Made by a program: the position numbers and the translations under genes
In this document: positions 1 through 64,000 of the stretch, in pieces
Layout: every line of letters begins with the position of its first letter
Numbering within the stretch: position 1 is the first letter of the stretch
From: Candidatus Rokuibacteriota bacterium
Lineage (GTDB): Bacteria; Methylomirabilota; Methylomirabilia; Rokubacteriales; CSP1-6
Assembly (NCBI GenBank): GCA_016193045.1
Contig: JACPSW010000086.1
Span: 11,135 to 75,134 of the forward strand
Reading direction: 5' to 3'
DNA length: 64,000 bases
The notes under the pieces: model-generated
What the model was told of the DNA's origin: nothing
What the model saw: the letters and a program-made list of their open reading frames with translations, nothing else
The model's database searches: none

Positions 1-2
1 AA

Positions 3-203
3 CTGGACGCGATCCTCACCTACATCGACAAGCTGCGCCAGCTCGACACCGAGGGCGTCGAGCCCACCTCCCACGCGATCCCGATGGTGAACGTGATGCG
101 CGAGGACGAGGCCCGCCCGTGCCTGCCGGCCGGGGCGATGCTCGCCAACGCGCCGGAGCGCGAGGGCGACTTCTTCCGCGTCCCGAAGATCATCGAAGAG
201 TAG
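3..203 (+). CDS. gatC: Asp/Glu-tRNA amidotransferase subunit C, 5'-truncated at the window edge
   Basis: Frame-3 translation [39 protein letters not shown]...[10 protein letters not shown] stops at TAG 201-203, 2 nt before the gatA start. The order is the canonical gatC-gatA-gatB. Confidence 0.6.
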
Positions 204-205
204 CC

Positions 206-1654
206 GTGCCCACGATCGCGGAGCTCGGGGCCCGGTACCGCAGCGGGGAGGCGACGCCGACCGAGGTGGTCGAGTCCTATCTCCAGCGGATCGAGACGCT
301 GGACCCGCAGGTGCGCGCCTACGTGACCCTCACCCGGGAGTCGGCCCTGGCCCAGGCCGAGGCGGCCGGGAAGCGCCTGAAGGCGGGCCGGCCCCTGAGC
401 CTCCTCGACGGGGTGCCGCTCGCCATCAAGGACGTGATCTGCACCAACGGGGTGCGGACCACCTGCGCGTCGAAGATCCTCGAGAATTTCGTTCCACCGT
501 ACGACGCGACCGTCATGGCGCGCCTCGGTGCCGCCGGGGCGGTGATGCTGGGCAAGACCAACATGGACGAGTTCGCCATGGGCTCGTCCACCGAGAACTC
601 GGCCTTCTTCCCCACGCGCAACCCGTGGGACCTGGCCCGCGTGCCCGGGGGCTCCTCCGGCGGCTCGGCGGCGGCGGTCGCGGCCGACCTCGCCGCCGGC
701 GCCCTCGGCAGCGACACGGGCGGCTCGATCCGCCAGCCCGCTGCCTTCTGCGGCACCGTGGGAGTGAAGCCGACCTACGGGCGGGTCTCCCGGTACGGCC
801 TCGTGGCCTTCGCCTCCTCGCTGGATCAGATCGGCCCCCTGGCCCGGACCATCCGCGACGCGGCGCTCCTTCTCCAGGTCATCGCCGGCCACGATCCTCT
901 CGACTCCACCTCCACGGATGTCCCCGTCCCCGACTATCCGGCGGCGCTGGGGCAGGGGATCCAGGGCCTCCGCGTCGGCATCCCGAGCGAGTACGTCATC
1001 GAGGGCATGGACCCCGAGGTGGGGAAGGCCGTATCGGCCGCCATCGAAGCCCTGAAGGGCCTCGGCGCCAAGACGGAGAAGGTCTCCCTCCCCACGACCG
1101 ACTACGCGCTGGCCGCCTACTACCTGATCGCCCCGGCGGAGGCGTCCTCGAACCTGGCGCGCTACGATGGCGTCAAATACGGCCACCGCGCGGCGGGCGG
1201 GAAGGACCTCATCCAGATGTACGGGCGCACCCGCGCCGAGGGGTTCGGCCCGGAGGTGAAGCGCCGGATCATGCTCGGGACCTACGCCCTCAGCGCCGGA
1301 TACTACGACGCCTATTATGGCAAAGCCCAACGGGTGAGGACGCTGGTCCGGCGCGACTTCCAGCAGGCCTTCGAGCGCGTGGACGTGCTCGCCTGCCCCA
1401 CCACCCCCAGCGTCGCCTTCAAGCTGGGCGAGAAGGAGGATCCGCTCCAGATGTACTTCTGCGACATCTTCACGATCCCGGTGAACCTGGCCGGGCTCCC
1501 CGGGGTGTCGCTCCCATGCGGCTTCACCCAGAGCGGACTCCCCATCGGGCTCCAGCTGATCGGCAAACCATTCGATGAATCCACGCTGCTGAGCGCGGCC
1601 TACGCCTACGAGCAGGCCACGCCCTGGCACACGCGCGCCCCGGCCCTGACATGA
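206..1654 (+). CDS. gatA: Glutamyl-tRNA(Gln) amidotransferase subunit A (amidase signature family)
   Basis: GTG start at 206. The protein [30 protein letters not shown]...[15 protein letters not shown]...[16 protein letters not shown] carries the amidase signature GGSSGG/SIR. The supplied ORF (119..1654) is an in-frame 5' extension through the gatC 3' end. Confidence 0.9.
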
Positions 1655-3111
1655 GGATGACGACCGACTACGAAAGCGTCATCGGGCTGGAGGTCCACGC
1701 CCAGCTCCTGACGCGCTCCAAGATGTTCTGCGGCTGTCCCACGGCTTTCGGGCGCGCGCCCAACTCCCAGACCTGTCCGATCTGCCAGGGCATGCCGGGG
1801 GTCCTGCCGGTCATCAACCGGCGCGCCATCGAGTTCGCGATCCGGACGGCGCTGGCGCTTCACTGCACGGTCAACGCCGGCTGCCGCTTCGCCCGCAAGC
1901 ACTACTTCTATCCTGACATGCCGAAGAACTACCAGATCAGCCAGTACGAGGAGCCGCTGGCGGTAAACGGCTGGCTGGAAATCGAGGCACATGGGACCAC
2001 CCGTCGAATCGGCATCGAGCGCCTTCATCTGGAGGAAGATGTGGGGAAGCTCGTCCACGAGGGGACGCTGGAGACGGCGCGGGCGAGCCTCGTGGACTTC
2101 AACCGCTCGGGCGTCCCGCTGATGGAGATCGTCTCCAAGCCGGACCTCCGCTCCCCTGAGGAGGCGGCCGCGTACCTGAAAACCCTGCGCGCGATCCTCA
2201 TGTATCTGGGGGTCTGCGACGGCAACATGGAGGAGGGCTCGCTGCGCTGCGACACCAACATCTCCCTCCGACCCCGCGGCTCGACGGACTACGGGGTCAA
2301 GGTCGAGATCAAGAACTTGAACTCCTTCAGGAACGTCCAGCTTGCGACGGCCTATGAGGGTGAGCGGCAGAGTGCAGCCATCATGTCCGGACAGATCATC
2401 GTCCAGGAGACCCGGCTCTGGGAAGCGGACAAGGGCAAGACACTCTCCATGCGCTCGAAGGAGTACGCCCACGACTACCGCTACTTCCCGGAGCCCGATC
2501 TGGTGCCGCTCAAGGTGGAGCAGCGCTGGGTCGATCAGTTGCGGACGACCCTGCCGGAGCTCCCCGTGGCGCGCCAGCAGCGCTTCGTCACCCAGTACGG
2601 GCTGCCGGCCTACGATGCCGAGCTCCTCACGCAGAGCCGGGCCCTGGCGGACTATTACGAGGCGGCGGCGCGCGAGTACCCGAAGCCGAAGATCGTGTCC
2701 AACTGGGTGCTGTCCGAGCTCCTCCGCGAGCTGCCGGGCGATGACGAGGCCGCCCTGGCCCGCTGCCCGATCCCGCCGAGAAACCTGGCGCGGCTCCTGG
2801 CCCTGATCGACGGCGGGACCATCAGCGGGAAGATCGCCAAGGACGTCTTCGAGAAGATGTACAGCTCGGGCGAGGACGCCGAGACGATCGTCAAGCGCGA
2901 GGGGCTCGTCCAGGTGGCCGACACGGGCGCCCTGGCGTCCGTCGTGGACCAGATCCTGGCCGCCAACGCCCACGCCGTGGAGGATTGGAAGAAGGGCAAG
3001 AAGCAGAGCCTCGGCTTCCTGGTGGGCCAGGTGATGAAGGCCACCCAGGGCAAGGCCAACCCCGCGATCGTCAACCAGCTCCTCCTCGAGAAGCTCCCGA
3101 AGCAATCCTAA
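1651..3111 (+). CDS. gatB: Asp-tRNA(Asn)/Glu-tRNA(Gln) amidotransferase subunit B
   Basis: [34 protein letters not shown]... is a typical GatB N-terminus. Its ATGA overlaps the gatA stop. Confidence 0.9.
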
Positions 3112-3247
3112 GGCCGGGCCGAGAGATCCCGGCGTTCTCGGTCGTCGGGCATCCTCAACGTACAGCCGCGTACGCCTCCGGTGCCCTCCTCCCTCGGGCC
3201 TTGGGCTGCTCGGCTCTCGGCCCGGCCTTGGGGCCGCGCTCCAAACC

Positions 3248-3277
3248 TTGGAGCTCTCGGCCGGTGCGGCTTATAAT
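3248..3277 (+). promoter_or_regulatory. Sigma-70-type promoter candidate upstream of ftsE
   Basis: TTGGAG, an 18-nt spacer, then a perfect TATAAT at 3272-3277, 15 nt before the ftsE ATG. It is flanked by a 14-bp inverted repeat GGCCGGGCCGAGAG (3113-3126) / CTCTCGGCCCGGCC (~3205-3218). Confidence 0.35.
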
Positions 3278-3291
3278 GGCGTATTCCTTAG

Positions 3292-3963
3292 ATGATTCAG
3301 CTCCAGGGCGTGTCTAAGGTGTACCGGGTGGGGCCGGTGAAGGTCACGGCCCTCGCCGACGTCTCGCTCGAGATCGAAAAGGGCGAGTTCACGGTCCTGG
3401 CCGGGCCAAGCGGGTCGGGCAAGACGACACTCCTCCGGCTCCTCTACCGCGACGAGGTGCCGACGGAGGGCGAGATCCGGGTCGCCGGCTTCGACGTCAC
3501 GGGCATGCGGCGCTCCAGGATCCCCCACCTCCGGCGCGCCGTCGGGGTGGTCTTCCAGGACGCCAAGCTCCTGCCCGCCCGGAATGTGTACGACAACGTG
3601 GCCTTCGTCCTCCGGGTGCTCGGGACGCCGCGGCGCGAGATCACGCCGCGGGTCATGCAGACGCTGAAGGCGGTGGGGCTCTCCGCCAGGGCCCAGGCGC
3701 TCCCGGCGCAGATCTCCCAGGGCGAGCAGCAGCGGGCCGCGCTGGCGCGGGCGCTCGTCAAGGAGCCCGCCCTCCTCCTGGCCGACGAGCCCACGGGGAA
3801 TCTGGATGAGGCCATGGCAGACGAAATCCTCTACCTCCTGAGCGACATCTGGAACCGCGGGACGACGATCCTGCTGGCGACCCACCGGGCAACGCTCGCG
3901 GACCAGCTCAAGCGGCGCACCCTCGTGCTCGACGGGGGCCGACTCTTGAAGGACGAGGACTGA
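3292..3963 (+). CDS. ftsE: Cell-division ABC transporter ATP-binding protein FtsE
   Basis: Walker A GPSGSGKTT, signature ISQGEQQRAALARAL and Walker B LLLADEP. It is followed by ftsX. Confidence 0.85.
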   Translation: MIQLQGVSKVYRVGPVKVTALADVSLEIEKGEFTVLAGPSGSGKTTLLRLLYRDEVPTEGEIRVAGFDVTGMRRSRIPHLRRAVGVVFQDAKLLPARNVYDNVAFVLRVLGTPRREITPRVMQTLKAVGLSARAQALPAQISQGEQQRAALARALVKEPALLLADEPTGNLDEAMADEILYLLSDIWNRGTTILLATHRATLADQLKRRTLVLDGGRLLKDED

Positions 3964-3968
3964 GCGCG

Positions 3969-4853
3969 ATGCTCTTCTTTCTGATCGGCGAGGCGCTGCG
4001 CGATCTCCGGCGGGGTGGGCGCGTGGCGGTGAGCGCGGTGCTCCTGATCATGCTGTCCCTGACCGCTCTCGGCGCCTTCTGGGTGCTCTCGCTCAACCTC
4101 GGCCGCGCCCTGGTCCAGTGGCGCGACCGCTTCCGCGTCGTCGTGTATCTGCGCGAGGAGCCGCCGGCGGGTCAGGTCGAGGGGCTCCTCGAGAAGATCG
4201 AAGGCGTCGGCGGGATCCAGCGGCTGCGGTATGTCTCCAAGGGCCAGGCGCTCCAGGCGCTGCGGCGGCAGATCGGCGGCCAGGCCAGCGTGGTGGCGGA
4301 ATTGCCGGCCAATCCGCTGCCGGCGTCAGTGGAGGTCACGCCCGCCGCCGAGGCTATGACTCCGGAGGGCACGCGGGCGCTGATCCAGCGGCTCTCCGCC
4401 CTCGCGGAGGTGGAGGAAGTCCAGGGGGGGACCGCGTGGGTGGAGTGGCTGGCCCAGTTCCAGGGACTGCTCCAGGCGATCGGCCTCTCGCTCGGGGCCG
4501 TCCTGGCCCTGGCGGCGATCCTGACGGCGACGACGGCGACGACGCTGGTGCTCCACGCGCGGCGGGAGGAGATGGAGATCATGCGGCTCGTGGGGGCTTC
4601 CGAGATGGTGATCCGCCTGCCGCTCCTCCTCCAGGGCCTGATCCAGGGCTTCGTGGGCGCCCTGATGGCGGTGGGTGGGCTCTATCTCGCCTTTCGACTG
4701 GCGCTGCCGACGCTGGAGCCGCTCCTGTCGGTCACGCTGGGGCTCCCCGGCGCCGCGTTCTTTGCTCCCGCGGAGATCGCCGTGCTTGTGGGCGGGGGCA
4801 GCCTGCTGGGAGGCCTGGGCGGGCTCCGGGCCAAGGGCGAGAAACCGGCGTGA
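3969..4853 (+). CDS. ftsX: Cell-division permease FtsX
   Basis: Four TM segments with a periplasmic loop. The protein is about 294 aa and sits immediately after ftsE. Confidence 0.8.
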   Translation: MLFFLIGEALRDLRRGGRVAVSAVLLIMLSLTALGAFWVLSLNLGRALVQWRDRFRVVVYLREEPPAGQVEGLLEKIEGVGGIQRLRYVSKGQALQALRRQIGGQASVVAELPANPLPASVEVTPAAEAMTPEGTRALIQRLSALAEVEEVQGGTAWVEWLAQFQGLLQAIGLSLGAVLALAAILTATTATTLVLHARREEMEIMRLVGASEMVIRLPLLLQGLIQGFVGALMAVGGLYLAFRLALPTLEPLLSVTLGLPGAAFFAPAEIAVLVGGGSLLGGLGGLRAKGEKPA

Positions 4854-6049
4854 GCGCACGGGCGATCGGTCTCGCATTGGTGGCTCTCGCCCTCCTGACG
4901 GCGCCGGCGGCGGCCCAGAAGCGCGATGACCAGACACTCCGCCAGAGCCAGCGCACCCTCCAGCAGACCCAGAGGCAGCTCAGGGACGAGCGGGCCCGGG
5001 CCGCCGAGGCGCGGCTCCGGGAAACGTCGCTCCTCTCCGAGCTCGAGGCCATCGAGCTGACCCTCGCCAAGAAGCGGCGGGACATCGACGCGCTCGGCCG
5101 GCGTATCGTCAAGGCGCAGGGCGAGGTCCGGGGCCTGGAACGGGACATCGGCCGCCTCGAGACTCAGCGCGTGGGGCAGCAGGAAGTCCTCGGCCGGCGC
5201 CTCAGGGCCATGTACAAGCTCCAGGCCCAGGGCGGCGCCCTGCCGCTGCTCCTCGCCGAGGATGATCCAATGGCGCGGGCGGTCCAGCTCCGCCACCTGA
5301 CGACGCTCGCGGTGGTGGACGCCCGGCTGATTCGGGAGTATCGTGGAATTTCAGAGCACCTGGGGGAGCGGAAGGGGCAGGTCGAGAAGCAGCGGCAGGG
5401 GCTGTCCGCCCTCCGGGCCCGGGTGGAGGGGGAGCGGGCGGAGGTGGACCGGGAGGCGGCCCGGCGCCGGGGGCTCCTGGCCAAGGTCCGGGAGGAGCGG
5501 GCCTACCACGAGCGGATGGTGGGCGAGCTCTCGGAGGCGGCCAAGCGGCTGGAGGCGCTGATCCGGGACCTCCAGGCCCGGCAGCGCCGCGTGACGAAGC
5601 TCCCGCCTCCCGGCAAGGGTGGCGAGCCCCCCACGATCGGCTTCGGGACGCTCAGGGGCTCGCTGCCGTGGCCCACCGATGGGCGGATCGTGAGCGCCTT
5701 CGGCGAGCAGGTGCACCCCCGCTTCGGTACCAGGACGTTCAGGCGGGGGATCGACATCGAGGCCGGCGAAGGAGCGGGGATCGTGGCCGTCGCCGCCGGC
5801 CACGTGGTGTATACGGGGTGGTTCAAGGGGTACGGGAACTTGATCATTCTCGATCACGGCAACGATTTCTACACGCTGTACGCCCACGCCGCGGAGATCC
5901 GGGTGAAGGAAGGTGACGACGTGCGGCAGGGCCAGACGATCGGCACGGTGGGGGACACCGGGTCCCTGGCGGGTCCCCGCCTGTACTTCGAGGTGCGCTA
6001 CCAGGGGCGGCCCCAGGATCCCGCCGAGTGGCTGCGGCGACGCGGGTAA
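4850..6049 (+). CDS. EnvC-like murein hydrolase activator (coiled-coil plus M23/LytM domain)
   Basis: GTG at 4850 overlaps the ftsX stop (GTGA). It has a signal peptide LALVALALLTAPAAAQ and a long coiled-coil. The C-terminal LytM motif is GIDIEAGEGAGIVAVAAGHVVY...GNLIILDHGNDFYTLYAH. The supplied ORF 4118..6049 is an in-frame N-terminal over-extension. Confidence 0.75.
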   Translation: MSARAIGLALVALALLTAPAAAQKRDDQTLRQSQRTLQQTQRQLRDERARAAEARLRETSLLSELEAIELTLAKKRRDIDALGRRIVKAQGEVRGLERDIGRLETQRVGQQEVLGRRLRAMYKLQAQGGALPLLLAEDDPMARAVQLRHLTTLAVVDARLIREYRGISEHLGERKGQVEKQRQGLSALRARVEGERAEVDREAARRRGLLAKVREERAYHERMVGELSEAAKRLEALIRDLQARQRRVTKLPPPGKGGEPPTIGFGTLRGSLPWPTDGRIVSAFGEQVHPRFGTRTFRRGIDIEAGEGAGIVAVAAGHVVYTGWFKGYGNLIILDHGNDFYTLYAHAAEIRVKEGDDVRQGQTIGTVGDTGSLAGPRLYFEVRYQGRPQDPAEWLRRRG

Positions 6050-6075
6050 AACTCGAGAGCGAGGAGGCTCTTCCG

Positions 6076-7350
6076 ATGGGTCCCATCCGGCAGGTCAAGA
6101 AAGCGGTCCTCATCACCGGGTTGCTGTTCGTGCTCACCCTCTCCCTCGGGGGCACCAGCGCCAGTAAGAGCACCGATCAGGGCGCGACGTACGAGAACCT
6201 CAAGCTCTTCACCGAGGTGCTCTCGATCGTGCAGAGCCAGTATGTGGACGAGGTGCCCCCCAAGGAGCTGATCTACAGCGCCATCAAGGGCACGCTCCGC
6301 GGCCTGGATCCGCACAGCTCCTTCCTGGACCCCGAGAGCTACCGCGAGATGCAGGTGGAGACCACCGGGACGTTCGGCGGCCTCGGCATCGAGATCACGC
6401 TGAAGGATGACCTGCTGACCGTGGTGTCGCCGATCGATGGGACGCCGGCGCACCGGGCGGGGATCCACTCCGGCGACAGGATCGTGAAGATCGAGGGGAT
6501 CGCCACCAAGGACTTGTCGCTCGCCGACGCGGTCAAGCGGATGCGCGGCAAGCCCGGGACCAAGATCACGATCACGATCATGCGCGAGGGGTGGACCGAG
6601 CCCCGGGACTTCACGCTCACCCGCGAGCAGATCCGGGTCCAGTCGGTCCGGGGCCAGGACCTCGAGCCGGGCATCGGGTACGTCCGCCTGCGGCAGTTCC
6701 AGGAGCAGTCGCCCAACGATCTGGACGCCGCGCTGGAGAAGTTCACCAAGAACGGCCAGAAGCTCCAGGGGCTGATCCTCGACCTGCGGAACGACCCGGG
6801 CGGCCTCCTGACCGCGGCGGTGGAAGTCACGGAGAAGTTCCTGGAGGACGGCAAGCTCGTCGTGTACACGGAGGGGCGCGTCCGGAACCAGAGCATGCGC
6901 TTCACCGCCCACGCCAAGAAGCCCTACCTGGACTTCCCCATCGTGGTGCTGGTCAACCAGGGGAGCGCCTCGGCCTCTGAGATCGTGGCCGGAGCGCTCC
7001 AGGACTGGGGGCGGGCCATCGTCCTCGGAACGCAGACCTTCGGCAAGGGCTCCGTCCAGACCATCATCCCCCTGACGGATGGATCGGGGCTCCGCCTGAC
7101 CACGGCCAAGTACTTCACGCCGAAGGGCCGGTCGATCCACGGCAAGGGCATCACCCCCGACATCGTGGTGGAGCCCCCGAAGGTGGCGGCCGCCGCCGAC
7201 CCGGCGAAGCCCGTGGTGCCGCCGCCCTCGCCCGAGGAGGAGCTGAAGAAGGACGTCCAGGTCCAGCGGGCCGTGGACATTCTGAAGGCGATGCGCATTC
7301 TCGACAAGGCCCGGCCCGCGTCGTCGACGCCGCAGGCGCAAGCGAAATAG
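6076..7350 (+). CDS. ctpA: Carboxyl-terminal processing protease (S41 family, PDZ domain)
   Basis: The S41 catalytic region is LILDLRNDPGGLL...LVNQGSASASEIVAGALQD. A PDZ motif GGLGIEI and a signal/TM region are present. Confidence 0.85.
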   Translation: MGPIRQVKKAVLITGLLFVLTLSLGGTSASKSTDQGATYENLKLFTEVLSIVQSQYVDEVPPKELIYSAIKGTLRGLDPHSSFLDPESYREMQVETTGTFGGLGIEITLKDDLLTVVSPIDGTPAHRAGIHSGDRIVKIEGIATKDLSLADAVKRMRGKPGTKITITIMREGWTEPRDFTLTREQIRVQSVRGQDLEPGIGYVRLRQFQEQSPNDLDAALEKFTKNGQKLQGLILDLRNDPGGLLTAAVEVTEKFLEDGKLVVYTEGRVRNQSMRFTAHAKKPYLDFPIVVLVNQGSASASEIVAGALQDWGRAIVLGTQTFGKGSVQTIIPLTDGSGLRLTTAKYFTPKGRSIHGKGITPDIVVEPPKVAAAADPAKPVVPPPSPEEELKKDVQVQRAVDILKAMRILDKARPASSTPQAQAK

Positions 7351-7358
7351 CCGTTTAG

Positions 7359-8357
<999 letters not shown>

Positions 8358-8373
8358 GGAGAGGTCGTGCGGC

Positions 8374-8393
8374 CCCCTCACCCCCCCCTCTAG
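8374..8393. repeat. Partial (left-arm) copy of the CCCTCACCCCCCCCTCT palindromic repeat, abutting the HK start codon
   Basis: CCCCTCACCCCCCCCTCTAG sits immediately before ATG 8394. It matches the left half of the 9479-9530 element. Confidence 0.4.
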
Positions 8394-9476
8394 ATGGCGC
8401 GGCTGGACTACGAATCATTCCTCTCGGGGTTGCCCGACGCCGTCGTGGGCGTGGACGAGGCGTTCCGGATCATTCTCTGGAACGCGGCGGCGGAAGCGCT
8501 GACGGGCAAGTCCGCGCGGCGGGTCCAGGCCCGGACCCTGAAGGAGATGTTCGCTCCCGACTCGTCGCTGGCGCGGCACCTGAGTGAGACCCTCCGGACG
8601 GGAGAGAGCCGGTCGGAGGCCGAGGCGATGATCGAGGGGGTGGACGGTCGCCCGATCCCCGTGAGTATCGTGACCGCGCCCATCACGGGGAGGAGCGGCA
8701 ACGTCGAGGCCGCAGTCGCCGTGCTTCGCGACCTTTCGCGCATCCGCCAGCTCGAAGAGGAGGTGCGGCGGGGGGAGACCCTGGCGGCGGCGGGACGGAT
8801 GGCGGTGGGGCTCGCCCACGAGATCCGCAATCCACTCGGCGCCATCCGCGGGGCCGTGCAGCTCTTGAAGAAGGAGCTCGGGGAGGAGGCGCGCTGGCGG
8901 GAGTACACCGACGTGCTGATGAAGGAGGTCGATCGGGTCAACCGGATCCTCGAGTCGCTGCTCGACCTCGGACGGCCCGTCCAGCTCCGGCTCGGGCCGT
9001 TGAACCTTCACCAGCTTCTGGAGCGCGTCGCGCTCCTGTCGGAGGAGCTGGCGGCGAGCCGCGGCGTCCAAATCGTCCGGCGCTACGATCCGAGCCTTCC
9101 GCCGATCCTCGCCGACGAGGACCGGATCCTCCAGGTCTTCCACAATTTGGTGCGCAACGCCATCGAGGCGATGCCGCGGGGCGGCCGCCTCACCCTGACG
9201 ACGCGCCTCAGCATGAGCCCGCTCTTCGCCAAGGTGGACCTGGGGACCGGCGCGCGGCACTTCGTCGTCGTGCAGGTGGCCGACGAGGGCGAGGGGATTC
9301 CCGAGGCGCTCAGGGCCAAGATCTTCGACCCGTTCGTCACCACCAAGGAGCGGGGGCTGGGGCTCGGGCTGGCGCTCTGCCACCGGATCCTGGAAGAGCA
9401 CAAGGGCGCCATCCAGGTCGAGAGCGTCCCGGGCAAGGGCACCACGGTCTCGTGCTTCCTGCCGATCGCCAAGTGA
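8394..9476 (+). CDS. PAS-domain sensor histidine kinase (NtrB/AtoS-like)
   Basis: A PAS region is followed by H-box GLAHEIRNPLGAI and the HATPase motifs NLVRNAIEAM and GLGLGLA. It pairs with the downstream sigma-54 activator. Confidence 0.8.
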   Translation: MARLDYESFLSGLPDAVVGVDEAFRIILWNAAAEALTGKSARRVQARTLKEMFAPDSSLARHLSETLRTGESRSEAEAMIEGVDGRPIPVSIVTAPITGRSGNVEAAVAVLRDLSRIRQLEEEVRRGETLAAAGRMAVGLAHEIRNPLGAIRGAVQLLKKELGEEARWREYTDVLMKEVDRVNRILESLLDLGRPVQLRLGPLNLHQLLERVALLSEELAASRGVQIVRRYDPSLPPILADEDRILQVFHNLVRNAIEAMPRGGRLTLTTRLSMSPLFAKVDLGTGARHFVVVQVADEGEGIPEALRAKIFDPFVTTKERGLGLGLALCHRILEEHKGAIQVESVPGKGTTVSCFLPIAK

Positions 9477-9478
9477 TT

Positions 9479-9530
9479 CCCCCTCACCCCCCCCTCTCCC
9501 CCAGTGGGGGAGAGGACACGGGTGAGGGGG
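9479..9530. repeat. REP-like nested palindromic repeat element
   Basis: CCCCTCACCCCCCCCTCTCCCCCAGTGGGGGAGAGGACACGGGTGAGGGGG has an outer CCTCACCC/GGGTGAGG stem and an inner CTCTCCCCC-AGT-GGGGGAGAG stem. Related copies are at 48677-48724 and 8374-8393. Confidence 0.5.
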
Positions 9531-9551
9531 TCATCGAAGGGTGAGGGGAAG

Positions 9552-11000
9552 ATGCCTGACGGCGGCATCCTGATCGCCGACGACGAAGACAGCCTGCGCT
9601 GGGTCCTGGAAAAGGGCCTGAAGCAGGCGGGCTATCGCGTCGTTGCGGTGAAGGACGGGGAGGCGGCCCTCCAGGCGGCCGGCAGCGAGCCCTTCGACCT
9701 GATCCTCCTCGACATCCGGATGCCGGGGATCGACGGCCTCACGCTCCTGGGGAAGATCCGGGAGGCGCGCCCGGACGCTCAGGTGGTCATCATGACCGCC
9801 CACGGCACCATGGAGACGGCCATCCAGGCGATGCAGCGGGGCGCCTACGATTACCTGGCCAAGCCCTTCGACATGGACGAGCTCCTCCTGCTCGCCGAGC
9901 GCGCGCTTCTGGCCAAGCGCCTCACCCAGGAAGTCAGGCAGCTCAAGACCGGGCTCCAGGAGGTATGGGAGTTCGGTGCCCTCGTGGGCCGTCACCCGCG
10001 GATGCAGGAGGTCTACAAGACCATCGGGCGCGTGGCGGCCAGCGACGTCACCGTGCTGCTGCGGGGCGAGTCGGGCACCGGCAAGGAGCTGGTGGCGCGG
10101 GCCATCCATCACTACAGCCGCCGCGCCGGCCGGCCCTTCGTCGCGGTCTCCGGCGCCGCCATTCCGGCAAACCTCCTCGAGAGCGAGCTCTTCGGCCACG
10201 AGCGTGGCGCGTTCACCGACGCCAAGGAGCGGAAGCTCGGGAAGCTCGAGCTGGCCCACGGCGGCACCCTTTACCTGGACGAGGTGGGCGACATGCCGCT
10301 CGATCTGCAGGCGAAGCTCCTCCGCGCCCTCCAGGAGCGCACCTTCGAGCGGGTGGGCGGCCACGACCCGATCCGCGTGGACCTCCGCGTGCTCGCGGCC
10401 ACGAACCGCGACCTGGAGGGGATGATGAGGGAGGGGCGCTTCCGGGAGGACCTCTTCTACCGCCTGAACGTGGTGACGCTTGCGCTGCCGCCGCTCCGCG
10501 AGCGCCGGGAGGACATCCCGCTCCTGGCGGAGCACTTCCTGGCCAAGCACGCGGGCGATCTTGGCGAGCGTGCCCTGGCTCCCGAGGCATTGGACCGGCT
10601 CGTGGGCTACGACTGGCCGGGGAACGTGCGCGAGCTGGAGAACGTGATCCAGCGCGCCATGGTGATGGCCCGGGGCGGCGTGATCCTGCCCGAGCACCTG
10701 CCGATCGAGCCGGTCTCCGCTGCGGCCACGGTGAGCGCGGACGCGAGTCTCGAGGAGGTCATCGAGAAGAAGCTCGCCGAGTGCGTCCGCGGCCTCCGCG
10801 GCCGCCCGGGCGCCAACCTCTACGAGCTGATGGTGGGGCTGGTCGAGAAGCCGCTCCTCAGAGCCGTCCTGCGCGAGACGGGCGGCAACCAGATCAAGGC
10901 CGCCGCCCTCCTGGGGATCAACCGCAACACCCTCCGGAAGAAGCTCAAGGAGCACGGCATCGACCCCGACGCCCTCGGCGGGGAATACGCTGGCAGGTAG
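9552..11000 (+). CDS. Sigma-54-dependent response regulator (NtrC family: REC + AAA+ + Fis-type HTH)
   Basis: REC residues are D...LLDIRMPG. The AAA+ motifs are GESGTGKE and GAFTDA, and ELFGHERGAFTDA is the sigma-54 interaction motif. A C-terminal HTH is present. ATG 9552 is preferred because the supplied 9504 start lies inside the repeat element. Confidence 0.85.
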   Translation: MPDGGILIADDEDSLRWVLEKGLKQAGYRVVAVKDGEAALQAAGSEPFDLILLDIRMPGIDGLTLLGKIREARPDAQVVIMTAHGTMETAIQAMQRGAYDYLAKPFDMDELLLLAERALLAKRLTQEVRQLKTGLQEVWEFGALVGRHPRMQEVYKTIGRVAASDVTVLLRGESGTGKELVARAIHHYSRRAGRPFVAVSGAAIPANLLESELFGHERGAFTDAKERKLGKLELAHGGTLYLDEVGDMPLDLQAKLLRALQERTFERVGGHDPIRVDLRVLAATNRDLEGMMREGRFREDLFYRLNVVTLALPPLRERREDIPLLAEHFLAKHAGDLGERALAPEALDRLVGYDWPGNVRELENVIQRAMVMARGGVILPEHLPIEPVSAAATVSADASLEEVIEKKLAECVRGLRGRPGANLYELMVGLVEKPLLRAVLRETGGNQIKAAALLGINRNTLRKKLKEHGIDPDALGGEYAGR

Positions 11001-11007
11001 GTAGTTC

Positions 11008-11036
11008 TTGACAAACCCGATTGAGAATGGGATTAT
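11008..11036 (+). promoter_or_regulatory. Sigma-70-like promoter candidate upstream of tusA
   Basis: TTGACA, a 17-nt spacer, then GATTAT. Confidence 0.3.
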
Positions 11037-11042
11037 CCCTCC

Positions 11043-13085
<2,043 letters not shown>

Positions 13086-13338
13086 CTACGGTCGTACTCT
13101 ACCGCCGTGGCTGGGCAGCGTCAAGCCTTCCTGCGGCTGACCCCCACCCCCTCGCCCCCTCCTCGGGGAACCCCCCCACCGATAGTATTTTTTTCTTTTT
13201 TCCCCCTCGTAAACCGGCGATAATACGCTCGGCCGGATCGGGAGGCGCCGGGCGGCGTGGTTCCCCTTCGGCATTCGGCAGCGCAGGTGAACGCGGTTCC
13301 CTTTGCGCTCGAGGCTCCGCCTCGAGAGAGGAGAAAGC

Positions 13339-13497
13339 ATGGCGAAGAAGAAGGCGGCGTTCGGCGGCTACTCCATCAGCTTCAAGGGCTGCAAGGACTC
13401 GGCGGAGTCGATTTTCGGCTCGAAGCCGATCGGCCCCTCCGTCATGACAAAAAAGATTTGGGCCTACGTCAAGCGGAAGAGGCTGGCAAAGCGGTAG
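13339..13497 (+). CDS. Small basic protein (52 aa) whose sequence resembles the N-terminal half of a SWIB/MDM2 domain
   Basis: MAKKKAAFGGYSISFKGCKDSAESIFGSKPIGPSVMTKKIWAYVKRKRLAKR has an RBS GAGAGGAGAAAGC. The TKKIWAYVK motif resembles the SWIB motif (V)KKLWEYIK. The second half of the domain is missing. Confidence 0.3.
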   Translation: MAKKKAAFGGYSISFKGCKDSAESIFGSKPIGPSVMTKKIWAYVKRKRLAKR

Positions 13498-13598
13498 GAT
13501 TCCGCCCGGCGCTTCCAGGCTCAAGCGCATAGCGGGAGAGAGGACCCCGACGTCCTCGTCACGGGCCTCTCTCCTCGTTTCTCTGGTAGAATCCTCCC

Positions 13599-13949
13599 AT
13601 GGCGTGCCCGGTCCTCTACAACCGGGAGAGCTGACCCACCTGCCAGAAGGCGAGAGAGTTTCTCTCGCTGCGGGGTGTCGCCTACGACAGCCACCTTGTG
13701 GAAACGCGGCCCGTGACGCGCGAGGAGACCGTGGACCTCGCGCGGAAGGCGCGGCGTTTCCTGATCAAGCTCGGGCAGGATACGCTCAGGTTCGACGCGG
13801 CGACCAATCCCATCACCGAGGCGGAGGTCCACGCCTATCTCGTGCACGACGACGGCTTCCTCCGCGTGCCCGTGCTGGTGATGGGGGATCTCCTCGTTCG
13901 AGGCTACACCGAGGAGCTGTACCGGGAGGCCTTAGGAGGCAAGCCATGA
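13599..13949 (+). CDS. Candidate selenoprotein of the Spx/ArsC-family thioredoxin fold with a UxxC motif (in-frame TGA at 13632-13634)
   Basis: An RBS is followed by ATG 13599. The product MACPVLYNRES-[TGA]-PTCQKAREFLSLRGVAYD... aligns RES-U-PT-C-QKA with the Spx/ArsC N-terminal motif SPS-C-TS-C-RKA, so Sec replaces the first Cys of CxxC. The C-terminal RVPVLVMGDLLVRG fits the family. A downstream hairpin is present. Without readthrough only a 10-aa peptide, or a GTG-initiated fragment from 13698, would be made. Confidence 0.55.
13649..13669 (+). promoter_or_regulatory. SECIS-like hairpin downstream of UGA 13632
   Basis: GGCGAGAG-AGUUU-CUCUCGCU forms a 7-8 bp perfect stem. Its 5-nt apical loop contains G and U, about 24 nt 3' of the UGA. 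This geometry is typical for bacterial SECIS. Confidence 0.4.
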
Positions 13950-14287
13950 TCGTCAAGGAAACTGCGCGGAGCGTGTACCTGGACGTCTCCGGGATCGCCT
14001 GGGAGCCCGGTGAGCACCCGGGCGTCGAGACGAAGACTCTCTACCGGGAGCCCTCGGGCCGGCAGACGGTGCTGGTCCGCATGGCCCCCGCGGCCCGGCT
14101 GCCCGAGCATCGCCATCGAGGGGTGGAGCAGAGCTTCGTCCTGGAGGGAACGCTCGTGGACGACGAGGGGGCCTGCACGGCAGGCAACTTCGTCTGGCGC
14201 CGCCCCGGGTCGGTGCACAGTGCCTGGAGCCCCGACGGCTGCCTCATCCTCGCGGTGTTCGAAGCTCCCAACGAGTTCCTCGCTTAG
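13946..14287 (+). CDS. Cupin-domain protein (ChrR-like cupin)
   Basis: ...LPEHRHRGVEQSFVLEGTLVDDEG...VHSAWSPDGCLILAVFEAP is a cupin beta-barrel signature. Its ATGA overlaps the selenoprotein stop. Confidence 0.65.
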   Translation: MIVKETARSVYLDVSGIAWEPGEHPGVETKTLYREPSGRQTVLVRMAPAARLPEHRHRGVEQSFVLEGTLVDDEGACTAGNFVWRRPGSVHSAWSPDGCLILAVFEAPNEFLA

Positions 14288-14943
14288 AGGCGGGCGGGGA
14301 TCTGGTCGAGGCGCTCGACGGTGAGGTCCGGAGCGAAGCCCAACTCCTCCATCGGCGCCTTCTGGCGGTTGCACCAGCAGACGCGATAGCCGAAGGCCTT
14401 GGCCCCCGCCACGTCCCACGCGTTCGAAGACACGAAGAGCAGGTCCCCCGCGGCCAGCCCCATCGCCTTCGGCCCGAGGGCGTAGACGGCGGGCGACGGC
14501 TTGTAGGTCTTCACGGCGTCCACGGAGAGAATGTGCTCTAGGTACGGGCCCAGGCCGCTCGAGCGCACGGCCGCCTGCAGCATCCTCGGCGAGCCGTTGG
14601 AAAGAATCGCGAGGGGGGAGCCCTTGAGGCGCTCCAGCGCCGTCCTCACCTCGGGGAAGGCGGCGAGGGACAGATAGGCCTCCATGAGGCGCTGGAGCTG
14701 GGCCTCGCTGGCCGCGAGACCGAGCCGGCGGATGGCGAAGCGCAGGGCAGCCTCCGTCACCTGCCAGAAGTCCTCGTACCGTCCCATGAGCGCGCGCAGC
14801 CAGGTGTACTCCAGCTGCTTCTGGCGCCACGTGAGGGAGAGGGCCTGGGGATCCTGCGTGATCTCGCGGCCGGCCTCGATCACCGAATGGACGTCGAAGA
14901 GGGTGCCGTACGCGTCGAAGACGAACCCCCGGGGGAGAGCCAT
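14284..14943 (-). CDS. HAD-superfamily hydrolase (haloacid dehalogenase type II-like)
   Basis: FVFDAYGTLFDV matches HAD motif I DxxGTL. ...LSNG... and FVSSNAWDVAGA are further motifs. Confidence 0.8.
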   Translation of the reverse strand: MALPRGFVFDAYGTLFDVHSVIEAGREITQDPQALSLTWRQKQLEYTWLRALMGRYEDFWQVTEAALRFAIRRLGLAASEAQLQRLMEAYLSLAAFPEVRTALERLKGSPLAILSNGSPRMLQAAVRSSGLGPYLEHILSVDAVKTYKPSPAVYALGPKAMGLAAGDLLFVSSNAWDVAGAKAFGYRVCWCNRQKAPMEELGFAPDLTVERLDQIPARL

Positions 14944-14947
14944 GCCG

Positions 14948-15850
14948 TCAGAACCGGGTCCCCCGCTTCCGGGGCGGCAGCGCCGGGCGGTGGTTCTCGG
15001 CCGGAGGCTCGAGCCCCGACAGCACGAGGCCGTAGCGGATCAGCCGCTGGGCGTCCAGGAACGACAGCCCGCGGCTGGGCGCGCCGAGGACGATACCGAC
15101 GAAGCGCTGGCCGTCGAGCCACGCGGCCACGGCCAGGTTGTATCCCGACTCGTTGGTGAATCCGGTCTTGAACGCCTGGACGCCGCCGGTCTCGATGAAC
15201 GGCGGCACGCGCCGGCTGTACACGCGGCCCCGGTAGATGAAGGTCTTGCCCCCGAGGATCGTGCGCACCCCCGGAAAGTCGTGGAGCAGGTGATCGGTCA
15301 CGGCCGCGAGATCGCGGGCCGTGCTGCGCTGGGCGGGATCCGGCAGGCCGTGGGGGTTCGCGTAGCGGGTCGCGGTGAGGCCCAGTTCCTGAGCTTTGGC
15401 GTTCATCCGCGCCACGAAGCTCTCCTCGTCACCCGCCAGGTGCTCGGCGACGGCCGTCGCGGCGTCGTTGGCCGACGCGATGGCGACGCCTTCCAGGAGC
15501 ACCCCGAACGGCACGACCTCCCCGGGCCGGAGTCCCATCCGGTAGCGCGGGGTCCGGGATGCCTTGAGGCTCACGGTGATGGGGTCCTCCCAGTCCACCC
15601 GTCCGGCTTCCAGATCCTCGTAGGCGAGGTAGAGGGTCATGAGCTTCACGAGGCTGGCCGGCGCGTGCTCCTCCTCCGCATTCTTGGCGAAGAGCACGTT
15701 CCCCTGGGGATCGATGAGGAGCACCGCTTCGGCGGCCAGGGCCAGCGCCTTGCCGTTCTGGGCCTGCGCCGGCAGGGGCGCGAGCGACAGAACGAGGGTG
15801 AGGAGCGCGGGGATCAGACGGCGGGACCGGCGGGAGCCAGCCGGATCTCG
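14948..15850 (-). CDS. D-alanyl-D-alanine carboxypeptidase (S11 / PBP5 family); start codon uncertain
   Basis: A signal peptide RRSRRLIPALLTLVLSLAPLPAQA is present. The SxxK active site is ASLVKLMT, with an SxN-type motif ANDAA and KTG in FKTGFT. No ATG/GTG/TTG lies in-frame just upstream of the signal peptide. Confidence 0.7.
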   Translation of the reverse strand, partial: RDPAGSRRSRRLIPALLTLVLSLAPLPAQAQNGKALALAAEAVLLIDPQGNVLFAKNAEEEHAPASLVKLMTLYLAYEDLEAGRVDWEDPITVSLKASRTPRYRMGLRPGEVVPFGVLLEGVAIASANDAATAVAEHLAGDEESFVARMNAKAQELGLTATRYANPHGLPDPAQRSTARDLAAVTDHLLHDFPGVRTILGGKTFIYRGRVYSRRVPPFIETGGVQAFKTGFTNESGYNLAVAAWLDGQRFVGIVLGAPSRGLSFLDAQRLIRYGLVLSGLEPPAENHRPALPPRKRGTRF

Positions 15851-16185
15851 ATGGGGATCGGGAGGTCGTGATGTCTCAGGTACAGATTGAGCCGGGCCTT
15901 GCCCGGGTCGTCCAGCGCCCGCGGCTCGGCCAGCTCCCAGCGGAGCCAGCCTTCCCGGCAGCCCACCCAGGTGCCCGCCACCAGGTCTGCCAGCGGGCAG
16001 CGCGATTCGAGGCAGGCTCCGTCGCTGAGCCGGCACACCGCATAACGGGGAGTCGCCACGCTCCCTCCTCGGGTGTTGGGTGAGGCGCACTGACTGACAT
16101 TCTAATGATCGGCGGCGCGGGGGTGTCAACAAAAAAGCGCGCGCAGTTGGTGCGTCGGGGCGGGAGTGGTATTCTGGGGGGCACC

Positions 16186-17082
16186 ATGAAGCCGCGGTGG
16201 GGCGTTGCCCTCGCGCTCGCGCTGCTCGTCGCGTGCCCGGCGGCGGCCGAGCTGCCGCCCTCCGACGAGGAGGCGGCGAGGGCCGCCCCCACCGACGCCG
16301 CGGCGACGCCCGCGCCCCCGCCCCCCGCGGGAGAGATCGCGCTGGTTCCGGGCGGGCGCCTGATCCCGTGGGAGCGTCTGGACGACGAATCCTTCGCGCT
16401 GGCGCGGGACGTGGTGAGCGAGGCCCTCGTCTTCCGGCAGGTGGACGGGATCGCCTTCCGCAGCCGCAAGGAGGTCTACGACTACTTGGTCCAGCACATG
16501 GACTTTGCTGCCGATGTCGCCCGGATGCTCCGGGTCGGCAAGTACCGGATGCACCGCACCCCGACGGGCTTCGAGGCCGACGACGGCCACGGGGCCCACG
16601 GATTCCTGAGGCCGCTCTACGACGACGGGGACCGCCGGGTCTTCTACCTTCAGGGGCGCTACGATCCCCCGGTCCTGCCCTCCATCGCCGGGCGCCTCGT
16701 GCTCGTGCTCGACACGAGCCACACCTTGGCGCCGGACGGCGAGAATTACGCGGAGATGCGGGTCGCCGGCTACCTGCGCCTGGACAGCGTCCTGGCCGAG
16801 GTGATCGCCGCGGTGGCCCGGAGCTTCACGGAGGAGATGGTCCAGAAGAAGGTCAAGCGTTTCTTCCGCGACGTGGCGCGCGTGAGCCGCCGCGCCTACG
16901 ACGACCCGGAGGGGCTGATCGAAGAGCTGGCGCGTCACCCCCAATTCGAGGCCGAGCGGGTGGCCGAATTCCGCCAGGTTCTTTTCGCCCACCGCCCGCC
17001 GCCGTGGGCCGAGGCCGTTCCCTTCCGCCTCACGCTTGAGGCCCTGACCCTCGATCCGGGAGACCTGTCCGAAATCGACTGA
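16186..17082 (+). CDS. Hypothetical secreted protein, probable lipoprotein
   Basis: MKPRWGVALALALLVACPAA has a lipobox LVAC. No family is recognised. Confidence 0.45.
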   Translation: MKPRWGVALALALLVACPAAAELPPSDEEAARAAPTDAAATPAPPPPAGEIALVPGGRLIPWERLDDESFALARDVVSEALVFRQVDGIAFRSRKEVYDYLVQHMDFAADVARMLRVGKYRMHRTPTGFEADDGHGAHGFLRPLYDDGDRRVFYLQGRYDPPVLPSIAGRLVLVLDTSHTLAPDGENYAEMRVAGYLRLDSVLAEVIAAVARSFTEEMVQKKVKRFFRDVARVSRRAYDDPEGLIEELARHPQFEAERVAEFRQVLFAHRPPPWAEAVPFRLTLEALTLDPGDLSEID

Positions 17083-17090
17083 GGCGCCGG

Positions 17091-17282
17091 ATGGAGTGGG
17101 TGTGGGGGAGCCTGGTCGTTCTCGCGCTTGCCCTGGCCGGCCTGGGGGGGTGGCGCGTTGCGCGGCAGGCGCTCCAGTTCTGCCCGCACTGCGGCTGGAT
17201 CGTCCGCCGGGTCCGTACCGGCTGGCTCCGCTGCCCCCGCTGCCACCGCCAGTACAGCCGGCACGCCAAGATCCATCCGTGA
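17091..17282 (+). CDS. Small membrane-anchored zinc-ribbon protein
   Basis: A TM helix is followed by CPHC...CPRC. It overlaps the next gene (GTGA). Confidence 0.35.
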   Translation: MEWVWGSLVVLALALAGLGGWRVARQALQFCPHCGWIVRRVRTGWLRCPRCHRQYSRHAKIHP

Positions 17283-17518
17283 AGAAGGTCCTGCTCTACA
17301 CGATGGAAGGCAACGCCGACGGCGAAGCCGCGCTCGCCTTCTTTCAGGCGCGGGGCACGCGCGTGGACGTGCGCGACGTGGGACGGGACGGCGGAGCGAC
17401 GCTGGAGTGCTTCGACCTGGCGGGGCGGCTCGTCGTGCCCACCGTGGTCATCGACGGCCGCGTGTTTTTCGGGTTCGGGGCGAACCGGGAGGAGATCGAG
17501 CCGTTACTACATACCTAG
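17279..17518 (+). CDS. Glutaredoxin-fold protein lacking the CxxC active site
   Basis: VKKVLLYTMEGNADGE...RLVVPTVVIDGRVFFGFGANREEIEPLL matches Grx topology (YT...TVP...GG..D), but CPYC is replaced by EGNA. Confidence 0.45.
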   Translation: MKKVLLYTMEGNADGEAALAFFQARGTRVDVRDVGRDGGATLECFDLAGRLVVPTVVIDGRVFFGFGANREEIEPLLHT

Positions 17519-18010
17519 CGCGGCGCGCGCTTCGTCCATCACCGCTTCGGTAATAGTGCGGTACCCTTTGCCCTCGGCGTAGCGCTCGATCGCCTTCCGG
17601 GCCATCGGGCGGATGAAGGACGGGATCCGCTCGACCCGCGCCTCCGCCTCCCGGCTCCACGCCATGCCGCTCTGGCCCTGGGCCTCCTGCTCGGTAATCA
17701 TCCCCGCGAACGGACAGCCGGGCCCGGTGGAGCCGCCCTCGGGCCGGGACCCCGGGGCCTCCTCGAAGGCTTCGGGGCGCTGGTGCGCGAGAGAGGAGCG
17801 GAGATGCTCGAAGGGCGCGACCGGCTCCGTCCGGCCGCCGACCTTGACGCCCAGGCTCCGGATCAGCTGGGTCTCGGCGGGATTGGTCAGCATCGCCACG
17901 CGGCGGCTGCAGCGCGGGCACGCGAAGGTCACGGCGAGGGAGCCCTCGTCGGGACCCTGGCTCGCCTGGAGCCGCATCGGCTCGTCGCACTCCACGCAGA
18001 GGAATTTCAA
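17507..18010 (-). CDS. Zinc-ribbon plus PCP_red-like (protochlorophyllide-reductase 57kD C-terminal-like) domain protein
   Basis: The N-terminus carries CVEC...CPRC. The C-terminus ERIPSFIRPMARKAIERYAEGKGYRTITEAVMDEA resembles a PCP_red domain. Confidence 0.45.
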   Translation of the reverse strand: MKFLCVECDEPMRLQASQGPDEGSLAVTFACPRCSRRVAMLTNPAETQLIRSLGVKVGGRTEPVAPFEHLRSSLAHQRPEAFEEAPGSRPEGGSTGPGCPFAGMITEQEAQGQSGMAWSREAEARVERIPSFIRPMARKAIERYAEGKGYRTITEAVMDEARAALGM

Positions 18011-18046
18011 TTGTTCACCTGGGGCGGGCCCCCGGGCCGGGGTCCT

Positions 18047-18412
18047 TCATTTCCGGGCGCGCTCCTCCGCCTCCACGAGAAGCGCGGCGAGCCGCTTGAC
18101 GATCTCCACGGCCAGCTTGGGGTTGGTCCGGATGAAGTGCTCGAGGCGGTCGCCCGGGATCACGCAGAGGGCGACATCCGTCTCGGCCATCGCCGTCGCG
18201 GTGCGCGGACCGGCGCGAAAGAGCGAGACTTCTCCCAGCAGCTCCCCCTCGCCGAAGACCCGGAGGGTCCGCTCCTCGCCGCCGACGATCTTCCGGATGG
18301 CCACCTTTCCTGACTGGATCAGGAACGCCTCATTGTGGGCGTCGTCGCCCTCCTTGAAGATCACCTGCCCGGCGGTGAAGCGTCGGACCTGGACCTGGCT
18401 CAGCGCGCTCAT
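18047..18412 (-). CDS. Cyclic-nucleotide-binding domain protein
   Basis: FGEGELLGEVSLF...RTATAMA is a cNMP-binding phosphate-binding cassette (GE..L....R.A). Confidence 0.7.
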   Translation of the reverse strand: MSALSQVQVRRFTAGQVIFKEGDDAHNEAFLIQSGKVAIRKIVGGEERTLRVFGEGELLGEVSLFRAGPRTATAMAETDVALCVIPGDRLEHFIRTNPKLAVEIVKRLAALLVEAEERARK

Positions 18413-18662
18413 ACCTCGGAGGGGGGCTCCGCCCCCCGTCCGATACCTCCCCCCAGACTCGGCTGCGCCGGCAAAGCCGGCGCTCGAACGGGCGTGCGAC
18501 AGTTTAGCGGCGCTGGGTGTTTCATCCTGTCACCTCGCGGGCTTCATCATACTGACGGGGGCGGGGAAGGGCAAGCCGCCTGACCGGCCTACGGCAATGG
18601 ATAGCGGCGGGGAGCCCGCCGCTTGCGGTGGATCGGGCGAGTGCTGTAAAGTGAAAAGCCGC

Positions 18663-18737
18663 GCCGGTGTAGCTCAGTGGCAGAGCAGCTGATTCGTAAT
18701 CAGCAGGTCGTGGGTTCGAGTCCCACCGCCGGCTCCA
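18663..18737 (+). tRNA. tRNA-Thr (anticodon CGT)
   Basis: GCCGGTG-TA-GCTCAGTGGCAGAGC-A-GCTGA-TTCGTAA-TCAGC-AGGTC-GTGGGTTCGAGTCCCAC-CGCCGGC-T-CCA gives a cloverleaf with a 7/7 acceptor stem (one G-U), T-loop TTCGAGT and encoded CCA. Confidence 0.9.
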
Positions 18738-18814
18738 GCCCCATCAGGACCGTTCGTCGCGCCTTCTGCCGAAATTGTCCGAGGTCGGGACCTGCGCGAG
18801 AAGAGCCGTAGCGC

Positions 18815-19570
18815 TCAGGCGATCTTGATAATGCCCGGCTCGACCCGCTCGAACCGGTCGGCCACCTCCGGGTCGTGGCCCGCGACGATCAGCCGCTCGG
18901 CCCCGGCCAGGGCGTGGATCGTCTCGAAGGCCGCGAGCATCTCGGGCAGGCTGGTCATGATCTGCACGGGCTGGCGCGTCTCCACGTTGCGGTAGAAGTG
19001 GGAGGCGTCGGAGGTGAGCACGACCGTGCCGCGGCCGGTCTCGGCGGTGACGATCTGGAGCCCCGCGGTGTGGCCGCCGACGCGGTGCACGCGGAGTCCC
19101 GGGAGCACCTCGCGGTCGCCCTCGATGATCCTGACGCGGTTCGCGTAGGTCAGGGTCACGAGCCGCGCGAGCGCGTCGGGGTCGGCGGACTGCCGGAAGG
19201 CCTCATAGCGGCCGAAGGGCCCCGTCCAGAACGCGACTTCGTCCCGCTGGATCCAGTACTCCGCCTCGGGGAACAGGCTGTGCCCGGCCCAGTGGTCGTA
19301 GTGGAGGTGAGTGATGAGCGCGATGGGCACGTCGCCCGGCTTGATGCCCGCACGCTCGACCATCGCCGCCGGGCTCACGTAGTTCCGAATGCCGCGCGCC
19401 CGCGCCTCGTCGTCGAGGAAGCCGGTGTCCACGAGGATCGGGTGGGGGCCGCCGAGGATCAGCCAGACGTAGTAGTGGAGCGTGAGCGGCGCGTGCGATG
19501 CCTCGCGATAGAAGAACTGGCAAGCCGTCATGTCCCGCTCTGCGTACTTCAGCGCGTAGACTTGGTACAT
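18815..19570 (-). CDS. MBL-fold metallo-hydrolase (N-acyl-homoserine-lactonase-like)
   Basis: HLHYDHWAGH is the HxHxDH motif. Downstream H and D ligands follow. Confidence 0.8.
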   Translation of the reverse strand: MYQVYALKYAERDMTACQFFYREASHAPLTLHYYVWLILGGPHPILVDTGFLDDEARARGIRNYVSPAAMVERAGIKPGDVPIALITHLHYDHWAGHSLFPEAEYWIQRDEVAFWTGPFGRYEAFRQSADPDALARLVTLTYANRVRIIEGDREVLPGLRVHRVGGHTAGLQIVTAETGRGTVVLTSDASHFYRNVETRQPVQIMTSLPEMLAAFETIHALAGAERLIVAGHDPEVADRFERVEPGIIKIA

Positions 19571-19699
19571 GATTCACCTCGCTGGCGCTGGAGTCTACGC
19601 CGCGGGGGGGAAGGATTCAAGCGGGTCCGGCGAGTCGATCTGCCATCGCCCGTTGACGCTGGGCGCTCTTCTCCGTCTTTCTTTTCCCGGTCTTGCCGG

Positions 19700-19716
19700 T
19701 TGGCACACTGCTTGCT
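19700..19716 (+). promoter_or_regulatory. Sigma-54 (-24/-12) promoter
   Basis: tTGGCACactgcTTGCT matches TGGCAC-N5-TTGCW with correct GG/GC spacing. It lies about 55 nt upstream of the ATG 19774 of the PilZ-like/TPR gene. Confidence 0.55.
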
Positions 19717-19773
19717 CAGGTCTATCCGTAGCTTCAATTTGTGAAAGAAATCGGACACAGGGAAGGGCGGGGG

Positions 19774-21984
19774 ATGAAGAGCCAGATAACCGCAGGCACG
19801 GGGATCCAGGGTCGTGCTCGCTCGGGACCGAGCGGGCTGCCTGTGAAGGTCGCGCTGGAGGGGGAACGGCGGGCCGAGTTGCAGGGGGAGGTCGTGGCCT
19901 TCGACCGCTTCTGGATGAGAGTGAAGCTCGGGGCGAGCAAAGCTACCGCGCGCGAGGGGTCGAACGTCGTCCTCGAGCTCGCGAACCTCGACGGCAAGCC
20001 TGCGATCCAGGCGAACGGAATCGTATGGCGAGCGCCCGGCGATGGTCTCATCACGGTTTTGCTCAGCTTGAGCAGCCAGGAGTACGGTCGCCTCAAAGCC
20101 CTCGTGAGCGCTTCCGCGGATTCGAGATCGGCCCTGTCGCCGTGGATGCTCGGCCTGGTGAGCTCGCCTCCGCAGGCCGAGGCACCCACAAGCGTGAGGC
20201 GCCCGGCGCCTGAGCCGGAGAGCCCGGCGCGTGCCGCCGAGCCGAGGGCGAAGTCCCCCGGTCGAGGGCCGGGGTCGGAGAAGGAGATGCGTCGCCCGGT
20301 GGCGCCGAGGCGTGCCAGGCGTGTGAGCCCGGCCGAGGAGGCGGCGATCCTGATGGCCCGGGGGGACCATGAGGGAGCGGCGCGACTCTACTCGGAGGCG
20401 GTCCGGGAGTCCCCGGAGGATGTCTCGCTCTGGTATGCGCTCGGAGCCGCGCTCCATCGCCTCAGGCGGTGGAGAGAGGCGGCGGAGGCCTTCGAGTACG
20501 TGATCGGCCACGGCCGACCTGACTCCCGGGATGTGCGGCTCGCGCGGCTCTGGCTCGAGCGCGGGAGGATCGCCAGGGAGCCGGCCCCGGAGGGTCCAGC
20601 CCAAGCGCGGGCCGCCGGGGTCGAGCCGGGTCCCGAGCCGTCGGAGGCGGAGGGGCAGGACGCACCGGAGGAGCCGGACCCAGAGCCCTCGGAGCCGAGC
20701 CTCGTCCAGCAGGCGGCGATGCTGGAAGCTCGGGGCGAATACAGGGAGGCGGCCAAGCTTTACTACCAGGGGCTCCAGGCATCGCCGCAGGATGCGTCTC
20801 TCTGGTATGCCCTGGGAACGACCCTGCATCGCATGGACCGGTCCAAGGCGGCGGCGGGGGCCTTCGAGAAGGCGGTCGAGCATGGACAGCCCGATTCGCG
20901 GGAGGTCGAGCTCGCTCGGCTGTGGCTCGAGGGACGAGACGCCCCGGCGGAGAGCACGGCGCCCGACGTGGGCGCTGAACCGGAGCAGCAGGACCACGCG
21001 GGCGCGCCGAGCGCATCGGCGGAGCCCGACGCCGAGCCGTCCGTCGCGAGCGCGGTCCCGGAGCCCCCCGCTCCATCCAGCTCGGCGCGGCAGGCGGCGC
21101 TTCGAGCGGCCCAGGGGGACTACGAGGGCGCCGCGCAGCTCTACTACCGAGCCTTCGAGCAGGCCCTCGGGGCGGCGCCGGATGATGTGCTGCTCTGGTA
21201 CGCCCTCGGCGTGACCCTGCAACACCTCAGCCAGGGGAAGGCCGCCGCCCGGGCCTTCGAAAGGGTCGTACAGCACGGCCGGCCCGGCTCGCGGGAGGTG
21301 CGGCTCGCTCGGCTCTGGCTGGAGATCGGTGACGCTGCCGTCGGACCGGTCGGGGTGGCGACGCCCGCGGCAGAGGCGGCCGCGCTCCCTGCGGAAGGCG
21401 CGGGCGCGAGCACGCCCATCCACACGGAGATACCGGCCGCGCCGCCCGAGCTACCAGCGCCGCCTTCGGGGCGCGGCGCTACCGCACGGAGGCGGCCGTC
21501 GGCGACTCCCGTCGTGCCGCTTGATGATCCGTGGGAGCTCGGTCGCGCCTTTGATCGGGACATGCCGGTGCCGAAGGTGGTCGAGAGGGAGGAGCCGGCG
21601 GATTCCGACGCGGCCGACCTCGAGCCCTCGAGCCCTTCCTCCGACGGACCACGCACGAGACGGGACGTGCATCGGCCGTCGCGCTCAGGGCGCACCAAGC
21701 AACCGGGGCCGAATCCGGCCGAGGAGGCGGCGATCCTGGCGGGCCGGGGGGACTATGAGGAGGCGGCGCGACTCTACTCCGAGGCGCTCCAGGCAGCGCC
21801 GGGGGACGTCTCGCTCTGGTACGCGCTGGGAGTGACCCTGCGTCACCTCAGGCGGTTGGCGGAAGCGGGGGAAGCCTTCGAGTACGTGGTGCGCCATGGC
21901 CGACCCGGTTCCCAGGAGGCGCGGCTCGCGCGCCTCTGGCTGGAGCGCGGGGGCACCGGAGAGGAGCCGGGCGCGCGCCCTTAG
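19774..21984 (+). CDS. Repeat protein with an N-terminal PilZ-like beta-barrel region and four ~80-aa TPR-like repeats
   Basis: Four copies of EEAAIL..RGD.E.AA.LY.....P.DV.LWYALG..L..L......AFE.V..HGRP.S.....ARLWLE are present. Copies 1 and 4 are about 85% identical at the DNA level. The N-terminal region is PilZ-like by inference; RxxxR/DxSxGG is not evident. ATG 19774 is preferred over the supplied 19741. Confidence 0.6.
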   Translation: MKSQITAGTGIQGRARSGPSGLPVKVALEGERRAELQGEVVAFDRFWMRVKLGASKATAREGSNVVLELANLDGKPAIQANGIVWRAPGDGLITVLLSLSSQEYGRLKALVSASADSRSALSPWMLGLVSSPPQAEAPTSVRRPAPEPESPARAAEPRAKSPGRGPGSEKEMRRPVAPRRARRVSPAEEAAILMARGDHEGAARLYSEAVRESPEDVSLWYALGAALHRLRRWREAAEAFEYVIGHGRPDSRDVRLARLWLERGRIAREPAPEGPAQARAAGVEPGPEPSEAEGQDAPEEPDPEPSEPSLVQQAAMLEARGEYREAAKLYYQGLQASPQDASLWYALGTTLHRMDRSKAAAGAFEKAVEHGQPDSREVELARLWLEGRDAPAESTAPDVGAEPEQQDHAGAPSASAEPDAEPSVASAVPEPPAPSSSARQAALRAAQGDYEGAAQLYYRAFEQALGAAPDDVLLWYALGVTLQHLSQGKAAARAFERVVQHGRPGSREVRLARLWLEIGDAAVGPVGVATPAAEAAALPAEGAGASTPIHTEIPAAPPELPAPPSGRGATARRRPSATPVVPLDDPWELGRAFDRDMPVPKVVEREEPADSDAADLEPSSPSSDGPRTRRDVHRPSRSGRTKQPGPNPAEEAAILAGRGDYEEAARLYSEALQAAPGDVSLWYALGVTLRHLRRLAEAGEAFEYVVRHGRPGSQEARLARLWLERGGTGEEPGARP

Positions 21985-22195
21985 CGCGCATTATTCGCGA
22001 ACGGCGATGGCGCGACCGGGCGGGTGGCGCAGGGTGCAACCCCCACGGGGCCGCGCGCAGTGGGCCCCCCTCGTCCCGTCCGCCGCGCGCAGCGGGGCGT
22101 TCGGGCGAGTGGGTGACGGAGCCGGACCCGTGGGGGTTGCACCCTGCGACAGGCCCCGCCCGCTACACTCGACCATGCTTCGTGAATAATGCAGG
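21985..22195. mobile_element. MITE copy 1 (~211 bp) filling the gap between convergent stop codons
   Basis: It starts CGCGCATTATTCGCGAACGG and ends CTTCGTGAATAATGCAGG, giving terminal inverted repeats. The interior is a long palindrome (CGCAGGGTGCAACCCCCACGGG ... CCCGTGGGGGTTGCACCCTGCG). It is about 90% identical to 30866-31080. Confidence 0.6.
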
Positions 22196-23833
22196 TTAGC
22201 CCCCCGCGCCGTCCCCCGACGGTGCCAGGGACGGCACGAGGGGGTCGAGCTTCGGCGGGAGGCACGTGATGTTCCGCTTCCCCGGAATCGGGAGCTCGAG
22301 CGGTGAGAGCCCGAGAGTCTCGAGGGCCCGGTTTCCCGCCTGGAAGGTCCACCGCGGGTCCTTCTGGACGCGCCGAATCAGAAGCTCTTCACGCAGGCGC
22401 CCCTCGGAATCGTAGAGGCCGTCTTCGAGCTCCTCCAGAAAGGAGATATACTCCCGGGGCCCCGGCTCGATATCCCGCCACAGATACCGGTGCAGGAGTT
22501 TCCATTTCGCATCGGTGAACTTGCCGCGCTTCAGCGCCCCGAGGACCTGCCCCGGAGCATAGATCCTCCGGTAGGCGTCGATGAGCGCCCGCTGGAATCT
22601 CGATGGAGGCATGCGGAGGGGAAAGTGCGTCGCGTAGTGCCCGTCGCAGTACGCCCATCCGCGGAAGATGCTCCGGTACCAGGGGACGATGGTTCGATAC
22701 CCGTTGATATGCTCGGGGAAGTGTCCCCAGATCGGAAAGAAATACGCGGTCGCGAGGTTCTGCTCCAGAACAAAATCGACGGTGCGGTGAATGGTTTCCA
22801 GCGAGTCGGTATCGGCCCCGACCACGAAGGACCCCAGGATGCCGAAGCCAAAGGCGTGCAATTTCTGGATCGCGGCGACGATTTGCTCGAGGGTCTGACG
22901 CTTGTTGTAGGCCGTGAGGGTTTCGGGCTGGACCGACTCGTAGCCCTGGTAGATGTAATTGATCCCGGCCCGGCGCATCAGGGCCAGGAGCTCGTCGTCC
23001 CTGGCGACCTCCACCCGGGCGAAGACGACGATGTCGAAGCCGAAGTCCTCCTCGATCATCCGGTGCAGGAGCTTCTTTGTGTAGGGCCGCAGGGAGACGA
23101 ACTCGTTGTCCACGAACAGGAGCGACCGGCCGTACCGCCGCTTATCGCGCAGGTCGCGGATCACGGCCTCGATGTCCCGTTTACGGTAGCCGCTGGCGAA
23201 CATGGTGTTGACGATGCAGAATGTGCACTTGAAGAGGCATCCGCGGGAGGACTGCACCGTCAGCAGCGGCACCTTCCGCCGCAGAAAAAGATCGAGCGGG
23301 CCCATCCGACGGTACCCTTCGATGAGGGAAAAATTCGGGATGGTATCGAACCTGGTCGGCCCGGGTCGGGGAGCCGTCCGGTGAACGCGATCACCGACCC
23401 GATAGGCGATGCCGGCCACCCGCCCCACGTCGCCTCCGGAAGCGATCGCGGCCACGAGCTCCAGGATGGTCTCGTCGCCTTCGCCGAAGACCACGTAATC
23501 GCAGTGCGCGAGGCAGGACTCGGGAAAGTAGGTCGCATGCGTCCCGCCGATGATGGTCGGAATGCCGAGCTTTGATCGAACCTCCCCGGCGAGGCGATAG
23601 ATCTTGTCGGCCCCGGCGTTCAAGGACGAAAAACACACGAGGTCGGAGGCGGCGATCCGGTGCCACTCGGGGGGCTTGATGTGCTCCATATACACCGTCA
23701 CGTCGTACCCGGCTTCGGAGAGGATGGTCCCGATGAGCGGCATGCCGTAGTCCGGCATGACCATCCGATGGCAGAAGTCGGGGAACTCGCCGCCGAGTTG
23801 GATGCAGGTGATTTTCTCGATAGGCATGGTCAT
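22196..23833 (-). CDS. Cobalamin (B12)-binding-domain radical SAM protein
   Basis: An N-terminal B12-binding fold is followed by the Cx3Cx2C motif SRGCLFKCTFC. The protein is about 545 aa. Its start overlaps the stop of the upstream cyclase gene (ATGA). Confidence 0.8.
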   Translation of the reverse strand: MTMPIEKITCIQLGGEFPDFCHRMVMPDYGMPLIGTILSEAGYDVTVYMEHIKPPEWHRIAASDLVCFSSLNAGADKIYRLAGEVRSKLGIPTIIGGTHATYFPESCLAHCDYVVFGEGDETILELVAAIASGGDVGRVAGIAYRVGDRVHRTAPRPGPTRFDTIPNFSLIEGYRRMGPLDLFLRRKVPLLTVQSSRGCLFKCTFCIVNTMFASGYRKRDIEAVIRDLRDKRRYGRSLLFVDNEFVSLRPYTKKLLHRMIEEDFGFDIVVFARVEVARDDELLALMRRAGINYIYQGYESVQPETLTAYNKRQTLEQIVAAIQKLHAFGFGILGSFVVGADTDSLETIHRTVDFVLEQNLATAYFFPIWGHFPEHINGYRTIVPWYRSIFRGWAYCDGHYATHFPLRMPPSRFQRALIDAYRRIYAPGQVLGALKRGKFTDAKWKLLHRYLWRDIEPGPREYISFLEELEDGLYDSEGRLREELLIRRVQKDPRWTFQAGNRALETLGLSPLELPIPGKRNITCLPPKLDPLVPSLAPSGDGAGG

Positions 23834-26800
23834 CCCCTGCGGCCTGCCGGCTCAGCGAGCAGCAGGCGGGCCTCCTCGAGGTCTGGGGCGTCGAAGCCCT
23901 CGGTGAACCAGCCGTAGACGGCCGCCAGCATCCGGCGGGCCTCTTCCTTCCTTCCCTGGCTGTGCCACAGCCGAGCCAGACTCATCGCCGCCCGGAGCTC
24001 CAGGGACTTCGCGCCCTGGCCCCGGGCGATGTCGAGGGCTTGATAAAAGTAGCGCTCGGCTTCGGCCACGTCACTCCGAGAGACCATCAGCAGCCACTCG
24101 CCCTTGAGTCGGTGCAGCTCGGCCTCACACCAGCGCTCGTCGGTCTTGTCCACCACGGCCAGGGCCTCGGCCAGCGCCGCAAGCTCCTCTTCGGCGTGGC
24201 CGGCTTTTCCGTGGGCCTCGGCCAGCATGGCAAGAAAATTCGGCCGCGCAAGGTCGGCCCCCGTCGCGCTGTAGGCGGCAATCCCCTGCCGCTGCAGTCT
24301 GATCCCCTCCTCTGTGTGCCCCTGTTCGGCCAGCGCCCAGCCCCCCAGGATCGCTCCCCAGGCCAGCCAGTACGGGATCCCGTGCTCGCTGGCGAGCGCA
24401 TTCGCCGCCTGGGCCCGCTCCTGGGCTTCCTGCACGTGACGGGATAGCTGACAGAGGGAGGCACCGAGGGTCAGAGCGTAGCTCAGGCTGAAGGGGTGGG
24501 AAAGATGGTGAGCCAGGGCAAGCGCCTCCCGACTCGTCTCACGGGCCTGGTCCGGGTAGCCGAGCATCCACAGGGTGACGGCCTTGTAGGAGAGGCAGGC
24601 CACACCGGGATCCTGCAGCGCCCGGTGGGAGCGGCGCTTCTGCGGATCGTAGAGGGCGATGCCCTGTTCGAAGTGCTCGCGGGCCGAGGCCAGCTCTCCA
24701 AGATGGAACAGGGTCATCCCCAGCGCGTAATGGGCCCACAGGATGAGCGCGGGGCTGTGCGCGCGCTCGGCCAGGGCGAGACACTCCCTCCCCAGGTCGT
24801 GCGCGGTGCGCAACTCCGCCCGCACGATGTAATACCCCCACAGTCCCCGGAGGACCGTGTAGAGCTGAGGCGTCTCGCCGAGCTGCCGACACAGCTCCCG
24901 GGCCCGGGCGTAGGTTTTCTCCACTTCCGGGGCCGCGTAGCTCTTCGCAGCCATCAAGGCGGGGCCGAGGGTGGTCTGCAGGGCCAGCTCCTGCTGGGCG
25001 CGCTCGGGGGTGTCCGGAAACGTCTTCAGCAGCTCCAGGCCCCGGGTGAGGTGCGCGACGGCTTCGACATTCGCCGAGCGCTCGCTCGCCAGCTGACCGG
25101 CTTTCTGCCAGTAGGCGATCGCCTGTTTGCTGAGGCCCGCCTCGGTGAGGTGATGGGCCAGGAGTTCGGGCTGGGTCTCGGAGATCTCGGGGAACCGCTC
25201 GGTCAGCAGATGCGCGATCCGCTGGTGATACTCCTGCCGCGTGCTCTTCAGCAGCGACTGATAGGCGACGTCCTGGACGAGGGCGTGCTTGAAGATGTAC
25301 GTCGCGTGCGGAGGGACACCGCGCTGATAGAGCAGTTCGGCCTCGATCAGTTGCCGCAGTCCCTGCTGGAGCGTCGTCTCGTCAAGCGGGGCGACGGCGT
25401 GGAGCAGCTCGTACGAGAATTGCCGGCCGATCGTGGCGCCCAGCTGCGCCACGGCTTTGACGGTCGCCACGCGATCCAGCCGGGCCATCAGCGAGTCCTG
25501 AAGCGTGGCGGGAATCGCCAGCGGAGGCAGGGGGGCCGTGAGCTCGTAGCGATCCTCCCGCTCCTTGAGGAGGCCCGATTCCAGGACCATCTTGGTCAAT
25601 TCCTCGACGAAGAGCGGGACGCCGTCGGTCTTGGTCACGACCTCGTGGAGGACCTCCGCCGGCAGGGCCTTGCCACCCGCCACCCGCTCGACGAGCTGCT
25701 TCACCTGGTGGCGGGGAAGGCGGCTCAGCGTAATCAGCGTGAGGTGCGCGCGGGCGATCCAGGGCACCTGAAATGCCGGACGGCAGGTGAAGAGGACGAA
25801 GAGGCGCGCGGTCGGGGCCTGGTCCACCAGGAGGCCGAGCAAGGCGAGCGTCGAGGGATCCACCCAGTGGAGGTCTTCCGCGACGAATACCACCGGCTGC
25901 TGCATCGCGAGCTCCACGAGCAGCGTGAGGACGGCTTCGAGCGTCTTCTGCCTCTGCCGCTCGGCCGTCAGGGTCAATGGCGGGTACCGGTCGTCCGGGA
26001 GTGGGAGGGACAGGAGGGAGGCCAGGAGCGGGATGGCTTCCGTCGGGTTGAGGCGATATCCGGACAGGGCGGTCTCCAGCTTGCGCACTTTGTCCGCGGA
26101 CCCATCGCTGCCTTCGAACCGGAACGCCCGTTGAAGCAGATCGATCACCGGGTACAAGGCGCTATTCTGGTGATACAGCGAGCAGCGGCATTCCAGCAGG
26201 GTGTGCGGCTCGGTCGCGATGCGAGCTTGCAGGGTCTGCACCAGGTGTGATTTCCCGATCCCCGCCTCCCCGCTCAGCAGGACCACCTGTCCCAGCCCCT
26301 CCTTGACCTGCTCCCAGCGCCTGAGGAGCAGGCCCATTTCCTCCTCGCGGCCCACCAGAGGAGTCCGTTCGGTGATCGCGGCCTCCAGGGGGCTCTGGAT
26401 GGCACTCTCGCCGAGAACCTGGTAGAGCGTGAGTGGCGTGGAGACACCTCTGAGCTGGTGGGCGCCCAGTTCGCGGAACGTGAACAGTCCCTGGGCCAGC
26501 CGGCGGGTCGCGGCGCTGACGACGACCGTGCCGGGTTCGGCCAGCCCCTGGAGTCGGGCCGCGAGGTTCGGCGTCTCGCCCAGGGCGAGCCGCTCGTGCC
26601 GGGCGCCCGCTCCGATCTCCCCCACGACGACCAGGCCGGTGTGAATTCCCACGCGCGCGTCGAGCCGGACGCCTCGCTCTTCCCGAAGGCGCGCATTCAG
26701 CCTCCCCATGGCATCCACGATCCCCAGGCCCGTGCGGACCGCCCGCGGAGCGTCGTCTTCGTGGGCGCGGGGGTAGCCGAAGTACACCAGGAGACCGTCC

Positions 26801-27162
26801 CCGAGGTATTGCGCGATGTGCCCCTCGTAGTGGCCGATCACCTTGGCACAGGTCTCCTGGTAGCTGCGCACGACGTCGCGCAGTTCTTCAGGGTCGAGGC
26901 GTTCGGAGAGCGCCGTCGATCCCGCGAGATCGCAGAACATGACGGTGAGCTGCCGCCGCTCTGCTTCGGGGGCTCCGGCCTCGGCCGGTGGTGGGGGAGC
27001 GGTCGCGAGCGGTTGACCGCAGCGTTTGCAGAAGTTGTGGTCGGGAGCGTTCTCGGTCCCGCATCGAGCGCACACGACGATGAGTCTTGTCCCGCACTTG
27101 GGACAAAACGCCGCATCAGAAGGCGTCTCGCCGTGACACTGGGGGCACTTCATGCGCGCCAA
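23830..27162 (-). CDS. Multidomain signalling protein: double zinc-ribbon + class III adenylate/guanylate cyclase + STAND/AAA ATPase + TPR
   Basis: The N-terminal zinc ribbons are CPQCHG...CPKCG and CARCG...CKRCG. The cyclase CHD is VMFCDLAGSTAL...GDGLLVYFG...IHTGLVVVGEIG. The P-loop is GEAGIGKS, followed by long TPR-like helical repeats. The protein is 1110 aa. Confidence 0.8.
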   Translation of the reverse strand: MARMKCPQCHGETPSDAAFCPKCGTRLIVVCARCGTENAPDHNFCKRCGQPLATAPPPPAEAGAPEAERRQLTVMFCDLAGSTALSERLDPEELRDVVRSYQETCAKVIGHYEGHIAQYLGDGLLVYFGYPRAHEDDAPRAVRTGLGIVDAMGRLNARLREERGVRLDARVGIHTGLVVVGEIGAGARHERLALGETPNLAARLQGLAEPGTVVVSAATRRLAQGLFTFRELGAHQLRGVSTPLTLYQVLGESAIQSPLEAAITERTPLVGREEEMGLLLRRWEQVKEGLGQVVLLSGEAGIGKSHLVQTLQARIATEPHTLLECRCSLYHQNSALYPVIDLLQRAFRFEGSDGSADKVRKLETALSGYRLNPTEAIPLLASLLSLPLPDDRYPPLTLTAERQRQKTLEAVLTLLVELAMQQPVVFVAEDLHWVDPSTLALLGLLVDQAPTARLFVLFTCRPAFQVPWIARAHLTLITLSRLPRHQVKQLVERVAGGKALPAEVLHEVVTKTDGVPLFVEELTKMVLESGLLKEREDRYELTAPLPPLAIPATLQDSLMARLDRVATVKAVAQLGATIGRQFSYELLHAVAPLDETTLQQGLRQLIEAELLYQRGVPPHATYIFKHALVQDVAYQSLLKSTRQEYHQRIAHLLTERFPEISETQPELLAHHLTEAGLSKQAIAYWQKAGQLASERSANVEAVAHLTRGLELLKTFPDTPERAQQELALQTTLGPALMAAKSYAAPEVEKTYARARELCRQLGETPQLYTVLRGLWGYYIVRAELRTAHDLGRECLALAERAHSPALILWAHYALGMTLFHLGELASAREHFEQGIALYDPQKRRSHRALQDPGVACLSYKAVTLWMLGYPDQARETSREALALAHHLSHPFSLSYALTLGASLCQLSRHVQEAQERAQAANALASEHGIPYWLAWGAILGGWALAEQGHTEEGIRLQRQGIAAYSATGADLARPNFLAMLAEAHGKAGHAEEELAALAEALAVVDKTDERWCEAELHRLKGEWLLMVSRSDVAEAERYFYQALDIARGQGAKSLELRAAMSLARLWHSQGRKEEARRMLAAVYGWFTEGFDAPDLEEARLLLAEPAGRRG

Positions 27163-27232
27163 GCTTAGCGCGCGGCTCCGGATGGATCAACCCCCGAAGT
27201 GCTATCATCGGGGGGTGAGAGGAGGAGGAACG

Positions 27233-27679
27233 ATGGGGGAGACGGAGCTCAACCCGGCCCAGCAGCTGATGGCGCAGGGGTACCACTGATCGGAGGCGGT
27301 CCTGCTGGCCGTGTGCCGGCAGCTCGACATTCAGCAGGAGGTTGTCCCGGGCATCGCCACGGCGTTCGGGGGCGGCATCGGCGGGACCGGGTCGGTGTGC
27401 GGCGCCCTGGTGGGGGCGGTCATGGCGATCGGCCTCCGGCACGGCCGCCAACTCTCATCCGAACGGGACGCCCGGGCCTACGCGCTGACGCAGCAGATGC
27501 GCCGCCGCTTCGAAGGCCAGATGGGCCACGTGGACTGCCGGGAGCTGACCGGGATGGACCTGAGCACGGCGGAGGGCGTCAAGCGGTTCTACGCCTCGGA
27601 TGTGCCCCGGCGGGTCTGCCTGCCGGCGGTCGGCGTGGCGTACCGGGCCGTGATGGAGCTGCTGGGCGAGAAGCGCTAG
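27233..27679 (+). CDS. Candidate selenoprotein of the C_GCAxxG_C_C family (in-frame TGA at 27287-27289)
   Basis: A strong RBS GGAGGAGGA is followed by ATG 27233. The product MGETELNPAQQLMAQGYH-[TGA]-SEAVLLAVCRQL...GSVCGALVGAVMAIGLRHG continues the supplied ORF 27311..27679 in the same frame. The TGA aligns with the first conserved Cys of the family (..GFNCAQAVL.. in typical members), and the later GxCGAxxGA motif is present. Confidence 0.5.
27304..27323 (+). promoter_or_regulatory. SECIS-like bulged hairpin downstream of UGA 27287
   Basis: GCUG(G)CCG-UGUGC-CGGCAGC forms a 7-bp stem with a single bulged G. The apical loop contains GU about 24 nt after the UGA, the same spacing as in the 13632 candidate. 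Confidence 0.35.
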
Positions 27680-27685
27680 CCGGGC

Positions 27686-28528
27686 ATGCCCAAGGCCCCG
27701 ATCAACGGCGTCACCCTGTTTTACGAGGCGATCGGCGAGGGGCCGCCGCTCGTCTTCGTCCACGAGTTCGCCGGCGAGTCCCTGAGCTGGCGCCCCCAGG
27801 TCAACTTCTTCAGCCGGCGCTACCGTACCATCACGTTCAACGCGCGCGGCTACCCGCCGTCGGACGTTCCCGACGATCCCGCGGCCTACTCCCAGCAGCG
27901 GGCCGTGGACGACATCCGGGGTCTCCTGGATCACCTGAAGATCCCGAAGGCCCACGTCTGCGGGCTCTCCATGGGCGGGTACGCGACGCTCCATTTCGGG
28001 CTCAGCTACCCGGAGCGCGCGCTGTCGCTCACGGTGGCGGGCTGCGGCTACGGGAGCGGCGCCCACCGGGAGCAGTTCAAGAAGGACTCGTCGGACCTGG
28101 CGCGGCGCCTGGAGACGGAGGGGATGGAGAAGGTGGCGGAGACCTACACCCGAGGGCCGGCGCGCCTTCAGTTCCTGCGGAAGGATCCCATAGGGTGGCG
28201 GGAATTCCGCGACCGGTTCGCGGCCCAGTCGGCCAAGGGGCACGCCCTGACGATGCGGGGGGTGCAGATCCTCCGCCCGTCGGTCTTCGACCTCGCGGAG
28301 CCGCTCGCGCGGCTCACTGTGCCGACGCTGATCGTCACAGGTGACGAGGACGACCCGTGCCTGGAGCCGGGGATCTTCATGAAGCGAAAGATCCGCTCGG
28401 CCGCGCTCCTCGTCATCCCGAACTCCGGCCACACGATCAACCTCGAGGAGCCGGACCTCTTCAACCGCGCGCTGCTCGACTTCCTGACCGCCGTGGACTC
28501 GGGCTCCTGGCCTACCCGGAGCGCTTAG
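27686..28528 (+). CDS. Alpha/beta-fold hydrolase
   Basis: GLSMGG is the nucleophile elbow. An HGxP-like site and a C-terminal catalytic H (NSGHTINLE) are present. Confidence 0.8.
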   Translation: MPKAPINGVTLFYEAIGEGPPLVFVHEFAGESLSWRPQVNFFSRRYRTITFNARGYPPSDVPDDPAAYSQQRAVDDIRGLLDHLKIPKAHVCGLSMGGYATLHFGLSYPERALSLTVAGCGYGSGAHREQFKKDSSDLARRLETEGMEKVAETYTRGPARLQFLRKDPIGWREFRDRFAAQSAKGHALTMRGVQILRPSVFDLAEPLARLTVPTLIVTGDEDDPCLEPGIFMKRKIRSAALLVIPNSGHTINLEEPDLFNRALLDFLTAVDSGSWPTRSA

Positions 28529-28530
28529 GT

Positions 28531-28608
28531 GGGGTCAGGCATGCGTTATTGCGTTTTCGGAGGCGTCGCAGCGCCACTTAACGCAAATACGCATGCCTGA
28601 CCCCAGGC
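28531..28608. repeat. 78-nt near-perfect palindrome between convergent genes (possible bidirectional terminator or small repeat element)
   Basis: GGGGTCAGGCATGCGTTATTGCGTTTTCGGAGGCGTCGCAGCGCCACTTAACGCAAATACGCATGCCTGACCCC has 16-bp perfect outer arms and nested TTGCGTT/AACGCAA. No U-tract is present. Confidence 0.4.
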
Positions 28609-28609
28609 A

Positions 28610-29680
28610 CTAGAGGAAGCGGCGGTTCTTGCGCTCCTCGGGCGCGCGGAGGCCCAGGGCCTCGATCTTCCGGTCCGCGTACTGCTTGTAGGCCTGGCGG
28701 ATCTCGGCGTTCCCGACGCCCTTCAGCCCCCACTGGATGAACTTCGGGGCGTTGGGGGAGTCCGAGCGGCCGAACATGTCCAGCGCCGCGGGGTACCACT
28801 TGTCGAGGAGGTGCTGGGCCAGGGCCTTGCCGCTCGCGTCCCGGCAGATTCCCATCAGGAAGCGGTAGCCCATCTCCGAGTGCCCGAGCTCGTCCCGCTC
28901 CACCGTGGCCGCGATCTTCGTGAGCGGCACGTAGCTCGATTCGCGCCAGTCCCGGGAGTGGAAGGCCCCGTTCAGGTCCACGAAGAAGTGGAAGAGGGCG
29001 TCGTCGGCCCACGACTCGCGGGGGAGGTGGAAGGCGTAGTGGGTGTAGGGGACGTCCTTCAGGGCGAAGGTCGGGTCCAGGCCCGCGGCGAGGCGGTGGA
29101 AGAGGATGGCATGCTTCATCTCCTCGGCCAGGTACTCGGCCTTGACGCCCTTCGCCCCCTCGGAGGGGGCCAGGGCCTCCGCCAGGTCGGCGCACGTGGA
29201 CATGAACCCCCAGAAGCTCTTGTTCCCCGCCCGCTCCCCCTCGTGGGCGAGCATCTTGAGGAGGAGGCTCCGGTACTCGTCGGGAAGCGCATCCCCCTCG
29301 TTGAAGCGGTAGCGCCCTGCCCCGTCGGCGTGGGGAAAGGCCGGGAGCGGGTCCCCCGCGGAGTACGGCTCGCGCCAGAGCGGCCAGTCCTCGGGCCCGA
29401 TCCTCTCGGGCGCCAGCGCCTGCCACCGCCTGGGGCGCCCACCGCACGTGACCGCCTGGTGGCCGCACTGGCAACCGAGGAGTCCCTCCGCGTACAGATC
29501 GTGCTGAGCCTCGATGAGCGCCGCCGCGAGGCCGGAGAGGAGCCGGTCTCCCACCACGCCGAGGTAGCGGTCGCAGCCCGCGCAGCGGAGCGTGTAGTAG
29601 GTCCCGTAGGCCGCAGGATCCGCCACGCGGATTCCGGCAGACCCGTACGCCTCCCGGATCTCGTCGAGCACCTGGCTCAT
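28610..29680 (-). CDS. Ferritin-like di-iron protein, PaaA/BoxB-like oxygenase subunit, with an N-terminal Cys cluster
   Basis: Two ExxH motifs (EEMKH, DELGH) sit in predicted helical regions. N-terminal CAGC...CQCGH...CGG is also present. The assignment is by motif only. ATG 29680 (MSQVLDEI) is the likely start. Confidence 0.5.
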   Translation of the reverse strand: MSQVLDEIREAYGSAGIRVADPAAYGTYYTLRCAGCDRYLGVVGDRLLSGLAAALIEAQHDLYAEGLLGCQCGHQAVTCGGRPRRWQALAPERIGPEDWPLWREPYSAGDPLPAFPHADGAGRYRFNEGDALPDEYRSLLLKMLAHEGERAGNKSFWGFMSTCADLAEALAPSEGAKGVKAEYLAEEMKHAILFHRLAAGLDPTFALKDVPYTHYAFHLPRESWADDALFHFFVDLNGAFHSRDWRESSYVPLTKIAATVERDELGHSEMGYRFLMGICRDASGKALAQHLLDKWYPAALDMFGRSDSPNAPKFIQWGLKGVGNAEIRQAYKQYADRKIEALGLRAPEERKNRRFL

Positions 29681-29764
29681 GCGGGGCAACGTACTACGAT
29701 CGTCCGGGAAACGCAATGCGGGAGGGGCTTCCCCTGAGACGCAGGATGGATTAGAATCGCGCCC

Positions 29765-30865
29765 GTGAACGCAGCGGTCCTGTCAGAGATCGGTGGCGCC
29801 CTGAAGGTCGAGGACCTCCCGCGTCCTGCCCCACGGGCCGGCGAGGTTCTGGTGAAGGTCACCGCGTGCGGGGTCTGCCACACCGACCTCCACGTGGTCA
29901 AGGGCGAGGTGAAGTTCCCGCTGCCGGCCGTCCTGGGCCACGAGATCTCGGGGGTGGTGGCGGAGATCGGTCCGAACGCCGGCGGCGTGAAGCCGGGCGA
30001 TCAGGTCATCTGCTCCTTCATCATGCCGTGCGGCGCCTGCTACTACTGCGCCCGGGGCCGCGACGACCTCTGCGAGACGTTCTTCGCCATGAACCGGCTC
30101 AAGGGCACGCTCTACGACGGCGAGAGCCGGCTCCGGCGGAAGGACGGCTCGCCGGTGGCGATGTACAGCATGGCCGGGTTGGCGGAGTACGCCGTCGTCC
30201 CCGTCTCCGACGTCTTCCCCGCCCCTCCCAACCTGCCGCTGGCGGATGCCTGCATCCTCGGCTGCGCCATCATGACGGCCTACGGCGCCGTGAAGAACCA
30301 GGCCCAGGTCATGCCGGGCGAGACGGTCGCCGTCGTCGGCGTGGGCGGGGTGGGATCCAACGCCATCCAGATCGCGCGGGTCTTCGGGGCCACCGAGGTG
30401 ATCGCCGTGGACGTGCGGGACGACAAGCTCGAGGCGGCGCGGAAGCTGGGAGCCACTCAGGTCGTGAACGCGTCGAAGGGCGATCCCGTGGCCCAGGTGA
30501 TGAGCCTGACCGGAGGCCGCGGTGCGGATGTGGCGATCGAGGCGCTCGGCAGGCCTGAAACGGTTGTGAACGCTTTTATGATGACGCGCGATGGCGGCCG
30601 CACCGTCGTAATCGGCATCGCCGCGGGCCAGGCTACCGCCGGCATCGAGGTCACGCGTCTCGTCCGCCGCGGCATCCGGCTCTCCGGCTCTTACGGCTGC
30701 CGCGTGCGCACGGACATGCCCGAGGTTCTGCGGCTGGCGGCCAAGGGCCAGATCAACGTGTCTCAGCCGATCTCGCGGCGCTATGCGCTGGAGGATGCCG
30801 ACCAGGCCTACCAGGCCCTCAACCGGGGGGAGATTGTGGGCCGCGCGATCGTCACGACGGCCTAG
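29765..30865 (+). CDS. Zinc-dependent alcohol dehydrogenase (MDR family)
   Basis: The catalytic-zinc motif is GHEISGVV. The structural zinc site is CGACYYC...C, and the Rossmann fold is VGVGGVG. Confidence 0.85.
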   Translation: MNAAVLSEIGGALKVEDLPRPAPRAGEVLVKVTACGVCHTDLHVVKGEVKFPLPAVLGHEISGVVAEIGPNAGGVKPGDQVICSFIMPCGACYYCARGRDDLCETFFAMNRLKGTLYDGESRLRRKDGSPVAMYSMAGLAEYAVVPVSDVFPAPPNLPLADACILGCAIMTAYGAVKNQAQVMPGETVAVVGVGGVGSNAIQIARVFGATEVIAVDVRDDKLEAARKLGATQVVNASKGDPVAQVMSLTGGRGADVAIEALGRPETVVNAFMMTRDGGRTVVIGIAAGQATAGIEVTRLVRRGIRLSGSYGCRVRTDMPEVLRLAAKGQINVSQPISRRYALEDADQAYQALNRGEIVGRAIVTTA

Positions 30866-31080
30866 CGCGCACTATTCACGAGCGGCGGCGGCGCGAGCGG
30901 GCGGGTGGCGCAGGGTGCAGCCCCCACGGGGCCGCGCGCAGTGGGCCCCCCTCGTCCCGTCCGCCGCGCGCAGCGCGGCGTTCGGGTGAGTGGGTGACGG
31001 AGCCGGACCCACGGGGGCTGCACCCTGCGACAGGCCCCGCCCGCTGCACTCGACGATGGTTCGTGAATAATGCGCGCTAG
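30866..31080. mobile_element. MITE copy 2 (~215 bp) between convergent stops
   Basis: CTAGCGCGCACTATTCACGA ... TCGTGAATAATGCGCGCTAG form 20-bp TIRs flanked by TA. The same palindromic interior as copy 1 is present. Confidence 0.6.
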
Positions 31081-31089
31081 CTCACGAGC

Positions 31090-34000
31090 TCAGCGGCCCG
31101 CGAGGCTCGCCTGGCACTGGGCGAGGAGCGGGGCCATCTCGAGCCGGGCGGCGAGCGTAGCGGCCTCCCGGTAGCACGTCTCGGCCTGGCTCAAATCGGC
31201 GGGTGCTCGGCGCGCGTGGATATCGCCTAGGAGCCGCAGCGTCCAGGCCTGATGGCCCTCTTCCTTGTGGGTCCGCGCCAGCTCCAGGGCCTGGCGCGCC
31301 ACCGCCAGAGCGCGATCCATCTGTGCCGCGGCAAGCAGCCCCTCCCCCAGGTGCGCCGTCCAGAGGGCCAGGTAGGCCTTCACACCGAGCGCCTCCGTGA
31401 GGCTCACGCCCTCCTCGAGGAGCGGGAGCCCCTCCGAGACCCGGCCGAGGCGCACGAGGGTGTGTCCGAGGATGGATGAGGGGATCGGCCGCCAGACTGC
31501 GAGGCCCCGCTCCCGGCACGCCTGCAGGCTCTTCTCGAGGTCGGGGCGCGCGCCCTCGAAGTTGCCCTCGCGGTTCTTGACGAGGCCCGCCAGGGTCCAG
31601 GCGATGGCCTCGCTGTAAGCGTGGCCGCTGCCGTCGGCCGCGCGGCGGGCTTTCTCGACCGCCGCGCCGGCCTCGACGAAATCGCCCAGCTCGGCCCAGG
31701 CGAAGGCCAGCCACCCGCACGAGGCCACGTACGCGAATCCCCCGCGGGTCACGCCGGGCGCCCCCTCGTTTTTTTCGATCAGGACGATGTTCCGGCCGAG
31801 CGTGGAGACCGCCTCGCGGTAGCGCCCCTGGGCATGGGCGCAGGTCCCCATGTACTGGAGCGCCAGCACCTGGAGCGGCAGGTCGCCCGCGCGCTCGCCG
31901 ATCGCCAGGCAGCGCTGGCCGTACTCGCTGGCCAGGTGGGGCTCGCCCTTCAGGTAGTGGTAGTTGATCAGGTAGGTGTACACGCGGGCCAGCCGCTGCT
32001 CGTCGTCCAGGGCCCGGGCGAGCCCTTCGGCCTCCCGGGAGAGGGCGAGGACCTCTTCGAGACGCCCCAGCTGGAGGAGCGGCGGGCGCAGGTCGAGGGC
32101 GATGTCGATGGTCCGCTCGTCGCGCTTCCGGCTCTGGCCGAGGCGCGCGTTGGCCTCCAGCGCCCGCTGGAGAAACGTCGCCGCCTCGGTGTTGGCGCAG
32201 AGGCCGGCGGCCTTGGCGCCGGCCTCGCGCAGGTAGGTCACGGCCTTCTCCCACTCCTCGCCCTGGAGGAAGTGGTGGGCCAGCATCTCGACGTGCTCGG
32301 AGAGGCGCAGGGCATAGACCTCCTCCACCGCCTCGCCGATGAGCCGGTGGAGCGCCTTCCTGCGCTGGACCAGGAGGCTCTCGTAGGCCACCTCCTGAAC
32401 GAGGGCCTGGCGGAACATGTACGCGGCCTCGTCGAGGGACTTCTCGATGATCAGCTCGAGCTCCAGGAGCTTCTGGAGCGCCGTCGGGATCCCCTCCCCG
32501 CGATCGGCCACGCGCGCGAGCAGGCGCTGGGTGAAATCCCGGCCGATGACGGAAGCCATCTGCAGCGCTGATTTTGCAAGGTCAGGCAGGCGATCGATGC
32601 GCGCGGCCAGGACGTCGAGGATCGTCGGCGGGATCTTGAGCGCCTCGGCGCCATGGCTCCACCCGGTCTCCCTCAGCGAGCGGGCGACTTCTTCGATGAA
32701 CAGCGGGTTGCCGCCCGTCTTCTCGACGACGGCAGACAGCAGCTCGGGCGGGGCGGGGGTCTCGGCGAGGATGCCGCGGGCGAGCGCCGCCCGCTCGTCG
32801 GGCTCGAGCGGCTGAAGCACGATCCGGGAGCTCACGGGGCTCCCGGCGGCCGGCGGGGTCGCGCGCGGACGGCAGGTCAGGATGACGAGGGCGGGGGCGC
32901 GCGGGATGGCCGCCGCCCAGAAGTTCAGGAACTCGGCCGAGGCCCCGTCGAGCCACTGGCAGTTCTCGAAGACGAAGACGTGGGGCCGCTGCCGCGCGGC
33001 GGCCGCGCTGAGCCGGCCGAGGGCGTCGAGGAGGCGCTCCTTGCGCTCCTGCGGGGAGAGCGCCGCCATCCCGCCCTCCGCGGCGCCGAGGGACAAGAGG
33101 TAGCGGAGCGCCGGCGCGGCCGTCTCGACATCGGGGCCGAGCTCCGCGAGCCGCGCCGTGAGCTTCCGGTCCATCTCCCGCTCCGGATCGCCATCGGCCA
33201 GCCCCAGCAGGGCGCGCACGATGTCGATCACCGGCAGGTACGGCGTGGACTGGCCGTAGGGGACGCACGTCCCTTCGACCCAGGCCATGGTCCCGGCGGG
33301 GAGGCGGGTGCGGAGTTCCCAGAGGAGGCGCGACTTGCCGATCCCCGCTTCCCCGAGGATCGTGACCACCCGGCCGCGCCCGGCGCGGGCCTCGTCGGCG
33401 GCGCTCAGGAGGGCGGCGAGCTCCGCTTCCCGCCCGACGAACGTCGAGAGCCCGGCCTCGGAGGCGACGGCGAGCCGGCTCCGGTGGGCCCTCCTGCGGA
33501 GCGGGCGGAAGACCTCAACCGGAAGGCTTTTCCCCTTCACCGTGTGCGTGCCGAGCGCCTCGCAGTCGAAGTACCCGGCGACCAGGTGGTGAGTGGCCTC
33601 GCTGATCGCCACCGTCCCCGGCTCGGCCAGCGCCTGCAGGCGCGCGGCCAGGTTGACGGTGTCGCCCTGGGCGGTGTAGTCCATGCGGAGGTCGTCCCCG
33701 ATCTTGCCGACGACGACGAGTCCCGTATTCACGCCGATCCTGAGGGCGACCCGCTGGCCGCGGCTCCGCTGAAGCTCGTCGCCGACCTTGCGCATGGCTT
33801 CCTGGATTGCCAGCGCCGCCTCCACGGCGCGCGCCGCGTGGTCCTCCAGGGCGAGGGGGGCGCCGAACAGGGCCATGATCCCGTCGCCGGTGAACTGGTT
33901 CACCGTGCCCTCGTACCGGTGGACCTCCGCCAGCATGATCTCGAAGAGGCGATTCATCAGGTCGTGAAGCTCCTCCGGGTCCAGCTGCTCGGAGAGGCCC

Positions 34001-34293
34001 GTGAAGTTCTGGAGGTCGGCGAAGAGGACGGTGACCTGCTTGCGCTCGCCCTCCAGCGCCGTCCGGGACGTGAGGATGCGCTCGGCCAGATGCCTGGGCG
34101 TGTAGGAACGGGGGGCGTCGAACTGGGCCGCGGGGACCGCGCCCGCGACGGGGGTCCCGCATTGATCGCAGAACTTCGCCCCCTCGCGGAGGTCGCCCTG
34201 ACAACGCGAGCACCGGGCGGCGAGGGGGGCGCCGCACCGGTCGCAGAACCTGGCGCCTTCGCGCAGATCGTGCCGGCAGCGCGGGCAGTTCAT
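31090..34293 (-). CDS. Paralogous zinc-ribbon + class III adenylate cyclase + STAND/AAA ATPase + TPR protein
   Basis: CPRCRH..CDRCG / CSRCQG..CDQCG are followed by VLFADLQNFTGLS...GDGIMALFG and GEAGIGKSRLL, then TPR repeats. It has the same architecture as 23830-27162. The protein is 1067 aa. Confidence 0.8.
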   Translation of the reverse strand: MNCPRCRHDLREGARFCDRCGAPLAARCSRCQGDLREGAKFCDQCGTPVAGAVPAAQFDAPRSYTPRHLAERILTSRTALEGERKQVTVLFADLQNFTGLSEQLDPEELHDLMNRLFEIMLAEVHRYEGTVNQFTGDGIMALFGAPLALEDHAARAVEAALAIQEAMRKVGDELQRSRGQRVALRIGVNTGLVVVGKIGDDLRMDYTAQGDTVNLAARLQALAEPGTVAISEATHHLVAGYFDCEALGTHTVKGKSLPVEVFRPLRRRAHRSRLAVASEAGLSTFVGREAELAALLSAADEARAGRGRVVTILGEAGIGKSRLLWELRTRLPAGTMAWVEGTCVPYGQSTPYLPVIDIVRALLGLADGDPEREMDRKLTARLAELGPDVETAAPALRYLLSLGAAEGGMAALSPQERKERLLDALGRLSAAAARQRPHVFVFENCQWLDGASAEFLNFWAAAIPRAPALVILTCRPRATPPAAGSPVSSRIVLQPLEPDERAALARGILAETPAPPELLSAVVEKTGGNPLFIEEVARSLRETGWSHGAEALKIPPTILDVLAARIDRLPDLAKSALQMASVIGRDFTQRLLARVADRGEGIPTALQKLLELELIIEKSLDEAAYMFRQALVQEVAYESLLVQRRKALHRLIGEAVEEVYALRLSEHVEMLAHHFLQGEEWEKAVTYLREAGAKAAGLCANTEAATFLQRALEANARLGQSRKRDERTIDIALDLRPPLLQLGRLEEVLALSREAEGLARALDDEQRLARVYTYLINYHYLKGEPHLASEYGQRCLAIGERAGDLPLQVLALQYMGTCAHAQGRYREAVSTLGRNIVLIEKNEGAPGVTRGGFAYVASCGWLAFAWAELGDFVEAGAAVEKARRAADGSGHAYSEAIAWTLAGLVKNREGNFEGARPDLEKSLQACRERGLAVWRPIPSSILGHTLVRLGRVSEGLPLLEEGVSLTEALGVKAYLALWTAHLGEGLLAAAQMDRALAVARQALELARTHKEEGHQAWTLRLLGDIHARRAPADLSQAETCYREAATLAARLEMAPLLAQCQASLAGR

Positions 34294-34374
34294 GGTGGCG
34301 GGATACTAGCACCCCCGGCCCGGTCTCTCAAGAGCCTTTGCCCCCGTCCACGCCGCGCGTATGATGGAAGGCAG

Positions 34375-34932
34375 ATGGGGAAACGGCTCGTGTCCGTCGC
34401 GGCGCTCGTGCTCCTCGGGGCGCTCCCCGCGCTGGCCCAGCAGCCGGCGGCGGGCGATCCGAGCCGCCCCTTCACCTCTCAGCGGCCTCCGGCCGCCGCC
34501 CAGCCCCCGCCCGCCAACCCGTACCTGCCCCAGGGCAACCCCTTCGGGCCCGCGAGCGCGACGAATCCGTACACGCCCCAGGGCAACCCCTTCGGCCCGG
34601 CGAGCGTGACGAACCCGTACGCGCCCCAGGGCAACCCCTTCATGCCGGCGAGCCCCACCGCCCCGTCGGTCCCTTCGATCCCTTCCGTGGGCGCCACGCG
34701 GGGGACCTTCGGCGTCGGAGTGCCCTTCACCCCCGAGGCTCCGTACAACCCGTACAGCCCGCTCGGGTCTCCGTTCAGCTCGGCGAGCCCGGCCTACCAG
34801 CCGGGGCAGCTGGGCAGTCCCTTCGCGCCTTACACCCCTTCCAACCCCTTCGGCGCGGGCGCTCCCTTCGACCCCTTCAACCCGAACAATCCCAACAGCC
34901 CCTTCTTCCCGCTGAGCCGTCCCAAGAAGTAG
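34375..34932 (+). CDS. Secreted Pro/Gly-rich repeat protein with NPY/NPF repeats
   Basis: The signal peptide is MGKRLVSVAALVLLGALPALAQQ. NPYxPQGNPFGPASxT occurs three times in tandem, and further NPY/NPF motifs follow. Confidence 0.6.
   Translation: MGKRLVSVAALVLLGALPALAQQPAAGDPSRPFTSQRPPAAAQPPPANPYLPQGNPFGPASATNPYTPQGNPFGPASVTNPYAPQGNPFMPASPTAPSVPSIPSVGATRGTFGVGVPFTPEAPYNPYSPLGSPFSSASPAYQPGQLGSPFAPYTPSNPFGAGAPFDPFNPNNPNSPFFPLSRPKK
34516..34659 (+). repeat. Three tandem 48-nt repeats encoding NPYxPQGNPFGPASxT
   Basis: The three units aacccgtacctgccccagggcaaccccttcgggcccgcgagcgcgacg, aatccgtacacgccccagggcaaccccttcggcccggcgagcgtgacg and aacccgtacgcgccccagggcaaccccttcatgccggcgagccccacc are directly visible. 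Confidence 0.6.
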
Positions 34933-35021
34933 GGCCGGCGGTCGTTGTTTTTGAACTGCTTTACGATTTCGTGTAAAGTAAAGCACGGATCAACGAAGCA
35001 TCATCTCGATGGGAGGAAAGA

Positions 35022-35240
35022 GTGGCACGTCTCACATTGTCTTCTAAGAACCAAATCGTGCTCCCTAAAGAGGCTCGGCAGGCGATGGGAGTCAGGGGTG
35101 GAGACCAGATATTGGTCGTGGTGAAAGGAAGCGTAACCCTCCTCATGCCCAAGCCCAAAAAATATGCCAAGGCCCTTTCCGGGAGTGGAAAAAGACTCTA
35201 CCCCAAGACATACCTTAAGACGGAACGCAGGTCGTGGTAG
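35022..35240 (+). CDS. vapB: AbrB/MazE/SpoVT-family antitoxin (VapB-like)
   Basis: MARLTLSSKNQIVLPKEARQAMGV is a swapped-hairpin SpoVT_AbrB motif. The protein is 72 aa and lies directly upstream of a PIN gene. Confidence 0.7.
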   Translation: MARLTLSSKNQIVLPKEARQAMGVRGGDQILVVVKGSVTLLMPKPKKYAKALSGSGKRLYPKTYLKTERRSW

Positions 35241-35683
35241 GTGTTGCCGCTCTCGAGGGCTTTCTCAGGAAGCACAGAACGATCGGCTTAGATTCTAGCA
35301 TCCTGATTTACTTCATCCAGGCCGACGCCGTTTATGGGCCGCTCGCGACCAAGATTTTTGAATGGATGGAGGCGGGAAGGGTTCACGGGATCTGCTCCGC
35401 GCTCACTCTTTTGGAGGTGCTGGTTCAGCCATATCGGAGAAACGATGAGGAACGAGTCGGCCAGTTCTACGGGCTGCTGACAACGTATCCTCACCTCACC
35501 TGGGTGGCGCTTTCCCTAGAAATAGCCGACCTGGGGGCCCGGCTGCGGGCGACGTATCGGTTGAAGACTCCAGATTCGATCCTGATCGCGACCGCGGTGA
35601 ATTCCGAAGCCACGGGGTTTATCGGAAACGACGCAGACTTGAAACGGATCACCGAGCTTGATGTGTTGGTGCTGGGCAAGTAG
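35234..35683 (+). CDS. vapC: PIN-domain ribonuclease toxin VapC
   Basis: GLDSSILIYF is the PIN D...S motif. Conserved acidic residues E and D (ITELD) are present. It overlaps the vapB stop. Confidence 0.75.
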   Translation: MVGVAALEGFLRKHRTIGLDSSILIYFIQADAVYGPLATKIFEWMEAGRVHGICSALTLLEVLVQPYRRNDEERVGQFYGLLTTYPHLTWVALSLEIADLGARLRATYRLKTPDSILIATAVNSEATGFIGNDADLKRITELDVLVLGK

Positions 35684-35775
35684 TTACTAGTCTAGGAGAC
35701 TACCCGGGCCGCGGTCGCTTGTCGTCCCTCATGGGCCGTGGTAGCATCCCCTCACCCCAGGAGAGGAGGATCGCC

Positions 35776-36168
35776 ATGCCGAAGACCACTCAGCTCACCC
35801 TCACCCTCGAATCCAAGCCGGGGGTCCTGGCCAAGATCAGCCAGGCGCTGGCCGGCGCCGGCGTGAACATCAGCGCCATCTGCGCCGCCGAGGCGGCGGG
35901 GCGCGGCAAGATCCGGATGGTCGTCAGCGATCCCGGCCGGGCCAAGGAAGCGCTGAAGGCGGCCAAGCTCCGCTGCAGCGAGGAGCCGGCCCTGGTGCTC
36001 ACCCTGGAGGATCGCCCGGGCGCCCTGGCGCGCGTGGCCGAGAAGCTCGCCGCCGCCAAGGTCAACATCAAGTGCGCGTACGCCACCACCGGTGGCATGG
36101 GCGGATCCACGACCGTCGTGCTCTCGGTCTCCAACGTGGACAAGGCGGCCTCCGTGCTCGGCGTGTAG
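35776..36168 (+). CDS. Tandem ACT-domain protein
   Basis: Two ACT-like units are LESKPGVLAKISQALAGAGVNI and LEDRPGALARVAEKLAAAKVNI. Confidence 0.6.
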   Translation: MPKTTQLTLTLESKPGVLAKISQALAGAGVNISAICAAEAAGRGKIRMVVSDPGRAKEALKAAKLRCSEEPALVLTLEDRPGALARVAEKLAAAKVNIKCAYATTGGMGGSTTVVLSVSNVDKAASVLGV

Positions 36169-36366
36169 ATGCGGCTCAAGCGCGCGGCGGTCGAGGAGAT
36201 GATGGCGGGGCGCCCCGCCGGCACGACGCTGGAAGAGGCGCTGGAGGTGTTCGAGGTCTTCGCCAGCGGCTCTCTGAGCGACGAGGTGTACATCCTGGAC
36301 GACGTGAGCGGCAAGCGGATCGCCATCGCTCCCGCCGCCCTCAAGGAAAAGTATCGCCCCGCGTAA
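36169..36366 (+). CDS. Small hypothetical protein (65 aa)
   Basis: The ORF lies immediately after the ACT-protein TAG. No motif is recognised. Confidence 0.25.
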   Translation: MRLKRAAVEEMMAGRPAGTTLEEALEVFEVFASGSLSDEVYILDDVSGKRIAIAPAALKEKYRPA

Positions 36367-36385
36367 AGGCGGGGGGAGGTGAGGC

Positions 36386-37213
36386 ATGGCCATCATCACC
36401 ATCTCGCACGAAATGGGGGCCGGCGGGCCCGAGATCGGGATGACCGTGGCGCAGCGCCTCGGCTACCGCTACGCGGACCACGAGCTGATCCTCGACACGG
36501 CGCAGCGCTATGGCCTGCTCGAGGAGAAGCTGAGCCACCTGGACGAGAGCAAGCCGTCGTTCTTCGAGCGCCTGGACACCGAGACCCACCAGTACATCAC
36601 CGCCATCCAGACCACGCTGCTGGAGTTCGCCGACCAGGACAACGTGGTCCTGATGGGACGCAGCGGCCAGTGGCTCCTGCGCGGGATTCCCCATGTGCTC
36701 CGGGTCCGCGTCAAGGCGCCCTTTGAACTCCGCGTCAAGCGCGCGCTGAAGAAGATGGCGGGCCAGATGGGGGAGGCCGTGAACCCGCGGACCGTTACGG
36801 ACATGGTCCGCCGGGACGACGCGGAGAAGGCGGGCCGGTTCCGCTACCTCTATGAGTTGGACATCAACGACCCGAGCCTCTACGAGCTCGTGCTCAACAC
36901 CGAAAAGGTGTCCACCGAGACGGCGGTGGAGCTGATCGCTACGGCGGCGCGCCGCCCCGACTTCGCCACCACCGAGGCGGGCCGGCAGGTCGTCGCCGAC
37001 CGGGCGCTCGCCTCGCGCGTGCAGGTGGCGCTCGCCACCCAGCCGGAGACCCGCAAGTACCGGATCACGGTGGAGGCTCAGCAGGGGGTGGTGACCCTCG
37101 AGGCGACCGCGGCCCTGGACCAGGCCGTGGAGGTGGCGCGGACGGTGCACGGCGTGCGGGACGTGAAGACCCGCCAGGTGGAGATCCCGCCCATTCCTCC
37201 GTTCGTGGCTTGA
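36386..37213 (+). CDS. Cytidylate-kinase-like family protein fused to a C-terminal BON domain
   Basis: MAIITISHEMGAGGPEIG resembles the cytidylate kinase-like family N-terminus. The C-terminus TVEAQQGVVTLEATAALDQAVEVARTVHGVRDV is BON-like. Confidence 0.55.
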   Translation: MAIITISHEMGAGGPEIGMTVAQRLGYRYADHELILDTAQRYGLLEEKLSHLDESKPSFFERLDTETHQYITAIQTTLLEFADQDNVVLMGRSGQWLLRGIPHVLRVRVKAPFELRVKRALKKMAGQMGEAVNPRTVTDMVRRDDAEKAGRFRYLYELDINDPSLYELVLNTEKVSTETAVELIATAARRPDFATTEAGRQVVADRALASRVQVALATQPETRKYRITVEAQQGVVTLEATAALDQAVEVARTVHGVRDVKTRQVEIPPIPPFVA

Positions 37214-37217
37214 CCGT

Positions 37218-37730
37218 ATGCCGGGCGCCCGGGGCCTTGCCGCGGTTTCCGTCGCGCTGGACGTCCTAGCCCGCGGGGAGCGCCTGTGGGTGAGGGAGGC
37301 CACCCCGAGCATGCTGCCGCTGATCCGGCCAGGCGATGAGCTCCTGCTGGCCCCGCTCGGGTCGCGGACGATCGGGGCCGGGGAGGTGATCGCGTACCGG
37401 CGGGAGAGCCAACTCGTCATTCACCGGGTGCTGAGCGCGCCCGGCTCCGGTGTGGTGGCCAAGGGAGACGCGCTCGCCTCCCCCGATCCCCTCGTGCCGT
37501 GGGATCGGGTGGTGGCTCGTGTCGTCGCGCTCCGCGGCCCCGATGGGCGGACGGCGAATCTCGATGCCTTCCCGTGGCCGCTTACCCACCGCCTCCTGGG
37601 TCGGATGTCCTGGATGGCGGCTCGTCTTTCGCTGGAGAGTTCCGGAGAGGCTCCGCCGCCGTTCGTGAGGCGCCTCGCGTGGAAGGCCGTCCGCCTCCCG
37701 TTCTACCTCGCAAGGCTCGTCCTCAGGTGA
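37218..37730 (+). CDS. S26 (signal-peptidase-I-like) family protein with a Ser/His-type dyad
   Basis: TPSMLPLIRPGDELL matches box B (SMxPTL..GD). VIAYRR...LVIHRVL resembles box D with His in place of Lys. Confidence 0.45.
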   Translation: MPGARGLAAVSVALDVLARGERLWVREATPSMLPLIRPGDELLLAPLGSRTIGAGEVIAYRRESQLVIHRVLSAPGSGVVAKGDALASPDPLVPWDRVVARVVALRGPDGRTANLDAFPWPLTHRLLGRMSWMAARLSLESSGEAPPPFVRRLAWKAVRLPFYLARLVLR

Positions 37731-37990
37731 TCGTCGCCAAAGCCCCGACGACAGCGTGGCGGATCATCGAGGGAGAGGCGGTCATCCTCTCCATGGAGAC
37801 CAAAGTGCTCCGCGGGCTCAATCCGGTCGGAAGCCGCGTCTGGGAGCTCATCGACGGTCGCCGAGACGTTGAGGAAATCATCGAGGAGATCGTGCAGGAG
37901 TTCGACGTGGCCGCGGCGGAGGCGGGCCGGGACGTGATGGGCTTCATCCAGGAGCTCCTGGATCGGGGCCTCGTGACCTCTGTCGGATGA
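37727..37990 (+). CDS. PqqD-family protein (stand-alone RiPP recognition element)
   Basis: ...ILSMETKVLRGLNPVGSRVWELIDGRRDVEEIIEEIVQEFDVAAAEAGRDVMGFIQELLDRGLV is the canonical PqqD/RRE pattern. The GTGA overlaps the upstream gene. Confidence 0.65.
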   Translation: MIVAKAPTTAWRIIEGEAVILSMETKVLRGLNPVGSRVWELIDGRRDVEEIIEEIVQEFDVAAAEAGRDVMGFIQELLDRGLVTSVG

Positions 37991-39114
37991 CGCGTTTCAT
38001 GCTCCTCGACAGCGGCGAGGAGCTGAGCCCTGGGAACGCCCGAGCCCTGGCTGAGCCCGGCCCCGTCCGGCTGAGGCTGCTGGAGCCGGCTCCACCCTTC
38101 CTCGACGGGCAGATCGTCCAGGTCACTCCTCTCCGTGCGGGACGTGTGCCGCGGGACACGCTGGTCCTCTCCCGCGTCGGCGGAGCCTTTTGCCTTCACG
38201 CCCTCGGAGACGGGCAGGGAGGCGGCGCCGCGGAGGCCCTCTGCGGTGTCGTCGCCCTTGAGCGGGGCGAGGCCGTCTTTTTCCTGAAACGAGGATTCCT
38301 CGCCGGCGTGCCGCCGCGCTGGCTCCCCCGGGCAATCGCCGCGCTCGAAGTCATCGGGAGGCTTCGTCGCCCCTTGACGCCGTCGCTCTTTCTCGGCAGC
38401 GCGGCGGCCTGCCTGGCGGGAGTGCGGGAGAAGTACAACCGCCGGGCGGAGGTCCGCCGCCACTCATACTTCGCGTCCATGGGCCTCGAACAAATCGAGC
38501 GCGAGATTGTCGAGCGGCATGTCAAGCCCGGGGGCCGCGTCCTCGACATCGGCTGCGGCGCCGGGCGGGAGGCGCTCGGCTTCTCCCGAGCGGGATTCCG
38601 CGTGGTCGCCATCGACATCGCCCCCCGGATGATCGAGGCGGCCCGAGCCAACGCCCAGCGAGAGCGACTGGGGATCACGTTCACGGTTCAGAGCGCGACG
38701 GAACTTGACGAGCCGCCGGGCTCGTTCGACGGCGCCTTCTGGTCGGGCTCCTACCATCACGTCCCGGGCCGTGCACTCCGGGTGGAGACGCTCGGGCGGA
38801 TCAGGCGGGCGCTGACTCCTGAGGGCGTGCTGATCCTCACGGTGCTCTACCGGGGGCGACGGGGGCTTCTCTCTCGAAGTCGGCTCGTGGATCTGCTTCG
38901 GGAAGTCGGGCGGAGGCTCTCTCGAACATGGCGCCTCTCCGAGTCCGGGGACGGCTATATGCGCGAGCTCTCGGAGGCGAGCGACCCTCGCGAGGCGTGC
39001 TTCTTCCATGATTTCTCGGGACCGGGAGAGGCCAGGGCGGAGATCGAGGCCGCTGGGCTCAGCGGCGAAGAGGTGGGCCCCGGCTGGTGGGTCTGCCGCA
39101 GCGCCCTTTCTTGA
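37987..39114 (+). CDS. Class I SAM-dependent methyltransferase with an ~170-aa N-terminal domain of unknown function
   Basis: VLDIGCGAGRE is motif I. LILTVLY is the post-I region. Confidence 0.7.
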   Translation: MTRFMLLDSGEELSPGNARALAEPGPVRLRLLEPAPPFLDGQIVQVTPLRAGRVPRDTLVLSRVGGAFCLHALGDGQGGGAAEALCGVVALERGEAVFFLKRGFLAGVPPRWLPRAIAALEVIGRLRRPLTPSLFLGSAAACLAGVREKYNRRAEVRRHSYFASMGLEQIEREIVERHVKPGGRVLDIGCGAGREALGFSRAGFRVVAIDIAPRMIEAARANAQRERLGITFTVQSATELDEPPGSFDGAFWSGSYHHVPGRALRVETLGRIRRALTPEGVLILTVLYRGRRGLLSRSRLVDLLREVGRRLSRTWRLSESGDGYMRELSEASDPREACFFHDFSGPGEARAEIEAAGLSGEEVGPGWWVCRSALS

Positions 39115-39119
39115 CCCGC

Positions 39120-39491
39120 CTATTTTGCTAGATGCTTCTCAATACAATCGATCACTTCCTTTACACTCGCTGGTTTGGCGATGAAGGGACGGCCGCCGAT
39201 CATGCCCTCTTCTTTTTTCGTCACCACGGCGGTTAAGAACACGATGGGGGTATCCTTCAAGTTCTTGTCGGCCTTAATCTGGGCGGCAACATCGCCCCCG
39301 TCCGCATCCGGCATGATCACATCGAGAAGAATGAGATCCGGTTTAAACTCCCTGGCGGCCGCCAGGCCGTGCGCTCCCCGGTTCTCCTCTCGTACCTCGT
39401 AGGCACCGGTCTTTTCAAGGTTCAGCCGCAGCATACGCGTAAAGCTTGGCTCATCGTCGATCAGGAGGATCCGTTTTTTCGCCATCGTCAT
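39120..39491 (-). CDS. Stand-alone response-regulator receiver (CheY-like)
   Basis: DDE...DLILLDVIMPDADG...K. Confidence 0.8.
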   Translation of the reverse strand: MTMAKKRILLIDDEPSFTRMLRLNLEKTGAYEVREENRGAHGLAAAREFKPDLILLDVIMPDADGGDVAAQIKADKNLKDTPIVFLTAVVTKKEEGMIGGRPFIAKPASVKEVIDCIEKHLAK

Positions 39492-41401
39492 CCCCTTCCC
39501 TCTGCTTTGAACATGATCGTGACCCGAGCGCCGCCTTCTTCCCGATTTCTGATGTCAATCGTCCCTCCGTGGAGGGCGACGATCTTGCTCGTCACTGCCA
39601 ATCCCAGACCCGTGCCCTTCCCCGTCGGTTTGGTGGTGAAGAATGGGTCAAAGATCTTCGTGAGCTTGTCCGGGGGAATTCCTGTTCCCGTGTCATCGAC
39701 CTCTGTTACGAGAACGGTATCCCCGATCCTGAAGTGATCTGCCTTCCTGGAGCCGACGCGGTGGCCGACCTCCATGAGCCGCTTCGCGTATGTTCTGACG
39801 GTGAGCGTCCCCCCGCCGGGCATCGCGTGGATGGCATTAATGAAGATGTTGACCAGGACCTGCTCGATCTTGCCTTTATCGAGCTTGACCGCTGGGAGAT
39901 TCTCGGTCAGTTCCTTAACCACCCTGAGGTGAGACCTGTCCGTCTCGTGTTTCACCAGCAGTAGCGATTGCTGAACGACGAAATTTAGATCCTCCGCGTT
40001 CAGGCTCAACGCGCCGGCAGCGGAAAAATCCAATAGGCCGCGGATGACCGAATCGGCTTTTCTGACCGCGTTGTCCATGTCCTGCAAAACGCTGCGCGTG
40101 ATGTCGTCGTCGGGTGGAAGCTGGTCGGACAGATAATTGACTCCCATCAGGACGATCGAAAGGGGGTTCTTGACCTCGTGCGCGATCCCGGCAGCCAACG
40201 TCCCCACCGATTCCATCTTCTCGGCCTGGATGAGCTGCAATTGGAGGGCCTGCAGTTCGGCACTGGTTTCCTTCAACTTCATCTCGGCCTGCTTGCGCTC
40301 GGTGATGTCGCGGATGATGGCCGTATAAAAGAGCTGGTCTTCAGCCATCCAAGTGCCCAGGGAAAGCTCCAGCGGAAATTCACCGCCGTGTTTTCTCAAC
40401 CCCTCCAGTTCGACCGTCTTGCCGACCATGGCGGTCTTGTGCGCGCTCCTGTATCGTTCGGACAGCAAGCGGGTTAGCGGCGTGCCTAACGCTTCTTTTT
40501 CGGCATATCCGAAGATCGTTTCTGCACCCCTGTTCCATAAAATAATGAGGCCGCGTTCATCGGCTGAAATAATAGCGTCGCTGGCCGACTGGGCGACGGA
40601 GCGGAATCGCATCTCCGACTCCCGCAGCGCCTTCTCGGCCTGCTTGCGCTGGGTGATGTCCTCGAAGGTGACGACCGCCCCAATGATCGTGCCCTCTTTT
40701 CGCATGGGGGTGCTGATGTACTCGACCGGGAAACTCGTGCCGTCCTTCTTCCAGAACACTTCGTTATCGACCTGCCGGGCTGCTCCCTCCCGCAAGGCCG
40801 CATAAATGGGGCACTCGTCCCCACCATAGAGCGTCCCGTCGGCTCTCGTGTGGTGCAAGACATCGTGATGGGGCTTGCCGATGAGGTCCTCCACGTCCCA
40901 CCCGGTCAGCGTTGCCGCGGCCGGATTGGCAAATGTGATGTTCCCCTGCGGGTCCAGCCCACAGATCCCCTCCCCCGCGGAGTTCAAAATCGGCGCCATT
41001 CGCTCCTGCACCAATCGCTCCTGGGTCTCGCGGAGCTGCTCATAGGCCGCCCGCAGATCCGCGTTGGCCGCTTCAAGGGCGGCGCGCTGTTGGTTGATGG
41101 TTCTCGAGTTCCTCGCCACGACGGAGATCAGGCTGATGTAAAGGATCACGAAGCCCCCGCCGACGGCGCCGTACGTCATCCACAGAACGCCACGGAAGTT
41201 TTCCCGGATCTCGGGGACGGAAAAGGGGTCTGTGCCCTTGGGGGCCTCCGGACGCATGGCAGCGTCGTACGCTTTCAAAACCCAGACGTGCTGGTTCAGC
41301 TTTGCGGTCACAAGCGCCGAAATGGCGGTCGCGACGACAATCATGATCACCAGCGTGATCAGCGAGAAGTCAAGCAGGAGGTTTTCTTTTGGCTTTCTCA
41401 T
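39488..41401 (-). CDS. Membrane sensor histidine kinase with multiple PAS domains
   Basis: The start MRKPKENLLL follows a GGGAGGAA SD. Two TM helices, PAS repeats, H-box AAGIAHEVKNPL and HATPase motifs (GTGLGLAV) are present. It overlaps the downstream REC gene. Confidence 0.8.
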   Translation of the reverse strand: MRKPKENLLLDFSLITLVIMIVVATAISALVTAKLNQHVWVLKAYDAAMRPEAPKGTDPFSVPEIRENFRGVLWMTYGAVGGGFVILYISLISVVARNSRTINQQRAALEAANADLRAAYEQLRETQERLVQERMAPILNSAGEGICGLDPQGNITFANPAAATLTGWDVEDLIGKPHHDVLHHTRADGTLYGGDECPIYAALREGAARQVDNEVFWKKDGTSFPVEYISTPMRKEGTIIGAVVTFEDITQRKQAEKALRESEMRFRSVAQSASDAIISADERGLIILWNRGAETIFGYAEKEALGTPLTRLLSERYRSAHKTAMVGKTVELEGLRKHGGEFPLELSLGTWMAEDQLFYTAIIRDITERKQAEMKLKETSAELQALQLQLIQAEKMESVGTLAAGIAHEVKNPLSIVLMGVNYLSDQLPPDDDITRSVLQDMDNAVRKADSVIRGLLDFSAAGALSLNAEDLNFVVQQSLLLVKHETDRSHLRVVKELTENLPAVKLDKGKIEQVLVNIFINAIHAMPGGGTLTVRTYAKRLMEVGHRVGSRKADHFRIGDTVLVTEVDDTGTGIPPDKLTKIFDPFFTTKPTGKGTGLGLAVTSKIVALHGGTIDIRNREEGGARVTIMFKAEGRG

Positions 41402-41632
41402 TTCACTCGTTCCTCCCACGAATTGGGCCGTAGCCAGGATGAAGCAACGGGGGTGCCAATCAAAAGGAATTAAAAAGTTGCTTCTAGAACAGGCGGTTAA
41501 GTGCGCGGGGGGTATTGTTTGCTTGCCAGATTGGCCCGCCAGGTCTGAATTGGCATTCAGAACGCGTCGATCCAACCCAGCCGGTTCATTTTAACCTAGC
41601 TATTTCACAAGATATTTCTGACGTGGCACCCT

Positions 41633-41648
41633 TGGCACCCCTCTTGCT
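41633..41648 (+). promoter_or_regulatory. Sigma-54 (-24/-12) promoter
   Basis: tTGGCACccctcTTGCT, with correct spacing, lies in the AT-richer divergent region ~13 nt upstream of ATG 41661. Confidence 0.5.
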
Positions 41649-41660
41649 CAACCGAGGGGC

Positions 41661-43868
41661 ATGGGACGGAGATTCTTCTGCACGCTGCTCCTCACCCTGG
41701 GCCTCCTCGCCGCGCCGGCGGCCGAGGCGTCCATCGCGGTTGATTCGAGTTCGAGCTGCACGCCGACCAGCGCGAACAGCTTCACGTGGTCGCACACCAC
41801 CTCGGGGGTGGACCGCGTTCTGATCGTCGGCGTGGCGCTCCGAAACCCGAACAGCCAGACCGTCAGTAGCGTCACCTACGCCGGGACGTCGCTCACCCAG
41901 GTGCTTGCGCGGGACAACGGGACGAGCGTCCGAATCGAGATCTGGCGCCTGGTCGGGCCTGCACTGGGGACGAACAACGTGGTGGTCAGCTACGCCTCGG
42001 GCGTCTCAGCCAAGACGGCCTGCGGGGCCGTCTCGCTGACGGGCGTTGATCAGTCGAACCCCATCGACGCCACGAACTCGGCGACCGGTACGAGCCTCGC
42101 GCCGAGCGTGACCGTGACCACCGTCACGAACTACGCCTGGGTCATCGACGGCATCGCCTTCCGCTCGACCGGGAACGCGAAGCCGACCGGCACCGCGGGC
42201 GGAGGGCAGACCGAGCGGTGGAGCGGGTACACCGAGGGCGGAGGGAGCGACCCGAACATCCGGGGCAAGGGCTCCACGGAGGGGCCGAAGAACCCCGCCG
42301 GCTCGGTCGTCATGGACTGGAGCCTCGATGGATCGACGTCGGTGGATTGGGCCGCCGCGGGGGTCGCCCTCAAGCCCGACGCCTGCCCCTCCACGACGGT
42401 CGCGGAGCCCACCTACGTCGCGGCCAACGCCCAGAGCGGCCAGGCGACCGTCTATTGGGGCGGAGCGGACTCGCTGATCATCCTCCGCAAGGCGGGGGCC
42501 TTCACCACCGAGTCGCCGACGAACGGCCAGTCCTACACCGCAGGCGGCACGATCGGTGCTGCGACTGTGATCTACGACGGCACGAGCGCCGCGAGCGGGA
42601 CCACGTGCACTTCGACGAGCTGCACCGACACGGGCCTCACCAACGGGACCGCGTACCATTACAAGGTTCACACGAAGTCCGGCACCTGCTACGCCAACGG
42701 CCTCACCGTCAACGGCACGCCGCCCTCCGGGACCCACCCGGCCTGGACCTACATGCTGGCCGGCGGCTCCATCCTGAAGGCCGGGGTGACCGGCGAAGGG
42801 ACCATCTACACCTCCTCCAACGCGAGCCGGATCGTCTCCCTGAGCACGAGCAACGGGATTCAGAGCTGGGCGCCCGTGAGCACGACCTCGGCGATCCAGG
42901 GGTGGCTGGTGTGGATCCCGATCAGCGGCGGGAGCACGAAGGCGGTCATCGGGGGGGACCAGGGCGGCAAGGTCTACTCGGTCGATGTGGCCACCGGGGC
43001 TACGAACTGGTCGCCCACCATGACGGGGGCCAACGCGGTCCAGGCGCCCGTGGCCGCCCAACTCAGGGACTATTCCAACGCGAGCTTTCAGTCCACCTAC
43101 TCGACCGACGTCATCTTCGGCGCGAGCCGGAACTCGAGCACCACCGACAACAAGCTCTACGCGGTCCGGGCGAGCGACGGGACAGCGCTCTGGACGTTCA
43201 ACCAGAACGGGACCGACTACGCGGTGGACTACATCGCGGGGATGCCGTACGTGGACTACAGCCGGAACCGGCTCTATGTCGCGAGCCGGGCCGGCGCCGC
43301 GGGGACGCAGCAGAGCTTCTGGGCGATCAACACGCTCAACGGGAGCGTGGTGGGCTCACTGGCCCTGGGTCACCTGGAGACGTCGCCGACCCTGAGCTAC
43401 GACGGGACCACGATCTACGTCGCCAATACGGCCGGGGACCTCTATGCCATCAACGCCAGCGACCTGACCCAGAAGTGGACCTCCCCGTCGGCGCTGGGGA
43501 CCGCGGTCAACGGGTTTGTGTGGGAGGACTACTCGACCGCAGGTCGCCTCTACTTCAGCACAGCGAATGGGAACGTCTGGTGTCTCCAGGATCCGGGGGC
43601 GGGGGTGGCGCCGCCGGACCCGGCCTCGCCGGTCTGGAAGACCGCTGTCGCCGGGCCCTCCACGCCCCTCCTCCTGGACAAGCTCTACGTGGGGTCGTCT
43701 AACGGGAAGGTTCACCAGATCAACCCGACGACCGGCACCAACGAGAAGCAGTTCACCGTGGGCGACGGAACGAAGACCGTGGGCGATCCCAGCACCGAGG
43801 ACGGGACCCAAGTCTTCGTGGGGACGACGGAAGGGAAGATCTACAAGCTTCCCCTCCCGCTGCCCTAG
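41661..43868 (+). CDS. Secreted Ser/Thr-rich protein with C-terminal PQQ/BamB-like beta-propeller repeats
   Basis: The signal peptide is MGRRFFCTLLLTLGLLAAPAAEA. Repeated ...LYAV...DGT..W.F / LYV.S..G.V..I motifs suggest a beta-propeller. Confidence 0.6.
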   Translation: MGRRFFCTLLLTLGLLAAPAAEASIAVDSSSSCTPTSANSFTWSHTTSGVDRVLIVGVALRNPNSQTVSSVTYAGTSLTQVLARDNGTSVRIEIWRLVGPALGTNNVVVSYASGVSAKTACGAVSLTGVDQSNPIDATNSATGTSLAPSVTVTTVTNYAWVIDGIAFRSTGNAKPTGTAGGGQTERWSGYTEGGGSDPNIRGKGSTEGPKNPAGSVVMDWSLDGSTSVDWAAAGVALKPDACPSTTVAEPTYVAANAQSGQATVYWGGADSLIILRKAGAFTTESPTNGQSYTAGGTIGAATVIYDGTSAASGTTCTSTSCTDTGLTNGTAYHYKVHTKSGTCYANGLTVNGTPPSGTHPAWTYMLAGGSILKAGVTGEGTIYTSSNASRIVSLSTSNGIQSWAPVSTTSAIQGWLVWIPISGGSTKAVIGGDQGGKVYSVDVATGATNWSPTMTGANAVQAPVAAQLRDYSNASFQSTYSTDVIFGASRNSSTTDNKLYAVRASDGTALWTFNQNGTDYAVDYIAGMPYVDYSRNRLYVASRAGAAGTQQSFWAINTLNGSVVGSLALGHLETSPTLSYDGTTIYVANTAGDLYAINASDLTQKWTSPSALGTAVNGFVWEDYSTAGRLYFSTANGNVWCLQDPGAGVAPPDPASPVWKTAVAGPSTPLLLDKLYVGSSNGKVHQINPTTGTNEKQFTVGDGTKTVGDPSTEDGTQVFVGTTEGKIYKLPLPLP

Positions 43869-43878
43869 CGAGGCCCCC

Positions 43879-45429
43879 ATGCGGAGAACGCTGGGCGGCC
43901 TCTTGCTCCCCCTCGGCCTTCTGATCCTCCCGGTACCCGCGTGGGCCGGGTTCACGCTTTCCCTTGCGGAGGGGAGCGCTGTGGTGGTTGACTCGCCCTC
44001 GCGCCTCCACTTCAGCGTGGCCAACACGGGGCCGGAAGGCCTGAGCCGGCTGAGTCTCCGTTTCCCGCCCGGCTATGACGTGGTGGGCGGGTCGGCGCCG
44101 GCCGGGTGGACCGTCGAGCTGGACCCGTCGGGCACCGGGAACGGGATCAGCTTCAGGACGAGCGATGAGGTCACCTGCCGCGGGGCCGTTGCCGCCGGGC
44201 GCTCGCTGGCGTTCAGCGCTGAGGTCGTCGCCCGCGCGTCGCGGGCGGTCACGCCGGACAGCCTCGCGAGTGCCCACGCCGAAGATAGCTGCCGAGGGGT
44301 GGTGCTCGATCCGCCGGGGACGCTCCCTGCCTGGGAGCGGCTCGGCCTCGACGCGGTCCTCGCCGCCGGTCCTTCCCTCCTCGGAGTGGGGGGGGAAGTT
44401 ACGGTGACGTTGACCGTCTCCAACCTTTCGACGGTGGAACTCGCCGACGTCTCCCCCCTCCTCCGCACGAGGGGGGGGGCGGCCGTGACGTGGACCGAGG
44501 AGCCGGCGCCCGCGGGGCCGCCGCTGGCGCCCGGGGGGCAGCGCGCCTTCACCTGGACCGGCCGCCCGGCCTCGGGGGGGACGCTGCAGTTCACCGGGCA
44601 GGCGTTGAGTCCGCTCGTGGCCTCCCCGCCGGCCGCCTCTGAGACCCTTTTCGTCGCCGACCTTGGCGTGTCGCTCGCCGGGGCGCCCGATGAGGTCGTC
44701 AGCGGTCAACAGGTCGTCGTCGAGATGACAGTCACGAACCGCGGCCCCGTAAGGGTGGCGCGCGTGAGCCCCTCGCCCTTGACGTTCGAAGGCGCGGCCG
44801 CCGTGAGCGGCCTGATCGGCCCGAGCCCGGCGGTGCTGGCCGCGCTGGAGCCGGGCGAGTCCGCCACCTTCGCCTGGTCCGCCACAGTCGCCGGGAGGGC
44901 GGGAGACACCTACGCCGTCTCGGGCTGGGCTTCGGGCGAGTGGGGCGCCATCGTTTCCCAAATCGCGACATGGGAGGGCGGGACGCTCACCGAGGAGCCG
45001 CCGTCGGAGGAAAGGGTGGCGGATGCCGGCGGCCCGTCCCTTGTGGGAGGGGGTGCCGTCGCGGCGGCGGACCTCGCGGGGGCGCCCGCCAGCGGCGTCC
45101 AGGGCGGGAGCGTTCAGTTCGTCGGCGTCAACCAGGACGGAAGCCAGAGCGGCGGCACCCAGTTCTCCGCCGCGAGCGTGCGCGACCTCTGGATCCTCGT
45201 TGCGTGGCAAAGCCTGTCGGGCACGCACTCCCAGCGCCTCGACCTCTACGCTCCGGACGGTTCCCTCTACCAGCGGCTCTCTGCGCAGTTCACGGGAAGC
45301 TCGGCCGAGGTGCGGCTCCCCGTCGGTGGCACCTGGATTACCCAGCACTTCCTCTTCGGCACCTGGCGTGTTGACGTCTTCCTCGACGGTGACCCCCGCA
45401 CGAGCGGCGCCTTCGTCCTAACGCCCTGA
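43879..45429 (+). CDS. Secreted protein with repeated Ig-like (DUF11/CARDB-like) domains
   Basis: The signal peptide is MRRTLGGLLLPLGLLILPVPAWA. Repeated ...V.V.NTGP/ NRGP..V... modules follow. It lies 10 nt after the previous gene, so they are probably co-transcribed from the sigma-54 promoter. Confidence 0.5.
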   Translation: MRRTLGGLLLPLGLLILPVPAWAGFTLSLAEGSAVVVDSPSRLHFSVANTGPEGLSRLSLRFPPGYDVVGGSAPAGWTVELDPSGTGNGISFRTSDEVTCRGAVAAGRSLAFSAEVVARASRAVTPDSLASAHAEDSCRGVVLDPPGTLPAWERLGLDAVLAAGPSLLGVGGEVTVTLTVSNLSTVELADVSPLLRTRGGAAVTWTEEPAPAGPPLAPGGQRAFTWTGRPASGGTLQFTGQALSPLVASPPAASETLFVADLGVSLAGAPDEVVSGQQVVVEMTVTNRGPVRVARVSPSPLTFEGAAAVSGLIGPSPAVLAALEPGESATFAWSATVAGRAGDTYAVSGWASGEWGAIVSQIATWEGGTLTEEPPSEERVADAGGPSLVGGGAVAAADLAGAPASGVQGGSVQFVGVNQDGSQSGGTQFSAASVRDLWILVAWQSLSGTHSQRLDLYAPDGSLYQRLSAQFTGSSAEVRLPVGGTWITQHFLFGTWRVDVFLDGDPRTSGAFVLTP

Positions 45430-45504
45430 GAGCGGGCGCGCGCCTCTTCGCCCCTTGCCCGTCTTCCGGGGTTCTGCTAGGGTGTGGAGGATCGGAGGGA
45501 GCCT

Positions 45505-45669
45505 ATGAACACTGAGAAGCGGCCGCCCGAGCCCCAGGCAGAGCGAGCCCGTCAATCATACGAACGCCCCAGGATTCACTGGGAGGAAGAGTTCTTGCCC
45601 TACGTCTTCTCCACCTGCGGGAAGATGGGGGGGCAGGGCGGCGCATGCGTCGCCAACAAGAAGTCCTAG
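45505..45669 (+). CDS. Candidate RiPP precursor peptide (54 aa) with a Gly/Cys-rich C-terminus
   Basis: GGAGGGAG SD sits 6 nt before the ATG. The product is MNTEKRPPEPQAERARQSYERPRIHWEEEFLPYVFSTCGKMGGQGGACVANKKS. Its 3' end overlaps the start of the HprK-like gene by 25 nt. Confidence 0.45.
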   Translation: MNTEKRPPEPQAERARQSYERPRIHWEEEFLPYVFSTCGKMGGQGGACVANKKS

Positions 45670-46472
45670 GCGTTTTTGACATCGCGGGCATCGCCTGCGG
45701 GGTGGAGTGCCGGGAGGAGGCGTTCTGGAACCTCCTCTCCCCCCGCTACGCCGAGTTCGCGTCGGACGACATCCCGCGGCTCCGGCTTCGGGTCGAGGTG
45801 ACGGCGCCTCCCTCGGACGACGTGGCGGCCCGGTGGTCAGGCCCCTTCGCCCGCATCGCGGGCGGCGACGGGGTCCTCTCCATCGAGGGCGCCGGCTTCA
45901 GGGGGGAGTTCGACGAGCGATCGGGGCAGGGCCGGATCGCCCAGCCGCTCGATCCTTCCCCTTTCGAGACGTTCCTGACCGCGATCTACGCCGGGCGCCT
46001 CCTCCGGGCCGGCGGGTTCTTCCTCCACGCGGCCGCGCTGGTGGATGGCGACCGGGCGCACGTCTTTTTCGGTCCATCGGAGAGCGGGAAGACGACGGTG
46101 GCCGAGCTGGTCAGAGAGGGCGTCATCTCCGACGAGATCGTGGCCATCCGGAGGGAGGGCGATCAGTACCGGGTCTCAGGAGTCCCCTGGCGAGGCCGGC
46201 GGCTCACCGCTCCCCTGGCAGGACTTTTTCGTCTCAGAAAGGCCAGGGAGACCTCGTTCACCCCTCTCGCCCCGGTGAAAGCGGTGCGACAGCTCCTGCC
46301 GAGCGTCTTCTTCTCCCGAGCGGATGCGGCGGAAATCGCCCGCTTCCTGGAGGTGGGGGGGGAGCTGGTGACCAGGGTTCCCTGCTACGAGATGCGCTTC
46401 GCGCCCGACCGCTCCTTCTGGCATGCGCTGCCCCGCAGCGGGCAAGGGGAGAAACATGCTCTCTCAGTATGA
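45645..46472 (+). CDS. HPr-kinase-C-terminal-domain-like P-loop serine kinase
   Basis: FFLHAAALVDGDRAHVFFGPSESGKTTVAELVREGVISDEIVAI matches the HprK C-domain Walker A plus the downstream DD/E. No HprK N-domain is present. Confidence 0.7.
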   Translation: MRRQQEVLGVFDIAGIACGVECREEAFWNLLSPRYAEFASDDIPRLRLRVEVTAPPSDDVAARWSGPFARIAGGDGVLSIEGAGFRGEFDERSGQGRIAQPLDPSPFETFLTAIYAGRLLRAGGFFLHAAALVDGDRAHVFFGPSESGKTTVAELVREGVISDEIVAIRREGDQYRVSGVPWRGRRLTAPLAGLFRLRKARETSFTPLAPVKAVRQLLPSVFFSRADAAEIARFLEVGGELVTRVPCYEMRFAPDRSFWHALPRSGQGEKHALSV

Positions 46473-47505
46473 TCGCCTGATCCGGACGGCCTCGCGGGGG
46501 CACGTTCCGTTCGGGGTCCTCTTCGAGGTCACCCATCGGTGCAACCTCGGCTGCGAGCACTGTTATCTGACCGAGGGGCCGGTGGGCCGGCCGAAGCCCA
46601 CCCGGGAGGAACTCCCTCTCGAAGAGATTCGTCCCATCCTCGATCAGCTGGCCGCGGCGGGCTGCCTTTTCCTGACGCTCTCCGGCGGAGAGGTCTTCAT
46701 GCGGCGGGACTTTCTCCAGATTGTGGCTCACGCCCGGTCGCGCGGGTTCTCCGTGACGGTCTTCACCACGGGGACGCTGCTGACGCCCGAGACCGCGACC
46801 GAGCTGGCCAACCTTCATCCCCTCTCCGTGGAGGTGAGCATCTACAGCGCGCGGTCGGAGATCCACGACCGCGTCACGCGAATCCCCGGCTCCCACGCTC
46901 GCTCGCTGCGGGCCCTTCGAATGTTGAAGGAGCGCGGCGTGATCATCCTGATCAAAAGTCCCCTCATGAATCTCAATTCGGGGGAATACCACGGCATCGT
47001 CGAATTGGCCGGGGACCTGGGGGCGGGGTACGGTTTCGACCCGATGTTGGTCCCGCGGCGGGACGGGAACACGGCTCCCGTGGGACTGGGCCTGGATCGC
47101 CAGCAGCTCTACGACTTCTTCTCCGATCCCGTCCTGGCCAAAGAGCACTTCCAGCCCGTGAAGTGCCTCCCCCAGCCGGGGGAGGAGATCTGCGGCACCG
47201 GGCGGCGGACCTGCCTGATCTCTCCCTACGGCGACGTCTTCCCGTGCGGGGTTCATCCCATCCCGGCGGGGAACCTCCGGGAGAAGAGCTTCTACGAGAT
47301 CTGGACCGGCTCCCCGCTCCTCAAGGATCTCCGCACGAAGACCGTGGACGATCTGAGAGGAGGGGCGAAGGCGATCCCCGGCTTCCGGTGCAGCGCGCTT
47401 GCGCTCATCGAGAACGGGGATTTCCTCGGTCCCTTCCGCCGTGGCGAGGAGTTGGCCGAGATCCAGGCCGAAGTCCGCGGCCGCCAGGGAAGCGCTCCCG
47501 CCTGA
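46456..47505 (+). CDS. Radical SAM / SPASM-domain peptide-modifying enzyme (no N-terminal RRE domain)
   Basis: Cx3Cx2C is THRCNLGCEHCYL, about 30 aa from the N-terminus. GGEVFMRRDF is the rSAM glycine-rich motif. The C-terminal Cys-rich SPASM region is CGTGRRTCLISPYGDVFPC...RCS. It overlaps the kinase gene by 17 nt. Confidence 0.85.
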   Translation: MLSQYDRLIRTASRGHVPFGVLFEVTHRCNLGCEHCYLTEGPVGRPKPTREELPLEEIRPILDQLAAAGCLFLTLSGGEVFMRRDFLQIVAHARSRGFSVTVFTTGTLLTPETATELANLHPLSVEVSIYSARSEIHDRVTRIPGSHARSLRALRMLKERGVIILIKSPLMNLNSGEYHGIVELAGDLGAGYGFDPMLVPRRDGNTAPVGLGLDRQQLYDFFSDPVLAKEHFQPVKCLPQPGEEICGTGRRTCLISPYGDVFPCGVHPIPAGNLREKSFYEIWTGSPLLKDLRTKTVDDLRGGAKAIPGFRCSALALIENGDFLGPFRRGEELAEIQAEVRGRQGSAPA

Positions 47506-47512
47506 GCCTCCG

Positions 47513-48718
47513 TTGTTCCCCGACCACTCCCGAGACGAGGCGTTCCTGGCTTCCGCGGCCCGCGCCTTCCTGAACGAGGAGCCCCCCAGAGAGACGCTCG
47601 GGTCCGCCGCGCACTCGCTCGATTGGGGCTGGATCCTCAGCCGGGCCGAAGATGAACGGCTCGCCCCCCTCCTCTATGCGGTCGTTCGCTCCCTCCCCGT
47701 TCCCGGCACCGTCCTCGAGCGTCTCCGCGCCGCCTGGGTCAACGGCCGCCGCCAGCACCTGGCCGGGGCCGAGCAGCTCTCCGAGGTCCTCTCCGCCTTC
47801 GAGCGCGAGGGACTGGCGGTCCTGGCGCTGAAGGGCCCGGTCCTGGGCGAGAGCCTCTACCGGGATCCGGGGCTCCGTTCCTTCACCGACCTGGACCTCC
47901 TCATCCACGCCGCCGACGTTCCCCGCGCCGTGTCGCTGCTCGCGGCGCTGGGCTATTGCGACCAGGACCCCGAGCACTCGCTCCCGTACAAGCTGGCCTG
48001 GCGGCATTCGGCTTCCTTTGCCGGTGCCGGGAGCCGGGGGGACCGCCTTCCCGTCGATCTGCACTGGGGGCTGTTGGAATCGCCCGGCATCGCGCCGGCG
48101 CCGCCGATCGGCCTCAAGGAGATCTGGGATCGGGCGGTCAAGCTTGAGGGATGGGATCGTTCCGCGCGAGGGCTCTGCCCCGAGGATCTGCTCATCTACC
48201 TGGCGGCCCACTGGGCGGTTCACCACGCGTTCTCGGGTTTCCTCTGGGGGCTGGACCTGGCCCTGCTACTGCGCCGCTGCGGAGGCGCTCTGGACTGGGA
48301 GGGCGTGGCTGAGCGCGGCAAGCGCTGGGGAGTGCGCGGGGCGCTCTACCACGCGCTGCAGGAGATTCAGGCGGGATTCGCCGTGGGGCCTCCGCCTGGA
48401 TTCCTGGCCGGGCTCCGGCCGGGGGGGCTGCGCCGCTGGCTGCTCGAATGGCTCCGCCACCGAAGGGGCGACCGGCTGGAGCGGCTCGACTACCTCATTC
48501 CCGTCCTCCTGATGGACAGGGGATCGGACGTGTTCCGGGCCCTGTCGAGCGCCGCGCTACCCGCAGGTGGCTGGGCGCGCTTCCGCTACGGGAAGCGGTC
48601 CCTGCTCGGGGCGTACCTGGCCCATTACAGGAGGGCTGGAAGAGTCTGCCTCAGGACTGCTCGCGCCGCTTTCCCGCTCACCGTCCCTCTCCCCCGCTGG
48701 GGGAGAGGACAAAGGTGA
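47513..48718 (+). CDS. Uncharacterised nucleotidyltransferase-family protein (PF14907-like)
   Basis: ...LAVLALKGPVLGESLYRDPGLRSFTDLDLLIHAADVPRAVSLLAALGY matches the minimal NTase fold G[SG]...D.D. A TTG/GTG start lies just after the rSAM stop. Its stop codon falls inside a REP-like repeat. Confidence 0.55.
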   Translation: MFPDHSRDEAFLASAARAFLNEEPPRETLGSAAHSLDWGWILSRAEDERLAPLLYAVVRSLPVPGTVLERLRAAWVNGRRQHLAGAEQLSEVLSAFEREGLAVLALKGPVLGESLYRDPGLRSFTDLDLLIHAADVPRAVSLLAALGYCDQDPEHSLPYKLAWRHSASFAGAGSRGDRLPVDLHWGLLESPGIAPAPPIGLKEIWDRAVKLEGWDRSARGLCPEDLLIYLAAHWAVHHAFSGFLWGLDLALLLRRCGGALDWEGVAERGKRWGVRGALYHALQEIQAGFAVGPPPGFLAGLRPGGLRRWLLEWLRHRRGDRLERLDYLIPVLLMDRGSDVFRALSSAALPAGGWARFRYGKRSLLGAYLAHYRRAGRVCLRTARAAFPLTVPLPRWGRGQR

Positions 48719-48724
48719 GGGGGG
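48677..48724. repeat. REP-like nested palindromic repeat (variant copy)
   Basis: CTCACCGTCCCTCTCCCCCGCTGGGGGAGAGGACAAAGGTGAGGGGGG has the same inner CTCTCCCCC-N3-GGGGGAGAG stem and GGTGAGGGGG right arm as 9479-9530. Confidence 0.4.
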
Positions 48725-49060
48725 CTACGTAAAACGGGAGCGGGCGGCAGCCTCGTCGTCGTAAATCTCGAAGAACTTGTTCAGGCGGGTGAGCTCCAGG
48801 ACCATCCGCACGTCCTTGGTCATCCCGCAGAGCGCCAGCCGCCCGCCTCCCTTCAACGCCTCCCGGCGCGCGGCCATCAGGATGCCGAGCCCCGAGCTGT
48901 CGATGTAGGTGGCGCCCGCCAGGTTGACGACGATCTGCGGGGAGGCGGCCTTCGCGAGGTCGCCGAGGGTATCCCGGATGCGGGCGACGGCGTTCACGTC
49001 GATCTCGCCGACCATGTCCACGATGACCAAGTTCGACTCCCGGCGGACGGCGATCTCCAT
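48725..49060 (-). CDS. STAS-domain anti-sigma-factor antagonist (SpoIIAA-like)
   Basis: ...LAGATYIDSSGLGILMAA... carries the conserved phosphorylatable Ser. Confidence 0.75.
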   Translation of the reverse strand: MEIAVRRESNLVIVDMVGEIDVNAVARIRDTLGDLAKAASPQIVVNLAGATYIDSSGLGILMAARREALKGGGRLALCGMTKDVRMVLELTRLNKFFEIYDDEAAARSRFT

Positions 49061-49067
49061 GGGCCCC

Positions 49068-50240
49068 TCAGCGCGCCTTCCGGGCGTCGTCCCCGGGCAT
49101 CTCGGCGATCTTCACCGTGACGTCCAGCGGCTGCTTCTTCCGGAGCACGCCGAGCATCACGCTCTTTCCCACCTCGGACTCGGCCACCAGCCGCTGGAGG
49201 TGGTGGTAGTCGTCCACCGGGGTTCGGTCGAAGGCGAGGATGAGGTCGCCCTGCTGGAGACCCGCGTCGGCGGCGGGGCTCTTCGGGTAGGTCGAGGCGA
49301 CCACCGCGCCGGCCGTGCCCGTGGCGCCGAGCGACTGAGCCAGCTCGGGCGTGAGGGGCTGCACGGCCACCCCCAGCCAGCCCCGGACGACCTTGCCCTT
49401 GGCGATGAGCTGGTTGGCCACCCGCTTGACCATGTTGATGGGAATCGCGAACCCGATCCCCTGGCCGGCCGCCACGATGGCGGTGTTGATCCCCACGACC
49501 TCCCCCTTCAGGTTCAGCAGCGGGCCGCCCGAGTTGCCCGGGTTGATGGAGGCGTCGGTCTGGATGAAGTTCTCGTAGGTCGCGATCCCGACGTCGGCCC
49601 GGCCGGTGGCGCTGATCACCCCGACCGTGACGGTCTGGTCCAGGCCGAAGGGGTTGCCGATGGCGATGGCCCACTCGCCCACCTTGAGCGTATCGGAGTT
49701 CCCCAGCCGGGCGACGGTGATCTCGGAATCCGGCTGGAACCGGACGACGGCCAGGTCGGTCTTCGGGTCATGGCCGACGACGCGGCCGCGGTATTCCTTC
49801 TTCGAGGAGAGGCGGACGGTGATCTCATCGGCCCCCTTGACCACGTGGAAGTTGGTCAGGACGAGCCCCTGCTTGTCGATGATGACTCCGGAGCCGAGGC
49901 TCGGCTGCTTGAACTCGCCCCGCGGCCCCTGCCCCCCGCCGAAAAACTGCTCGAAGAAGTCCTTGAAGAGCGGGTCATCGCTGAACGGGCCGGGCGTGAG
50001 GGGGCGCCGCCCCTTGGCGAGGGTGACGGTCCCGATGTTGACCACGGCGGGGCGGACCTGGTCGGCGACCTGGGTGAAGGCCTGCTGGAGGGCTTCGGGG
50101 GTGGCCAGACCGCCGGGCAGGGGGGCCGGGCGGCTGCCGGAGGAGACCCCGTTCAGCGCCGCGTTCAGTCCGAACCCCACCCCGAGCGAGGCCAGAACCA
50201 GGAGCGTGACCAGGACCCCAGTTCGCATCGGAGAAGTCAT
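49068..50240 (-). CDS. HtrA/DegP-family periplasmic serine protease (trypsin-like + PDZ)
   Basis: The catalytic triad context is TNFHVV (H), ...DLAV (D) and GNSGGPL (S). A C-terminal PDZ domain and an N-terminal TM/signal region are present. Confidence 0.85.
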   Translation of the reverse strand: MTSPMRTGVLVTLLVLASLGVGFGLNAALNGVSSGSRPAPLPGGLATPEALQQAFTQVADQVRPAVVNIGTVTLAKGRRPLTPGPFSDDPLFKDFFEQFFGGGQGPRGEFKQPSLGSGVIIDKQGLVLTNFHVVKGADEITVRLSSKKEYRGRVVGHDPKTDLAVVRFQPDSEITVARLGNSDTLKVGEWAIAIGNPFGLDQTVTVGVISATGRADVGIATYENFIQTDASINPGNSGGPLLNLKGEVVGINTAIVAAGQGIGFAIPINMVKRVANQLIAKGKVVRGWLGVAVQPLTPELAQSLGATGTAGAVVASTYPKSPAADAGLQQGDLILAFDRTPVDDYHHLQRLVAESEVGKSVMLGVLRKKQPLDVTVKIAEMPGDDARKAR

Positions 50241-50560
50241 ATGCCCGGGCCTCGGAGCGTGAGCCGATGATACCGGCGGGGGGGAGGAGTGTCAAGGAAA
50301 CTGTTGTAACTAGGGTTCTTTTTCCTTGACTGACGTCGACTTACTACGAGACAATTTGCCCGGATTTTTGGCCTAGTTTATGTCGGGTCCTTGCTAAGTT
50401 TCCTGATCTCGGAATCGGTTGAACTTGGCCCATAAACCTTGGCCAAACTGACGACTCGGAGTGTCCACGGGCCATCACCCCGGGAAATCGTGGATCTACC
50501 CGTTGAAGCAAAAGTATTCGAAAAACATGAAGTTCGTGCCATCCTGTGCATGGGAGAAGC

Positions 50561-50576
50561 TGGCACGGCACGTGCT
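50561..50576 (+). promoter_or_regulatory. Weak sigma-54-like promoter candidate upstream of the EPS locus
   Basis: cTGGCACggcacGTGCT has correct GG/GC spacing, but the -12 element reads GTGC instead of TTGC. Confidence 0.25.
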
Positions 50577-50641
50577 CTCTCCCGGGAGTTTAGAGGGACA
50601 GACGGGAACTCTAAGGCCATTTCGTCGGGGAGCGAGAAAGC

Positions 50642-50860
50642 TTGGACGAAGTCATCACCCCTTCCCAAGTAGCAGCCCTTCTCAAGATTCACGTAAAAAC
50701 CGTCTATCGGCTCGCTGAGGCGGGGGCGATACCCGGAAACAAGTTCGGGCGCAACTGGCGCTTTAGCAAAAAGATCATTCTGAAGCTCGTGGCAGGGACG
50801 CCCAATTTGCGCATAGGCGCTGAGAACCCAGGACGGACAGAAGGAGCGAAGTCCTCTTGA
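50642..50860 (+). CDS. Small excisionase/MerR-type helix-turn-helix DNA-binding protein
   Basis: PSQVAALLKIHVKTVYRLAEAGAIPGNKFGRNWRF is the excisionase-family HTH pattern. Its ATGA overlaps the wza-like start. Confidence 0.55.
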   Translation: MDEVITPSQVAALLKIHVKTVYRLAEAGAIPGNKFGRNWRFSKKIILKLVAGTPNLRIGAENPGRTEGAKSS

Positions 50861-52443
50861 TGGGTTGCGGCGGGTTCGCTCGACTGGTTTTTCTGCGCAG
50901 CCGGGGAGTTCTCTGCTGGAGCCTGGTCCTCACTCTCGCGTTCCCCCCTTCGCTCTGGGCCCAGGCCCCCTCCCCAGGCGCGCCGACTGCGCTCCCGGCT
51001 GCTCCGCCGGCCGCCGCCCCGCCCGCGCAGACGCGCTTCATGCTGGGTCCCGATTACCGCCTGGGCCCCGGTGACACGGTGGAGGTGATCATCGCGGGCC
51101 GGCTGGACATCGCGCGCCAGGTCCTGGTGGTGACGCCCGAGGGCAACCTCCACCTCCCGCCGATGGGCACCATCCCCGTCGCCGGGCTCACCGTGGCGGA
51201 GGCGCGGAAAGAACTCGTCCGGCGGGCCCAGCCGCTCTTCAAGTTCTTCGACCTGACCTTCACCGTGCTGATCGCCCGCGCCTTCGAGGTCACGGTCTCG
51301 GGAGAGGTGGAGCGGCCGGGAACCTACGCCGTGACCGCCACGGACCGGCTCGTCCAGGTGATCACCGCCGCCGGCGGGGTCACGCCCCGCGGATCGCTCC
51401 GGAACGTGGCCCTGCTGCGTGCGGGAACGGCGGAGCGCACGGCGGACCTCTTGCGCTTCGCCCTGCGCGGGGACCTGTCCCACAACCCGTACATGAGCGA
51501 GGGGCTGGCGGTCCACGTGCCGCCCCGCGGTCCCTCGGTCAGCCTGCTGGGAAGCGTGGCGCGCCCCGGCGACTACGAGATCGGGGAGGAGAGGACTCTG
51601 GCGACCCTTCTCGCTCTGACCGGAGGGCTTGCCTACCAGGCGGCGCTGGGCGAAGCGCGGCTCACGCGGGTCGGTCCCGACAACAAGAAGGAGACCGGCG
51701 CCCTGGATCTCGCGCGGGCGCTGGCCCCCGGCGCCCCGGACGTGGAGCTCCGGGGCGGGGACGTGCTGTTCGTGCCTCCGATCGCCGTGCTTCAGGACGT
51801 GGTGGAGGTGCGCGGCGCGTTCCTCGGGACCGGGGCGGACCCGGGCAAGACCACGACCGTCGGCAAGCAGACGCTCGTGGCGCGGATTGAGCTGGCCTCG
51901 GGCGACCGCGTCAAGGACGTCGTCGTGAAGGCCGGCGGGGTGGCGCCGTACGCCAACTTCCGGCGGGCCTTCGTGGAGCGCGGCGGGGTCAGTGGCCCGC
52001 CGCAGACCATCCCCGTGGACCTCCAGCGGCTCCTCGTGGAAAAGGACGAGAGCCAGAACCTCGCGCTCCTGAACGGGGATGTGTTCGTCGTCCCGGTCGT
52101 CGAGGACAAGGTCTACGTCGTCGGAAACGTGCGGGCCCCGGGGGCCTTCGATCACCGGCCATTCTACTCCCCCAAGGACTACATCCTCCTGGCGGGCGGC
52201 CCGGATCGCCGCGCCAAGATGGGGGCGGCCACCGTCACGCTCCCCAGCGGCAAGGTGTACAAGCTCGAGGAGGCGCCGCCGCTGGAGCCCGGGGCCGTGG
52301 TGCAGGTGCCGGAGGTGCTGTTGAAGTGGTGGGAGGATTACCTCCTGATTGCCTCCGCGGTCGCCAGCATCGCGACCGCCTATACGGGGCTCTACATCCT
52401 GTTCAAGGGGCCGATCTTCGTGCCGGCCGGCGGCGACCGGTAA
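50857..52443 (+). CDS. Polysaccharide export outer-membrane protein (Wza-like: Poly_export + SLBB domains)
   Basis: YRLGPGDTVEVII...PEGNLHLPPMGTIPVAGLTVAEARKEL is the Poly_export motif. Repeated SLBB-like units and a C-terminal TM helix follow. Confidence 0.8.
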   Translation: MMGCGGFARLVFLRSRGVLCWSLVLTLAFPPSLWAQAPSPGAPTALPAAPPAAAPPAQTRFMLGPDYRLGPGDTVEVIIAGRLDIARQVLVVTPEGNLHLPPMGTIPVAGLTVAEARKELVRRAQPLFKFFDLTFTVLIARAFEVTVSGEVERPGTYAVTATDRLVQVITAAGGVTPRGSLRNVALLRAGTAERTADLLRFALRGDLSHNPYMSEGLAVHVPPRGPSVSLLGSVARPGDYEIGEERTLATLLALTGGLAYQAALGEARLTRVGPDNKKETGALDLARALAPGAPDVELRGGDVLFVPPIAVLQDVVEVRGAFLGTGADPGKTTTVGKQTLVARIELASGDRVKDVVVKAGGVAPYANFRRAFVERGGVSGPPQTIPVDLQRLLVEKDESQNLALLNGDVFVVPVVEDKVYVVGNVRAPGAFDHRPFYSPKDYILLAGGPDRRAKMGAATVTLPSGKVYKLEEAPPLEPGAVVQVPEVLLKWWEDYLLIASAVASIATAYTGLYILFKGPIFVPAGGDR

Positions 52444-52457
52444 GGAAGGAGGGGGGC

Positions 52458-53264
52458 GTGTACGAGGCCTACTGGGAGCTGAGCGAACCCCCGTTCGACA
52501 ACTCCCCCAATCCCAAGTTCCTCTACCTGTCGCCCGAGCACGAGGAGGCGCTCATCCGCATGGTGTACGCGGTGAAGCACCGCAAGGGCGCGGCGATGCT
52601 CACGGGCGAGTACGGCTGCGGCAAGACCACGCTGTCGCGGGCGCTCCTCCAGCGCCTCGAGACGGAGCGGTACGAGGTGGGCCTCCTGACCAACCCCTCC
52701 TGGAACGCCATCGATTTTCTTCGGGAGATCCTCTACCAGATGGGCGTGGACACCCCGGAGAAGGGGAAGGTGGAGCTGCTGCGCACGCTCAACGACCTCT
52801 TCTACCGGAACTTCAAGGCGGGCCGGGACAACGTCCTCATCGTGGACGAAGCCCAGCTCATCGAGGGCGATGCCATCTTCGAGGAGATCCGCCTCCTGCT
52901 GAACTTTCAGCTCGACGACCGCTTCCTGGTGACGCTGCTGCTGATCGGGTCCCCCGAGCTGCGGGACAAGGTCCGCCGGATTCGCCACCTGGACCAGCGG
53001 ATCACCGTCCGGTACCATCTGAACACGCTGGACGATCAACACACCGCCAACTACATCGCGCACCGGCTCAAGATGGCGGGCCAGCCCCGGCGCATCTTCA
53101 CCGACGAAGCGGTGCGGTTGATCTTCGACTTCACCCGCGGGACGCCGCGGGAGATCAACAACCTCTGTGATATCTCGCTCCTCATCGGCTACTCCAAGCG
53201 GGTCCGGGAGATCGACGAGAAGATCGTTGCGGAGGTGATCAAGGACACCGTGGGAGTGGTGTGA
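52458..53264 (+). CDS. ExeA-like AAA ATPase (secretion/EPS-associated)
   Basis: FLYLSPEHEEAL...MLTGEYGCGKTTL...LIVDEAQL. The start is GTG 52458; the supplied ORF over-extends 5'. Confidence 0.7.
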   Translation: MYEAYWELSEPPFDNSPNPKFLYLSPEHEEALIRMVYAVKHRKGAAMLTGEYGCGKTTLSRALLQRLETERYEVGLLTNPSWNAIDFLREILYQMGVDTPEKGKVELLRTLNDLFYRNFKAGRDNVLIVDEAQLIEGDAIFEEIRLLLNFQLDDRFLVTLLLIGSPELRDKVRRIRHLDQRITVRYHLNTLDDQHTANYIAHRLKMAGQPRRIFTDEAVRLIFDFTRGTPREINNLCDISLLIGYSKRVREIDEKIVAEVIKDTVGVV

Positions 53265-53329
53265 ATGCTGCGTGGCGCGGCCCGCGCGCCGGGCGTGGTG
53301 GCATGAGAGGAGGGCGCTGGTTGGTTAGG

Positions 53330-54394
53330 ATGAGCGATCTGGTTCGGGGCATTCACCGGGAGGGCGCCGAGCCCCCGGCCCGCGAGGCCCCGCCAGCCGC
53401 CCGCCCTCCCGCGAGCGCGGCCCCGCCGGCCCAGGCGCCGCCGCGGGTCCGGTTCCCGACGGAGCCTCTCCCAGCGCCGCCGGCAAAGGAGCCGACCCCA
53501 TCCGCGGAGGCTCCCCCCGCCGAAGGGGAGGGGGCCGCCGGGTCCGAGCAGCTCTTCACCGAGCTCCTGGCGTTCGTCGGCCGGCTCCCCGGCCTGGCCC
53601 GCGAGGGTCGCGAATTCCCGTGGGGATGGTTGCAGCGCCTCCTGGAGCGCGTGATCCGCTCGCTCGAGGAGTCGGCGGACCTCTTCTGGCTGGCCAACAA
53701 CCCCCCCTCGGCCGGGGCGGAGTACCTGGTGGCCCACATGACGTCCGTCGGCATTCTCTCGATGCAGATCGGCAGAGGGCTCGGCTACGACCGGGAGCGG
53801 CTCCTGGATCTCGGGATGGCCGCGTTTGTCTTCGACATCGGGATCGCCAGCCTGCCCGCCGGCGCGGACCCGGCCGCGTCTCAGACGCACGCCCAGCTCT
53901 CGGCCGAGATCGTGCGCCGCTGGGCGCCGCCGCGGGTCGGCGTCGTCGAGGCCGTGCTCCAGCATCACGAGCGCGAGAACGGCCGGGGGTTCCCCCAGCG
54001 CCTGACGGGTGGGGCCATTCATCCCAACGCCAAGATCATCGGCCTCATGGATGTCTACACGGCGCTGATCTTTCCCCGTCCGCCGGCGCCGCGCGTGCAG
54101 CCCTATCAGGCGGTCCGTCAGATCGTGAGCTCCAAGCACGAGGACTTCGCCACGCCGCTCATCAAGGCGCTCCTGGCCGAGATCTCCGTGTTCCCGCCCC
54201 GGACCGTCGTGAGGCTCAACACCGGGGAGGTGGGGCGGGTGATCGCCGTCAACCGCGACCACCCCCTGCGGCCGAAGGTCGAGATCGTGGCCGATTCGAA
54301 GGGGAACCCGCTGCCCACGCCGAAGATCCTCGATCTTTCGGAGGCGCCCTTCATCTACGTGACGGGACCGGTGCAGGAGGAAGGGCGGAGATGA
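53330..54394 (+). CDS. HD-GYP-like domain protein with a degenerate metal-binding motif
   Basis: HHERENGRGFP corresponds to the HHExxDGxGYP motif, and the upstream HD is replaced by FD (AAFVFDIGI). The N-terminus is Pro/Ala-rich. Confidence 0.55.
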   Translation: MSDLVRGIHREGAEPPAREAPPAARPPASAAPPAQAPPRVRFPTEPLPAPPAKEPTPSAEAPPAEGEGAAGSEQLFTELLAFVGRLPGLAREGREFPWGWLQRLLERVIRSLEESADLFWLANNPPSAGAEYLVAHMTSVGILSMQIGRGLGYDRERLLDLGMAAFVFDIGIASLPAGADPAASQTHAQLSAEIVRRWAPPRVGVVEAVLQHHERENGRGFPQRLTGGAIHPNAKIIGLMDVYTALIFPRPPAPRVQPYQAVRQIVSSKHEDFATPLIKALLAEISVFPPRTVVRLNTGEVGRVIAVNRDHPLRPKVEIVADSKGNPLPTPKILDLSEAPFIYVTGPVQEEGRR

Positions 54395-54963
54395 CCCTTT
54401 CCATTCGTCCCCTGGCGCTGACGGACCGCGAGGAACTGGCCGCCCTGGTGGAGGCGAATCTCTCCGCCCTCGAAGGGGGGCTGTCCGTCCTGGAGCGGCG
54501 TTTCCCCGCCGGCCAGGTGCCCGTGGACCTGGTGGCCGTGGACGCGCGCGAGCGGCTCGTCCTCGTGATCCTGGGCTCGGGCTCCAATCCCGCCATGCTG
54601 CTCCAGAGCCTGGAGGCCTATGCCTGGTGCCGCGAGAACGGGGCGCTGCTCGGGCGTCTCCTTCCGGGCGTCCGGATCGACCCGGCCGCCCCGCCCCGGC
54701 TCTTCCTGCTGGCCCCGCGCTTCTCGGACAGCCTGCGACGCACGGCCCGCTACCTGGGCCCGCTCTCTCCCGTGCTCGTCGAATGCCGCTGCCTCGAGGT
54801 CAACGGCGAGCGCGGGATCTGTTTCGAGCCGGTGGAGGGGGACGTGGAGGCCGCGGCGCCGCCCGAGCCGGTCCCGCCGGCGCCGGGCGATGGCCCGCGC
54901 GAACGCGTCAAGCAGCTGGTGAGCCACCTGGAGCGCCTGAGCTTCGGGGAAGCGTTCCGGTGA
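54391..54963 (+). CDS. Hypothetical protein (190 aa)
   Basis: The ORF is co-directional and tightly packed (ATGA overlap) within the EPS locus. No motif is recognised. Confidence 0.35.
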   Translation: MTLSIRPLALTDREELAALVEANLSALEGGLSVLERRFPAGQVPVDLVAVDARERLVLVILGSGSNPAMLLQSLEAYAWCRENGALLGRLLPGVRIDPAAPPRLFLLAPRFSDSLRRTARYLGPLSPVLVECRCLEVNGERGICFEPVEGDVEAAAPPEPVPPAPGDGPRERVKQLVSHLERLSFGEAFR

Positions 54964-54972
54964 TCTAAGGCT

Positions 54973-57900
54973 ATGGCCCAGTACGAGATGAGCCTGCGCG
55001 ACCACTGGCGGATCATCCGCCGGCGTCGCTGGACTATCATCGTCTGCTCGCTCATGGTCGGCCTCTTCGCCTTCTGGTTCGCGCGGCAGCGGGAGCCCGA
55101 GTACCAGTCGACCGCGGCCATCAAGTTCGAGCAGTCCACCTCGCTCACCGGCCTTCTCGTCGAAGTTCTGTCGTTCTCTCCCTCCGACACCATCGAGACC
55201 CAGGCCGCCATCGTCCGGAGCTTCCCGGTGATGGAGCAGGTCGCCAAGCGTCTGGGCGAGCTGCCGACGACGATGCCGCCCGATGCGGTCAAGGAGTCGA
55301 GGGCGTACACGGGCGTCGTGGATGCGCTGGCGGCCAAGGTGAGGACCAACCGCGTCGCGAGCACCAACATCCTGGAGATCACCGCAACGTCGTCCGACCC
55401 GAGGAAGACAAAGGACCTGGCCAATGCCGTGGCCGAGGTGTACCGCGACGTCCAGAGCCGGACGCGGAACGCGCGGATCGTCGAGGCCCGCCAGTTCATC
55501 GAGCAGCAGCTCAAGGAGCTGGAGGGGCGGGTCAAGAGGGCGGAGGAGGCGATGTGGGCGTTCCGGGAGGCGAACCGCGTCATCGCGCCCGGCGCCGAAT
55601 CCACCGTGCTCCTCTCCCTCTTCACGCAGATCCGGGGCGAGATCGAGAAGACGCGCCAGCAGCGGACGGAGCTCGAGCTGGCGGCCGGCCGGCTGGGCCG
55701 CGCCAACGGCCCCGCGGCCCGGGAAGCGGATCGCGTGTACGTGGACACGGCCAATCCCGCCATGGTCCGTCTCCAGGCGACCCTAGCCGACCTGATGCTG
55801 GAGCGGAACAACCTGGCCCTGGAGGTGACCGACAGCCACCCGCGCTTGCAGGCCATCAACGACCGGATCCGCGAGGTCCGCGGCGAGATGCTGCGGGAGA
55901 TCCAGGCGCAGATCGCGCTCCTCCGGAACCGGGAGGAGATCCTCAGCCGTCAGATCGGGGAGCTCTTCCAGAAGAACCGGGAGGTCCCCACGATCGAGCT
56001 CTCCCTCCAGCGGCTCCAGCGGGAGGCGAAGGTCAACGACGATCTCCTCGCGCTGATGAAGACGCGCCATCAGGAAGCGCTCATCAAGGAGGCGGAGAAG
56101 ATCGAAGAGGTGACGATCATCCGCCCGGCGGTGGAGCCGTCGGCGCCGGTCGGGGGACAGGCGTTGTACCCGCTCCTGTTGGGTCTCGTGACGGGCCTGT
56201 TCCTGGGCCTGGTCCTGGCCTACGTCCAGGAGACCCTCGACACCTCCATCGGGACCATCGAGGAGGTCGAGGACTACCTGGGCGTCCCGGTCCTGGGGGT
56301 CATCCCGCACATCGACACGCGGGAGATCGTCGACCGTCTCATCGAGCGCCGGCCGGCGCTGGCCTCGCTGGACGCCGAGACGCTTTCGCGCCACGCGCTG
56401 CTGGTGTCCCACTTCGATCCCAAGTCGCCCGTGGCGGAGGCGTTCCGCAGCCTCAGGACGCGGATCCAGTTCACCACGATGGAGCACCCGGCGAAGGTCT
56501 TCCTCCTGACGAGCCCGACGCTCCAGGAGGGAAAGACGACGGTGATCGTGAACCTGGCGATCACGCTTTCCCAGGCTGGCCAGAAGACGCTTCTCGTGGG
56601 CGCCAACCTCCGCCGGCCGAGCATCCACAAGTTCTTCGGCCTCGATCGCGATCCCGGGCTCACCGACGTCCTCCTCGGCAACCTGCGGTGGGAGGACAGC
56701 ATCCGCACGGTCGCCGACATCCTGATGGGCCGCTTCGAGATGGAAGACATCATGACCGCTCCCGGGCTGGACAACCTCCACATCCTCCTCTCCGGCCCCG
56801 TGCCCGCGAACCCGTCGGAGCTGCTGTCGACCCCCCAGATGGCCGAGTTTCTCCGCCAGGCGCGGCAGCGGTACGACGTGATCCTTCTGGACGTCCCGCC
56901 CACGCTGCCGGTGACCGACGCCACCATCCTGGGCAGCCAGGTGGACGGCGTGATCCTGGTCTACCAGGCGGGCAAGGTGGGCCGGCTGGCCCTCAAGCGA
57001 GCCAAGATCCAGCTGGAGAGCGCGCGGGCCAAGGTGTGGGGCGTTGTGCTGAACGATCTGGGCGCCGAGATCGCCGGCTACGCCCCGTACCACCAGTACT
57101 ACACGCACTACTACGGGGAGGAGGGGACGGGGGAAGAAGGCCGGCGGGCCCCGCAGGGGCTGTCCGCGCGGCTGCTGGGCGCGCTCAAGGGGCTCGGGTC
57201 GCGCAAGCCGCCCCCCACGCCTCCCGCGGCGGCCCCGACGAGGGCGGAGGCCGCGAGGCCGGCGGCCAAGGCGCGGCGCCCCACGCAGTTCGGGGCCGGG
57301 GTCGCGCTCCTCGTGCTGCTGGTGCTGCTCCTGGCCGCGTTGCTGGCCTGGCGCCTGGGGCTCTTCGCGCCGACCGGCATGGGTCCCGTGCGGGAGCTCT
57401 TCCGCAGCACGCTCTCGGAGCGCGCCGCCCAGCAGAAGGGCCCGCCGGCGAGGCCGTCTCCCGCGCCGTCCCGGCCCGTCGACGCCCCGCCAGCCGGAAG
57501 GACGCCGGCCGCGCCCCCCGCGCCGCAGGCCGCGGCGTCGGCGAAGACCTCTGTCCCCGCCGACGTCCGCTATGCCCTGGAGTTCGGGCCGTTCGCGACG
57601 GCCGAAGAGGCCGAGCGCGTCGAGCGGCAGCTCAACGCGGCGGGGTACCCCACGGTGAGGTTCAGACAACAGGGCGGCGGCAATCTCTACGGCGTGTTTC
57701 TCGAGCGCGTCCCCGGCCGGCGCGAGGCCGAGGCGATCCAGGAGCGTCTCAAGGCCGAGGGGTATGCCCAGACGGCCCTCGCCGGGAGCGGGGACAATCT
57801 CTCGATCCGGGTGGGCGAGCTGACCCCGCTCCGGGCGGCGGTGCAGATCGCCGAGAAACTCCGGGCGGCGGGCTACCAGGTCCGCGTCGCCGTGCAGCCC

Positions 57901-58023
57901 GGCGAGGCCCTCAACCTCGCCATCCGCCACGGGAACTTCGCCTCCGAGGAGGAGGCGGGCGCCCGGAGCCGCGACCTCAGCCAGAAGGGCCTTTCCGGCC
58001 ACCGGGTCGTCCGGGTGAAGTAG
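54973..58023 (+). CDS. Wzc-like polysaccharide co-polymerase / BY-kinase with a C-terminal TM segment and two SPOR-like domains
   Basis: Wzz chain-length N-domain, coiled-coil and Walker A LTSPTLQEGKTTV are present. The Tyr cluster is YAPYHQYYTHYYG. The Walker A' is DVILLDVPP (Walker B: GVILVY). This is followed by a Pro-rich linker, a TM helix and two SPOR-like repeats YALEFGPFATAEEAERVERQLNAAGYP / AVQIAEKLRAAGYQV. Confidence 0.8.
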   Translation: MAQYEMSLRDHWRIIRRRRWTIIVCSLMVGLFAFWFARQREPEYQSTAAIKFEQSTSLTGLLVEVLSFSPSDTIETQAAIVRSFPVMEQVAKRLGELPTTMPPDAVKESRAYTGVVDALAAKVRTNRVASTNILEITATSSDPRKTKDLANAVAEVYRDVQSRTRNARIVEARQFIEQQLKELEGRVKRAEEAMWAFREANRVIAPGAESTVLLSLFTQIRGEIEKTRQQRTELELAAGRLGRANGPAAREADRVYVDTANPAMVRLQATLADLMLERNNLALEVTDSHPRLQAINDRIREVRGEMLREIQAQIALLRNREEILSRQIGELFQKNREVPTIELSLQRLQREAKVNDDLLALMKTRHQEALIKEAEKIEEVTIIRPAVEPSAPVGGQALYPLLLGLVTGLFLGLVLAYVQETLDTSIGTIEEVEDYLGVPVLGVIPHIDTREIVDRLIERRPALASLDAETLSRHALLVSHFDPKSPVAEAFRSLRTRIQFTTMEHPAKVFLLTSPTLQEGKTTVIVNLAITLSQAGQKTLLVGANLRRPSIHKFFGLDRDPGLTDVLLGNLRWEDSIRTVADILMGRFEMEDIMTAPGLDNLHILLSGPVPANPSELLSTPQMAEFLRQARQRYDVILLDVPPTLPVTDATILGSQVDGVILVYQAGKVGRLALKRAKIQLESARAKVWGVVLNDLGAEIAGYAPYHQYYTHYYGEEGTGEEGRRAPQGLSARLLGALKGLGSRKPPPTPPAAAPTRAEAARPAAKARRPTQFGAGVALLVLLVLLLAALLAWRLGLFAPTGMGPVRELFRSTLSERAAQQKGPPARPSPAPSRPVDAPPAGRTPAAPPAPQAAASAKTSVPADVRYALEFGPFATAEEAERVERQLNAAGYPTVRFRQQGGGNLYGVFLERVPGRREAEAIQERLKAEGYAQTALAGSGDNLSIRVGELTPLRAAVQIAEKLRAAGYQVRVAVQPGEALNLAIRHGNFASEEEAGARSRDLSQKGLSGHRVVRVK

Positions 58024-58050
58024 CCCGTCGCCCCGGGCCTGGGTTCGGCG

Positions 58051-59454
58051 GTGCGATCAGGTCTCCCCCAGTCGGCTTCCATCCCCGGCGCCCTCGCCCG
58101 CGTCGTGCTGTTCGGCCTCGTCCTGTTCGGCGGGGCGCTGCTGGTGTCGCAGGGGCTCACGCTCACGCGGCTCGAATACGCGCTCGGCTTCGTGGCGGCC
58201 GGGGCGGTGTTCGTCCTGGTCTTCCTCCGCACCGAGGTCGGCCTCTACCTGGCGCTCCTCTCCATGCTCCTCTCTCCCGAGTTCGCGATCGGGGGGCGGG
58301 GTGGGCTGGTCGAGCAGCGGGAGGTCGTCCTCCGCGCTGAAGACCTCCTGCTGATCGTCATCGCGCTCAGCTGGATGGCGAAGACGGCGGTCAACAAGGA
58401 GCTGGGCGTGGTGCTGAAGACGCCGTTGAACCGCCCCATCGCGGTCTACATCGCCACCCATCTCCTGGCGACGCTCGTGGGGTACCTGACGGGAACGGTG
58501 AAGAGCGCCGCGGGATTCTTCTACGTGCTCAAGTACGCCGAGTATTTCGTCATTTACTACATGGTGGTCAACAACCTGCAGGACCGCTCGCAGGCCTGGC
58601 GCCTCATCCGCGTCGCGTTCCTCACGGCCGTCGTCGTCAGCCTGATCGGGCTCGCGCAGATTCCATCCGGCCAGCGGGTCTCGGCCCCCTTCGAGGGCGA
58701 GGCGGGAGAGCCGAACACCTTCGGAGGCTACCTGCTCTTGATGCTGGGCCTCGCCGCCGGAATTTTTCTCGAGTCGCCGCGCGCGCGGATCCGGACGTGG
58801 TGCCTGGGCTTCCTGGCGCTGGCGGCCCTGCCCTTCCTCTACACGCTCTCGCGGGCCTCGTATCTGGGTGTGATTCCGCTGCTCGGCGTCCTCGCGCTCC
58901 TGTCCAGCCGCCGGAGGCTCGTGGTGGGGGTGCTCCTCGCGCTGCTGGTGGGCTCGCCGGTGGTCGCCTATCTCGCCCCGACGCCGGTCGTCAAGCGCAT
59001 CCTCTACACCTTCGAGCCGGAGGCGGGGCAGCCCACGGTCACCGTGGGGCGGGTCGCCCTGGATCCGTCTACCTCCGTCCGGCTCCTGAGCTTCGGGCAG
59101 GCGCTGGAGGGCTGGGCCAAGCGCCCGGTCCTGGGGTATGGCGTCACGGGCTTCGCGTTCATGGACGCGCAGTATCCGCGGACGCTGGTAGAAACCGGCC
59201 TGGTGGGGCTGGCGGCGTTCTTCTGGCTGGCGTGGTCGGTCCTCCGGGGCGGCGTCCGCGCGTTCCATGCCCTCGGAGATCCGCTGGAGCGCGGCCTCGC
59301 GCTCGGCTTCGTGGCCGGCACGGCGGCCCTGCTCACGCACGCGATCGGGGCGAACACCTTCATCATCGTGCGGATCATGGAGCCCTTCTGGTTCTTCGCA
59401 GGGGTCGTGACCATGCTGCCCTCGCTCCAGCGCGCCGAAGCGCGGAATGACTAG
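58051..59454 (+). CDS. O-antigen ligase / Wzy-like polymerase
   Basis: About 11 TM helices with a Wzy_C-like loop ...RASYLG.... Confidence 0.65.
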   Translation: MRSGLPQSASIPGALARVVLFGLVLFGGALLVSQGLTLTRLEYALGFVAAGAVFVLVFLRTEVGLYLALLSMLLSPEFAIGGRGGLVEQREVVLRAEDLLLIVIALSWMAKTAVNKELGVVLKTPLNRPIAVYIATHLLATLVGYLTGTVKSAAGFFYVLKYAEYFVIYYMVVNNLQDRSQAWRLIRVAFLTAVVVSLIGLAQIPSGQRVSAPFEGEAGEPNTFGGYLLLMLGLAAGIFLESPRARIRTWCLGFLALAALPFLYTLSRASYLGVIPLLGVLALLSSRRRLVVGVLLALLVGSPVVAYLAPTPVVKRILYTFEPEAGQPTVTVGRVALDPSTSVRLLSFGQALEGWAKRPVLGYGVTGFAFMDAQYPRTLVETGLVGLAAFFWLAWSVLRGGVRAFHALGDPLERGLALGFVAGTAALLTHAIGANTFIIVRIMEPFWFFAGVVTMLPSLQRAEARND

Positions 59455-60994
59455 CCCGCGCCTCTGGCGCCTCGGCCTGGGAGGCGTGCTCCTTCTCACC
59501 GTGGCCGTCCGCCTCGCGTACGCGAGCCGGCTCGGCGACTTCATCGACGGCGACGAGGCGGTGAGCGGGCTCATGGCGTTCCGGATCGCCGAGGGTCGGG
59601 ACTTCCCCCTCTACCAGTGGGAAGCCCACTACTCGGGCACGTTGATGTCCTATCTCGGCGCCCTCCTCTTTCTGGTGTTCGAGCCGACCCCGTTCGTCTT
59701 CCGATTCTCGGCGCTGCCGCTGAGCCTGGTCGCCACCGCTGCCTTTGCGGCGGCGGCCCGCACGCTGTGGGGGCCCGGGCCGGCGCTGGCGGCCGCCCTC
59801 TGGGTCGCGGTGGGCCCGCCGCTGGCGCTCGGCTACTCGTCTCAGGTCCTCTCGGCCTATCCCGAGATCCTCGCCTTCGGAGGGCTCGCGCTCTGGCTCG
59901 GCGCCCGGCTCGGAGTCCGGGAGGGGCGTCCCCGCGACTGGGCGCTCCTTGGGGCAGCGGGGGGATTCGGCGTCTACAGCCAGCCGCTCGTCTTGCCCGT
60001 GTTCGTGGCGATCCTGTGGGCGCTCCGGCGCCACGGGGCCGGCCCGAGCTGGCGCGAGTCACGGTTGCTCGGAGCGGGGTTCCTTGTGGGCTTTTCCCCC
60101 TTCCTCGTCTACAACGCGGCGTACCGGGGGGCGTCGGTCCTCCGCCTGGCCGGCCGGGTCCTGAATCTCTCCCGGGCCGAGGTGACTCAGGCGTCCAACC
60201 TCTCCTCCCTCGTTGCCGAAAAGGCCGGCGCGTACCTCGAGCAACTCCTGAGCTTCCCGCGGATCCTGGCGGCCAATGTCCCCCCGTTCCTCGGTCTCCC
60301 CTGGTGGGGCGCCTGGGGGCTGGTTGCGCTGGTGGCGGCCGGCGTCTTCCTGCCCCGGGGTCGCGCGGCCGGCGAGTCGTCCCCGGCGGTGCGCCACCCG
60401 GGGGCCTGGGAGCTCGGCCGGGCGTTCGTGGGCTGGTCGGGCCTCGCCACGATCCTCTTCGTCTGGCCGCTGGGACTCGATCGGGCGCGCCACCTCTTCC
60501 CCCTCTACCTGCCGGTCGCGCTGGGCCTGGCCGCCCTCTGGGGCCGCCTGGCCGGCGCGGTGCGCGTGGCGGCGATGGGAGGCCTCGCGCTGCTGCTCCT
60601 GAGCAACCTCGCCGGGGCCCGGCAGCAAGCCCGGGACGTCGGCCCCCGGATGGCGGGCCTCCTGGAGGCCCTGCGCCGGGAGGGCGTGGGGTTCGTCTAT
60701 ACGGACTACTTCATCGCCTACCCCCTCGTCTTCCTCTCCCGGGAAGCCGTCCTCGCCTCCCCCGCGGCGGGTCCGGTCAACGTCGATCGCTTCCCTCCCT
60801 ACACCGAGGCCGTGTCCCGATCCGCGCGCCCGGCGTACGTCTTTCTCCGGGACACCGAGCCGTCGGCCGTGTTCGTCGCGGAGATGCGGCGGGCGGGTGG
60901 CGCGTTCCGCCACGAGCGGGTCGGCGACTTCGACCTCTACCTCCCCGACCGGCACGTTCGCCCCAATGAGCTGGCGCTGCTCAAACGCTTCTGA
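59447..60994 (+). CDS. GT39/ArnT-like membrane glycosyltransferase (PMT_2 family)
   Basis: The N-terminus is multi-TM with the acidic-loop motif DGDEAVSGLMA (PMT-type DE motif). The protein is about 515 aa. Confidence 0.55.
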   Translation: MTSPRLWRLGLGGVLLLTVAVRLAYASRLGDFIDGDEAVSGLMAFRIAEGRDFPLYQWEAHYSGTLMSYLGALLFLVFEPTPFVFRFSALPLSLVATAAFAAAARTLWGPGPALAAALWVAVGPPLALGYSSQVLSAYPEILAFGGLALWLGARLGVREGRPRDWALLGAAGGFGVYSQPLVLPVFVAILWALRRHGAGPSWRESRLLGAGFLVGFSPFLVYNAAYRGASVLRLAGRVLNLSRAEVTQASNLSSLVAEKAGAYLEQLLSFPRILAANVPPFLGLPWWGAWGLVALVAAGVFLPRGRAAGESSPAVRHPGAWELGRAFVGWSGLATILFVWPLGLDRARHLFPLYLPVALGLAALWGRLAGAVRVAAMGGLALLLLSNLAGARQQARDVGPRMAGLLEALRREGVGFVYTDYFIAYPLVFLSREAVLASPAAGPVNVDRFPPYTEAVSRSARPAYVFLRDTEPSAVFVAEMRRAGGAFRHERVGDFDLYLPDRHVRPNELALLKRF

Positions 60995-61056
60995 GGCGCG
61001 CTGGTTCCCATGAGCCATCGCGTGTCCACCGCTGCCGGCTCGCCCTCCGAGGATCG

Positions 61057-62487
61057 ATGAGCCTCCGCGTGCTCGCGCGCAACGCGCTCTCTCTGATCGG
61101 GGCCAACGTCGTCACGAACGCCGTGGGCTTCGCCGTCACCGTCCTGCTGGTCAGGCACCTCGGCGTGGAAGGGATCGGCCGGTACACTTACGCCACCACG
61201 TACGCAGCGCTCTTCGGCATCCTCTCGAGCTTCGGGCTGTACCTGGTGCTGACCCGCCAGGTCGCCGCCGAGCCGGGGGCGGCGGGCGCGCGGCTGGGGT
61301 CCGTGCTCCTCTTGCAAGCGTTCCTCGTGCCCCTCGCGCTCGGGGTCACGGTGGGGAGCGCGCTCGTCCTCCATCCCGCGTCCGACGCGCTGCCCATCGG
61401 GCTGGCCGGCGTGGGCGTCGGGCTGGCGTCGCTGGCGGGCACGTACGGGGCCGTCGTCACGGGGCGGGAGAAGATCCACCTCAACGCCGCCGTGAACTTG
61501 GGGATGGCCCTGCTGTGGGGCCTCCTGGCCCTGGCCCTGGTCGGCCTCGGGCTCGGCGTGACCGGCCTGATCGTGTTCTTCGTGGTCCACAAGCTGGCGA
61601 ACGTGCTCGCGCTCCGGGCGGTGACCAGGCGGGCCTGCGGGATCAGCCCGCGCTTCGGCGTGCGGGAGCTTCCGACGCGTGACCTCCTGCGGGCCGCGGC
61701 CCCTTTCGCCCTGCTGATCGTGCTGAATGACCTCTACTGGAACGCCGGCATGATCCTGGTGGGGCGCCTCCGCGGCGCCGAGGAGGTGGGGATCTTCGCG
61801 GTTGCGTACCGGGTGATCGCGGTCCTCGTGGCCGTGGTCGGGACGGTGTCCGGGGTGCTCTACCCCCGCCTGGCGCACCTCTTCACCGCCGACGCCGCGG
61901 GCTTCGTCCTGCTGATGGGGCGGACCCGGAAGTACGCGCTGGCGATCGGCCTGCCGCTCGGGCTCGCCGTCTCGCTGCTCGCCGACCGGATCATCGTCGT
62001 CCTGTTCGGTCCGGCGTTCGCGGACGCCGGCGGCTCCCTCCGGCTCCTGGGATGGTTCATCCCGCTCCTCTGCGTCTACTCCCCCCTCTCCTACGCCATG
62101 CTGGCCATGGCGGAGGAGCGGACGTGGCTGATCCTCCATTCCGTCGCGACCGGGGTGGTCATCGGCGGCAGCCTCCTGCTGGTCCCCGCGCTGGGGCACC
62201 TCGGAGCCGCTGGCGCGCTCCTCGCCTCCGGGGTGTTCCTGGCCGCCGCGGTGCCGTGGGCCATCACGGCCAGGGGGATCCCGGTGGCCCTCACGCCGGC
62301 CGACCTGAAGGTGGTCGGGGCGTGTGGCGCGATGGGGGTGACGCTCTGGTGGCTTCGCGGGGTTCCGGTCCTGGCGCTCGTCGCATCGGTCACGGCCTAC
62401 GCGGCGATCCTGCATCTGGCGGGGTTCGTGACGGCCGACGAGCGCCTCTCGGTTCGCACGTCCTTCGCCATCCGGGGAGAACGATGA
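61057..62487 (+). CDS. Wzx-type polysaccharide flippase (MOP superfamily)
   Basis: 12-14 TM helices with an MOP pattern. The N-terminus is NALSLIGANVVTNAVGFAVTVLLVRHLG. Confidence 0.7.
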   Translation: MSLRVLARNALSLIGANVVTNAVGFAVTVLLVRHLGVEGIGRYTYATTYAALFGILSSFGLYLVLTRQVAAEPGAAGARLGSVLLLQAFLVPLALGVTVGSALVLHPASDALPIGLAGVGVGLASLAGTYGAVVTGREKIHLNAAVNLGMALLWGLLALALVGLGLGVTGLIVFFVVHKLANVLALRAVTRRACGISPRFGVRELPTRDLLRAAAPFALLIVLNDLYWNAGMILVGRLRGAEEVGIFAVAYRVIAVLVAVVGTVSGVLYPRLAHLFTADAAGFVLLMGRTRKYALAIGLPLGLAVSLLADRIIVVLFGPAFADAGGSLRLLGWFIPLLCVYSPLSYAMLAMAEERTWLILHSVATGVVIGGSLLLVPALGHLGAAGALLASGVFLAAAVPWAITARGIPVALTPADLKVVGACGAMGVTLWWLRGVPVLALVASVTAYAAILHLAGFVTADERLSVRTSFAIRGER

Positions 62488-63509
62488 TGGAGACGGTCCA
62501 GGCCTGTGAGCTCTGTGGCGGGCGGGCGTTCACCCCGGTCCTGTCGCAGCGGGATCTCCTGTTCGACCGCCCCGCCCCCGTCTTTCAAGTCGTCCGCTGC
62601 GATCGCTGCACCTTGCTCTTCACCAACCCCAGGCCCGTGGGCGCGGAGCTGGCCGCCTACTACCCCGAGGATTATTACTATCGCTCCCAGGTCGATTGCC
62701 TGTTCCACCAGTATCAGGACGGCAAAGCCCGTTCCTGGAAGCGTCGCCTGAAGGCCGTGCTGCTGGAGCATTACTACGGCTACCCTCCGGCGGCCGCCGG
62801 GAACCATGGGTGGCTCCAGCGTCTTCTCAGGGGGCCGCTCCTTTCTCCCCTCTACGTCTATGTCCGCACCTGGCGGGACCCGTTCTTGATTCCCTTCGTC
62901 GGGGAGGGGAAGCTCCTGGACGTGGGCTGCGGGCTGGGGTTCACCCTGGCGCGGTATCGAGAGTGGGGGTGGACCCCCTCGGGAGTGGAGTTCAGCGCGG
63001 CCGCGGGCCGGTATGCCCGCGAGGTGCTGGGGCTGCCCGTCTTCCAGGGGGAGCTGCTGGACGCGAAATTCCCCTCGGAGTCCTTCGACGTCGTCCTATT
63101 TCAGCACTCCCTGGAACACTTTCCGTTTCCATCGCTCGAATTGCGCGAGGCCCATCGGATCCTGAAGGGCTCGGGGCGCCTGGTGGTGATGGTCCCCAAC
63201 GCCGGCGGTGTGGATGCCCGGCTGTTCGGGCGCTGGTGGGTCAACTGGGATGTGCCGCGGCACCTGTTTCACTTCACCCCGCGGACGGCTTCGGCGTTGC
63301 TGGCGAAGGCGGGGTTCCGGGTGCAACGCATCGTGCTGGATCGGACCCCCACCAACTTCGTCGCGAGCATCCTCTACCTGGGGAAGTACAAGTTCGGTGC
63401 GCCGCGCACCTCCGAGCGGGCGCTCCGCCTCGCCTTCCGTCCCGTCAGCGGTGTCCTCGCGCTGCTGCGGCTGGCGGGGCACATGACCATCTTCTGCGAC
63501 AAGGCCTGA
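62484..63509 (+). CDS. SAM-dependent methyltransferase with an N-terminal zinc ribbon
   Basis: CELCGG...CDRC is followed by LLDVGCGLG (motif I). Its ATGA overlaps the wzx stop. Confidence 0.7.
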   Translation: MMETVQACELCGGRAFTPVLSQRDLLFDRPAPVFQVVRCDRCTLLFTNPRPVGAELAAYYPEDYYYRSQVDCLFHQYQDGKARSWKRRLKAVLLEHYYGYPPAAAGNHGWLQRLLRGPLLSPLYVYVRTWRDPFLIPFVGEGKLLDVGCGLGFTLARYREWGWTPSGVEFSAAAGRYAREVLGLPVFQGELLDAKFPSESFDVVLFQHSLEHFPFPSLELREAHRILKGSGRLVVMVPNAGGVDARLFGRWWVNWDVPRHLFHFTPRTASALLAKAGFRVQRIVLDRTPTNFVASILYLGKYKFGAPRTSERALRLAFRPVSGVLALLRLAGHMTIFCDKA

Positions 63510-63519
63510 GCACGGCACG

Positions 63520-64000
63520 ATGGCTCGGATCCTCCTCGCCGATTACCCCAACCCGGACGGCCGGGCCCGGTTCCGGGCGCTGACTGAGCTCGGCCACGAC
63601 GTCGCGTTCTTCGACACCCAGGCCCCCACGCTCGGGACGCCGATCCCGACCCGCGCGCGAGGGGCCGCCCGGGCGCTGCTCCCGTTCTACGATCGACTGT
63701 CGAAGCTGATCAACACGCGCATGGCGAGCGCCCGGCTCCTGGGGGAGTGCCGGAAGTTCCGCCCCGACATTCTCCTGGTCATCAAGGGGGCGAACCTCCG
63801 GGCCTCCGTCCTGCGGCGGATCAGGCGACGGCTGAAGCCGCTCCTCGTCAACTGGTACGGCGACTCGCTCCTGACGCCCGGCGCGGCGGAGTTCGTCGAA
63901 CGGGATTCGGGCGCGTACGATTTCTTCTTCATCATCGACGACGCGCGGGCGCTCGAGCGGGTCAGGGTTCGATCCTCCCACGTGGCGACGCTGCCATTCG
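63520..64000 (+). CDS. Partial (3'-truncated) CgeB-like / glycosyltransferase-associated protein
   Basis: MARILLADYP...PDILLVIKGANL... has a glycosyltransferase N-terminal Rossmann-like pattern. It runs off the window. Confidence 0.35.
   Translation, partial: MARILLADYPNPDGRARFRALTELGHDVAFFDTQAPTLGTPIPTRARGAARALLPFYDRLSKLINTRMASARLLGECRKFRPDILLVIKGANLRASVLRRIRRRLKPLLVNWYGDSLLTPGAAEFVERDSGAYDFFFIIDDARALERVRVRSSHVATLPF

Follow-up and report, generated by a model that had tools for sequence, protein, structure and literature searches.

Does the in-frame TGA near the beginning of a small open reading frame in an uncultured soil/groundwater bacterium, Candidatus Rokuibacteriota, end that frame, or is it a codon for selenocysteine (Sec) in the active site of a redox protein? 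The frame occupies positions 13599..13949 on the forward strand of the window, by which we mean the whole 64,000-nucleotide stretch of DNA that was analysed, and runs from an ATG at 13599-13601 through the TGA at 13632-13634 (codon 12) to a TGA stop at 13947-13949, which makes 116 codons including the stop and a complete predicted product of 115 residues with the motif U12-P-T-C15. The recomputed translation of 13599-13949 (MACPVLYNRES*PTCQKAREFLS...RVPVLVMGDLLVRGYTEELYREALGGKP) was the same as that of an earlier, sequence-only reading, which had proposed that the UGA encodes Sec in a gene of the Spx/ArsC fold, and this proposal is supported, as the position of the U, the Cys-containing orthologs and the linkage of a hairpin to the UGA all fit. 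With a probability of roughly 0.88, we consider that 13599-13949 encodes an oxidoreductase of the ArsC/Spx/YffB superfamily in which a SECIS-decoded Sec is the active-site nucleophile; what we observe at this locus and its orthologs is a conserved UGA, translated upstream codons, orthologs with Cys, a UGA-linked and RNA-constrained hairpin, and the fold assignment.

Only part of this gene is visible in existing annotation. The open reading frame listing of the window gives just 13698-13949 (GTG start, 83 aa), and the public record (P0001) is the 78-aa 'hypothetical protein HYY64_11810', which contains the last 78 codons alone, in agreement with the earlier remark that gene finders split the gene. 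More than 190 database entries of the family are likewise truncated 'hypothetical proteins' without the active site, being downstream open reading frames of 68-108 aa with starts scattered over about 30 codons, and comparison of these annotated starts gave no conserved in-frame restart codon after the TGA. As both the selenoprotein gene and dacC terminate with TGA, the UGA codon has not been reassigned.

Orthologous loci were searched with tblastn, and the matches in 32 genome loci cross the TGA, extending from residues 1-5 to residues 112-116; as far as these loci show, the family is confined to metagenome-assembled genomes (MAGs) of Rokubacteria/Methylomirabilota. Codon 12 is TGA in 26 of the 32 loci, which represent species-level MAGs, and in all of the 80 best metagenome loci, and every one of the 107 TGA-form sequences has the context UGA-C, the C in the window belonging to the following Pro codon. 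Alignment with Cys-containing homologs, proposed earlier as a check, yielded six syntenic orthologs in which TGC or TGT replaces the TGA, with CxCPxS in place of UxxC. Further Cys forms are P0072 and P0122; at the U site, relatives that are full-length but more distant carry CPAC, CPSC or CxxC, and P0123, one cluster representative, carries Arg. Cys15 (TGC, 13641..13643, forward strand), with which the UxxC motif closes, is presumed to be the resolving cysteine; among the 27 TGA forms, 24 have Cys at this position and three (L009, L021 and L029) have Ser, and in the profile alignment Cys15 falls on the second Cys of the CxxC motif in 2m46 and 7c10. The 11 codons 5' of the TGA are conserved as protein (I/V-L-Y-N/D-R/K; ILYN[RK]) and vary at synonymous sites, and are therefore translated.

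When the U was read as C, the protein matched the Pfam family Glutaredoxin (PF00462) at 38.6 bits (cutoff 22.9), over profile positions 2-42 of 60 only (beta1-alpha1-beta2) and followed by an insert of about 45 residues, whereas a full glutaredoxin domain includes a C-terminal half that binds glutathione. It narrowly passed the threshold of 24 bits for ArsC (PF03960) with 25.8 bits, in an alignment of residues 7-110 to positions 1-78 of the 79-position profile. The 83-aa fragment after the UGA, searched alone, fell below both the Glutaredoxin and the ArsC thresholds. A profile of 25 full-length orthologs compared with the PDB found YffB (1rw1, 7e-08), 2m46 (1e-07), glutaredoxin 7c10 (3e-07) and Spx (9e-07), and the U column corresponds to the first active-site Cys of each, so that the earlier placement of the U at the first Cys of the CxxC motif is confirmed by YffB 1rw1, SACOL0876 2m46, Spx and glutaredoxin alike. 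The best solved relatives are thus YffB (PA3664, 1rw1) and Spx (1z3e, 6ghb), with E-values of 7e-08 to 1e-06 over about 110 residues; features common to them and the Rokubacteria protein are an active site in beta1-alpha1, a cis-Pro strand of the form 'L-[KR]-R/V-P-[IV]-[LV]' and a C-terminal motif, 'G-[FY]', but they carry Cys where the Rokubacteria protein has a predicted Sec. In Firmicutes, Spx is a regulator that binds RNA polymerase; nothing here points to such a role for the Rokubacteria protein, and the Spx models gave 37 bits (TIGR01617, Spx/MgsR, cutoff 75.05) and 24.9 bits (NF002459, cutoff 123). In a Foldseek comparison with a structure model made from the Cys-form ortholog P0072, structures of the YffB/Spx type were matched with E-values of about 6e-04 to 2e-03 and TM-scores of 0.5-0.56, a result that, like the profile matches in the PDB, corroborates the assignment to PF03960. 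The R773 ArsC chains were absent from the profile-to-PDB matches at E-values up to 1, and 1s3c, 1sd8 and 1sk0 were matched at the level of the fold only (TM about 0.47, E 0.15-0.35). Glutaredoxin-coupled ArsC of the R773 type uses a catalytic Cys12 and the triad Arg60/Arg94/Arg107, with which the invariant K57, R89 and R101 of the present family might be compared by eye.

The region 3' of the UGA contains a hairpin at 13650..13668 (forward strand), lying within codons A18-R19-E20-F21-L22-S23 and consisting of GCGAGAG (13650-13656), AGUUU (13657-13661) and CUCUCGC (13662-13668) with perfect pairing, which can be drawn as a 7-bp stem with an AGUUU loop or as 8 bp with a GUU triloop. These coordinates bear out the hairpin sequence reported earlier and its offset of 15 nt from the UGA; the distance from the UGA to the apical loop is 22 nt. 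The minimum free energy (MFE) is -11.3 kcal/mol for the 19-nt hairpin and -12.9 kcal/mol for 21 nt, while a 59-nt stretch reaches -25.6 kcal/mol (z = -2.6; among 200 shuffles, 3 were as stable). Stability in the single sequence is only modestly above chance; the significance of the hairpin comes from the comparative data. Each of 27 TGA-form loci contains the pattern TGACC-N4-T-N8-GCGAGRGRG-N3-CTCTCG exactly once, the six Cys-form loci lack it, and the stem is invariant in all 27 genome TGA forms and in the 80 metagenome sequences, among which there is one G-U variant. Codons A18 (GCG), L22 (CTC) and S23 (TCG) are identical in all 27 TGA forms, whereas 36 out of 36 other conserved columns with 4- or 6-fold degeneracy vary (Fisher p about 1e-4, by hand arithmetic), and R19 is a rare AGR codon in 27/27 compared with 5/148 at other Arg columns. 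Variation between A and G within the stem occurs where an A-U pair becomes G-U, and in one locus (L017) the loop-closing pair has changed doubly from A-U to G-C. The Cys forms have GCC CGC CGC GCG CTC/CTG at this site, and no common hairpin was found in the six of them, with folds at z = -0.7 to +1.2. A covariation test of the stem was not significant and did not surpass its shuffle controls, because there is so little variation in the stem (five of its nine pairs are constant), and the structural case is therefore made by invariant synonymous sites, not by compensatory change. Both the linkage to TGA and the frozen synonymous sites indicate that the hairpin is selected at the RNA level.

Folding of the region, also suggested beforehand, allowed a comparison with published features of bacterial SECIS (bSECIS) elements. 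In the bSECIS model the loop measures 3-9 nt and the stem 4-16 bp, the UGA-to-loop distance is 16-37 nt, the MFE is at most -7.5, and there is a G among the first two loop positions in an N1-G-[G/U]-N-N2 pattern (PMC13188914), the same source attributing the consensus model to Zhang and Gladyshev 2005. With a 5-nt loop of A-G-U-U-U, a stem of 7-9 bp, a spacing of 22 nt and an MFE of -11.3, the Rokubacteria hairpin falls inside every one of these limits, and the earlier description of its geometry as SECIS-like, with G and U in the loop, stands. Like the E. coli fdhF and fdnG elements and bSECIS elements generally, it is a stem-loop inside the open reading frame just 3' of the UGA, with a G, and next to it a U or G, early in a small apical loop and with spacing and stability within the ranges of the model. 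It differs from fdhF and fdnG in its very short perfect stem, in the lack of a bulged U and in its unrelated sequence; its sequence hardly changes within the family, and the pairing has no covariation support. Rfam gave no match for the whole window at gathering thresholds, nor for 13560-13760 at E-values up to 10.

Other explanations of the TGA have to be weighed against the Sec reading. A pseudogene, or an error in sequencing or assembly, the latter raised at the outset as a possible source of the TGA, is ruled out for practical purposes by its presence in 107 independent assemblies, the identical codon being shared by 26 species-level MAGs, all independent, and by 80 contigs from metagenomes, by purifying selection on both flanks, and by an RNA element that accompanies the TGA. 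It is also very improbable that the UGA is a true stop closing an 11-codon leader peptide, with the C-terminal fragment started separately and the hairpin serving in attenuation or coupling. Public annotations do show just the downstream frames of 68-108 aa, and the purine-rich GAGRGAG of the hairpin could resemble a Shine-Dalgarno (SD) sequence, but a conserved in-frame restart codon is absent among starts spread over about 30 codons, the fragment does not reach the Pfam thresholds alone, and the leader and the first 20 codons after the UGA together form beta1-alpha1 and the active site, which are contiguous in the Cys orthologs. In E. coli no context terminates more weakly than UGA-C, and its presence in all 107 sequences, as well as the Arg of P0123 at the UGA position, would be in line with a leaky UGA-C and the hairpin allowing SelB-independent read-through by near-cognate Trp, Cys or Arg. 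Such read-through is no more credible than the true stop, as the aligned residue in homologs is the catalytic Cys, which neither Trp nor Arg can replace, and the hairpin conforms to SECIS geometry, including the rule for the loop (its second position is G), instead of being a generic read-through stimulator, its sequence-specific stem invariance suggesting a putative protein-binding site.

Improbable too, though slightly less so, is insertion of Cys in a SECIS- and SelB-dependent manner by a Cys-charged tRNA of the tRNA(ReC)/SelC* type, which would produce a CxxC protein. The UGA, the hairpin and the Cys orthologs described here are equally compatible with this, and recoding of UGA as Cys by tRNA(ReC) with a SECIS is known from several phyla according to PMC13582414, which cites Vargas-Rodriguez et al. 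2018. In the same source, tRNA(ReC) comes mainly from genomes of Armatimonadota, Desulfobacterota and JAPLJL01 that have UXXU motifs, and none is reported for Methylomirabilota. Maintenance of a costly UGA and SECIS over more than 100 lineages just for Cys would moreover be unparsimonious when TGC suffices, as in the Cys-form orthologs.

Under the preferred reading, in which the UGA encodes Sec, the UGA-C at codon 12 would normally cause termination, and the hairpin at 13650-13668 would act as a bacterial SECIS, with SelB and tRNA(Sec) presumably engaged at the UGA and selenium incorporated there. The motif U12-P-T-C15 is predicted to lie at the N-terminus of helix alpha1, facing an invariant loop of the cis-Pro type (R-V-P91), and the protein would reduce a substrate through a presumed cycle between selenol/thiol and selenenylsulfide. 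ARAGORN found no tRNA-Sec in the 64-kb window, in the 32 loci or in all 113 loci, and tblastn with E. coli probes, which are approximate, gave no match to selA, selB or selD in the window and 446 kb of related DNA, a tiny sample. Methylomirabilota are described as making heavy use of Sec, with 63 predicted selenoproteins in one MAG and Sec-type hydrogenases in some (PMC13188914, PMC13582414), and the lineage is reported to have the largest bacterial selenoproteome predicted so far (PMC13188914). A scan for a second selenoprotein gene, covering all in-frame TGAs with a nearby Cys, high GC3 and a downstream hairpin, singled out only the ArsC/Spx-like family, the remainder looking like off-frame junk rich in Arg, Ser and Pro; the TGAs at 54961 and 9474 were rejected as Sec codons, as they merely separate adjacent genes in the same frame.

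While the selenoprotein gene is almost certainly genuine, its general type, the ArsC-like UxxC proteins, has been known since 2006-2008. ArsC-like or 'arsenate reductase-like' UxxC selenoproteins were described by Zhang et al. 2006 (PMC1794560), the GOS data contain an 'Arsenate reductase 2, cd03032, UxxC' selenoprotein (PMC2398784), and NF041106, 'ArsC family (seleno)protein', is listed in PMC13188914. The Rokubacteria protein shares with this type a small thioredoxin fold of the ArsC/Spx superfamily with uncharacterised function, a predicted Sec where an N-terminal CxxC would have its first Cys, and a SECIS-type hairpin immediately 3' within the coding sequence; its Cys-form orthologs differ in having CxCPxS, not CxxC. 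NF041106 (ArsC_rel_Se_1) was the best NCBIfam match when all 25 orthologs were tested (best E-value 7.5e-16) and is by profile comparison the nearest relative, although the score of 54.9 bits (profile positions 4-107 of 107) is below the cutoff of 85 and the protein is thus placed outside the curated family. The insert between beta2 and beta3 is predicted to be alpha-beta-beta-alpha and not all-helical. Weaker matches, at 30.5 bits and in 23 of the 25 orthologs, were to the UXX-star/glutaredoxin-like selenoproteins (NF041212, NF041114), far below their cutoffs; these share the N-terminal beta1-alpha1-beta2 with U at the glutaredoxin active-site position, but have a length of about 70 aa and stop soon after the motif, and the similarity spans the first 50 or so residues only.

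The understanding of Sec decoding and of the ArsC/Spx fold is unchanged by these results. They do correct a systematic annotation error, in which entries of the family are truncated and miss the active site, and add to the selenoproteome of the Rokubacteria/Methylomirabilota a family with more than 100 independent instances of TGA and hairpin. The pairing of Sec with Cys orthologs in a common gene neighbourhood provides a natural experiment in which the SECIS is kept or erased and UxxC becomes CxCPxS, and the near-invariant 19-nt hairpin is a candidate for a minimal SelB-binding element that could help to locate other selenoprotein genes of this lineage.

With regard to the start of the gene, the ATG at 13599 had been described as preceded by a ribosome binding site, which was not borne out: there is no SD sequence 5' of this ATG, and the CCTCCC found there is the anti-SD sequence, not its complement. 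The upstream sequence reads TGG-TAGAAT-CCTCCC-ATG, in which the -10-like hexamer TAGAAT (13587..13592, forward strand), preceded by TGG, is presumed to be the promoter element of a leaderless mRNA. Its position 6 nt before the ATG suggests that the selenoprotein mRNA is leaderless, as judged from our reading of the aligned upstream sequences, where about 20 of the 33 orthologous loci have TACAAT, TATACT, TATAGT, CACACT or GACACT at a distance of 6-10 nt 5' of the start codon. A scan of 13300-14400 for consensus promoters (with a -35 box required) and terminators found nothing. An upstream gene of 52 aa was considered as SWIB-like and dropped, having no Pfam match.

Downstream, a stand-alone Cupin_7 protein of 113 aa (ChrR cupin-like; PF12973, 73.8 bits) is encoded at 13946..14287 on the forward strand. 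As its ATG overlaps the stop of the selenoprotein gene (ATGA), the cupin gene is probably co-transcribed and translationally coupled with it, and the two products may be coupled in function. We think it unlikely that the family is more than a further housekeeping selenoprotein of redox metabolism, namely a distinct, lineage-restricted ArsC/Spx branch in which the UxxC switch and the coupled ChrR-type cupin form a stress-sensing or regulatory pair; were it so, it could for instance be an Spx-like Sec redox regulator made from a leaderless mRNA with only about 50 nt between its 5' end and the SECIS. Of 98 testable Sec-form loci, 29 have the cupin gene directly 3' of the selenoprotein gene, 24 of these with the same 4-nt overlap, as against 0/6 Cys-form loci.

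Translation from the ATG at position 13599 gives a frame on the forward strand (13599-13949) which reads MACPVLYNRES, then an in-frame TGA as codon 12 (13632-13634), and continues with PTCQKAREFLSLRGV...FLRVPVLVMGDLLVRGYTEELYREALGGKP up to a terminal TGA, exactly as described in the sequence-only reading of this region. The same reading held that ORF finders split the gene, and the mechanical ORF list indeed gives only an 83-codon piece starting at GTG 13698, while the deposited product is a 78-aa protein (HYY64_11810). The halves on either side of the TGA are predicted to belong to one protein: with the selenocysteine (U) replaced by Cys, the 115-residue protein scored above the Pfam thresholds for Glutaredoxin (38.6 bits vs 22.9, residues 5-45) and ArsC (25.8 bits vs 24, residues 7-110), and the 83-residue fragment alone was below the Pfam thresholds (ArsC 16.1 bits). 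The top NCBIfam match was NF041106, 'ArsC family (seleno)protein' (54.9 bits, under the cutoff of 85), and Grx-like selenoprotein families as well as Spx/MgsR gave lesser matches.

A profile built from 25 full-length orthologs was searched against solved structures, and matched YffB (1rw1, E = 7e-08), the ArsC-like 2m46 (E = 1e-07), the dithiol glutaredoxin 7c10 (E = 3e-07) and Spx (E = 9e-07). The U column aligns with the Cys of 'ACDT' in YffB and with the first Cys of 'CTTC' in 2m46 and of 'CPHC' in Grx, with C15 on the second Cys, which bears out the earlier placement of the TGA at the active-site Cys position of the family. In an AlphaFold2 model of P0072, a Cys-form ortholog from the protein searches (pLDDT 89.8), the residue at the U position is predicted directly before helix alpha1 (H13-24), the canonical nucleophile position of the thioredoxin fold. 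The modelled layout is beta1-alpha1-beta2-[alpha-beta-beta-alpha insert]-beta3-beta4-alpha, and the top Foldseek matches in the PDB were Spx, YffB and ArsC-related proteins, at a TM of only 0.5-0.56. Residues K57, R89, P91 and R101 are conserved in the family, and on visual inspection may correspond to the anion-binding residues of ArsC and to the cis-Pro loop.

Among 5.8 billion proteins searched there were 196 relatives, nearly all of them 'hypothetical proteins' of 68-108 aa from Rokubacteria/Methylomirabilota MAGs, with called starts that vary just 3' of the UGA position (e.g. 'MKAREFLS', 'MCAEAREFLS'). Using tblastn with one genome per species we obtained 32 loci, every one in a Rokuibacteriota/Methylomirabilota or unnamed MAG, where the matches cross the stop from residues 1-5 to 112-116. 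Codon-by-codon alignment places TGA at the identical codon in 26/32 loci, with a start codon 7-11 codons 5' of it in 25/26 (in the exception, locus L025, the closest in-frame start is 31 codons 5'). Before the TGA, [IV]-L-Y-[ND]-[RK] is kept with synonymous changes (TAC/TAT, AAC/AAT, CGG/CGC), which contradicts the possibility, raised beforehand, that the upstream codons are not conserved; after it follows U-P-[TS]-C, or U-P-T-S in three loci. The remaining 6/32 loci have TGC or TGT instead of TGA and the motif C-x-C-P-x-S, and since 5/6 have neighbours in common with the TGA forms (upstream the 52-aa gene, or downstream the HAD hydrolase and D-Ala-D-Ala carboxypeptidase), they are positional orthologs, confirming the expected equivalence of Cys and UGA. 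In a metagenome scan with 272 relatives, TGA was present in all 80 retained loci, and more distant full-length relatives have CPAC, CPSC or CxxC at the codon-12 site. Of the 1.84 billion cluster representatives at 50% identity, 107 belong to the family.

The Cys forms (L023, L027, L030-L033) have one more Cys, located two residues upstream, and Ser in place of the +3 Cys, and the three Sec forms with U-P-T-S (L009, L021, L029) are without a nearby Cys; these alignments suggest that the resolving-thiol arrangement shifts jointly with Sec/Cys status. One 138-aa cluster representative (P0123) reads '...LYSRSD-R-PSCAQAREFLS', with Arg in place of U. The Arg codon CGA is one step from TGA, and this may reflect either a genuine replacement of Sec by Arg or else a variant, or an error, of its contig.

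The perfect hairpin reported 15 nt past the UGA is present at 13650-13668 (+; GCGAGAG/AGUUU/CUCUCGC), and its geometry proved SECIS-compatible, falling within every limit of the bacterial SECIS model summarised in PMC13188914: an apical loop of 5 nt (model 3-9 nt), an upper stem of 7-9 bp (4-16 bp), the loop sequence A-G-U-U-U (G within the first two nucleotides, N1-G-[G/U]-N-N2), 22 nt from UGA to loop (16-37 nt), and a folding energy of the isolated hairpin of -11.3 kcal/mol (-7.5 kcal/mol or lower). No Rfam family matches the hairpin. For the 59-nt stretch from the UGA onward, the folding energy is -25.6 kcal/mol (z = -2.6; 3/200 shuffles were equally stable). The pattern GCG-AGR-GAG/GGG-NNN-CTC-TCG-(C) is found in 27/27 genome and 80/80 metagenome TGA forms, one of the latter with a single C-to-U change retaining a G-U pair. 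When conserved amino-acid columns of the 27 TGA-form genes were compared, the degenerate (four- or six-fold) hairpin codons Ala18 GCG, Leu22 CTC and Ser23 TCG used one codon each, vs 2-5 codons in every one of the remaining 36 such columns (Fisher arithmetic, p ~ 1e-4). Arg19 is AGA or AGG in 27/27, vs 5/148 for AGR at other conserved Arg columns, and this A/G alternation sits at the only position of the stem that can pair as either A-U or G-U; the loop codon is unconstrained (UUU, UUC, GCU, UCU or GAU, for F, A, S or D). In the Cys forms the homologous A-R-R-A-L is encoded by GCC-CGC-CGC-GCG-CTC/CTG, and they have no common hairpin (folds z -0.7 to +1.2). Classical covariation is weak, with 5/9 pairs invariant and shuffle controls not exceeded, although in locus L017 both bases of the loop-closing pair have changed (A-U to G-C); the case is therefore built on synonymous-site freezing and TGA linkage rather than covariation, and on these grounds the hairpin is taken to be under selection as RNA and coupled to the UGA.

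In the best explanation (probability about 0.88), codon 12 would be decoded as Sec through SelB and the SECIS, and the product would be a UxxC thioredoxin-fold oxidoreductase. SECIS-dependent insertion of Cys by a tRNA(ReC)-type tRNA is indistinguishable from this by sequence, and we regard it as very improbable; SelB-independent read-through in the leaky UGA-C context is a shade less probable still. TGA serves for ordinary termination in the source genome, as both the selenoprotein gene and the neighbouring carboxypeptidase gene end in it. The idea that codon 12 is a true stop followed by downstream re-initiation is opposed by the absence of a conserved restart codon and by a fold running unbroken across the UGA, and is equally hard to credit. 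A pseudogene or sequencing error behind the TGA is refuted. SelA, SelB and SelD probes of approximate sequence had no matches in the 64-kb window or in 446 kb of fetched loci, and the one tRNA of the window is for Thr.

Among bacterial selenoproteins, those with Sec in place of the first Cys of a thioredoxin-fold CxxC are the commonest kind. Rokuibacteriota is a separate candidate phylum in the NCBI taxonomy, GTDB places Rokubacteriales inside Methylomirabilota, and both names are applied to close relatives in the genome-scan records. Indirect support for the Sec machinery comes from a 2026 review, in which a Methylomirabilota MAG is given 63 predicted selenoprotein genes (PMC13188914, citing Deng et al. 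2026), and from Sec-type group 4 hydrogenases detected in Methylomirabilota by a survey of the same year (PMC13582414). ArsC-like selenoproteins were described in 2006 (PMC1794560), appeared in the GOS analysis as 'Arsenate reductase 2' (cd03032, UxxC; PMC2398784), and are curated as NF041106 (PMC13188914), whereas the present clade scores under the cutoff of that model. This small clade, deposited as truncated hypothetical proteins, is a solid addition to a known selenoprotein type, and involves no new principle.

With regard to gene context, a conserved gene for a 52-aa basic protein without Pfam match (13339-13497, +; MAKKKAAFGGYSISFKGCKDS...KKIWAYVKRKRLAKR) directly precedes the selenoprotein gene or its Cys form in 17 genome and 22 metagenome loci. 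The intergenic hairpin with U-rich tail behind it (13498-13598, +; GGGAGAGAGG...CCUCUCUCC then UCGUUUCUCU; -46.8 kcal/mol, z = -3.6) is probably its intrinsic terminator; it was not called by a consensus terminator scan, and lies right next to the selenoprotein gene's -10-like element. The ribosome binding site previously claimed before ATG 13599 is absent, as the start codon and the 12 nt before it read TAGAAT-CCTCCC-ATG (13587-13601, +), in which CCTCCC lacks complementarity to the anti-Shine-Dalgarno sequence. Such -10-like hexamers (TAGAAT, TACAAT, TATACT, TATAGT, CACACT, GACACT) are found 6-10 nt 5' of the start in about 20/33 loci, which suggests that the selenoprotein mRNA of the window is probably leaderless, while about seven other loci have a GGAG-type Shine-Dalgarno sequence instead (e.g. 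L006, L007, L013, L017). If leaderless, the SECIS would be only ~50 nt from the mRNA 5' end.

Downstream, the ATG of a stand-alone Cupin_7 (ChrR cupin-like) gene of 113 aa (13946-14287, +; PF12973, 73.8 bits) overlaps the selenoprotein stop (ATGA). This gene comes next in 29/98 testable Sec-form loci, 24 of which show the identical 4-nt overlap, and in 0/6 Cys-form loci; the association is clade-specific, not defining. On the other side lies thiC (11273-13021, -; ThiC_Rad_SAM, 633 bits), divergent from the selenoprotein region and preceded by a TPP riboswitch (12974-13084, -; RF00059, 60.1 bits). Two long same-frame ORF pairs split by one TGA, of 447 and 1016 aa at 54961-54975 (+) and of 360 and 498 aa at 9474-9506 (+), resemble normal neighbouring genes, not selenoprotein candidates, and in each case a separate start codon follows the stop by 9-30 nt.

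Follow-up and report, generated by a model that had tools for sequence, protein, structure and literature searches.

Two probable MITE copies with IS1380-type ends at convergent stop codons in a Candidatus Rokubacteria genome

Two near-identical non-coding sequences in the genome of a member of Candidatus Rokubacteria (Methylomirabilota) are, with a probability that we put at roughly four in five, non-autonomous MITE copies of the IS1380 family. Both were found in a 64-kb stretch of DNA, hereafter the window, which was analysed as a whole. The G+C content of the window is 69%, and its proteins are closest to those of Candidatus Rokubacteria and Methylomirabilia MAGs; for two of them, a look-up by exact sequence gave no record.

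In a repeat search of the 64-kb window, the two copies, here called A and B, appear as a 219-nt direct-repeat pair (21982-22200 and 30863-31081) with 92% identity, including the flanking tetranucleotides. Pairwise alignment shows that the similarity ends abruptly at the repeat borders and that the flanks are unrelated. A preliminary description of this DNA had reported two near-identical copies here and argued against a segmental duplication, and both statements are borne out, with the coordinates of copy A exact and copy B ending at 31076, before its CTAG. For both copies the neighbouring genes converge on the element, and the neighbours named earlier, TPR and B12-binding radical-SAM (rSAM) at copy A and alcohol dehydrogenase (ADH) and cyclase at copy B, are confirmed. 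The features needed for the following account are:

19741..21984, plus strand: TPR-repeat gene, left of copy A
21981..21984, no strand: left 4-bp duplication of copy A, TTAG; the TAG at 21982-21984 is the stop codon of the TPR gene
21985..22195, no strand: MITE copy A, 211 nt, non-coding, a long imperfect palindrome
21985..22000, plus strand: left terminal inverted repeat of copy A, CGCGCATTATTCGCGA, which matches IS1380-family left ends
22180..22195, minus strand: right terminal inverted repeat of copy A, TCGTGAATAATGCAGG, in which two outer positions are degenerate
22196..22199, no strand: right 4-bp duplication of copy A, TTAG; the TTA at 22196-22198 is the TAA stop codon of the rSAM gene, minus strand
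22196..23833, minus strand: B12-binding radical-SAM gene, right of copy A
29765..30865, plus strand: zinc-dependent alcohol dehydrogenase gene, left of copy B
30862..30865, no strand: left 4-bp duplication of copy B, CTAG; the TAG at 30863-30865 is the stop codon of the ADH gene
30866..31076, no strand: MITE copy B, 211 nt, missing at the orthologous site in two related Rokubacteria contigs
30866..30881, plus strand: left terminal inverted repeat of copy B, CGCGCACTATTCACGA
31061..31076, minus strand: right terminal inverted repeat of copy B, TCGTGAATAATGCGCG
31077..31080, no strand: right 4-bp duplication of copy B, CTAG, from reading of the sequence and alignment with the empty sites
31081..31088, no strand: eight additional bases, CTCACGAG, that follow the right CTAG of copy B and precede the cyclase/STAND stop codon
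31090..34293, minus strand: adenylate-cyclase/AAA/TPR (STAND-type) gene, right of copy B

The terminal inverted repeats of each copy measure 16-17 nt (CGCGCAYTATTCRCGA), not the 20 bp first proposed. At the right end of copy A, GCAGG stands in place of GCGCG, and the 17-nt end pattern (22180-22196) has three mismatches there. When up to three mismatches are allowed, the end motif TCGYGAATARTGCGCGC has four matches in the 64-kb window, all of which are the four element ends, against a mean of 0.79 in the shuffled window, where none of 100 shuffles reached four. The 211 nt have no coding capacity, and only mechanical ORFs cross them in this 69% G+C background; those at 21896-22189 and 30783-30989, previously listed as spurious, are indeed present. 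Copy A fills the whole gap between its neighbours, as had been said of both copies, while copy B leaves 9 nt (31081-31089) before the cyclase stop codon.

Two contigs, found as those encoding the closest homologues of the ADH, document the state of site B without the element. Both (L056, ADH 97% identical, and L058, 92%) keep the convergent ADH/STAND pair with no element and a single CTAG. The empty site reads ...GGCCTAGCTCAGCGG..., with the convergent stop codons 1 nt apart, where the window has CTAG, 211 nt and a second CTAG. Because these contigs carry the empty form, copy B is a discrete insertion that duplicated its target and was made after the lineages split. The eight extra bases at 31081-31088 are missing from both empty sites in the alignment, and they resemble a partial local duplication (CTCA..CTCA). 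For copy A, no clean empty site was found among the closest rSAM orthologues (92% and 79%), in which the downstream DNA differs.

Each copy lies near one of two paralogous genes (23830-27162 and 31090-34293, both on the minus strand; 1110 and 1067 aa) that combine a double zinc ribbon, an adenylate/guanylate cyclase, AAA_16 and TPR, and each paralogue adjoins a MITE copy or stands one gene off. The rSAM gene beside copy A is in an operon with the first of them, and the same operon is found in L135. The preliminary description tied the element to these cyclase/STAND operons. The proximity is there, and it is a coincidence, because the ADH/STAND junction is empty in close relatives and the 92% rSAM orthologue lacks the element downstream. 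In this orthologue (L135, L136) the STAND-rSAM operon is kept with different DNA downstream and no element, so the association is not conserved.

The ends of the element point to its parent family. The IS1380 family is a family of ISfinder with a transposase of Pfam family PF13701, and includes IS1380, IS1247, ISAcr4 and ISEcp1. In a Kiritimatiellia MAG, the same end and the same 56-nt inner sequence occur at five loci, mostly at a contig end, with five different outer flanks. Locus L049 (Kiritimatiellia) reads CTAG followed by CGCGCATTATTCACGA, with the start of a PF13701 (DDE_Tnp_1_4) transposase about 95 nt further on (E 7e-33). The MITE end is identical to the end of this element over the terminal 16 nt plus the CTAG, and it is similar to those of seven other IS1380-family elements:

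L060: CTAG followed by CCTGATCTATTCGCGA; homologue of the L049 transposase fragment about 95-105 nt downstream
L065: CTAG followed by CCTGGATTATTCACGT; homologue of the same fragment about 95-105 nt downstream
L131: CTAG followed by CCCGGATTATTCATGA; homologue of the same fragment about 95-105 nt downstream
L133: CTAG followed by CCTGCTTTATGCGCGA; homologue of the same fragment about 95-105 nt downstream
L066, Sulfitobacter: left end CTAA followed by CCCGGAAAATTCATGA; CTAA on both sides
L067, Bradyrhizobium: left end CTAG followed by CCCGTCTTATTCATCA; CTAG on both sides
L068, Acidiphilium (ISAcr4): left end CTAT followed by CCGGAATTATGCATGA; CTAT on both sides

Both ends are visible in the three complete annotated elements, L066, L067 and L068, and a tblastn search against plasmids matched genes annotated as 'IS1380 family transposase'. 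The consensus start of the IS1380-family elements is CTAG, CTAA or CTAT followed by CCnGnATTATTCAYGA, and the ends of the MITE family read CGCGCA... or CCCGCA.... Because they match annotated IS1380-family termini, the ends of the window element are IS1380-family ends. The element has the inverted repeats of about 15-16 bp beginning with C(C) and the direct repeat of 4-5 bp that characterise the family, by values drawn from PMC3281130 and from ISfinder; for IS1247 of this family, the inverted repeats are 16/13 bp and the direct repeat 5 bp (PMC3281130, Table 2).

The 211-bp element encodes no PF13701-type DDE transposase, and because there is no transposase gene inside, it is a derivative that uses IS1380 ends and not an IS. 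No gene for an IS1380-type transposase (PF13701) was found in the window or in any fetched Rokubacteria locus, and four IS1380 transposases, used as tblastn queries against all fetched loci, matched only the loci fetched as IS1380 and L049. In the search for a complete autonomous element, none of 55 genome loci showed a second end within 4 kb, and no element that has this exact end on both sides was recovered, Rokubacteria included. Look-ups of P0146, P0124, P0143 and P0158 returned only interrupted or decayed copies with left ends and no usable right ends, and a blastn search of plasmids with the end-to-end mini-palindrome gave a single match at chance level. A cognate IS with the same terminal repeats, as envisaged in the preliminary description, is represented by the identical left end of the PF13701 element L049, and not by a complete element or by one in Rokubacteria. 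Since the similarity between the MITE and the ISs stops after about 17 nt, the MITE is not a simple internal-deletion derivative of any IS seen. Our literature search found no paper on the end sequence and, in the CC-licensed literature, none that links MITEs to the IS1380 family.

Other mobile DNA was met among the loci with such ends. Nitrospira sp. LK70 carries another multicopy element with the same 16-nt terminal repeat (L045 1-493, L048 1-143, L002, L004), and in L045 the C-terminus of an IS256-type transposase (PF00872, E 6e-16) lies about 155 nt from the end. IS256 was considered as the parent and rejected, as L048 diverges 125 nt inside the end, so that the IS256 is probably nested in L045. 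In L059-L064, an IS1380-type element with the left end CTAG followed by CCTGATCTATTCGCGA is interrupted by an IS21-type element (Mu-transposase_C_2 plus IstB), an arrangement that recurs in six assemblies.

Copies of the family are spread well beyond the window. In a scan of one genome per species, the exact end 19-mer TCGYGAATARTGCGCGCTA occurred at 55 loci, where about 17 would be expected by our own rough estimate, which assumes uniform composition and was not computed by a tool. Full-length relatives are present in Rokubacteria/Methylomirabilota (L029, 91%; L050, 86%), which also hold short variants with 93-128 nt between the ends, in which the outer arms are kept and the centre is absent. 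Several Nitrospira MAGs contain a MITE that is likewise 211 nt end to end and has the same ends with an unrelated interior, and in some MAGs there are mini hairpins of 37-41 nt end to end. The 22-nt centre of the window element was found at 62 metagenome loci, with 63 core matches in about 47 flank groups, and in metagenomes the family occupies about 40 or more further sites, with several copies per Rokubacteria MAG. Contig or locus ends cut 25 of the 63 core matches, as is expected of repeats because they break assemblies. Both ends were recovered for 24 copies (including L029, L050 and both window copies), among which the commonest ends are CCCGCATTATTCGCGAA ... TTCGTGAATAATGCGGG, mostly with CTAG flanks, and copy A aligns end to end with 13 other family copies. 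Across Rokubacteria/Methylomirabilota, Nitrospira, Kiritimatiellia and Armatimonadota, one 16-nt end of IS1380 type is common, letter for letter, to otherwise unrelated small elements.

The element is therefore small and non-coding, has inverted repeats, shows a target duplication with an empty site at copy B, occupies multiple unrelated sites, and has its ends in common with a transposase-encoding element, of which the identical representative is seen by its left end only. These are the features expected of a MITE, and the earlier reading as such is upheld by the empty sites of copy B, by dozens of copies with other flanks, and by the transposase-bearing IS family with the same ends.

Some smaller units were noted in the same material. 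In L013, L021, L022 and L023 (Armatimonadota and other MAGs), 37-nt units read CCGCGCATTATTCACGA-GGA-TCGTGAATAATGCGCGC, with the two ends 3 nt apart, and each is preceded by a second conserved hairpin, GGCCCGGATCATGCTC...GAGCATAATCCGGG; the units could be MITEs reduced to a minimum, or could belong to a larger repeat. In L048 (125-356), two elements that have these ends lie directly side by side with one CTAG in common, and another CTAG follows the second, as expected if one had inserted into the duplicated target of the other. The short variants lack the inner 125-nt palindrome. That this palindrome might be a second MITE nested in the first was considered and set aside, as it was never seen without the outer arms in a data set that is biased in this respect.

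The interior of the element raises the question of a function. On either strand and in both copies the whole unit folds as one long hairpin, predicted to be about 100 bp long, with a minimum free energy of -142 to -162 kcal/mol and z-scores of -7.0 to -9.8, a stability reached by none of 200 shuffles, in agreement with the long imperfect palindrome and hairpin described before. The consensus fold of 15 copies from different sites (alignment A4) comprises 75 pairs, and 97% of cells are paired. Both sides are changed in eleven of these pairs, compared with 4.5 +/- 1.5 in column shuffles (none of 500 gets to 11, a significance that is overstated, as the copies are related) and with 1-4 when partners are slid. 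In the same alignment, pairwise identity is 87-94% in the paired interior arms, 78-84% in the terminal inverted repeats and 70-81% in the unpaired subterminal stretches, which are the least conserved; these values are inflated around the 22-nt core on which the metagenome copies were chosen. An interior better conserved than the inverted repeats would be unusual if transposition alone constrained the sequence. G.U cells number 54 against 11 A.C cells, over 16 and 10 pair positions. Together these are signs that the palindrome is maintained by compensatory changes.

On this basis the element could be a domesticated structured element, whose hairpin, as a 3' UTR RNA or a DNA cruciform, is now under selection, the transposon origin being only its history. 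Such a hairpin might block or terminate transcription, hold back 3' exonucleases or be cleaved by RNase III. The very stable fold on both strands, the two-sided changes, the well-kept paired arms and the excess of G.U over A.C all speak for it, and we nevertheless hold it to be unlikely. In close relatives the site is empty and both genes are intact, so the element is dispensable there. A scan of both strands around both copies revealed neither a U-tract nor an intrinsic-terminator motif, and the sequence after the hairpin is G+C-rich in both. Among the listed family elements the gene that shares its stop codon with the element stands on either side, which leaves no orientation bias. Most of the G.U excess comes from a few inherited positions, and the relatedness of the copies and their selection on the core weaken the covariation and conservation figures as noted. 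A search of Rfam 15 gave no match for the element at the gathering score, and up to an E of 10 only chance-level microRNA and lncRNA matches. Taken as a case for RNA function, the hairpin data seem weak to us, and the terminator or RNA-stability role suggested in the preliminary description, like any other influence on transcript ends or mRNA decay, is speculative. We consider it doubtful, to a similar degree, that Rokubacteria have put the hairpin to use as a common 3'-end module of convergent gene pairs, which would then be a U-tract-independent block to transcription or a control point for exonucleases or RNase III. If this were true, an IS1380-type transposase homing to TAG stop codons would offer a ready-made route to install 3' ends.

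The length of the target duplication bears on a second alternative, a TA-duplicating MITE of the IS630/Tc1-mariner type. IS630-family elements insert at CTAG and duplicate TA. TA does flank every end, as the preliminary description had it, and CTAG targets fit a 2-bp and a 4-bp duplication alike. Three Nitrospira copies have unequal flanks (TTAG/CTAG, CTAG/CTAA and CTAG/CTAC) that agree on TA only; we read these as mutations after insertion, and a 2-bp TA duplication otherwise fits them better. Non-palindromic flanks are nonetheless equal on both sides in copy A (TTAG) and in the annotated IS1380-family elements L066 (CTAA) and L068 (CTAT). Because of the non-palindromic repeats of L066 and L068, with which the TTAG on either side of copy A agrees, the flanking repeat is best read as a 4-bp direct repeat, TTAG or CTAG in the window, and not as TA. 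Since, in addition, the terminal 16-17 nt match IS1380-family ends, one of them identical and beside a PF13701 transposase, and no IS630-type transposase was seen beside such an end, an IS630-type origin is very improbable. Hardly any weight is left for a REP/REPIN-type palindrome mobilised by a RAYT (Y1) transposase, or for a simple segmental duplication: a palindromic intergenic repeat between convergent genes would suit the former, yet REPINs leave no target duplication and here there are a 4-bp duplication, a precise empty site and IS1380 ends, and the latter is at odds with the unrelated flanks of A and B and the other sites, about 40 or more.

For the preferred reading, MITE copies of the IS1380 family, the position at stop codons can be related to the target. 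CTAG is found 24 times in the window, where 183 would be expected from base composition, an approximately 8-fold under-representation; TTAG, CTAA and TTAA are under-represented 3- to 7-fold. By a crude GC3 test, about 7 of the 24 CTAG are stop codons of likely genes. Among 16 listed family elements elsewhere, which represent 14 distinct sites (L097 and L109 share one, as do L050 and L085), 13 have on at least one side a GC3-rich ORF whose TAG stop codon lies in the flanking tetranucleotide, and in the majority of the 16, gene ends converge within 30 nt on both sides. Insertions would tend to land on stop codons because CTAG is rare and a sizeable share of the remaining sites are TAG stops, and the position between convergent stop codons can be ascribed to the choice of target, to its rarity and to the harmless nature of insertion between convergent genes.

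The proposed mechanism is as follows. The element would retain only the 16-17-bp inverted repeats recognised by an IS1380-type DDE transposase (PF13701), and would be mobilised in trans: a transposase made elsewhere in the cell would bind both ends and excise or copy the element, which would insert into YTAG, mostly CTAG, with a 4-bp staggered cut, so that the tetranucleotide is duplicated. The duplication would rebuild a stop codon on each side and leave neither gene damaged. At copy A, the left TTAG retains the TAG of the TPR gene, and the right TTAG, read on the other strand, the TAA of the rSAM gene, and it is because the target is duplicated that each neighbour keeps a stop codon. Insertions at convergent sites would be neutral and persist because there is no promoter to disrupt, and read-through transcripts from either neighbour would carry the hairpin.

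Compared with the ISs of the IS1380 family, the element has the same type of inverted repeat, (C)CnGnATTATTCAYGA of about 16 nt, and the same 4-bp direct repeat at YTAN, mostly CTAG. It differs in its size (211 bp against about 1.6-2.0 kb), its lack of a transposase gene and its unrelated interior, and would rank as a non-autonomous derivative or mimic of IS1380. Bacterial MITEs that form long hairpins include Correia (Neisseria), ERIC/IRU (enterobacteria), RUP (Streptococcus pneumoniae) and Nezha (cyanobacteria). Like the Rokubacteria element, they are non-coding units of 100-250 bp with terminal inverted repeats and a short target duplication, intergenic, forming a hairpin when co-transcribed, present in many copies and polymorphic for presence and absence. 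The Rokubacteria MITE differs from them in its end sequences, parent family, host phylum and YTAG (stop-codon) target. A further likeness is to piggyBac, which also has a 4-bp target with a central TA that is duplicated (TTAA in piggyBac, YTAG here), and differs in the target sequence and in its eukaryotic hosts, as opposed to a bacterium here. IS1380 transposases serve as the prokaryotic outgroup of piggyBac, which duplicates TTAA (PMC10813416).

In our assessment this is real and ordinary selfish DNA, a Rokubacteria MITE family with sister families that have the same ends in other phyla. It matters mainly for annotation, as the 211-bp units yield spurious ORFs and break metagenome assemblies, and masking of these units is advisable in Rokubacteria and Nitrospira genomes. 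Because the 16-nt end is identical across several phyla, the data suggest that a lineage of bacterial transposases related to piggyBac and targeting YTAG has widely seeded MITE families in uncultivated soil and groundwater bacteria. The targeting of stop codons offers a testable example of how target choice and genome composition channel insertions to harmless places.

A few further features of the window are recorded here. The Rfam matches are limited to a TPP riboswitch (12974-13084, minus strand; 60.1 bits, gathering score 54.3) and a tRNA gene (18663-18734, plus strand; 72.6 bits). The TPR gene beside copy A contains, at 20329-21975, internal direct repeats of about 261 and about 176 nt with 65-80% identity (D1 and D2), which are presumably TPR module duplications. 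At 34516-34659 there are three tandem 48-nt units with 83-88% identity (family D5), and since the unit length is divisible by three, they would, if coding, give a repeated 16-residue motif.

Follow-up and report, generated by a model that had tools for sequence, protein, structure and literature searches.

The gene at 27233-27679 in the window (the whole 64,000-nucleotide stretch of DNA analysed here) poses a single question: does the TGA at its nineteenth codon end translation, or is it translated? We conclude that this in-frame TGA, at 27287, almost certainly encodes selenocysteine (Sec), and that 27233-27679 is almost certainly a real selenoprotein gene that has been shortened by public annotation. 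Its product is very probably a selenoprotein of 148 residues that belongs to the C_GCAxxG_C_C family (PF09719 / TIGR01909), with the UGA decoded by the standard bacterial Sec route. An earlier sequence-only reading had proposed a ribosome-binding site, the ATG at 27233, the TGA and a single ORF running to 27679, and each of these was found where it had been placed (Table 1). Translation from the ATG gives MGETELNPAQQLMAQGYH, the TGA, SEAVLLAVCRQL...GSVCGALVGA... and finally TAG; the later GxCGAxxGA motif is therefore intact downstream of the TGA, as had been claimed, and the ORF from 27311 (GTG) does share this frame.

Table 1. Features of the locus and of the second candidate gene in the window, named according to the favoured reading.
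Feature	Position	Strand	Basis or remark
Shine-Dalgarno-like GGAGGAGGA	27221-27229	+	Read from the sequence; 3 nt 5′ of ATG 27233
Predicted full selenoprotein CDS, C_GCAxxG_C_C family	27233-27679	+	148 codons, Sec = codon 19; translation and profile scores
In-frame TGA, predicted Sec residue 19, replacing the first of four conserved Cys	27287-27289	+	Ortholog alignment
Putative SECIS hairpin CUGCUGGC-CGUGU-GCCGGCAG	27302-27322	+	5′ arm 27302-27309, loop 27310-27314, 3′ arm 27315-27322
Near-invariant 15-nt hairpin core	27305-27319	+	Consensus CUGGCCGUGUGCCAG; codons for L-A-V-C-(Q/R)
GTG, start in public annotation	27311-27313	+	Inside the SECIS loop; almost certainly not the real start
Codon of Cys56, second conserved Cys, in GxCGAxxG motif	27398-27400	+	Sequence
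Codon of Cys102, third conserved Cys	27536-27538	+	Sequence and homologs
Codon of Cys129, fourth conserved Cys	27617-27619	+	Sequence and homologs
Stop TAG of selenoprotein CDS	27677-27679	+	Read from the sequence
Alpha/beta-hydrolase gene	27686-28528	+	Pfam Abhydrolase_1, Abhydrolase_6; starts 6 nt past the selenoprotein stop
ArsC/glutaredoxin-like gene, U-P-T-C motif	13599-13949	+	TGA 13632-13634; sequence and 61 loci
Putative SECIS hairpin of the ArsC/glutaredoxin-like gene, GCGAGAGAG-UUU-CUCUCGC	13650-13668	+	-11.3 kcal/mol, z = -3.25

Profile searches place the product in the family and carry the alignment over the TGA. With U written as C, the read-through protein scores 95.5 bits against PF09719 (curated cut-off 27 bits), covering profile positions 1-117 of 118 from residue 17 onwards, and 80 bits against TIGR01909 (cut-off 47.4 bits) over positions 1-118 of 120. 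The ORF from 27311 scores 77.3 bits against PF09719 and its alignment begins at profile position 12. The N-terminal extension is thus worth 18 extra bits, and since the read-through protein aligns from position 1, the profile runs across the TGA. The four-cysteine signature is present as U19, C56 (VCGALVG), C102 and C129, with Sec and not Cys in the first position. At the level of the family the finding is not novel, as selenocysteine forms of C_GCAxxG_C_C proteins are already known: the NCBIfam name of TIGR01909 is ‘C-GCAxxG-C-C family (seleno)protein’, and the family was included in selenoprotein reviews of 2022 and 2026 (PMC9312934; PMC13188914). With these (seleno)proteins the window protein has in common the full-length domain, the four-cysteine signature with GxCGAxxG, a single Sec, a SECIS in the coding region right behind the UGA and an uncharacterised, presumably redox, function. 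We see no essential difference, save that the GenBank entry for this gene is a truncated protein of 122 aa. Published accounts divide the family into ‘form 1’ and ‘form 2’, for which the Sec-bearing Cys position is given in figures only and not in the text.

The sequence-only reading had held that the TGA stands in place of a conserved Cys, and full-length homologs have Cys exactly there (P0002, P0043, P0074, P0082, P0083, P0089 and P0119); P0002, which is 77% identical, reads ...KRYHCSEAVLLAVC... over the position. Across 80 independent orthologous loci, sampled as species representatives, at least 70 have TGA at the aligned codon (69 counted automatically and L065 by inspection) and 8 have TGC or TGT. 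Such recurrence of TGA at one aligned codon is far beyond chance, and the dominant state in this subfamily is Sec, not Cys. The TGA-bearing loci come from around ten phyla, with taxa including Rokubacteria, Dehalococcoidia, Anaerolineae, Nitrospirota, Acidobacteriota, Gemmatimonadota, Desulfobacterota, Zixibacteria and Ignavibacteria, among others. Moreover, C56, C102 and C129 are kept in all 70 Sec-form orthologs (70/70).

Behind the TGA lies a hairpin. The sequence-only reading had drawn it with a bulge, as GCUG(G)CCG-UGUGC-CGGCAGC; a conserved hairpin is indeed present, but that register did not hold up, as only 59.5% of ortholog cells are paired in it, 3 of its 7 pairs fail in most sequences and ViennaRNA gives an unbulged register for the same 20 nt instead. 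The latter is an 8-bp stem with a minimum free energy (MFE) of -12.9 kcal/mol and z = -3.3 against shuffles, whereas a longer region of 64 nt folds no better than shuffled sequence (z = -0.55). In 67 distinct orthologs 86.4% of cells pair in the favoured register, and the core pairs reach at least 97%; shifted registers give 13-54%, although a shuffle control for the percentage paired (56/500) is not significant. The hairpin appears in nearly all ortholog MFE folds, with stems of 5-8 bp. Published criteria for bacterial SECIS elements (bSECIS) are an apical loop of 3-9 nt on an upper stem of 4-16 bp, a G in loop position 1 or 2 that is usually followed by G or U, 16-37 nt from the UGA to the apical loop and an MFE of at most -7.5 kcal/mol (PMC13188914, Fig. 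2A). The window hairpin lies within all four, having a 5-nt loop and 8-bp stem, the loop G, a loop that begins after 20 nt from the UGA (+4 to +23) and -12.9 kcal/mol.

The hairpin is conserved beyond what the protein sequence requires. Within the 15-nt core, third-codon positions +21, +24, +27 and +33 are invariant in 70/70 sequences and +30 in 65/70, while third positions neighbouring the core have entropies of 1.4-1.9 bits and the Ala, Val and Leu codons one to three codons upstream of it vary freely at the third position (1.6-1.8 bits). Of the loop bases C-G-U-G-U, G25 never varies and U26 is found in 69/70 sequences. Substitutions in the stem are compatible with wobble pairing (U-A becomes U.G in 9-10 sequences and G-C becomes G.U in 5), the window core itself, CUGGCCGUGUGCCGG, differing from the consensus CUGGCCGUGUGCCAG by a U.G wobble, and stem pair 18-34 alternates between C-G (21) and G-C (11). 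Since the core hardly varies, true covariation is scarce, and the argument for a conserved SECIS therefore rests on synonymous-site invariance together with the shifted-register control. As a negative control the Cys-type homologs are only partly clean: 5 of 9 close ones retain an intact hairpin, while in more distant Cys forms it has decayed. Third-position changes in the core are nonetheless more frequent in Cys forms (5/45) than in Sec forms (5/350; p = 0.0025, uncorrected for phylogeny). Compared with the canonical bacterial SECIS of the E. coli fdhF type (the Zhang and Gladyshev consensus model as summarised in PMC13188914, Fig. 2A), the window hairpin shares its place within the ORF, an apical loop of 5 nt in which positions 2-3 are G-U, a stem of 8 bp, the 20-nt spacing and the energy of -12.9 kcal/mol, but it is without the bulged U in the stem. 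Its core is also unusually invariant over around ten phyla, whereas many bSECIS of other bacterial selenoprotein genes resemble neither each other nor those of E. coli (PMC13188914). Rfam gave no family at the gathering threshold, nor at E <= 10 on 27230-27400.

In the proposed mechanism SelB carrying Sec-tRNA(Sec) would bind the hairpin at 27302-27322 within the coding region and bring Sec to the ribosome, competing with release factor 2 at UGA 27287-27289. Sec would then replace the first of the four cysteines that define the family (U19...C56 (GxCGAxxG)...C102...C129), and at that place it would be expected to be a functional residue. Instead, the UGA might be read through or reassigned, with Trp, Gly or Cys inserted by near-cognate decoding in place of Sec, and the hairpin might serve translational pausing or mRNA stability. 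This would fit with the weak covariation, with those Cys-type homologs that keep the hairpin though they need no SECIS, and with the 64-kb window, in which Pfam scans of around 38 ORFs and ARAGORN found no selA, selB, selD or tRNA-Sec. However, TGA serves as the stop of many genes in the window and of 18 orthologs and is thus not reassigned, and homologs invariably have Cys at the aligned position, which is the signature of Sec/Cys pairs. A hairpin with the loop G and spacing of a bSECIS (PMC13188914), its decay in distant Cys forms and the curation of the family as a (seleno)protein also speak against it, and we regard readthrough with a standard amino acid as improbable.

Selenocysteine decoding would require a Sec trait in the organism, and this is supported by a second, unrelated gene in the window, in which a TGA at a Cys position is fully conserved together with a hairpin. 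The sequence-only reading had named a candidate at 13632, and it is real: a UxxC gene with TGA at the same codon in 61/61 metagenome loci and its own conserved hairpin. The claim of that reading that two Cys-aligned TGAs with stem-loops point to Sec recoding is borne out, and the comparative evidence supports the TGA at 13632 as a Sec codon as well as it does that at 27287. None of the outcomes that the reading had named as refuting was observed. The product of the 13599 gene shares with the ArsC family (seleno)protein model NF041106 an N-terminal active-site UxxC in a thioredoxin-fold protein, alignment over the full-length model and a SECIS hairpin directly downstream of the TGA. It differs in scoring 54.9 bits, under the cut-off of 85, and in matching Pfam Glutaredoxin more strongly than Pfam ArsC; it probably belongs to a divergent subfamily. 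The ArsC family (seleno)protein is listed as ‘Arsenate reductase-like protein, UxxC’ (PMC9312934, PMC13188914). Reports from the Methylomirabilota phylum include a MAG for which 63 selenoproteins are predicted (PMC13188914), as well as [NiFeSe] hydrogenases (PMC13582414). A scan of GC3 also pointed to 17507-18529 on the minus strand as a third case of an in-frame TGA, which we rejected because its translation is Arg/Gly/Pro-rich antisense nonsense.

Public annotation takes the TGA to be a genuine stop, such that the real gene would be the 122-codon ORF from GTG 27311 and the 18 codons upstream an untranslated leader. GenBank carries the gene as the 122-aa product P0001 (99% identical; NCBI name Rokubacteria C_GCAxxG_C_C protein), which starts MCRQLD..., and most gene callers agree, with P0001 and about 100 orthologs called at 120-125 aa; the truncated ORF, at 77.3 bits, also passes the Pfam threshold. 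Yet the supposed leader behaves as coding sequence. It is an in-frame peptide conserved in 70 loci over several phyla, and over the 15 codons upstream of the TGA the entropy is 0.91 bits at the first codon position, 0.83 at the second and 1.31 at the third, which is coding periodicity. L001-L007 and L028 share the start Met and the N-terminal peptide, and orthologs keep the in-frame TGA and the upstream peptide, rather than starting downstream of the TGA with unrelated sequence before it. Moreover, the leader fits the first 11 profile positions and provides the first family-defining Cys position, and Cys homologs continue straight through the site. The GTG at 27311 is without a ribosome-binding site and lies inside the hairpin loop, while a strong ribosome-binding site precedes ATG 27233 instead. 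We consider a genuine stop very improbable. That the locus is a pseudogene, or that an error of assembly or sequencing has put TGA in place of TGC or TGT, is exceedingly improbable and effectively refuted by the comparative data: TGA is one base from either codon, and a paralog elsewhere (L012) has TAA at the site and may be a pseudogene, but no fewer than 70 independent assemblies have the same TGA. Each Sec-form ortholog has this one internal TGA only and then an intact ORF of 127-142 codons, and the 13632 gene shows the same pattern at 61/61 loci.

What Sec19 would do is suggested by the fold. A structure prediction made on the natural Cys ortholog P0002 matches the N-terminal iron-centre domain of split-Soret cytochrome c (PDB 1H21), which is the only structurally characterised relative; Foldseek against the PDB returned no match. 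The centre in split-Soret cytochrome c is reportedly a Cys-bound [2Fe-2S] cluster (Abreu et al. 2003). Sequence identity to split-Soret cytochrome c is only 16%, with only the GxCGAxxG stretch alignable, and the protein reaches 18.5 bits with the split-Soret model NF047622, whose cut-off is 400. In contrast to split-Soret cytochrome c, the window protein is a stand-alone protein of 148 aa that lacks both CXXCH haem motifs and a cytochrome domain. It has a domain in common with that family and is not a member of it. Sec19 could act as a redox-active selenol. It could also, as the predicted fold suggests, be one ligand out of four in an iron or iron-sulfur centre like that of the N-terminal domain of split-Soret cytochrome c. 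A further and more tentative proposal, which we think possible though doubtful, is that U19, C56, C102 and C129 ligate an iron/Fe-S centre as in the homologous split-Soret domain. This would make the protein a natural carrier of a selenolate-ligated Fe-S-type cluster found across around ten phyla, with the gene and its SECIS core perhaps spread horizontally. The dominance of Sec and the iron-centre fold match together give a concrete and testable hypothesis for the role of selenium here.

None of these findings overturns current knowledge; their bearing is largely on annotation. In the databases this selenoprotein gene and about a hundred orthologs appear as proteins that are cut short at the N-terminus and lack the key residue, and the same is the case for the ArsC/glutaredoxin-like gene at 13599. 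The selenoproteome is therefore understated in Rokubacteria/Methylomirabilota and in many Chloroflexota and Desulfobacterota MAGs. The 15-nt SECIS core offers a handy signature with which such genes can be found and correctly annotated.

The alpha/beta-hydrolase gene that follows (27686-28528) may be co-transcribed with the selenoprotein gene. It is not a conserved partner, as the adjacency is kept in the closest relative, L001, only; gene neighbourhood, with synteny limited to that relative, was uninformative and was dropped as a clue to function. The commonest neighbour at the other orthologous loci is a gatA-like amidase, found at 13 Chloroflexi-type loci.

The sequence-only reading had proposed that an in-frame TGA replaces the first conserved cysteine of a C_GCAxxG_C_C-family gene and is decoded as selenocysteine (Sec). 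The observation is confirmed: the ribosome-binding site, the ATG, the TGA, the GSVCGALVGA stretch and the frame shared with the ORF listed mechanically from GTG 27311 are all present as described (see table). With the TGA translated as Cys, the 148-residue protein scores 95.5 bits against PF09719 (C_GCAxxG_C_C), covering profile positions 1-117 from residue 17, versus 77.3 bits for the ORF from 27311, whose alignment opens at profile position 12. Because the full-length protein aligns from position 1, the profile spans the TGA, which occupies the first conserved Cys position. The protein also scores 80 bits against TIGR01909 (NCBIfam; cut-off 47.4). Recoding of this TGA as Sec is, in our view, highly probable.

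Features of the candidate selenoprotein gene, its neighbours and a second selenoprotein gene (window coordinates)
Feature	Position	Strand	Detail
RBS GGAGGAGGA	27221-27229	+	read from sequence
Start ATG	27233	+	read from sequence
18 codons from ATG to TGA: MGETELNPAQQLMAQGYH	up to 27287	+	translation
In-frame TGA	27287-27289	+	residue 19
Frame past TGA: SEAVLLAVCRQL...GSVCGALVGA...	to TAG 27677-27679	+	translation
SECIS 5′ arm CUGCUGGC	27302-27309	+	8-bp stem
SECIS loop CGUGU	27310-27314	+	apical loop, 5 nt
SECIS 3′ arm GCCGGCAG	27315-27322	+	8-bp stem
Large zinc-ribbon/adenylate-cyclase/AAA/TPR protein	23830-27162	-	divergent from 27233 gene; Pfam
Alpha/beta-hydrolase gene	27686-28528	+	begins 6 nt past 27233-gene stop
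Second selenoprotein gene, ArsC/glutaredoxin-like, U-P-T-C motif	13599-13949	+	ATG 13599, stop 13947-13949
Hairpin of 13599 gene	13650-13668	+	-11.3 kcal/mol, z = -3.25

Scanning a single genome for each GTDB species yielded 80 orthologous loci. The aligned codon is TGA (Sec form) in 69 of these by automatic count, with locus L065 added on inspection, and TGC or TGT (Cys form) in 8. TGA loci span Rokubacteria, Dehalococcoidia, Anaerolineae, Nitrospirota, Acidobacteriota, Gemmatimonadota, Desulfobacterota, Zixibacteria, Ignavibacteria and others.

Numbering the U of UGA as +1, we analysed 70 TGA loci position by position. Nucleotides +19 to +33 (CUGGCCGUGUGCCAG) are near-invariant, with third-codon positions +21, +24, +27 and +33 identical in 70/70 and +30 in 65/70, and third positions just flanking the block showing 1.4-1.9 bits of entropy. 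Codon bias does not explain this core: in these genes, codons for Ala, Val and Leu just before it (+10 to +18) are free to vary (1.6-1.8 bits), yet those for Leu, Ala and Val inside it (+19 to +27) are fixed. The block forms the hairpin CUGGC/CGUGU/GCCAG, which in the window folds as an unbulged stem at -12.9 kcal/mol (z = -3.3 versus shuffles) and agrees on every criterion with the published bacterial SECIS consensus (PMC13188914, Fig. 2A): apical loop of 3-9 nt (here 5), upper stem of 4-16 bp (here 8), spacing from UGA of 16-37 nt (here 20) and MFE of -7.5 kcal/mol or lower. Standard pairs occur in 70/70 loci at 17-35 (U-A, U.G), 21-31 (G-C only), 22-30 (G-C, G.U) and 23-29 (C-G only), in 69/70 at 20-32 (U-A, U.G), in 68/70 at 19-33 (C-G, U.G) and in 40/70 at 18-34 (G-C, C-G, U.G, U-A); this last pair is C-G in 21 and G-C in 11 of the 67 de-duplicated sequences. 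Substitutions in the stem are wobble-compatible. Across the 67 distinct sequences 86.4% of cells are paired, versus 13-54% with the 3′ arm shifted by 1-3 columns. With so little variation in the core there is scant true covariation, and a column-shuffle control for the percentage paired was unremarkable (56/500). No Rfam model matched the hairpin region, and the 64-nt context as a whole folded no better than shuffled sequence. The conserved hairpin is not in the bulged register of the sequence-only reading: that register is 59.5% paired, 3 of its 7 pairs fail in most orthologues, and the 20-nt segment concerned adopts the unbulged register when folded alone.

There is a small opening for some constraint other than SECIS function on these nucleotides, as the Cys-type control is mixed: the intact hairpin persists in 5/9 close Cys-type homologues. 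L146, L147, L148, L149 and L151 are Cys-type loci, with 72-85% nucleotide identity to their nearest Sec form, that keep a SECIS-like hairpin. It is partly degraded in L019 and L150, and lost in L027, L034 and the distant Cys forms L075-L080. Departures at third codon positions number 5/45 in Cys forms versus 5/350 in Sec forms (Fisher p = 0.0025, phylogeny ignored). The Cys-form hairpins look like decaying 'fossil' SECIS elements following repeated Sec-to-Cys conversions.

The comparative data exclude a sequencing error at the TGA, a pseudogene, and initiation past the TGA with an unrelated leader ahead of it. The peptide before the TGA is conserved among orthologues (consensus M-E-x-N-x-A-x-Q-x-x-A-x-G-Y-x-U-S-E-A-V-L-L-A-V-C) with coding periodicity (mean entropy is 0.91 bits at the first codon position, 0.83 at the second and 1.31 at the third), and each Sec form has a single internal TGA followed by an intact 127-142-codon ORF in which the remaining three family cysteines are retained. 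TGA has not been reassigned in those organisms, since it is found beside TAG and TAA as a terminator of the Sec-form genes; it also ends many window genes. Two loci depart from the pattern. L012 (position 3043; Nitrospiraceae bin899 chromosome CP070644.1), a paralogue of L009 in the same genome, has TAA for TGA above an intact downstream hairpin, and is probably a recent pseudogene or base error. In L060 (830-960) an in-frame deletion removes the Sec codon and flanking residues (...ATQIM-VLLAVCQKF...) and keeps the hairpin nucleotides. The gene also occurs, with a bacterial-type SECIS within the coding region, at L061, on a 2.7-kb contig labelled Thermoplasmatota archaeon (JAJISI010000120.1) that is most likely mis-binned.

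In public annotation, the best match, P0001 (99% identity, 122 aa), comes according to NCBI from a Candidatus Rokubacteria MAG, is named C_GCAxxG_C_C family protein and starts at GTG. Around 100 close homologues are annotated at 120-125 aa, covering ~80% of the query, which is the pattern left by gene callers restarting past an in-frame stop. Full-length homologues with Cys at the TGA position are a minority, among them P0002 (77% identical; ...AQQLMAKRYHCSEAVLLAVC...).

Within the window we found no tRNA-Sec, and Pfam scans of ~38 plausible genes gave no SelA, SelB or SelD. Indirect support for the Sec trait comes from the second selenoprotein gene and from reports on the phylum. The gene at 13599, whose TGA had also been put forward as Cys-aligned, is a real case: its product reads MACPVLYNRES-TGA(13632-13634)-PTCQKAREFL..., the same codon is TGA in 61/61 informative metagenome loci (some with UxxS, not UxxC), and a hairpin, GCGAGRGAG-NNN-CUCUCGC, is conserved downstream in those loci. 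The product's best NCBIfam match is NF041106, 'ArsC family (seleno)protein' (54.9 bits, under the model cut-off), and it also matches Pfam Glutaredoxin and ArsC. For the phylum, Methylomirabilota, a 2026 review (PMC13188914) describes a MAG in which 63 selenoprotein genes are predicted, and another paper reports Sec-type group 4 hydrogenases (PMC13582414). A third candidate, 17507-18529 (-), joins two high-GC3 stop-to-stop segments by a TGA; its translation is Arg/Gly/Pro-rich antisense nonsense, an artefact of GC3-based scanning in a 69% GC genome.

The phenomenon is already known: TIGR01909 is named 'C-GCAxxG-C-C family (seleno)protein', a related NCBIfam model 'HUGP/GUXX-star fusion selenoprotein', and Zhang et al. 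(2022; PMC9312934) list 'C-GCAxxG-C-C family protein, pfam09719' among prokaryotic selenoproteins. The 2026 review (PMC13188914) distinguishes two forms differing in Sec position, form 1 deriving from the Olavius delta-1 symbiont study (its 'Putative redox protein'; PMC1976440) and form 2 from the GOS study (PMC2398784). The 27233 gene adds a mis-annotated member to a selenoprotein family already on record, and its novelty is low. What remains of interest is that the Sec form predominates in this subfamily, that the SECIS core stays near-invariant from one phylum to the next and that there is a structural lead to an iron-centre domain.

By analogy with the established Sec pathway of bacteria, SelB loaded with GTP and Sec-tRNA(Sec) would bind the apical part of the hairpin as the ribosome meets the UGA, and would then insert Sec at residue 19; lacking selenium or SelB, translation would stop after 18 residues. 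The family's four invariant Cys positions are here U19, C56 (GxCGAxxG), C102 and C129, and Sec, replacing the first, would thus be the working residue. The AlphaFold model of P0002, a natural Cys orthologue, is confident (pLDDT 89.5) and all-helical, with positions 19, 56 and 102 at helix N-termini or one residue ahead of them and 129 inside a helix. The window protein shares only a domain with split-Soret cytochrome c; it has no CXXCH motif and is not a cytochrome. The iron centre of that domain is reportedly a Cys-ligated [2Fe-2S] cluster (work of Abreu et al. in 2003). We estimate a metal-cluster ligand and a selenol/thiol redox residue to be about equally plausible roles for Sec.

Only L001, the closest relative, shares this arrangement with the divergent gene and the hydrolase, and neighbours differ in other phyla, so gene context gives no functional clue. 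A gatA-like amidase adjoins the gene in 13 Chloroflexi-type loci as upstream ORFs (L019, L020, L027, L030, L032, L034, L035, L044, L048, L050, L054, L064, L070); the window's gatA and gatB (119-3111) lie 24 kb from the 27233 gene. The divergent gene has a paralogue 4 kb away at 31090-34293 (-); both proteins run to ~1,100 aa and combine a double zinc ribbon with an adenylate/guanylate cyclase domain, an AAA_16 ATPase domain and TPR repeats. Elsewhere, a TPP riboswitch (12974-13084 (-); RF00059, 60.1 bits) precedes thiC (11273-13021 (-); Pfam ThiC_Rad_SAM) in an ordinary arrangement, at 46423-48718 (+) a radical-SAM/SPASM gene is followed by an uncharacterised nucleotidyltransferase, and a polysaccharide export/biosynthesis cluster (Poly_export/SLBB, Wzz/GNVR tyrosine-kinase-like, Wzy_C, PMT_2, Polysacc_synt) occupies 50857-62487 (+).
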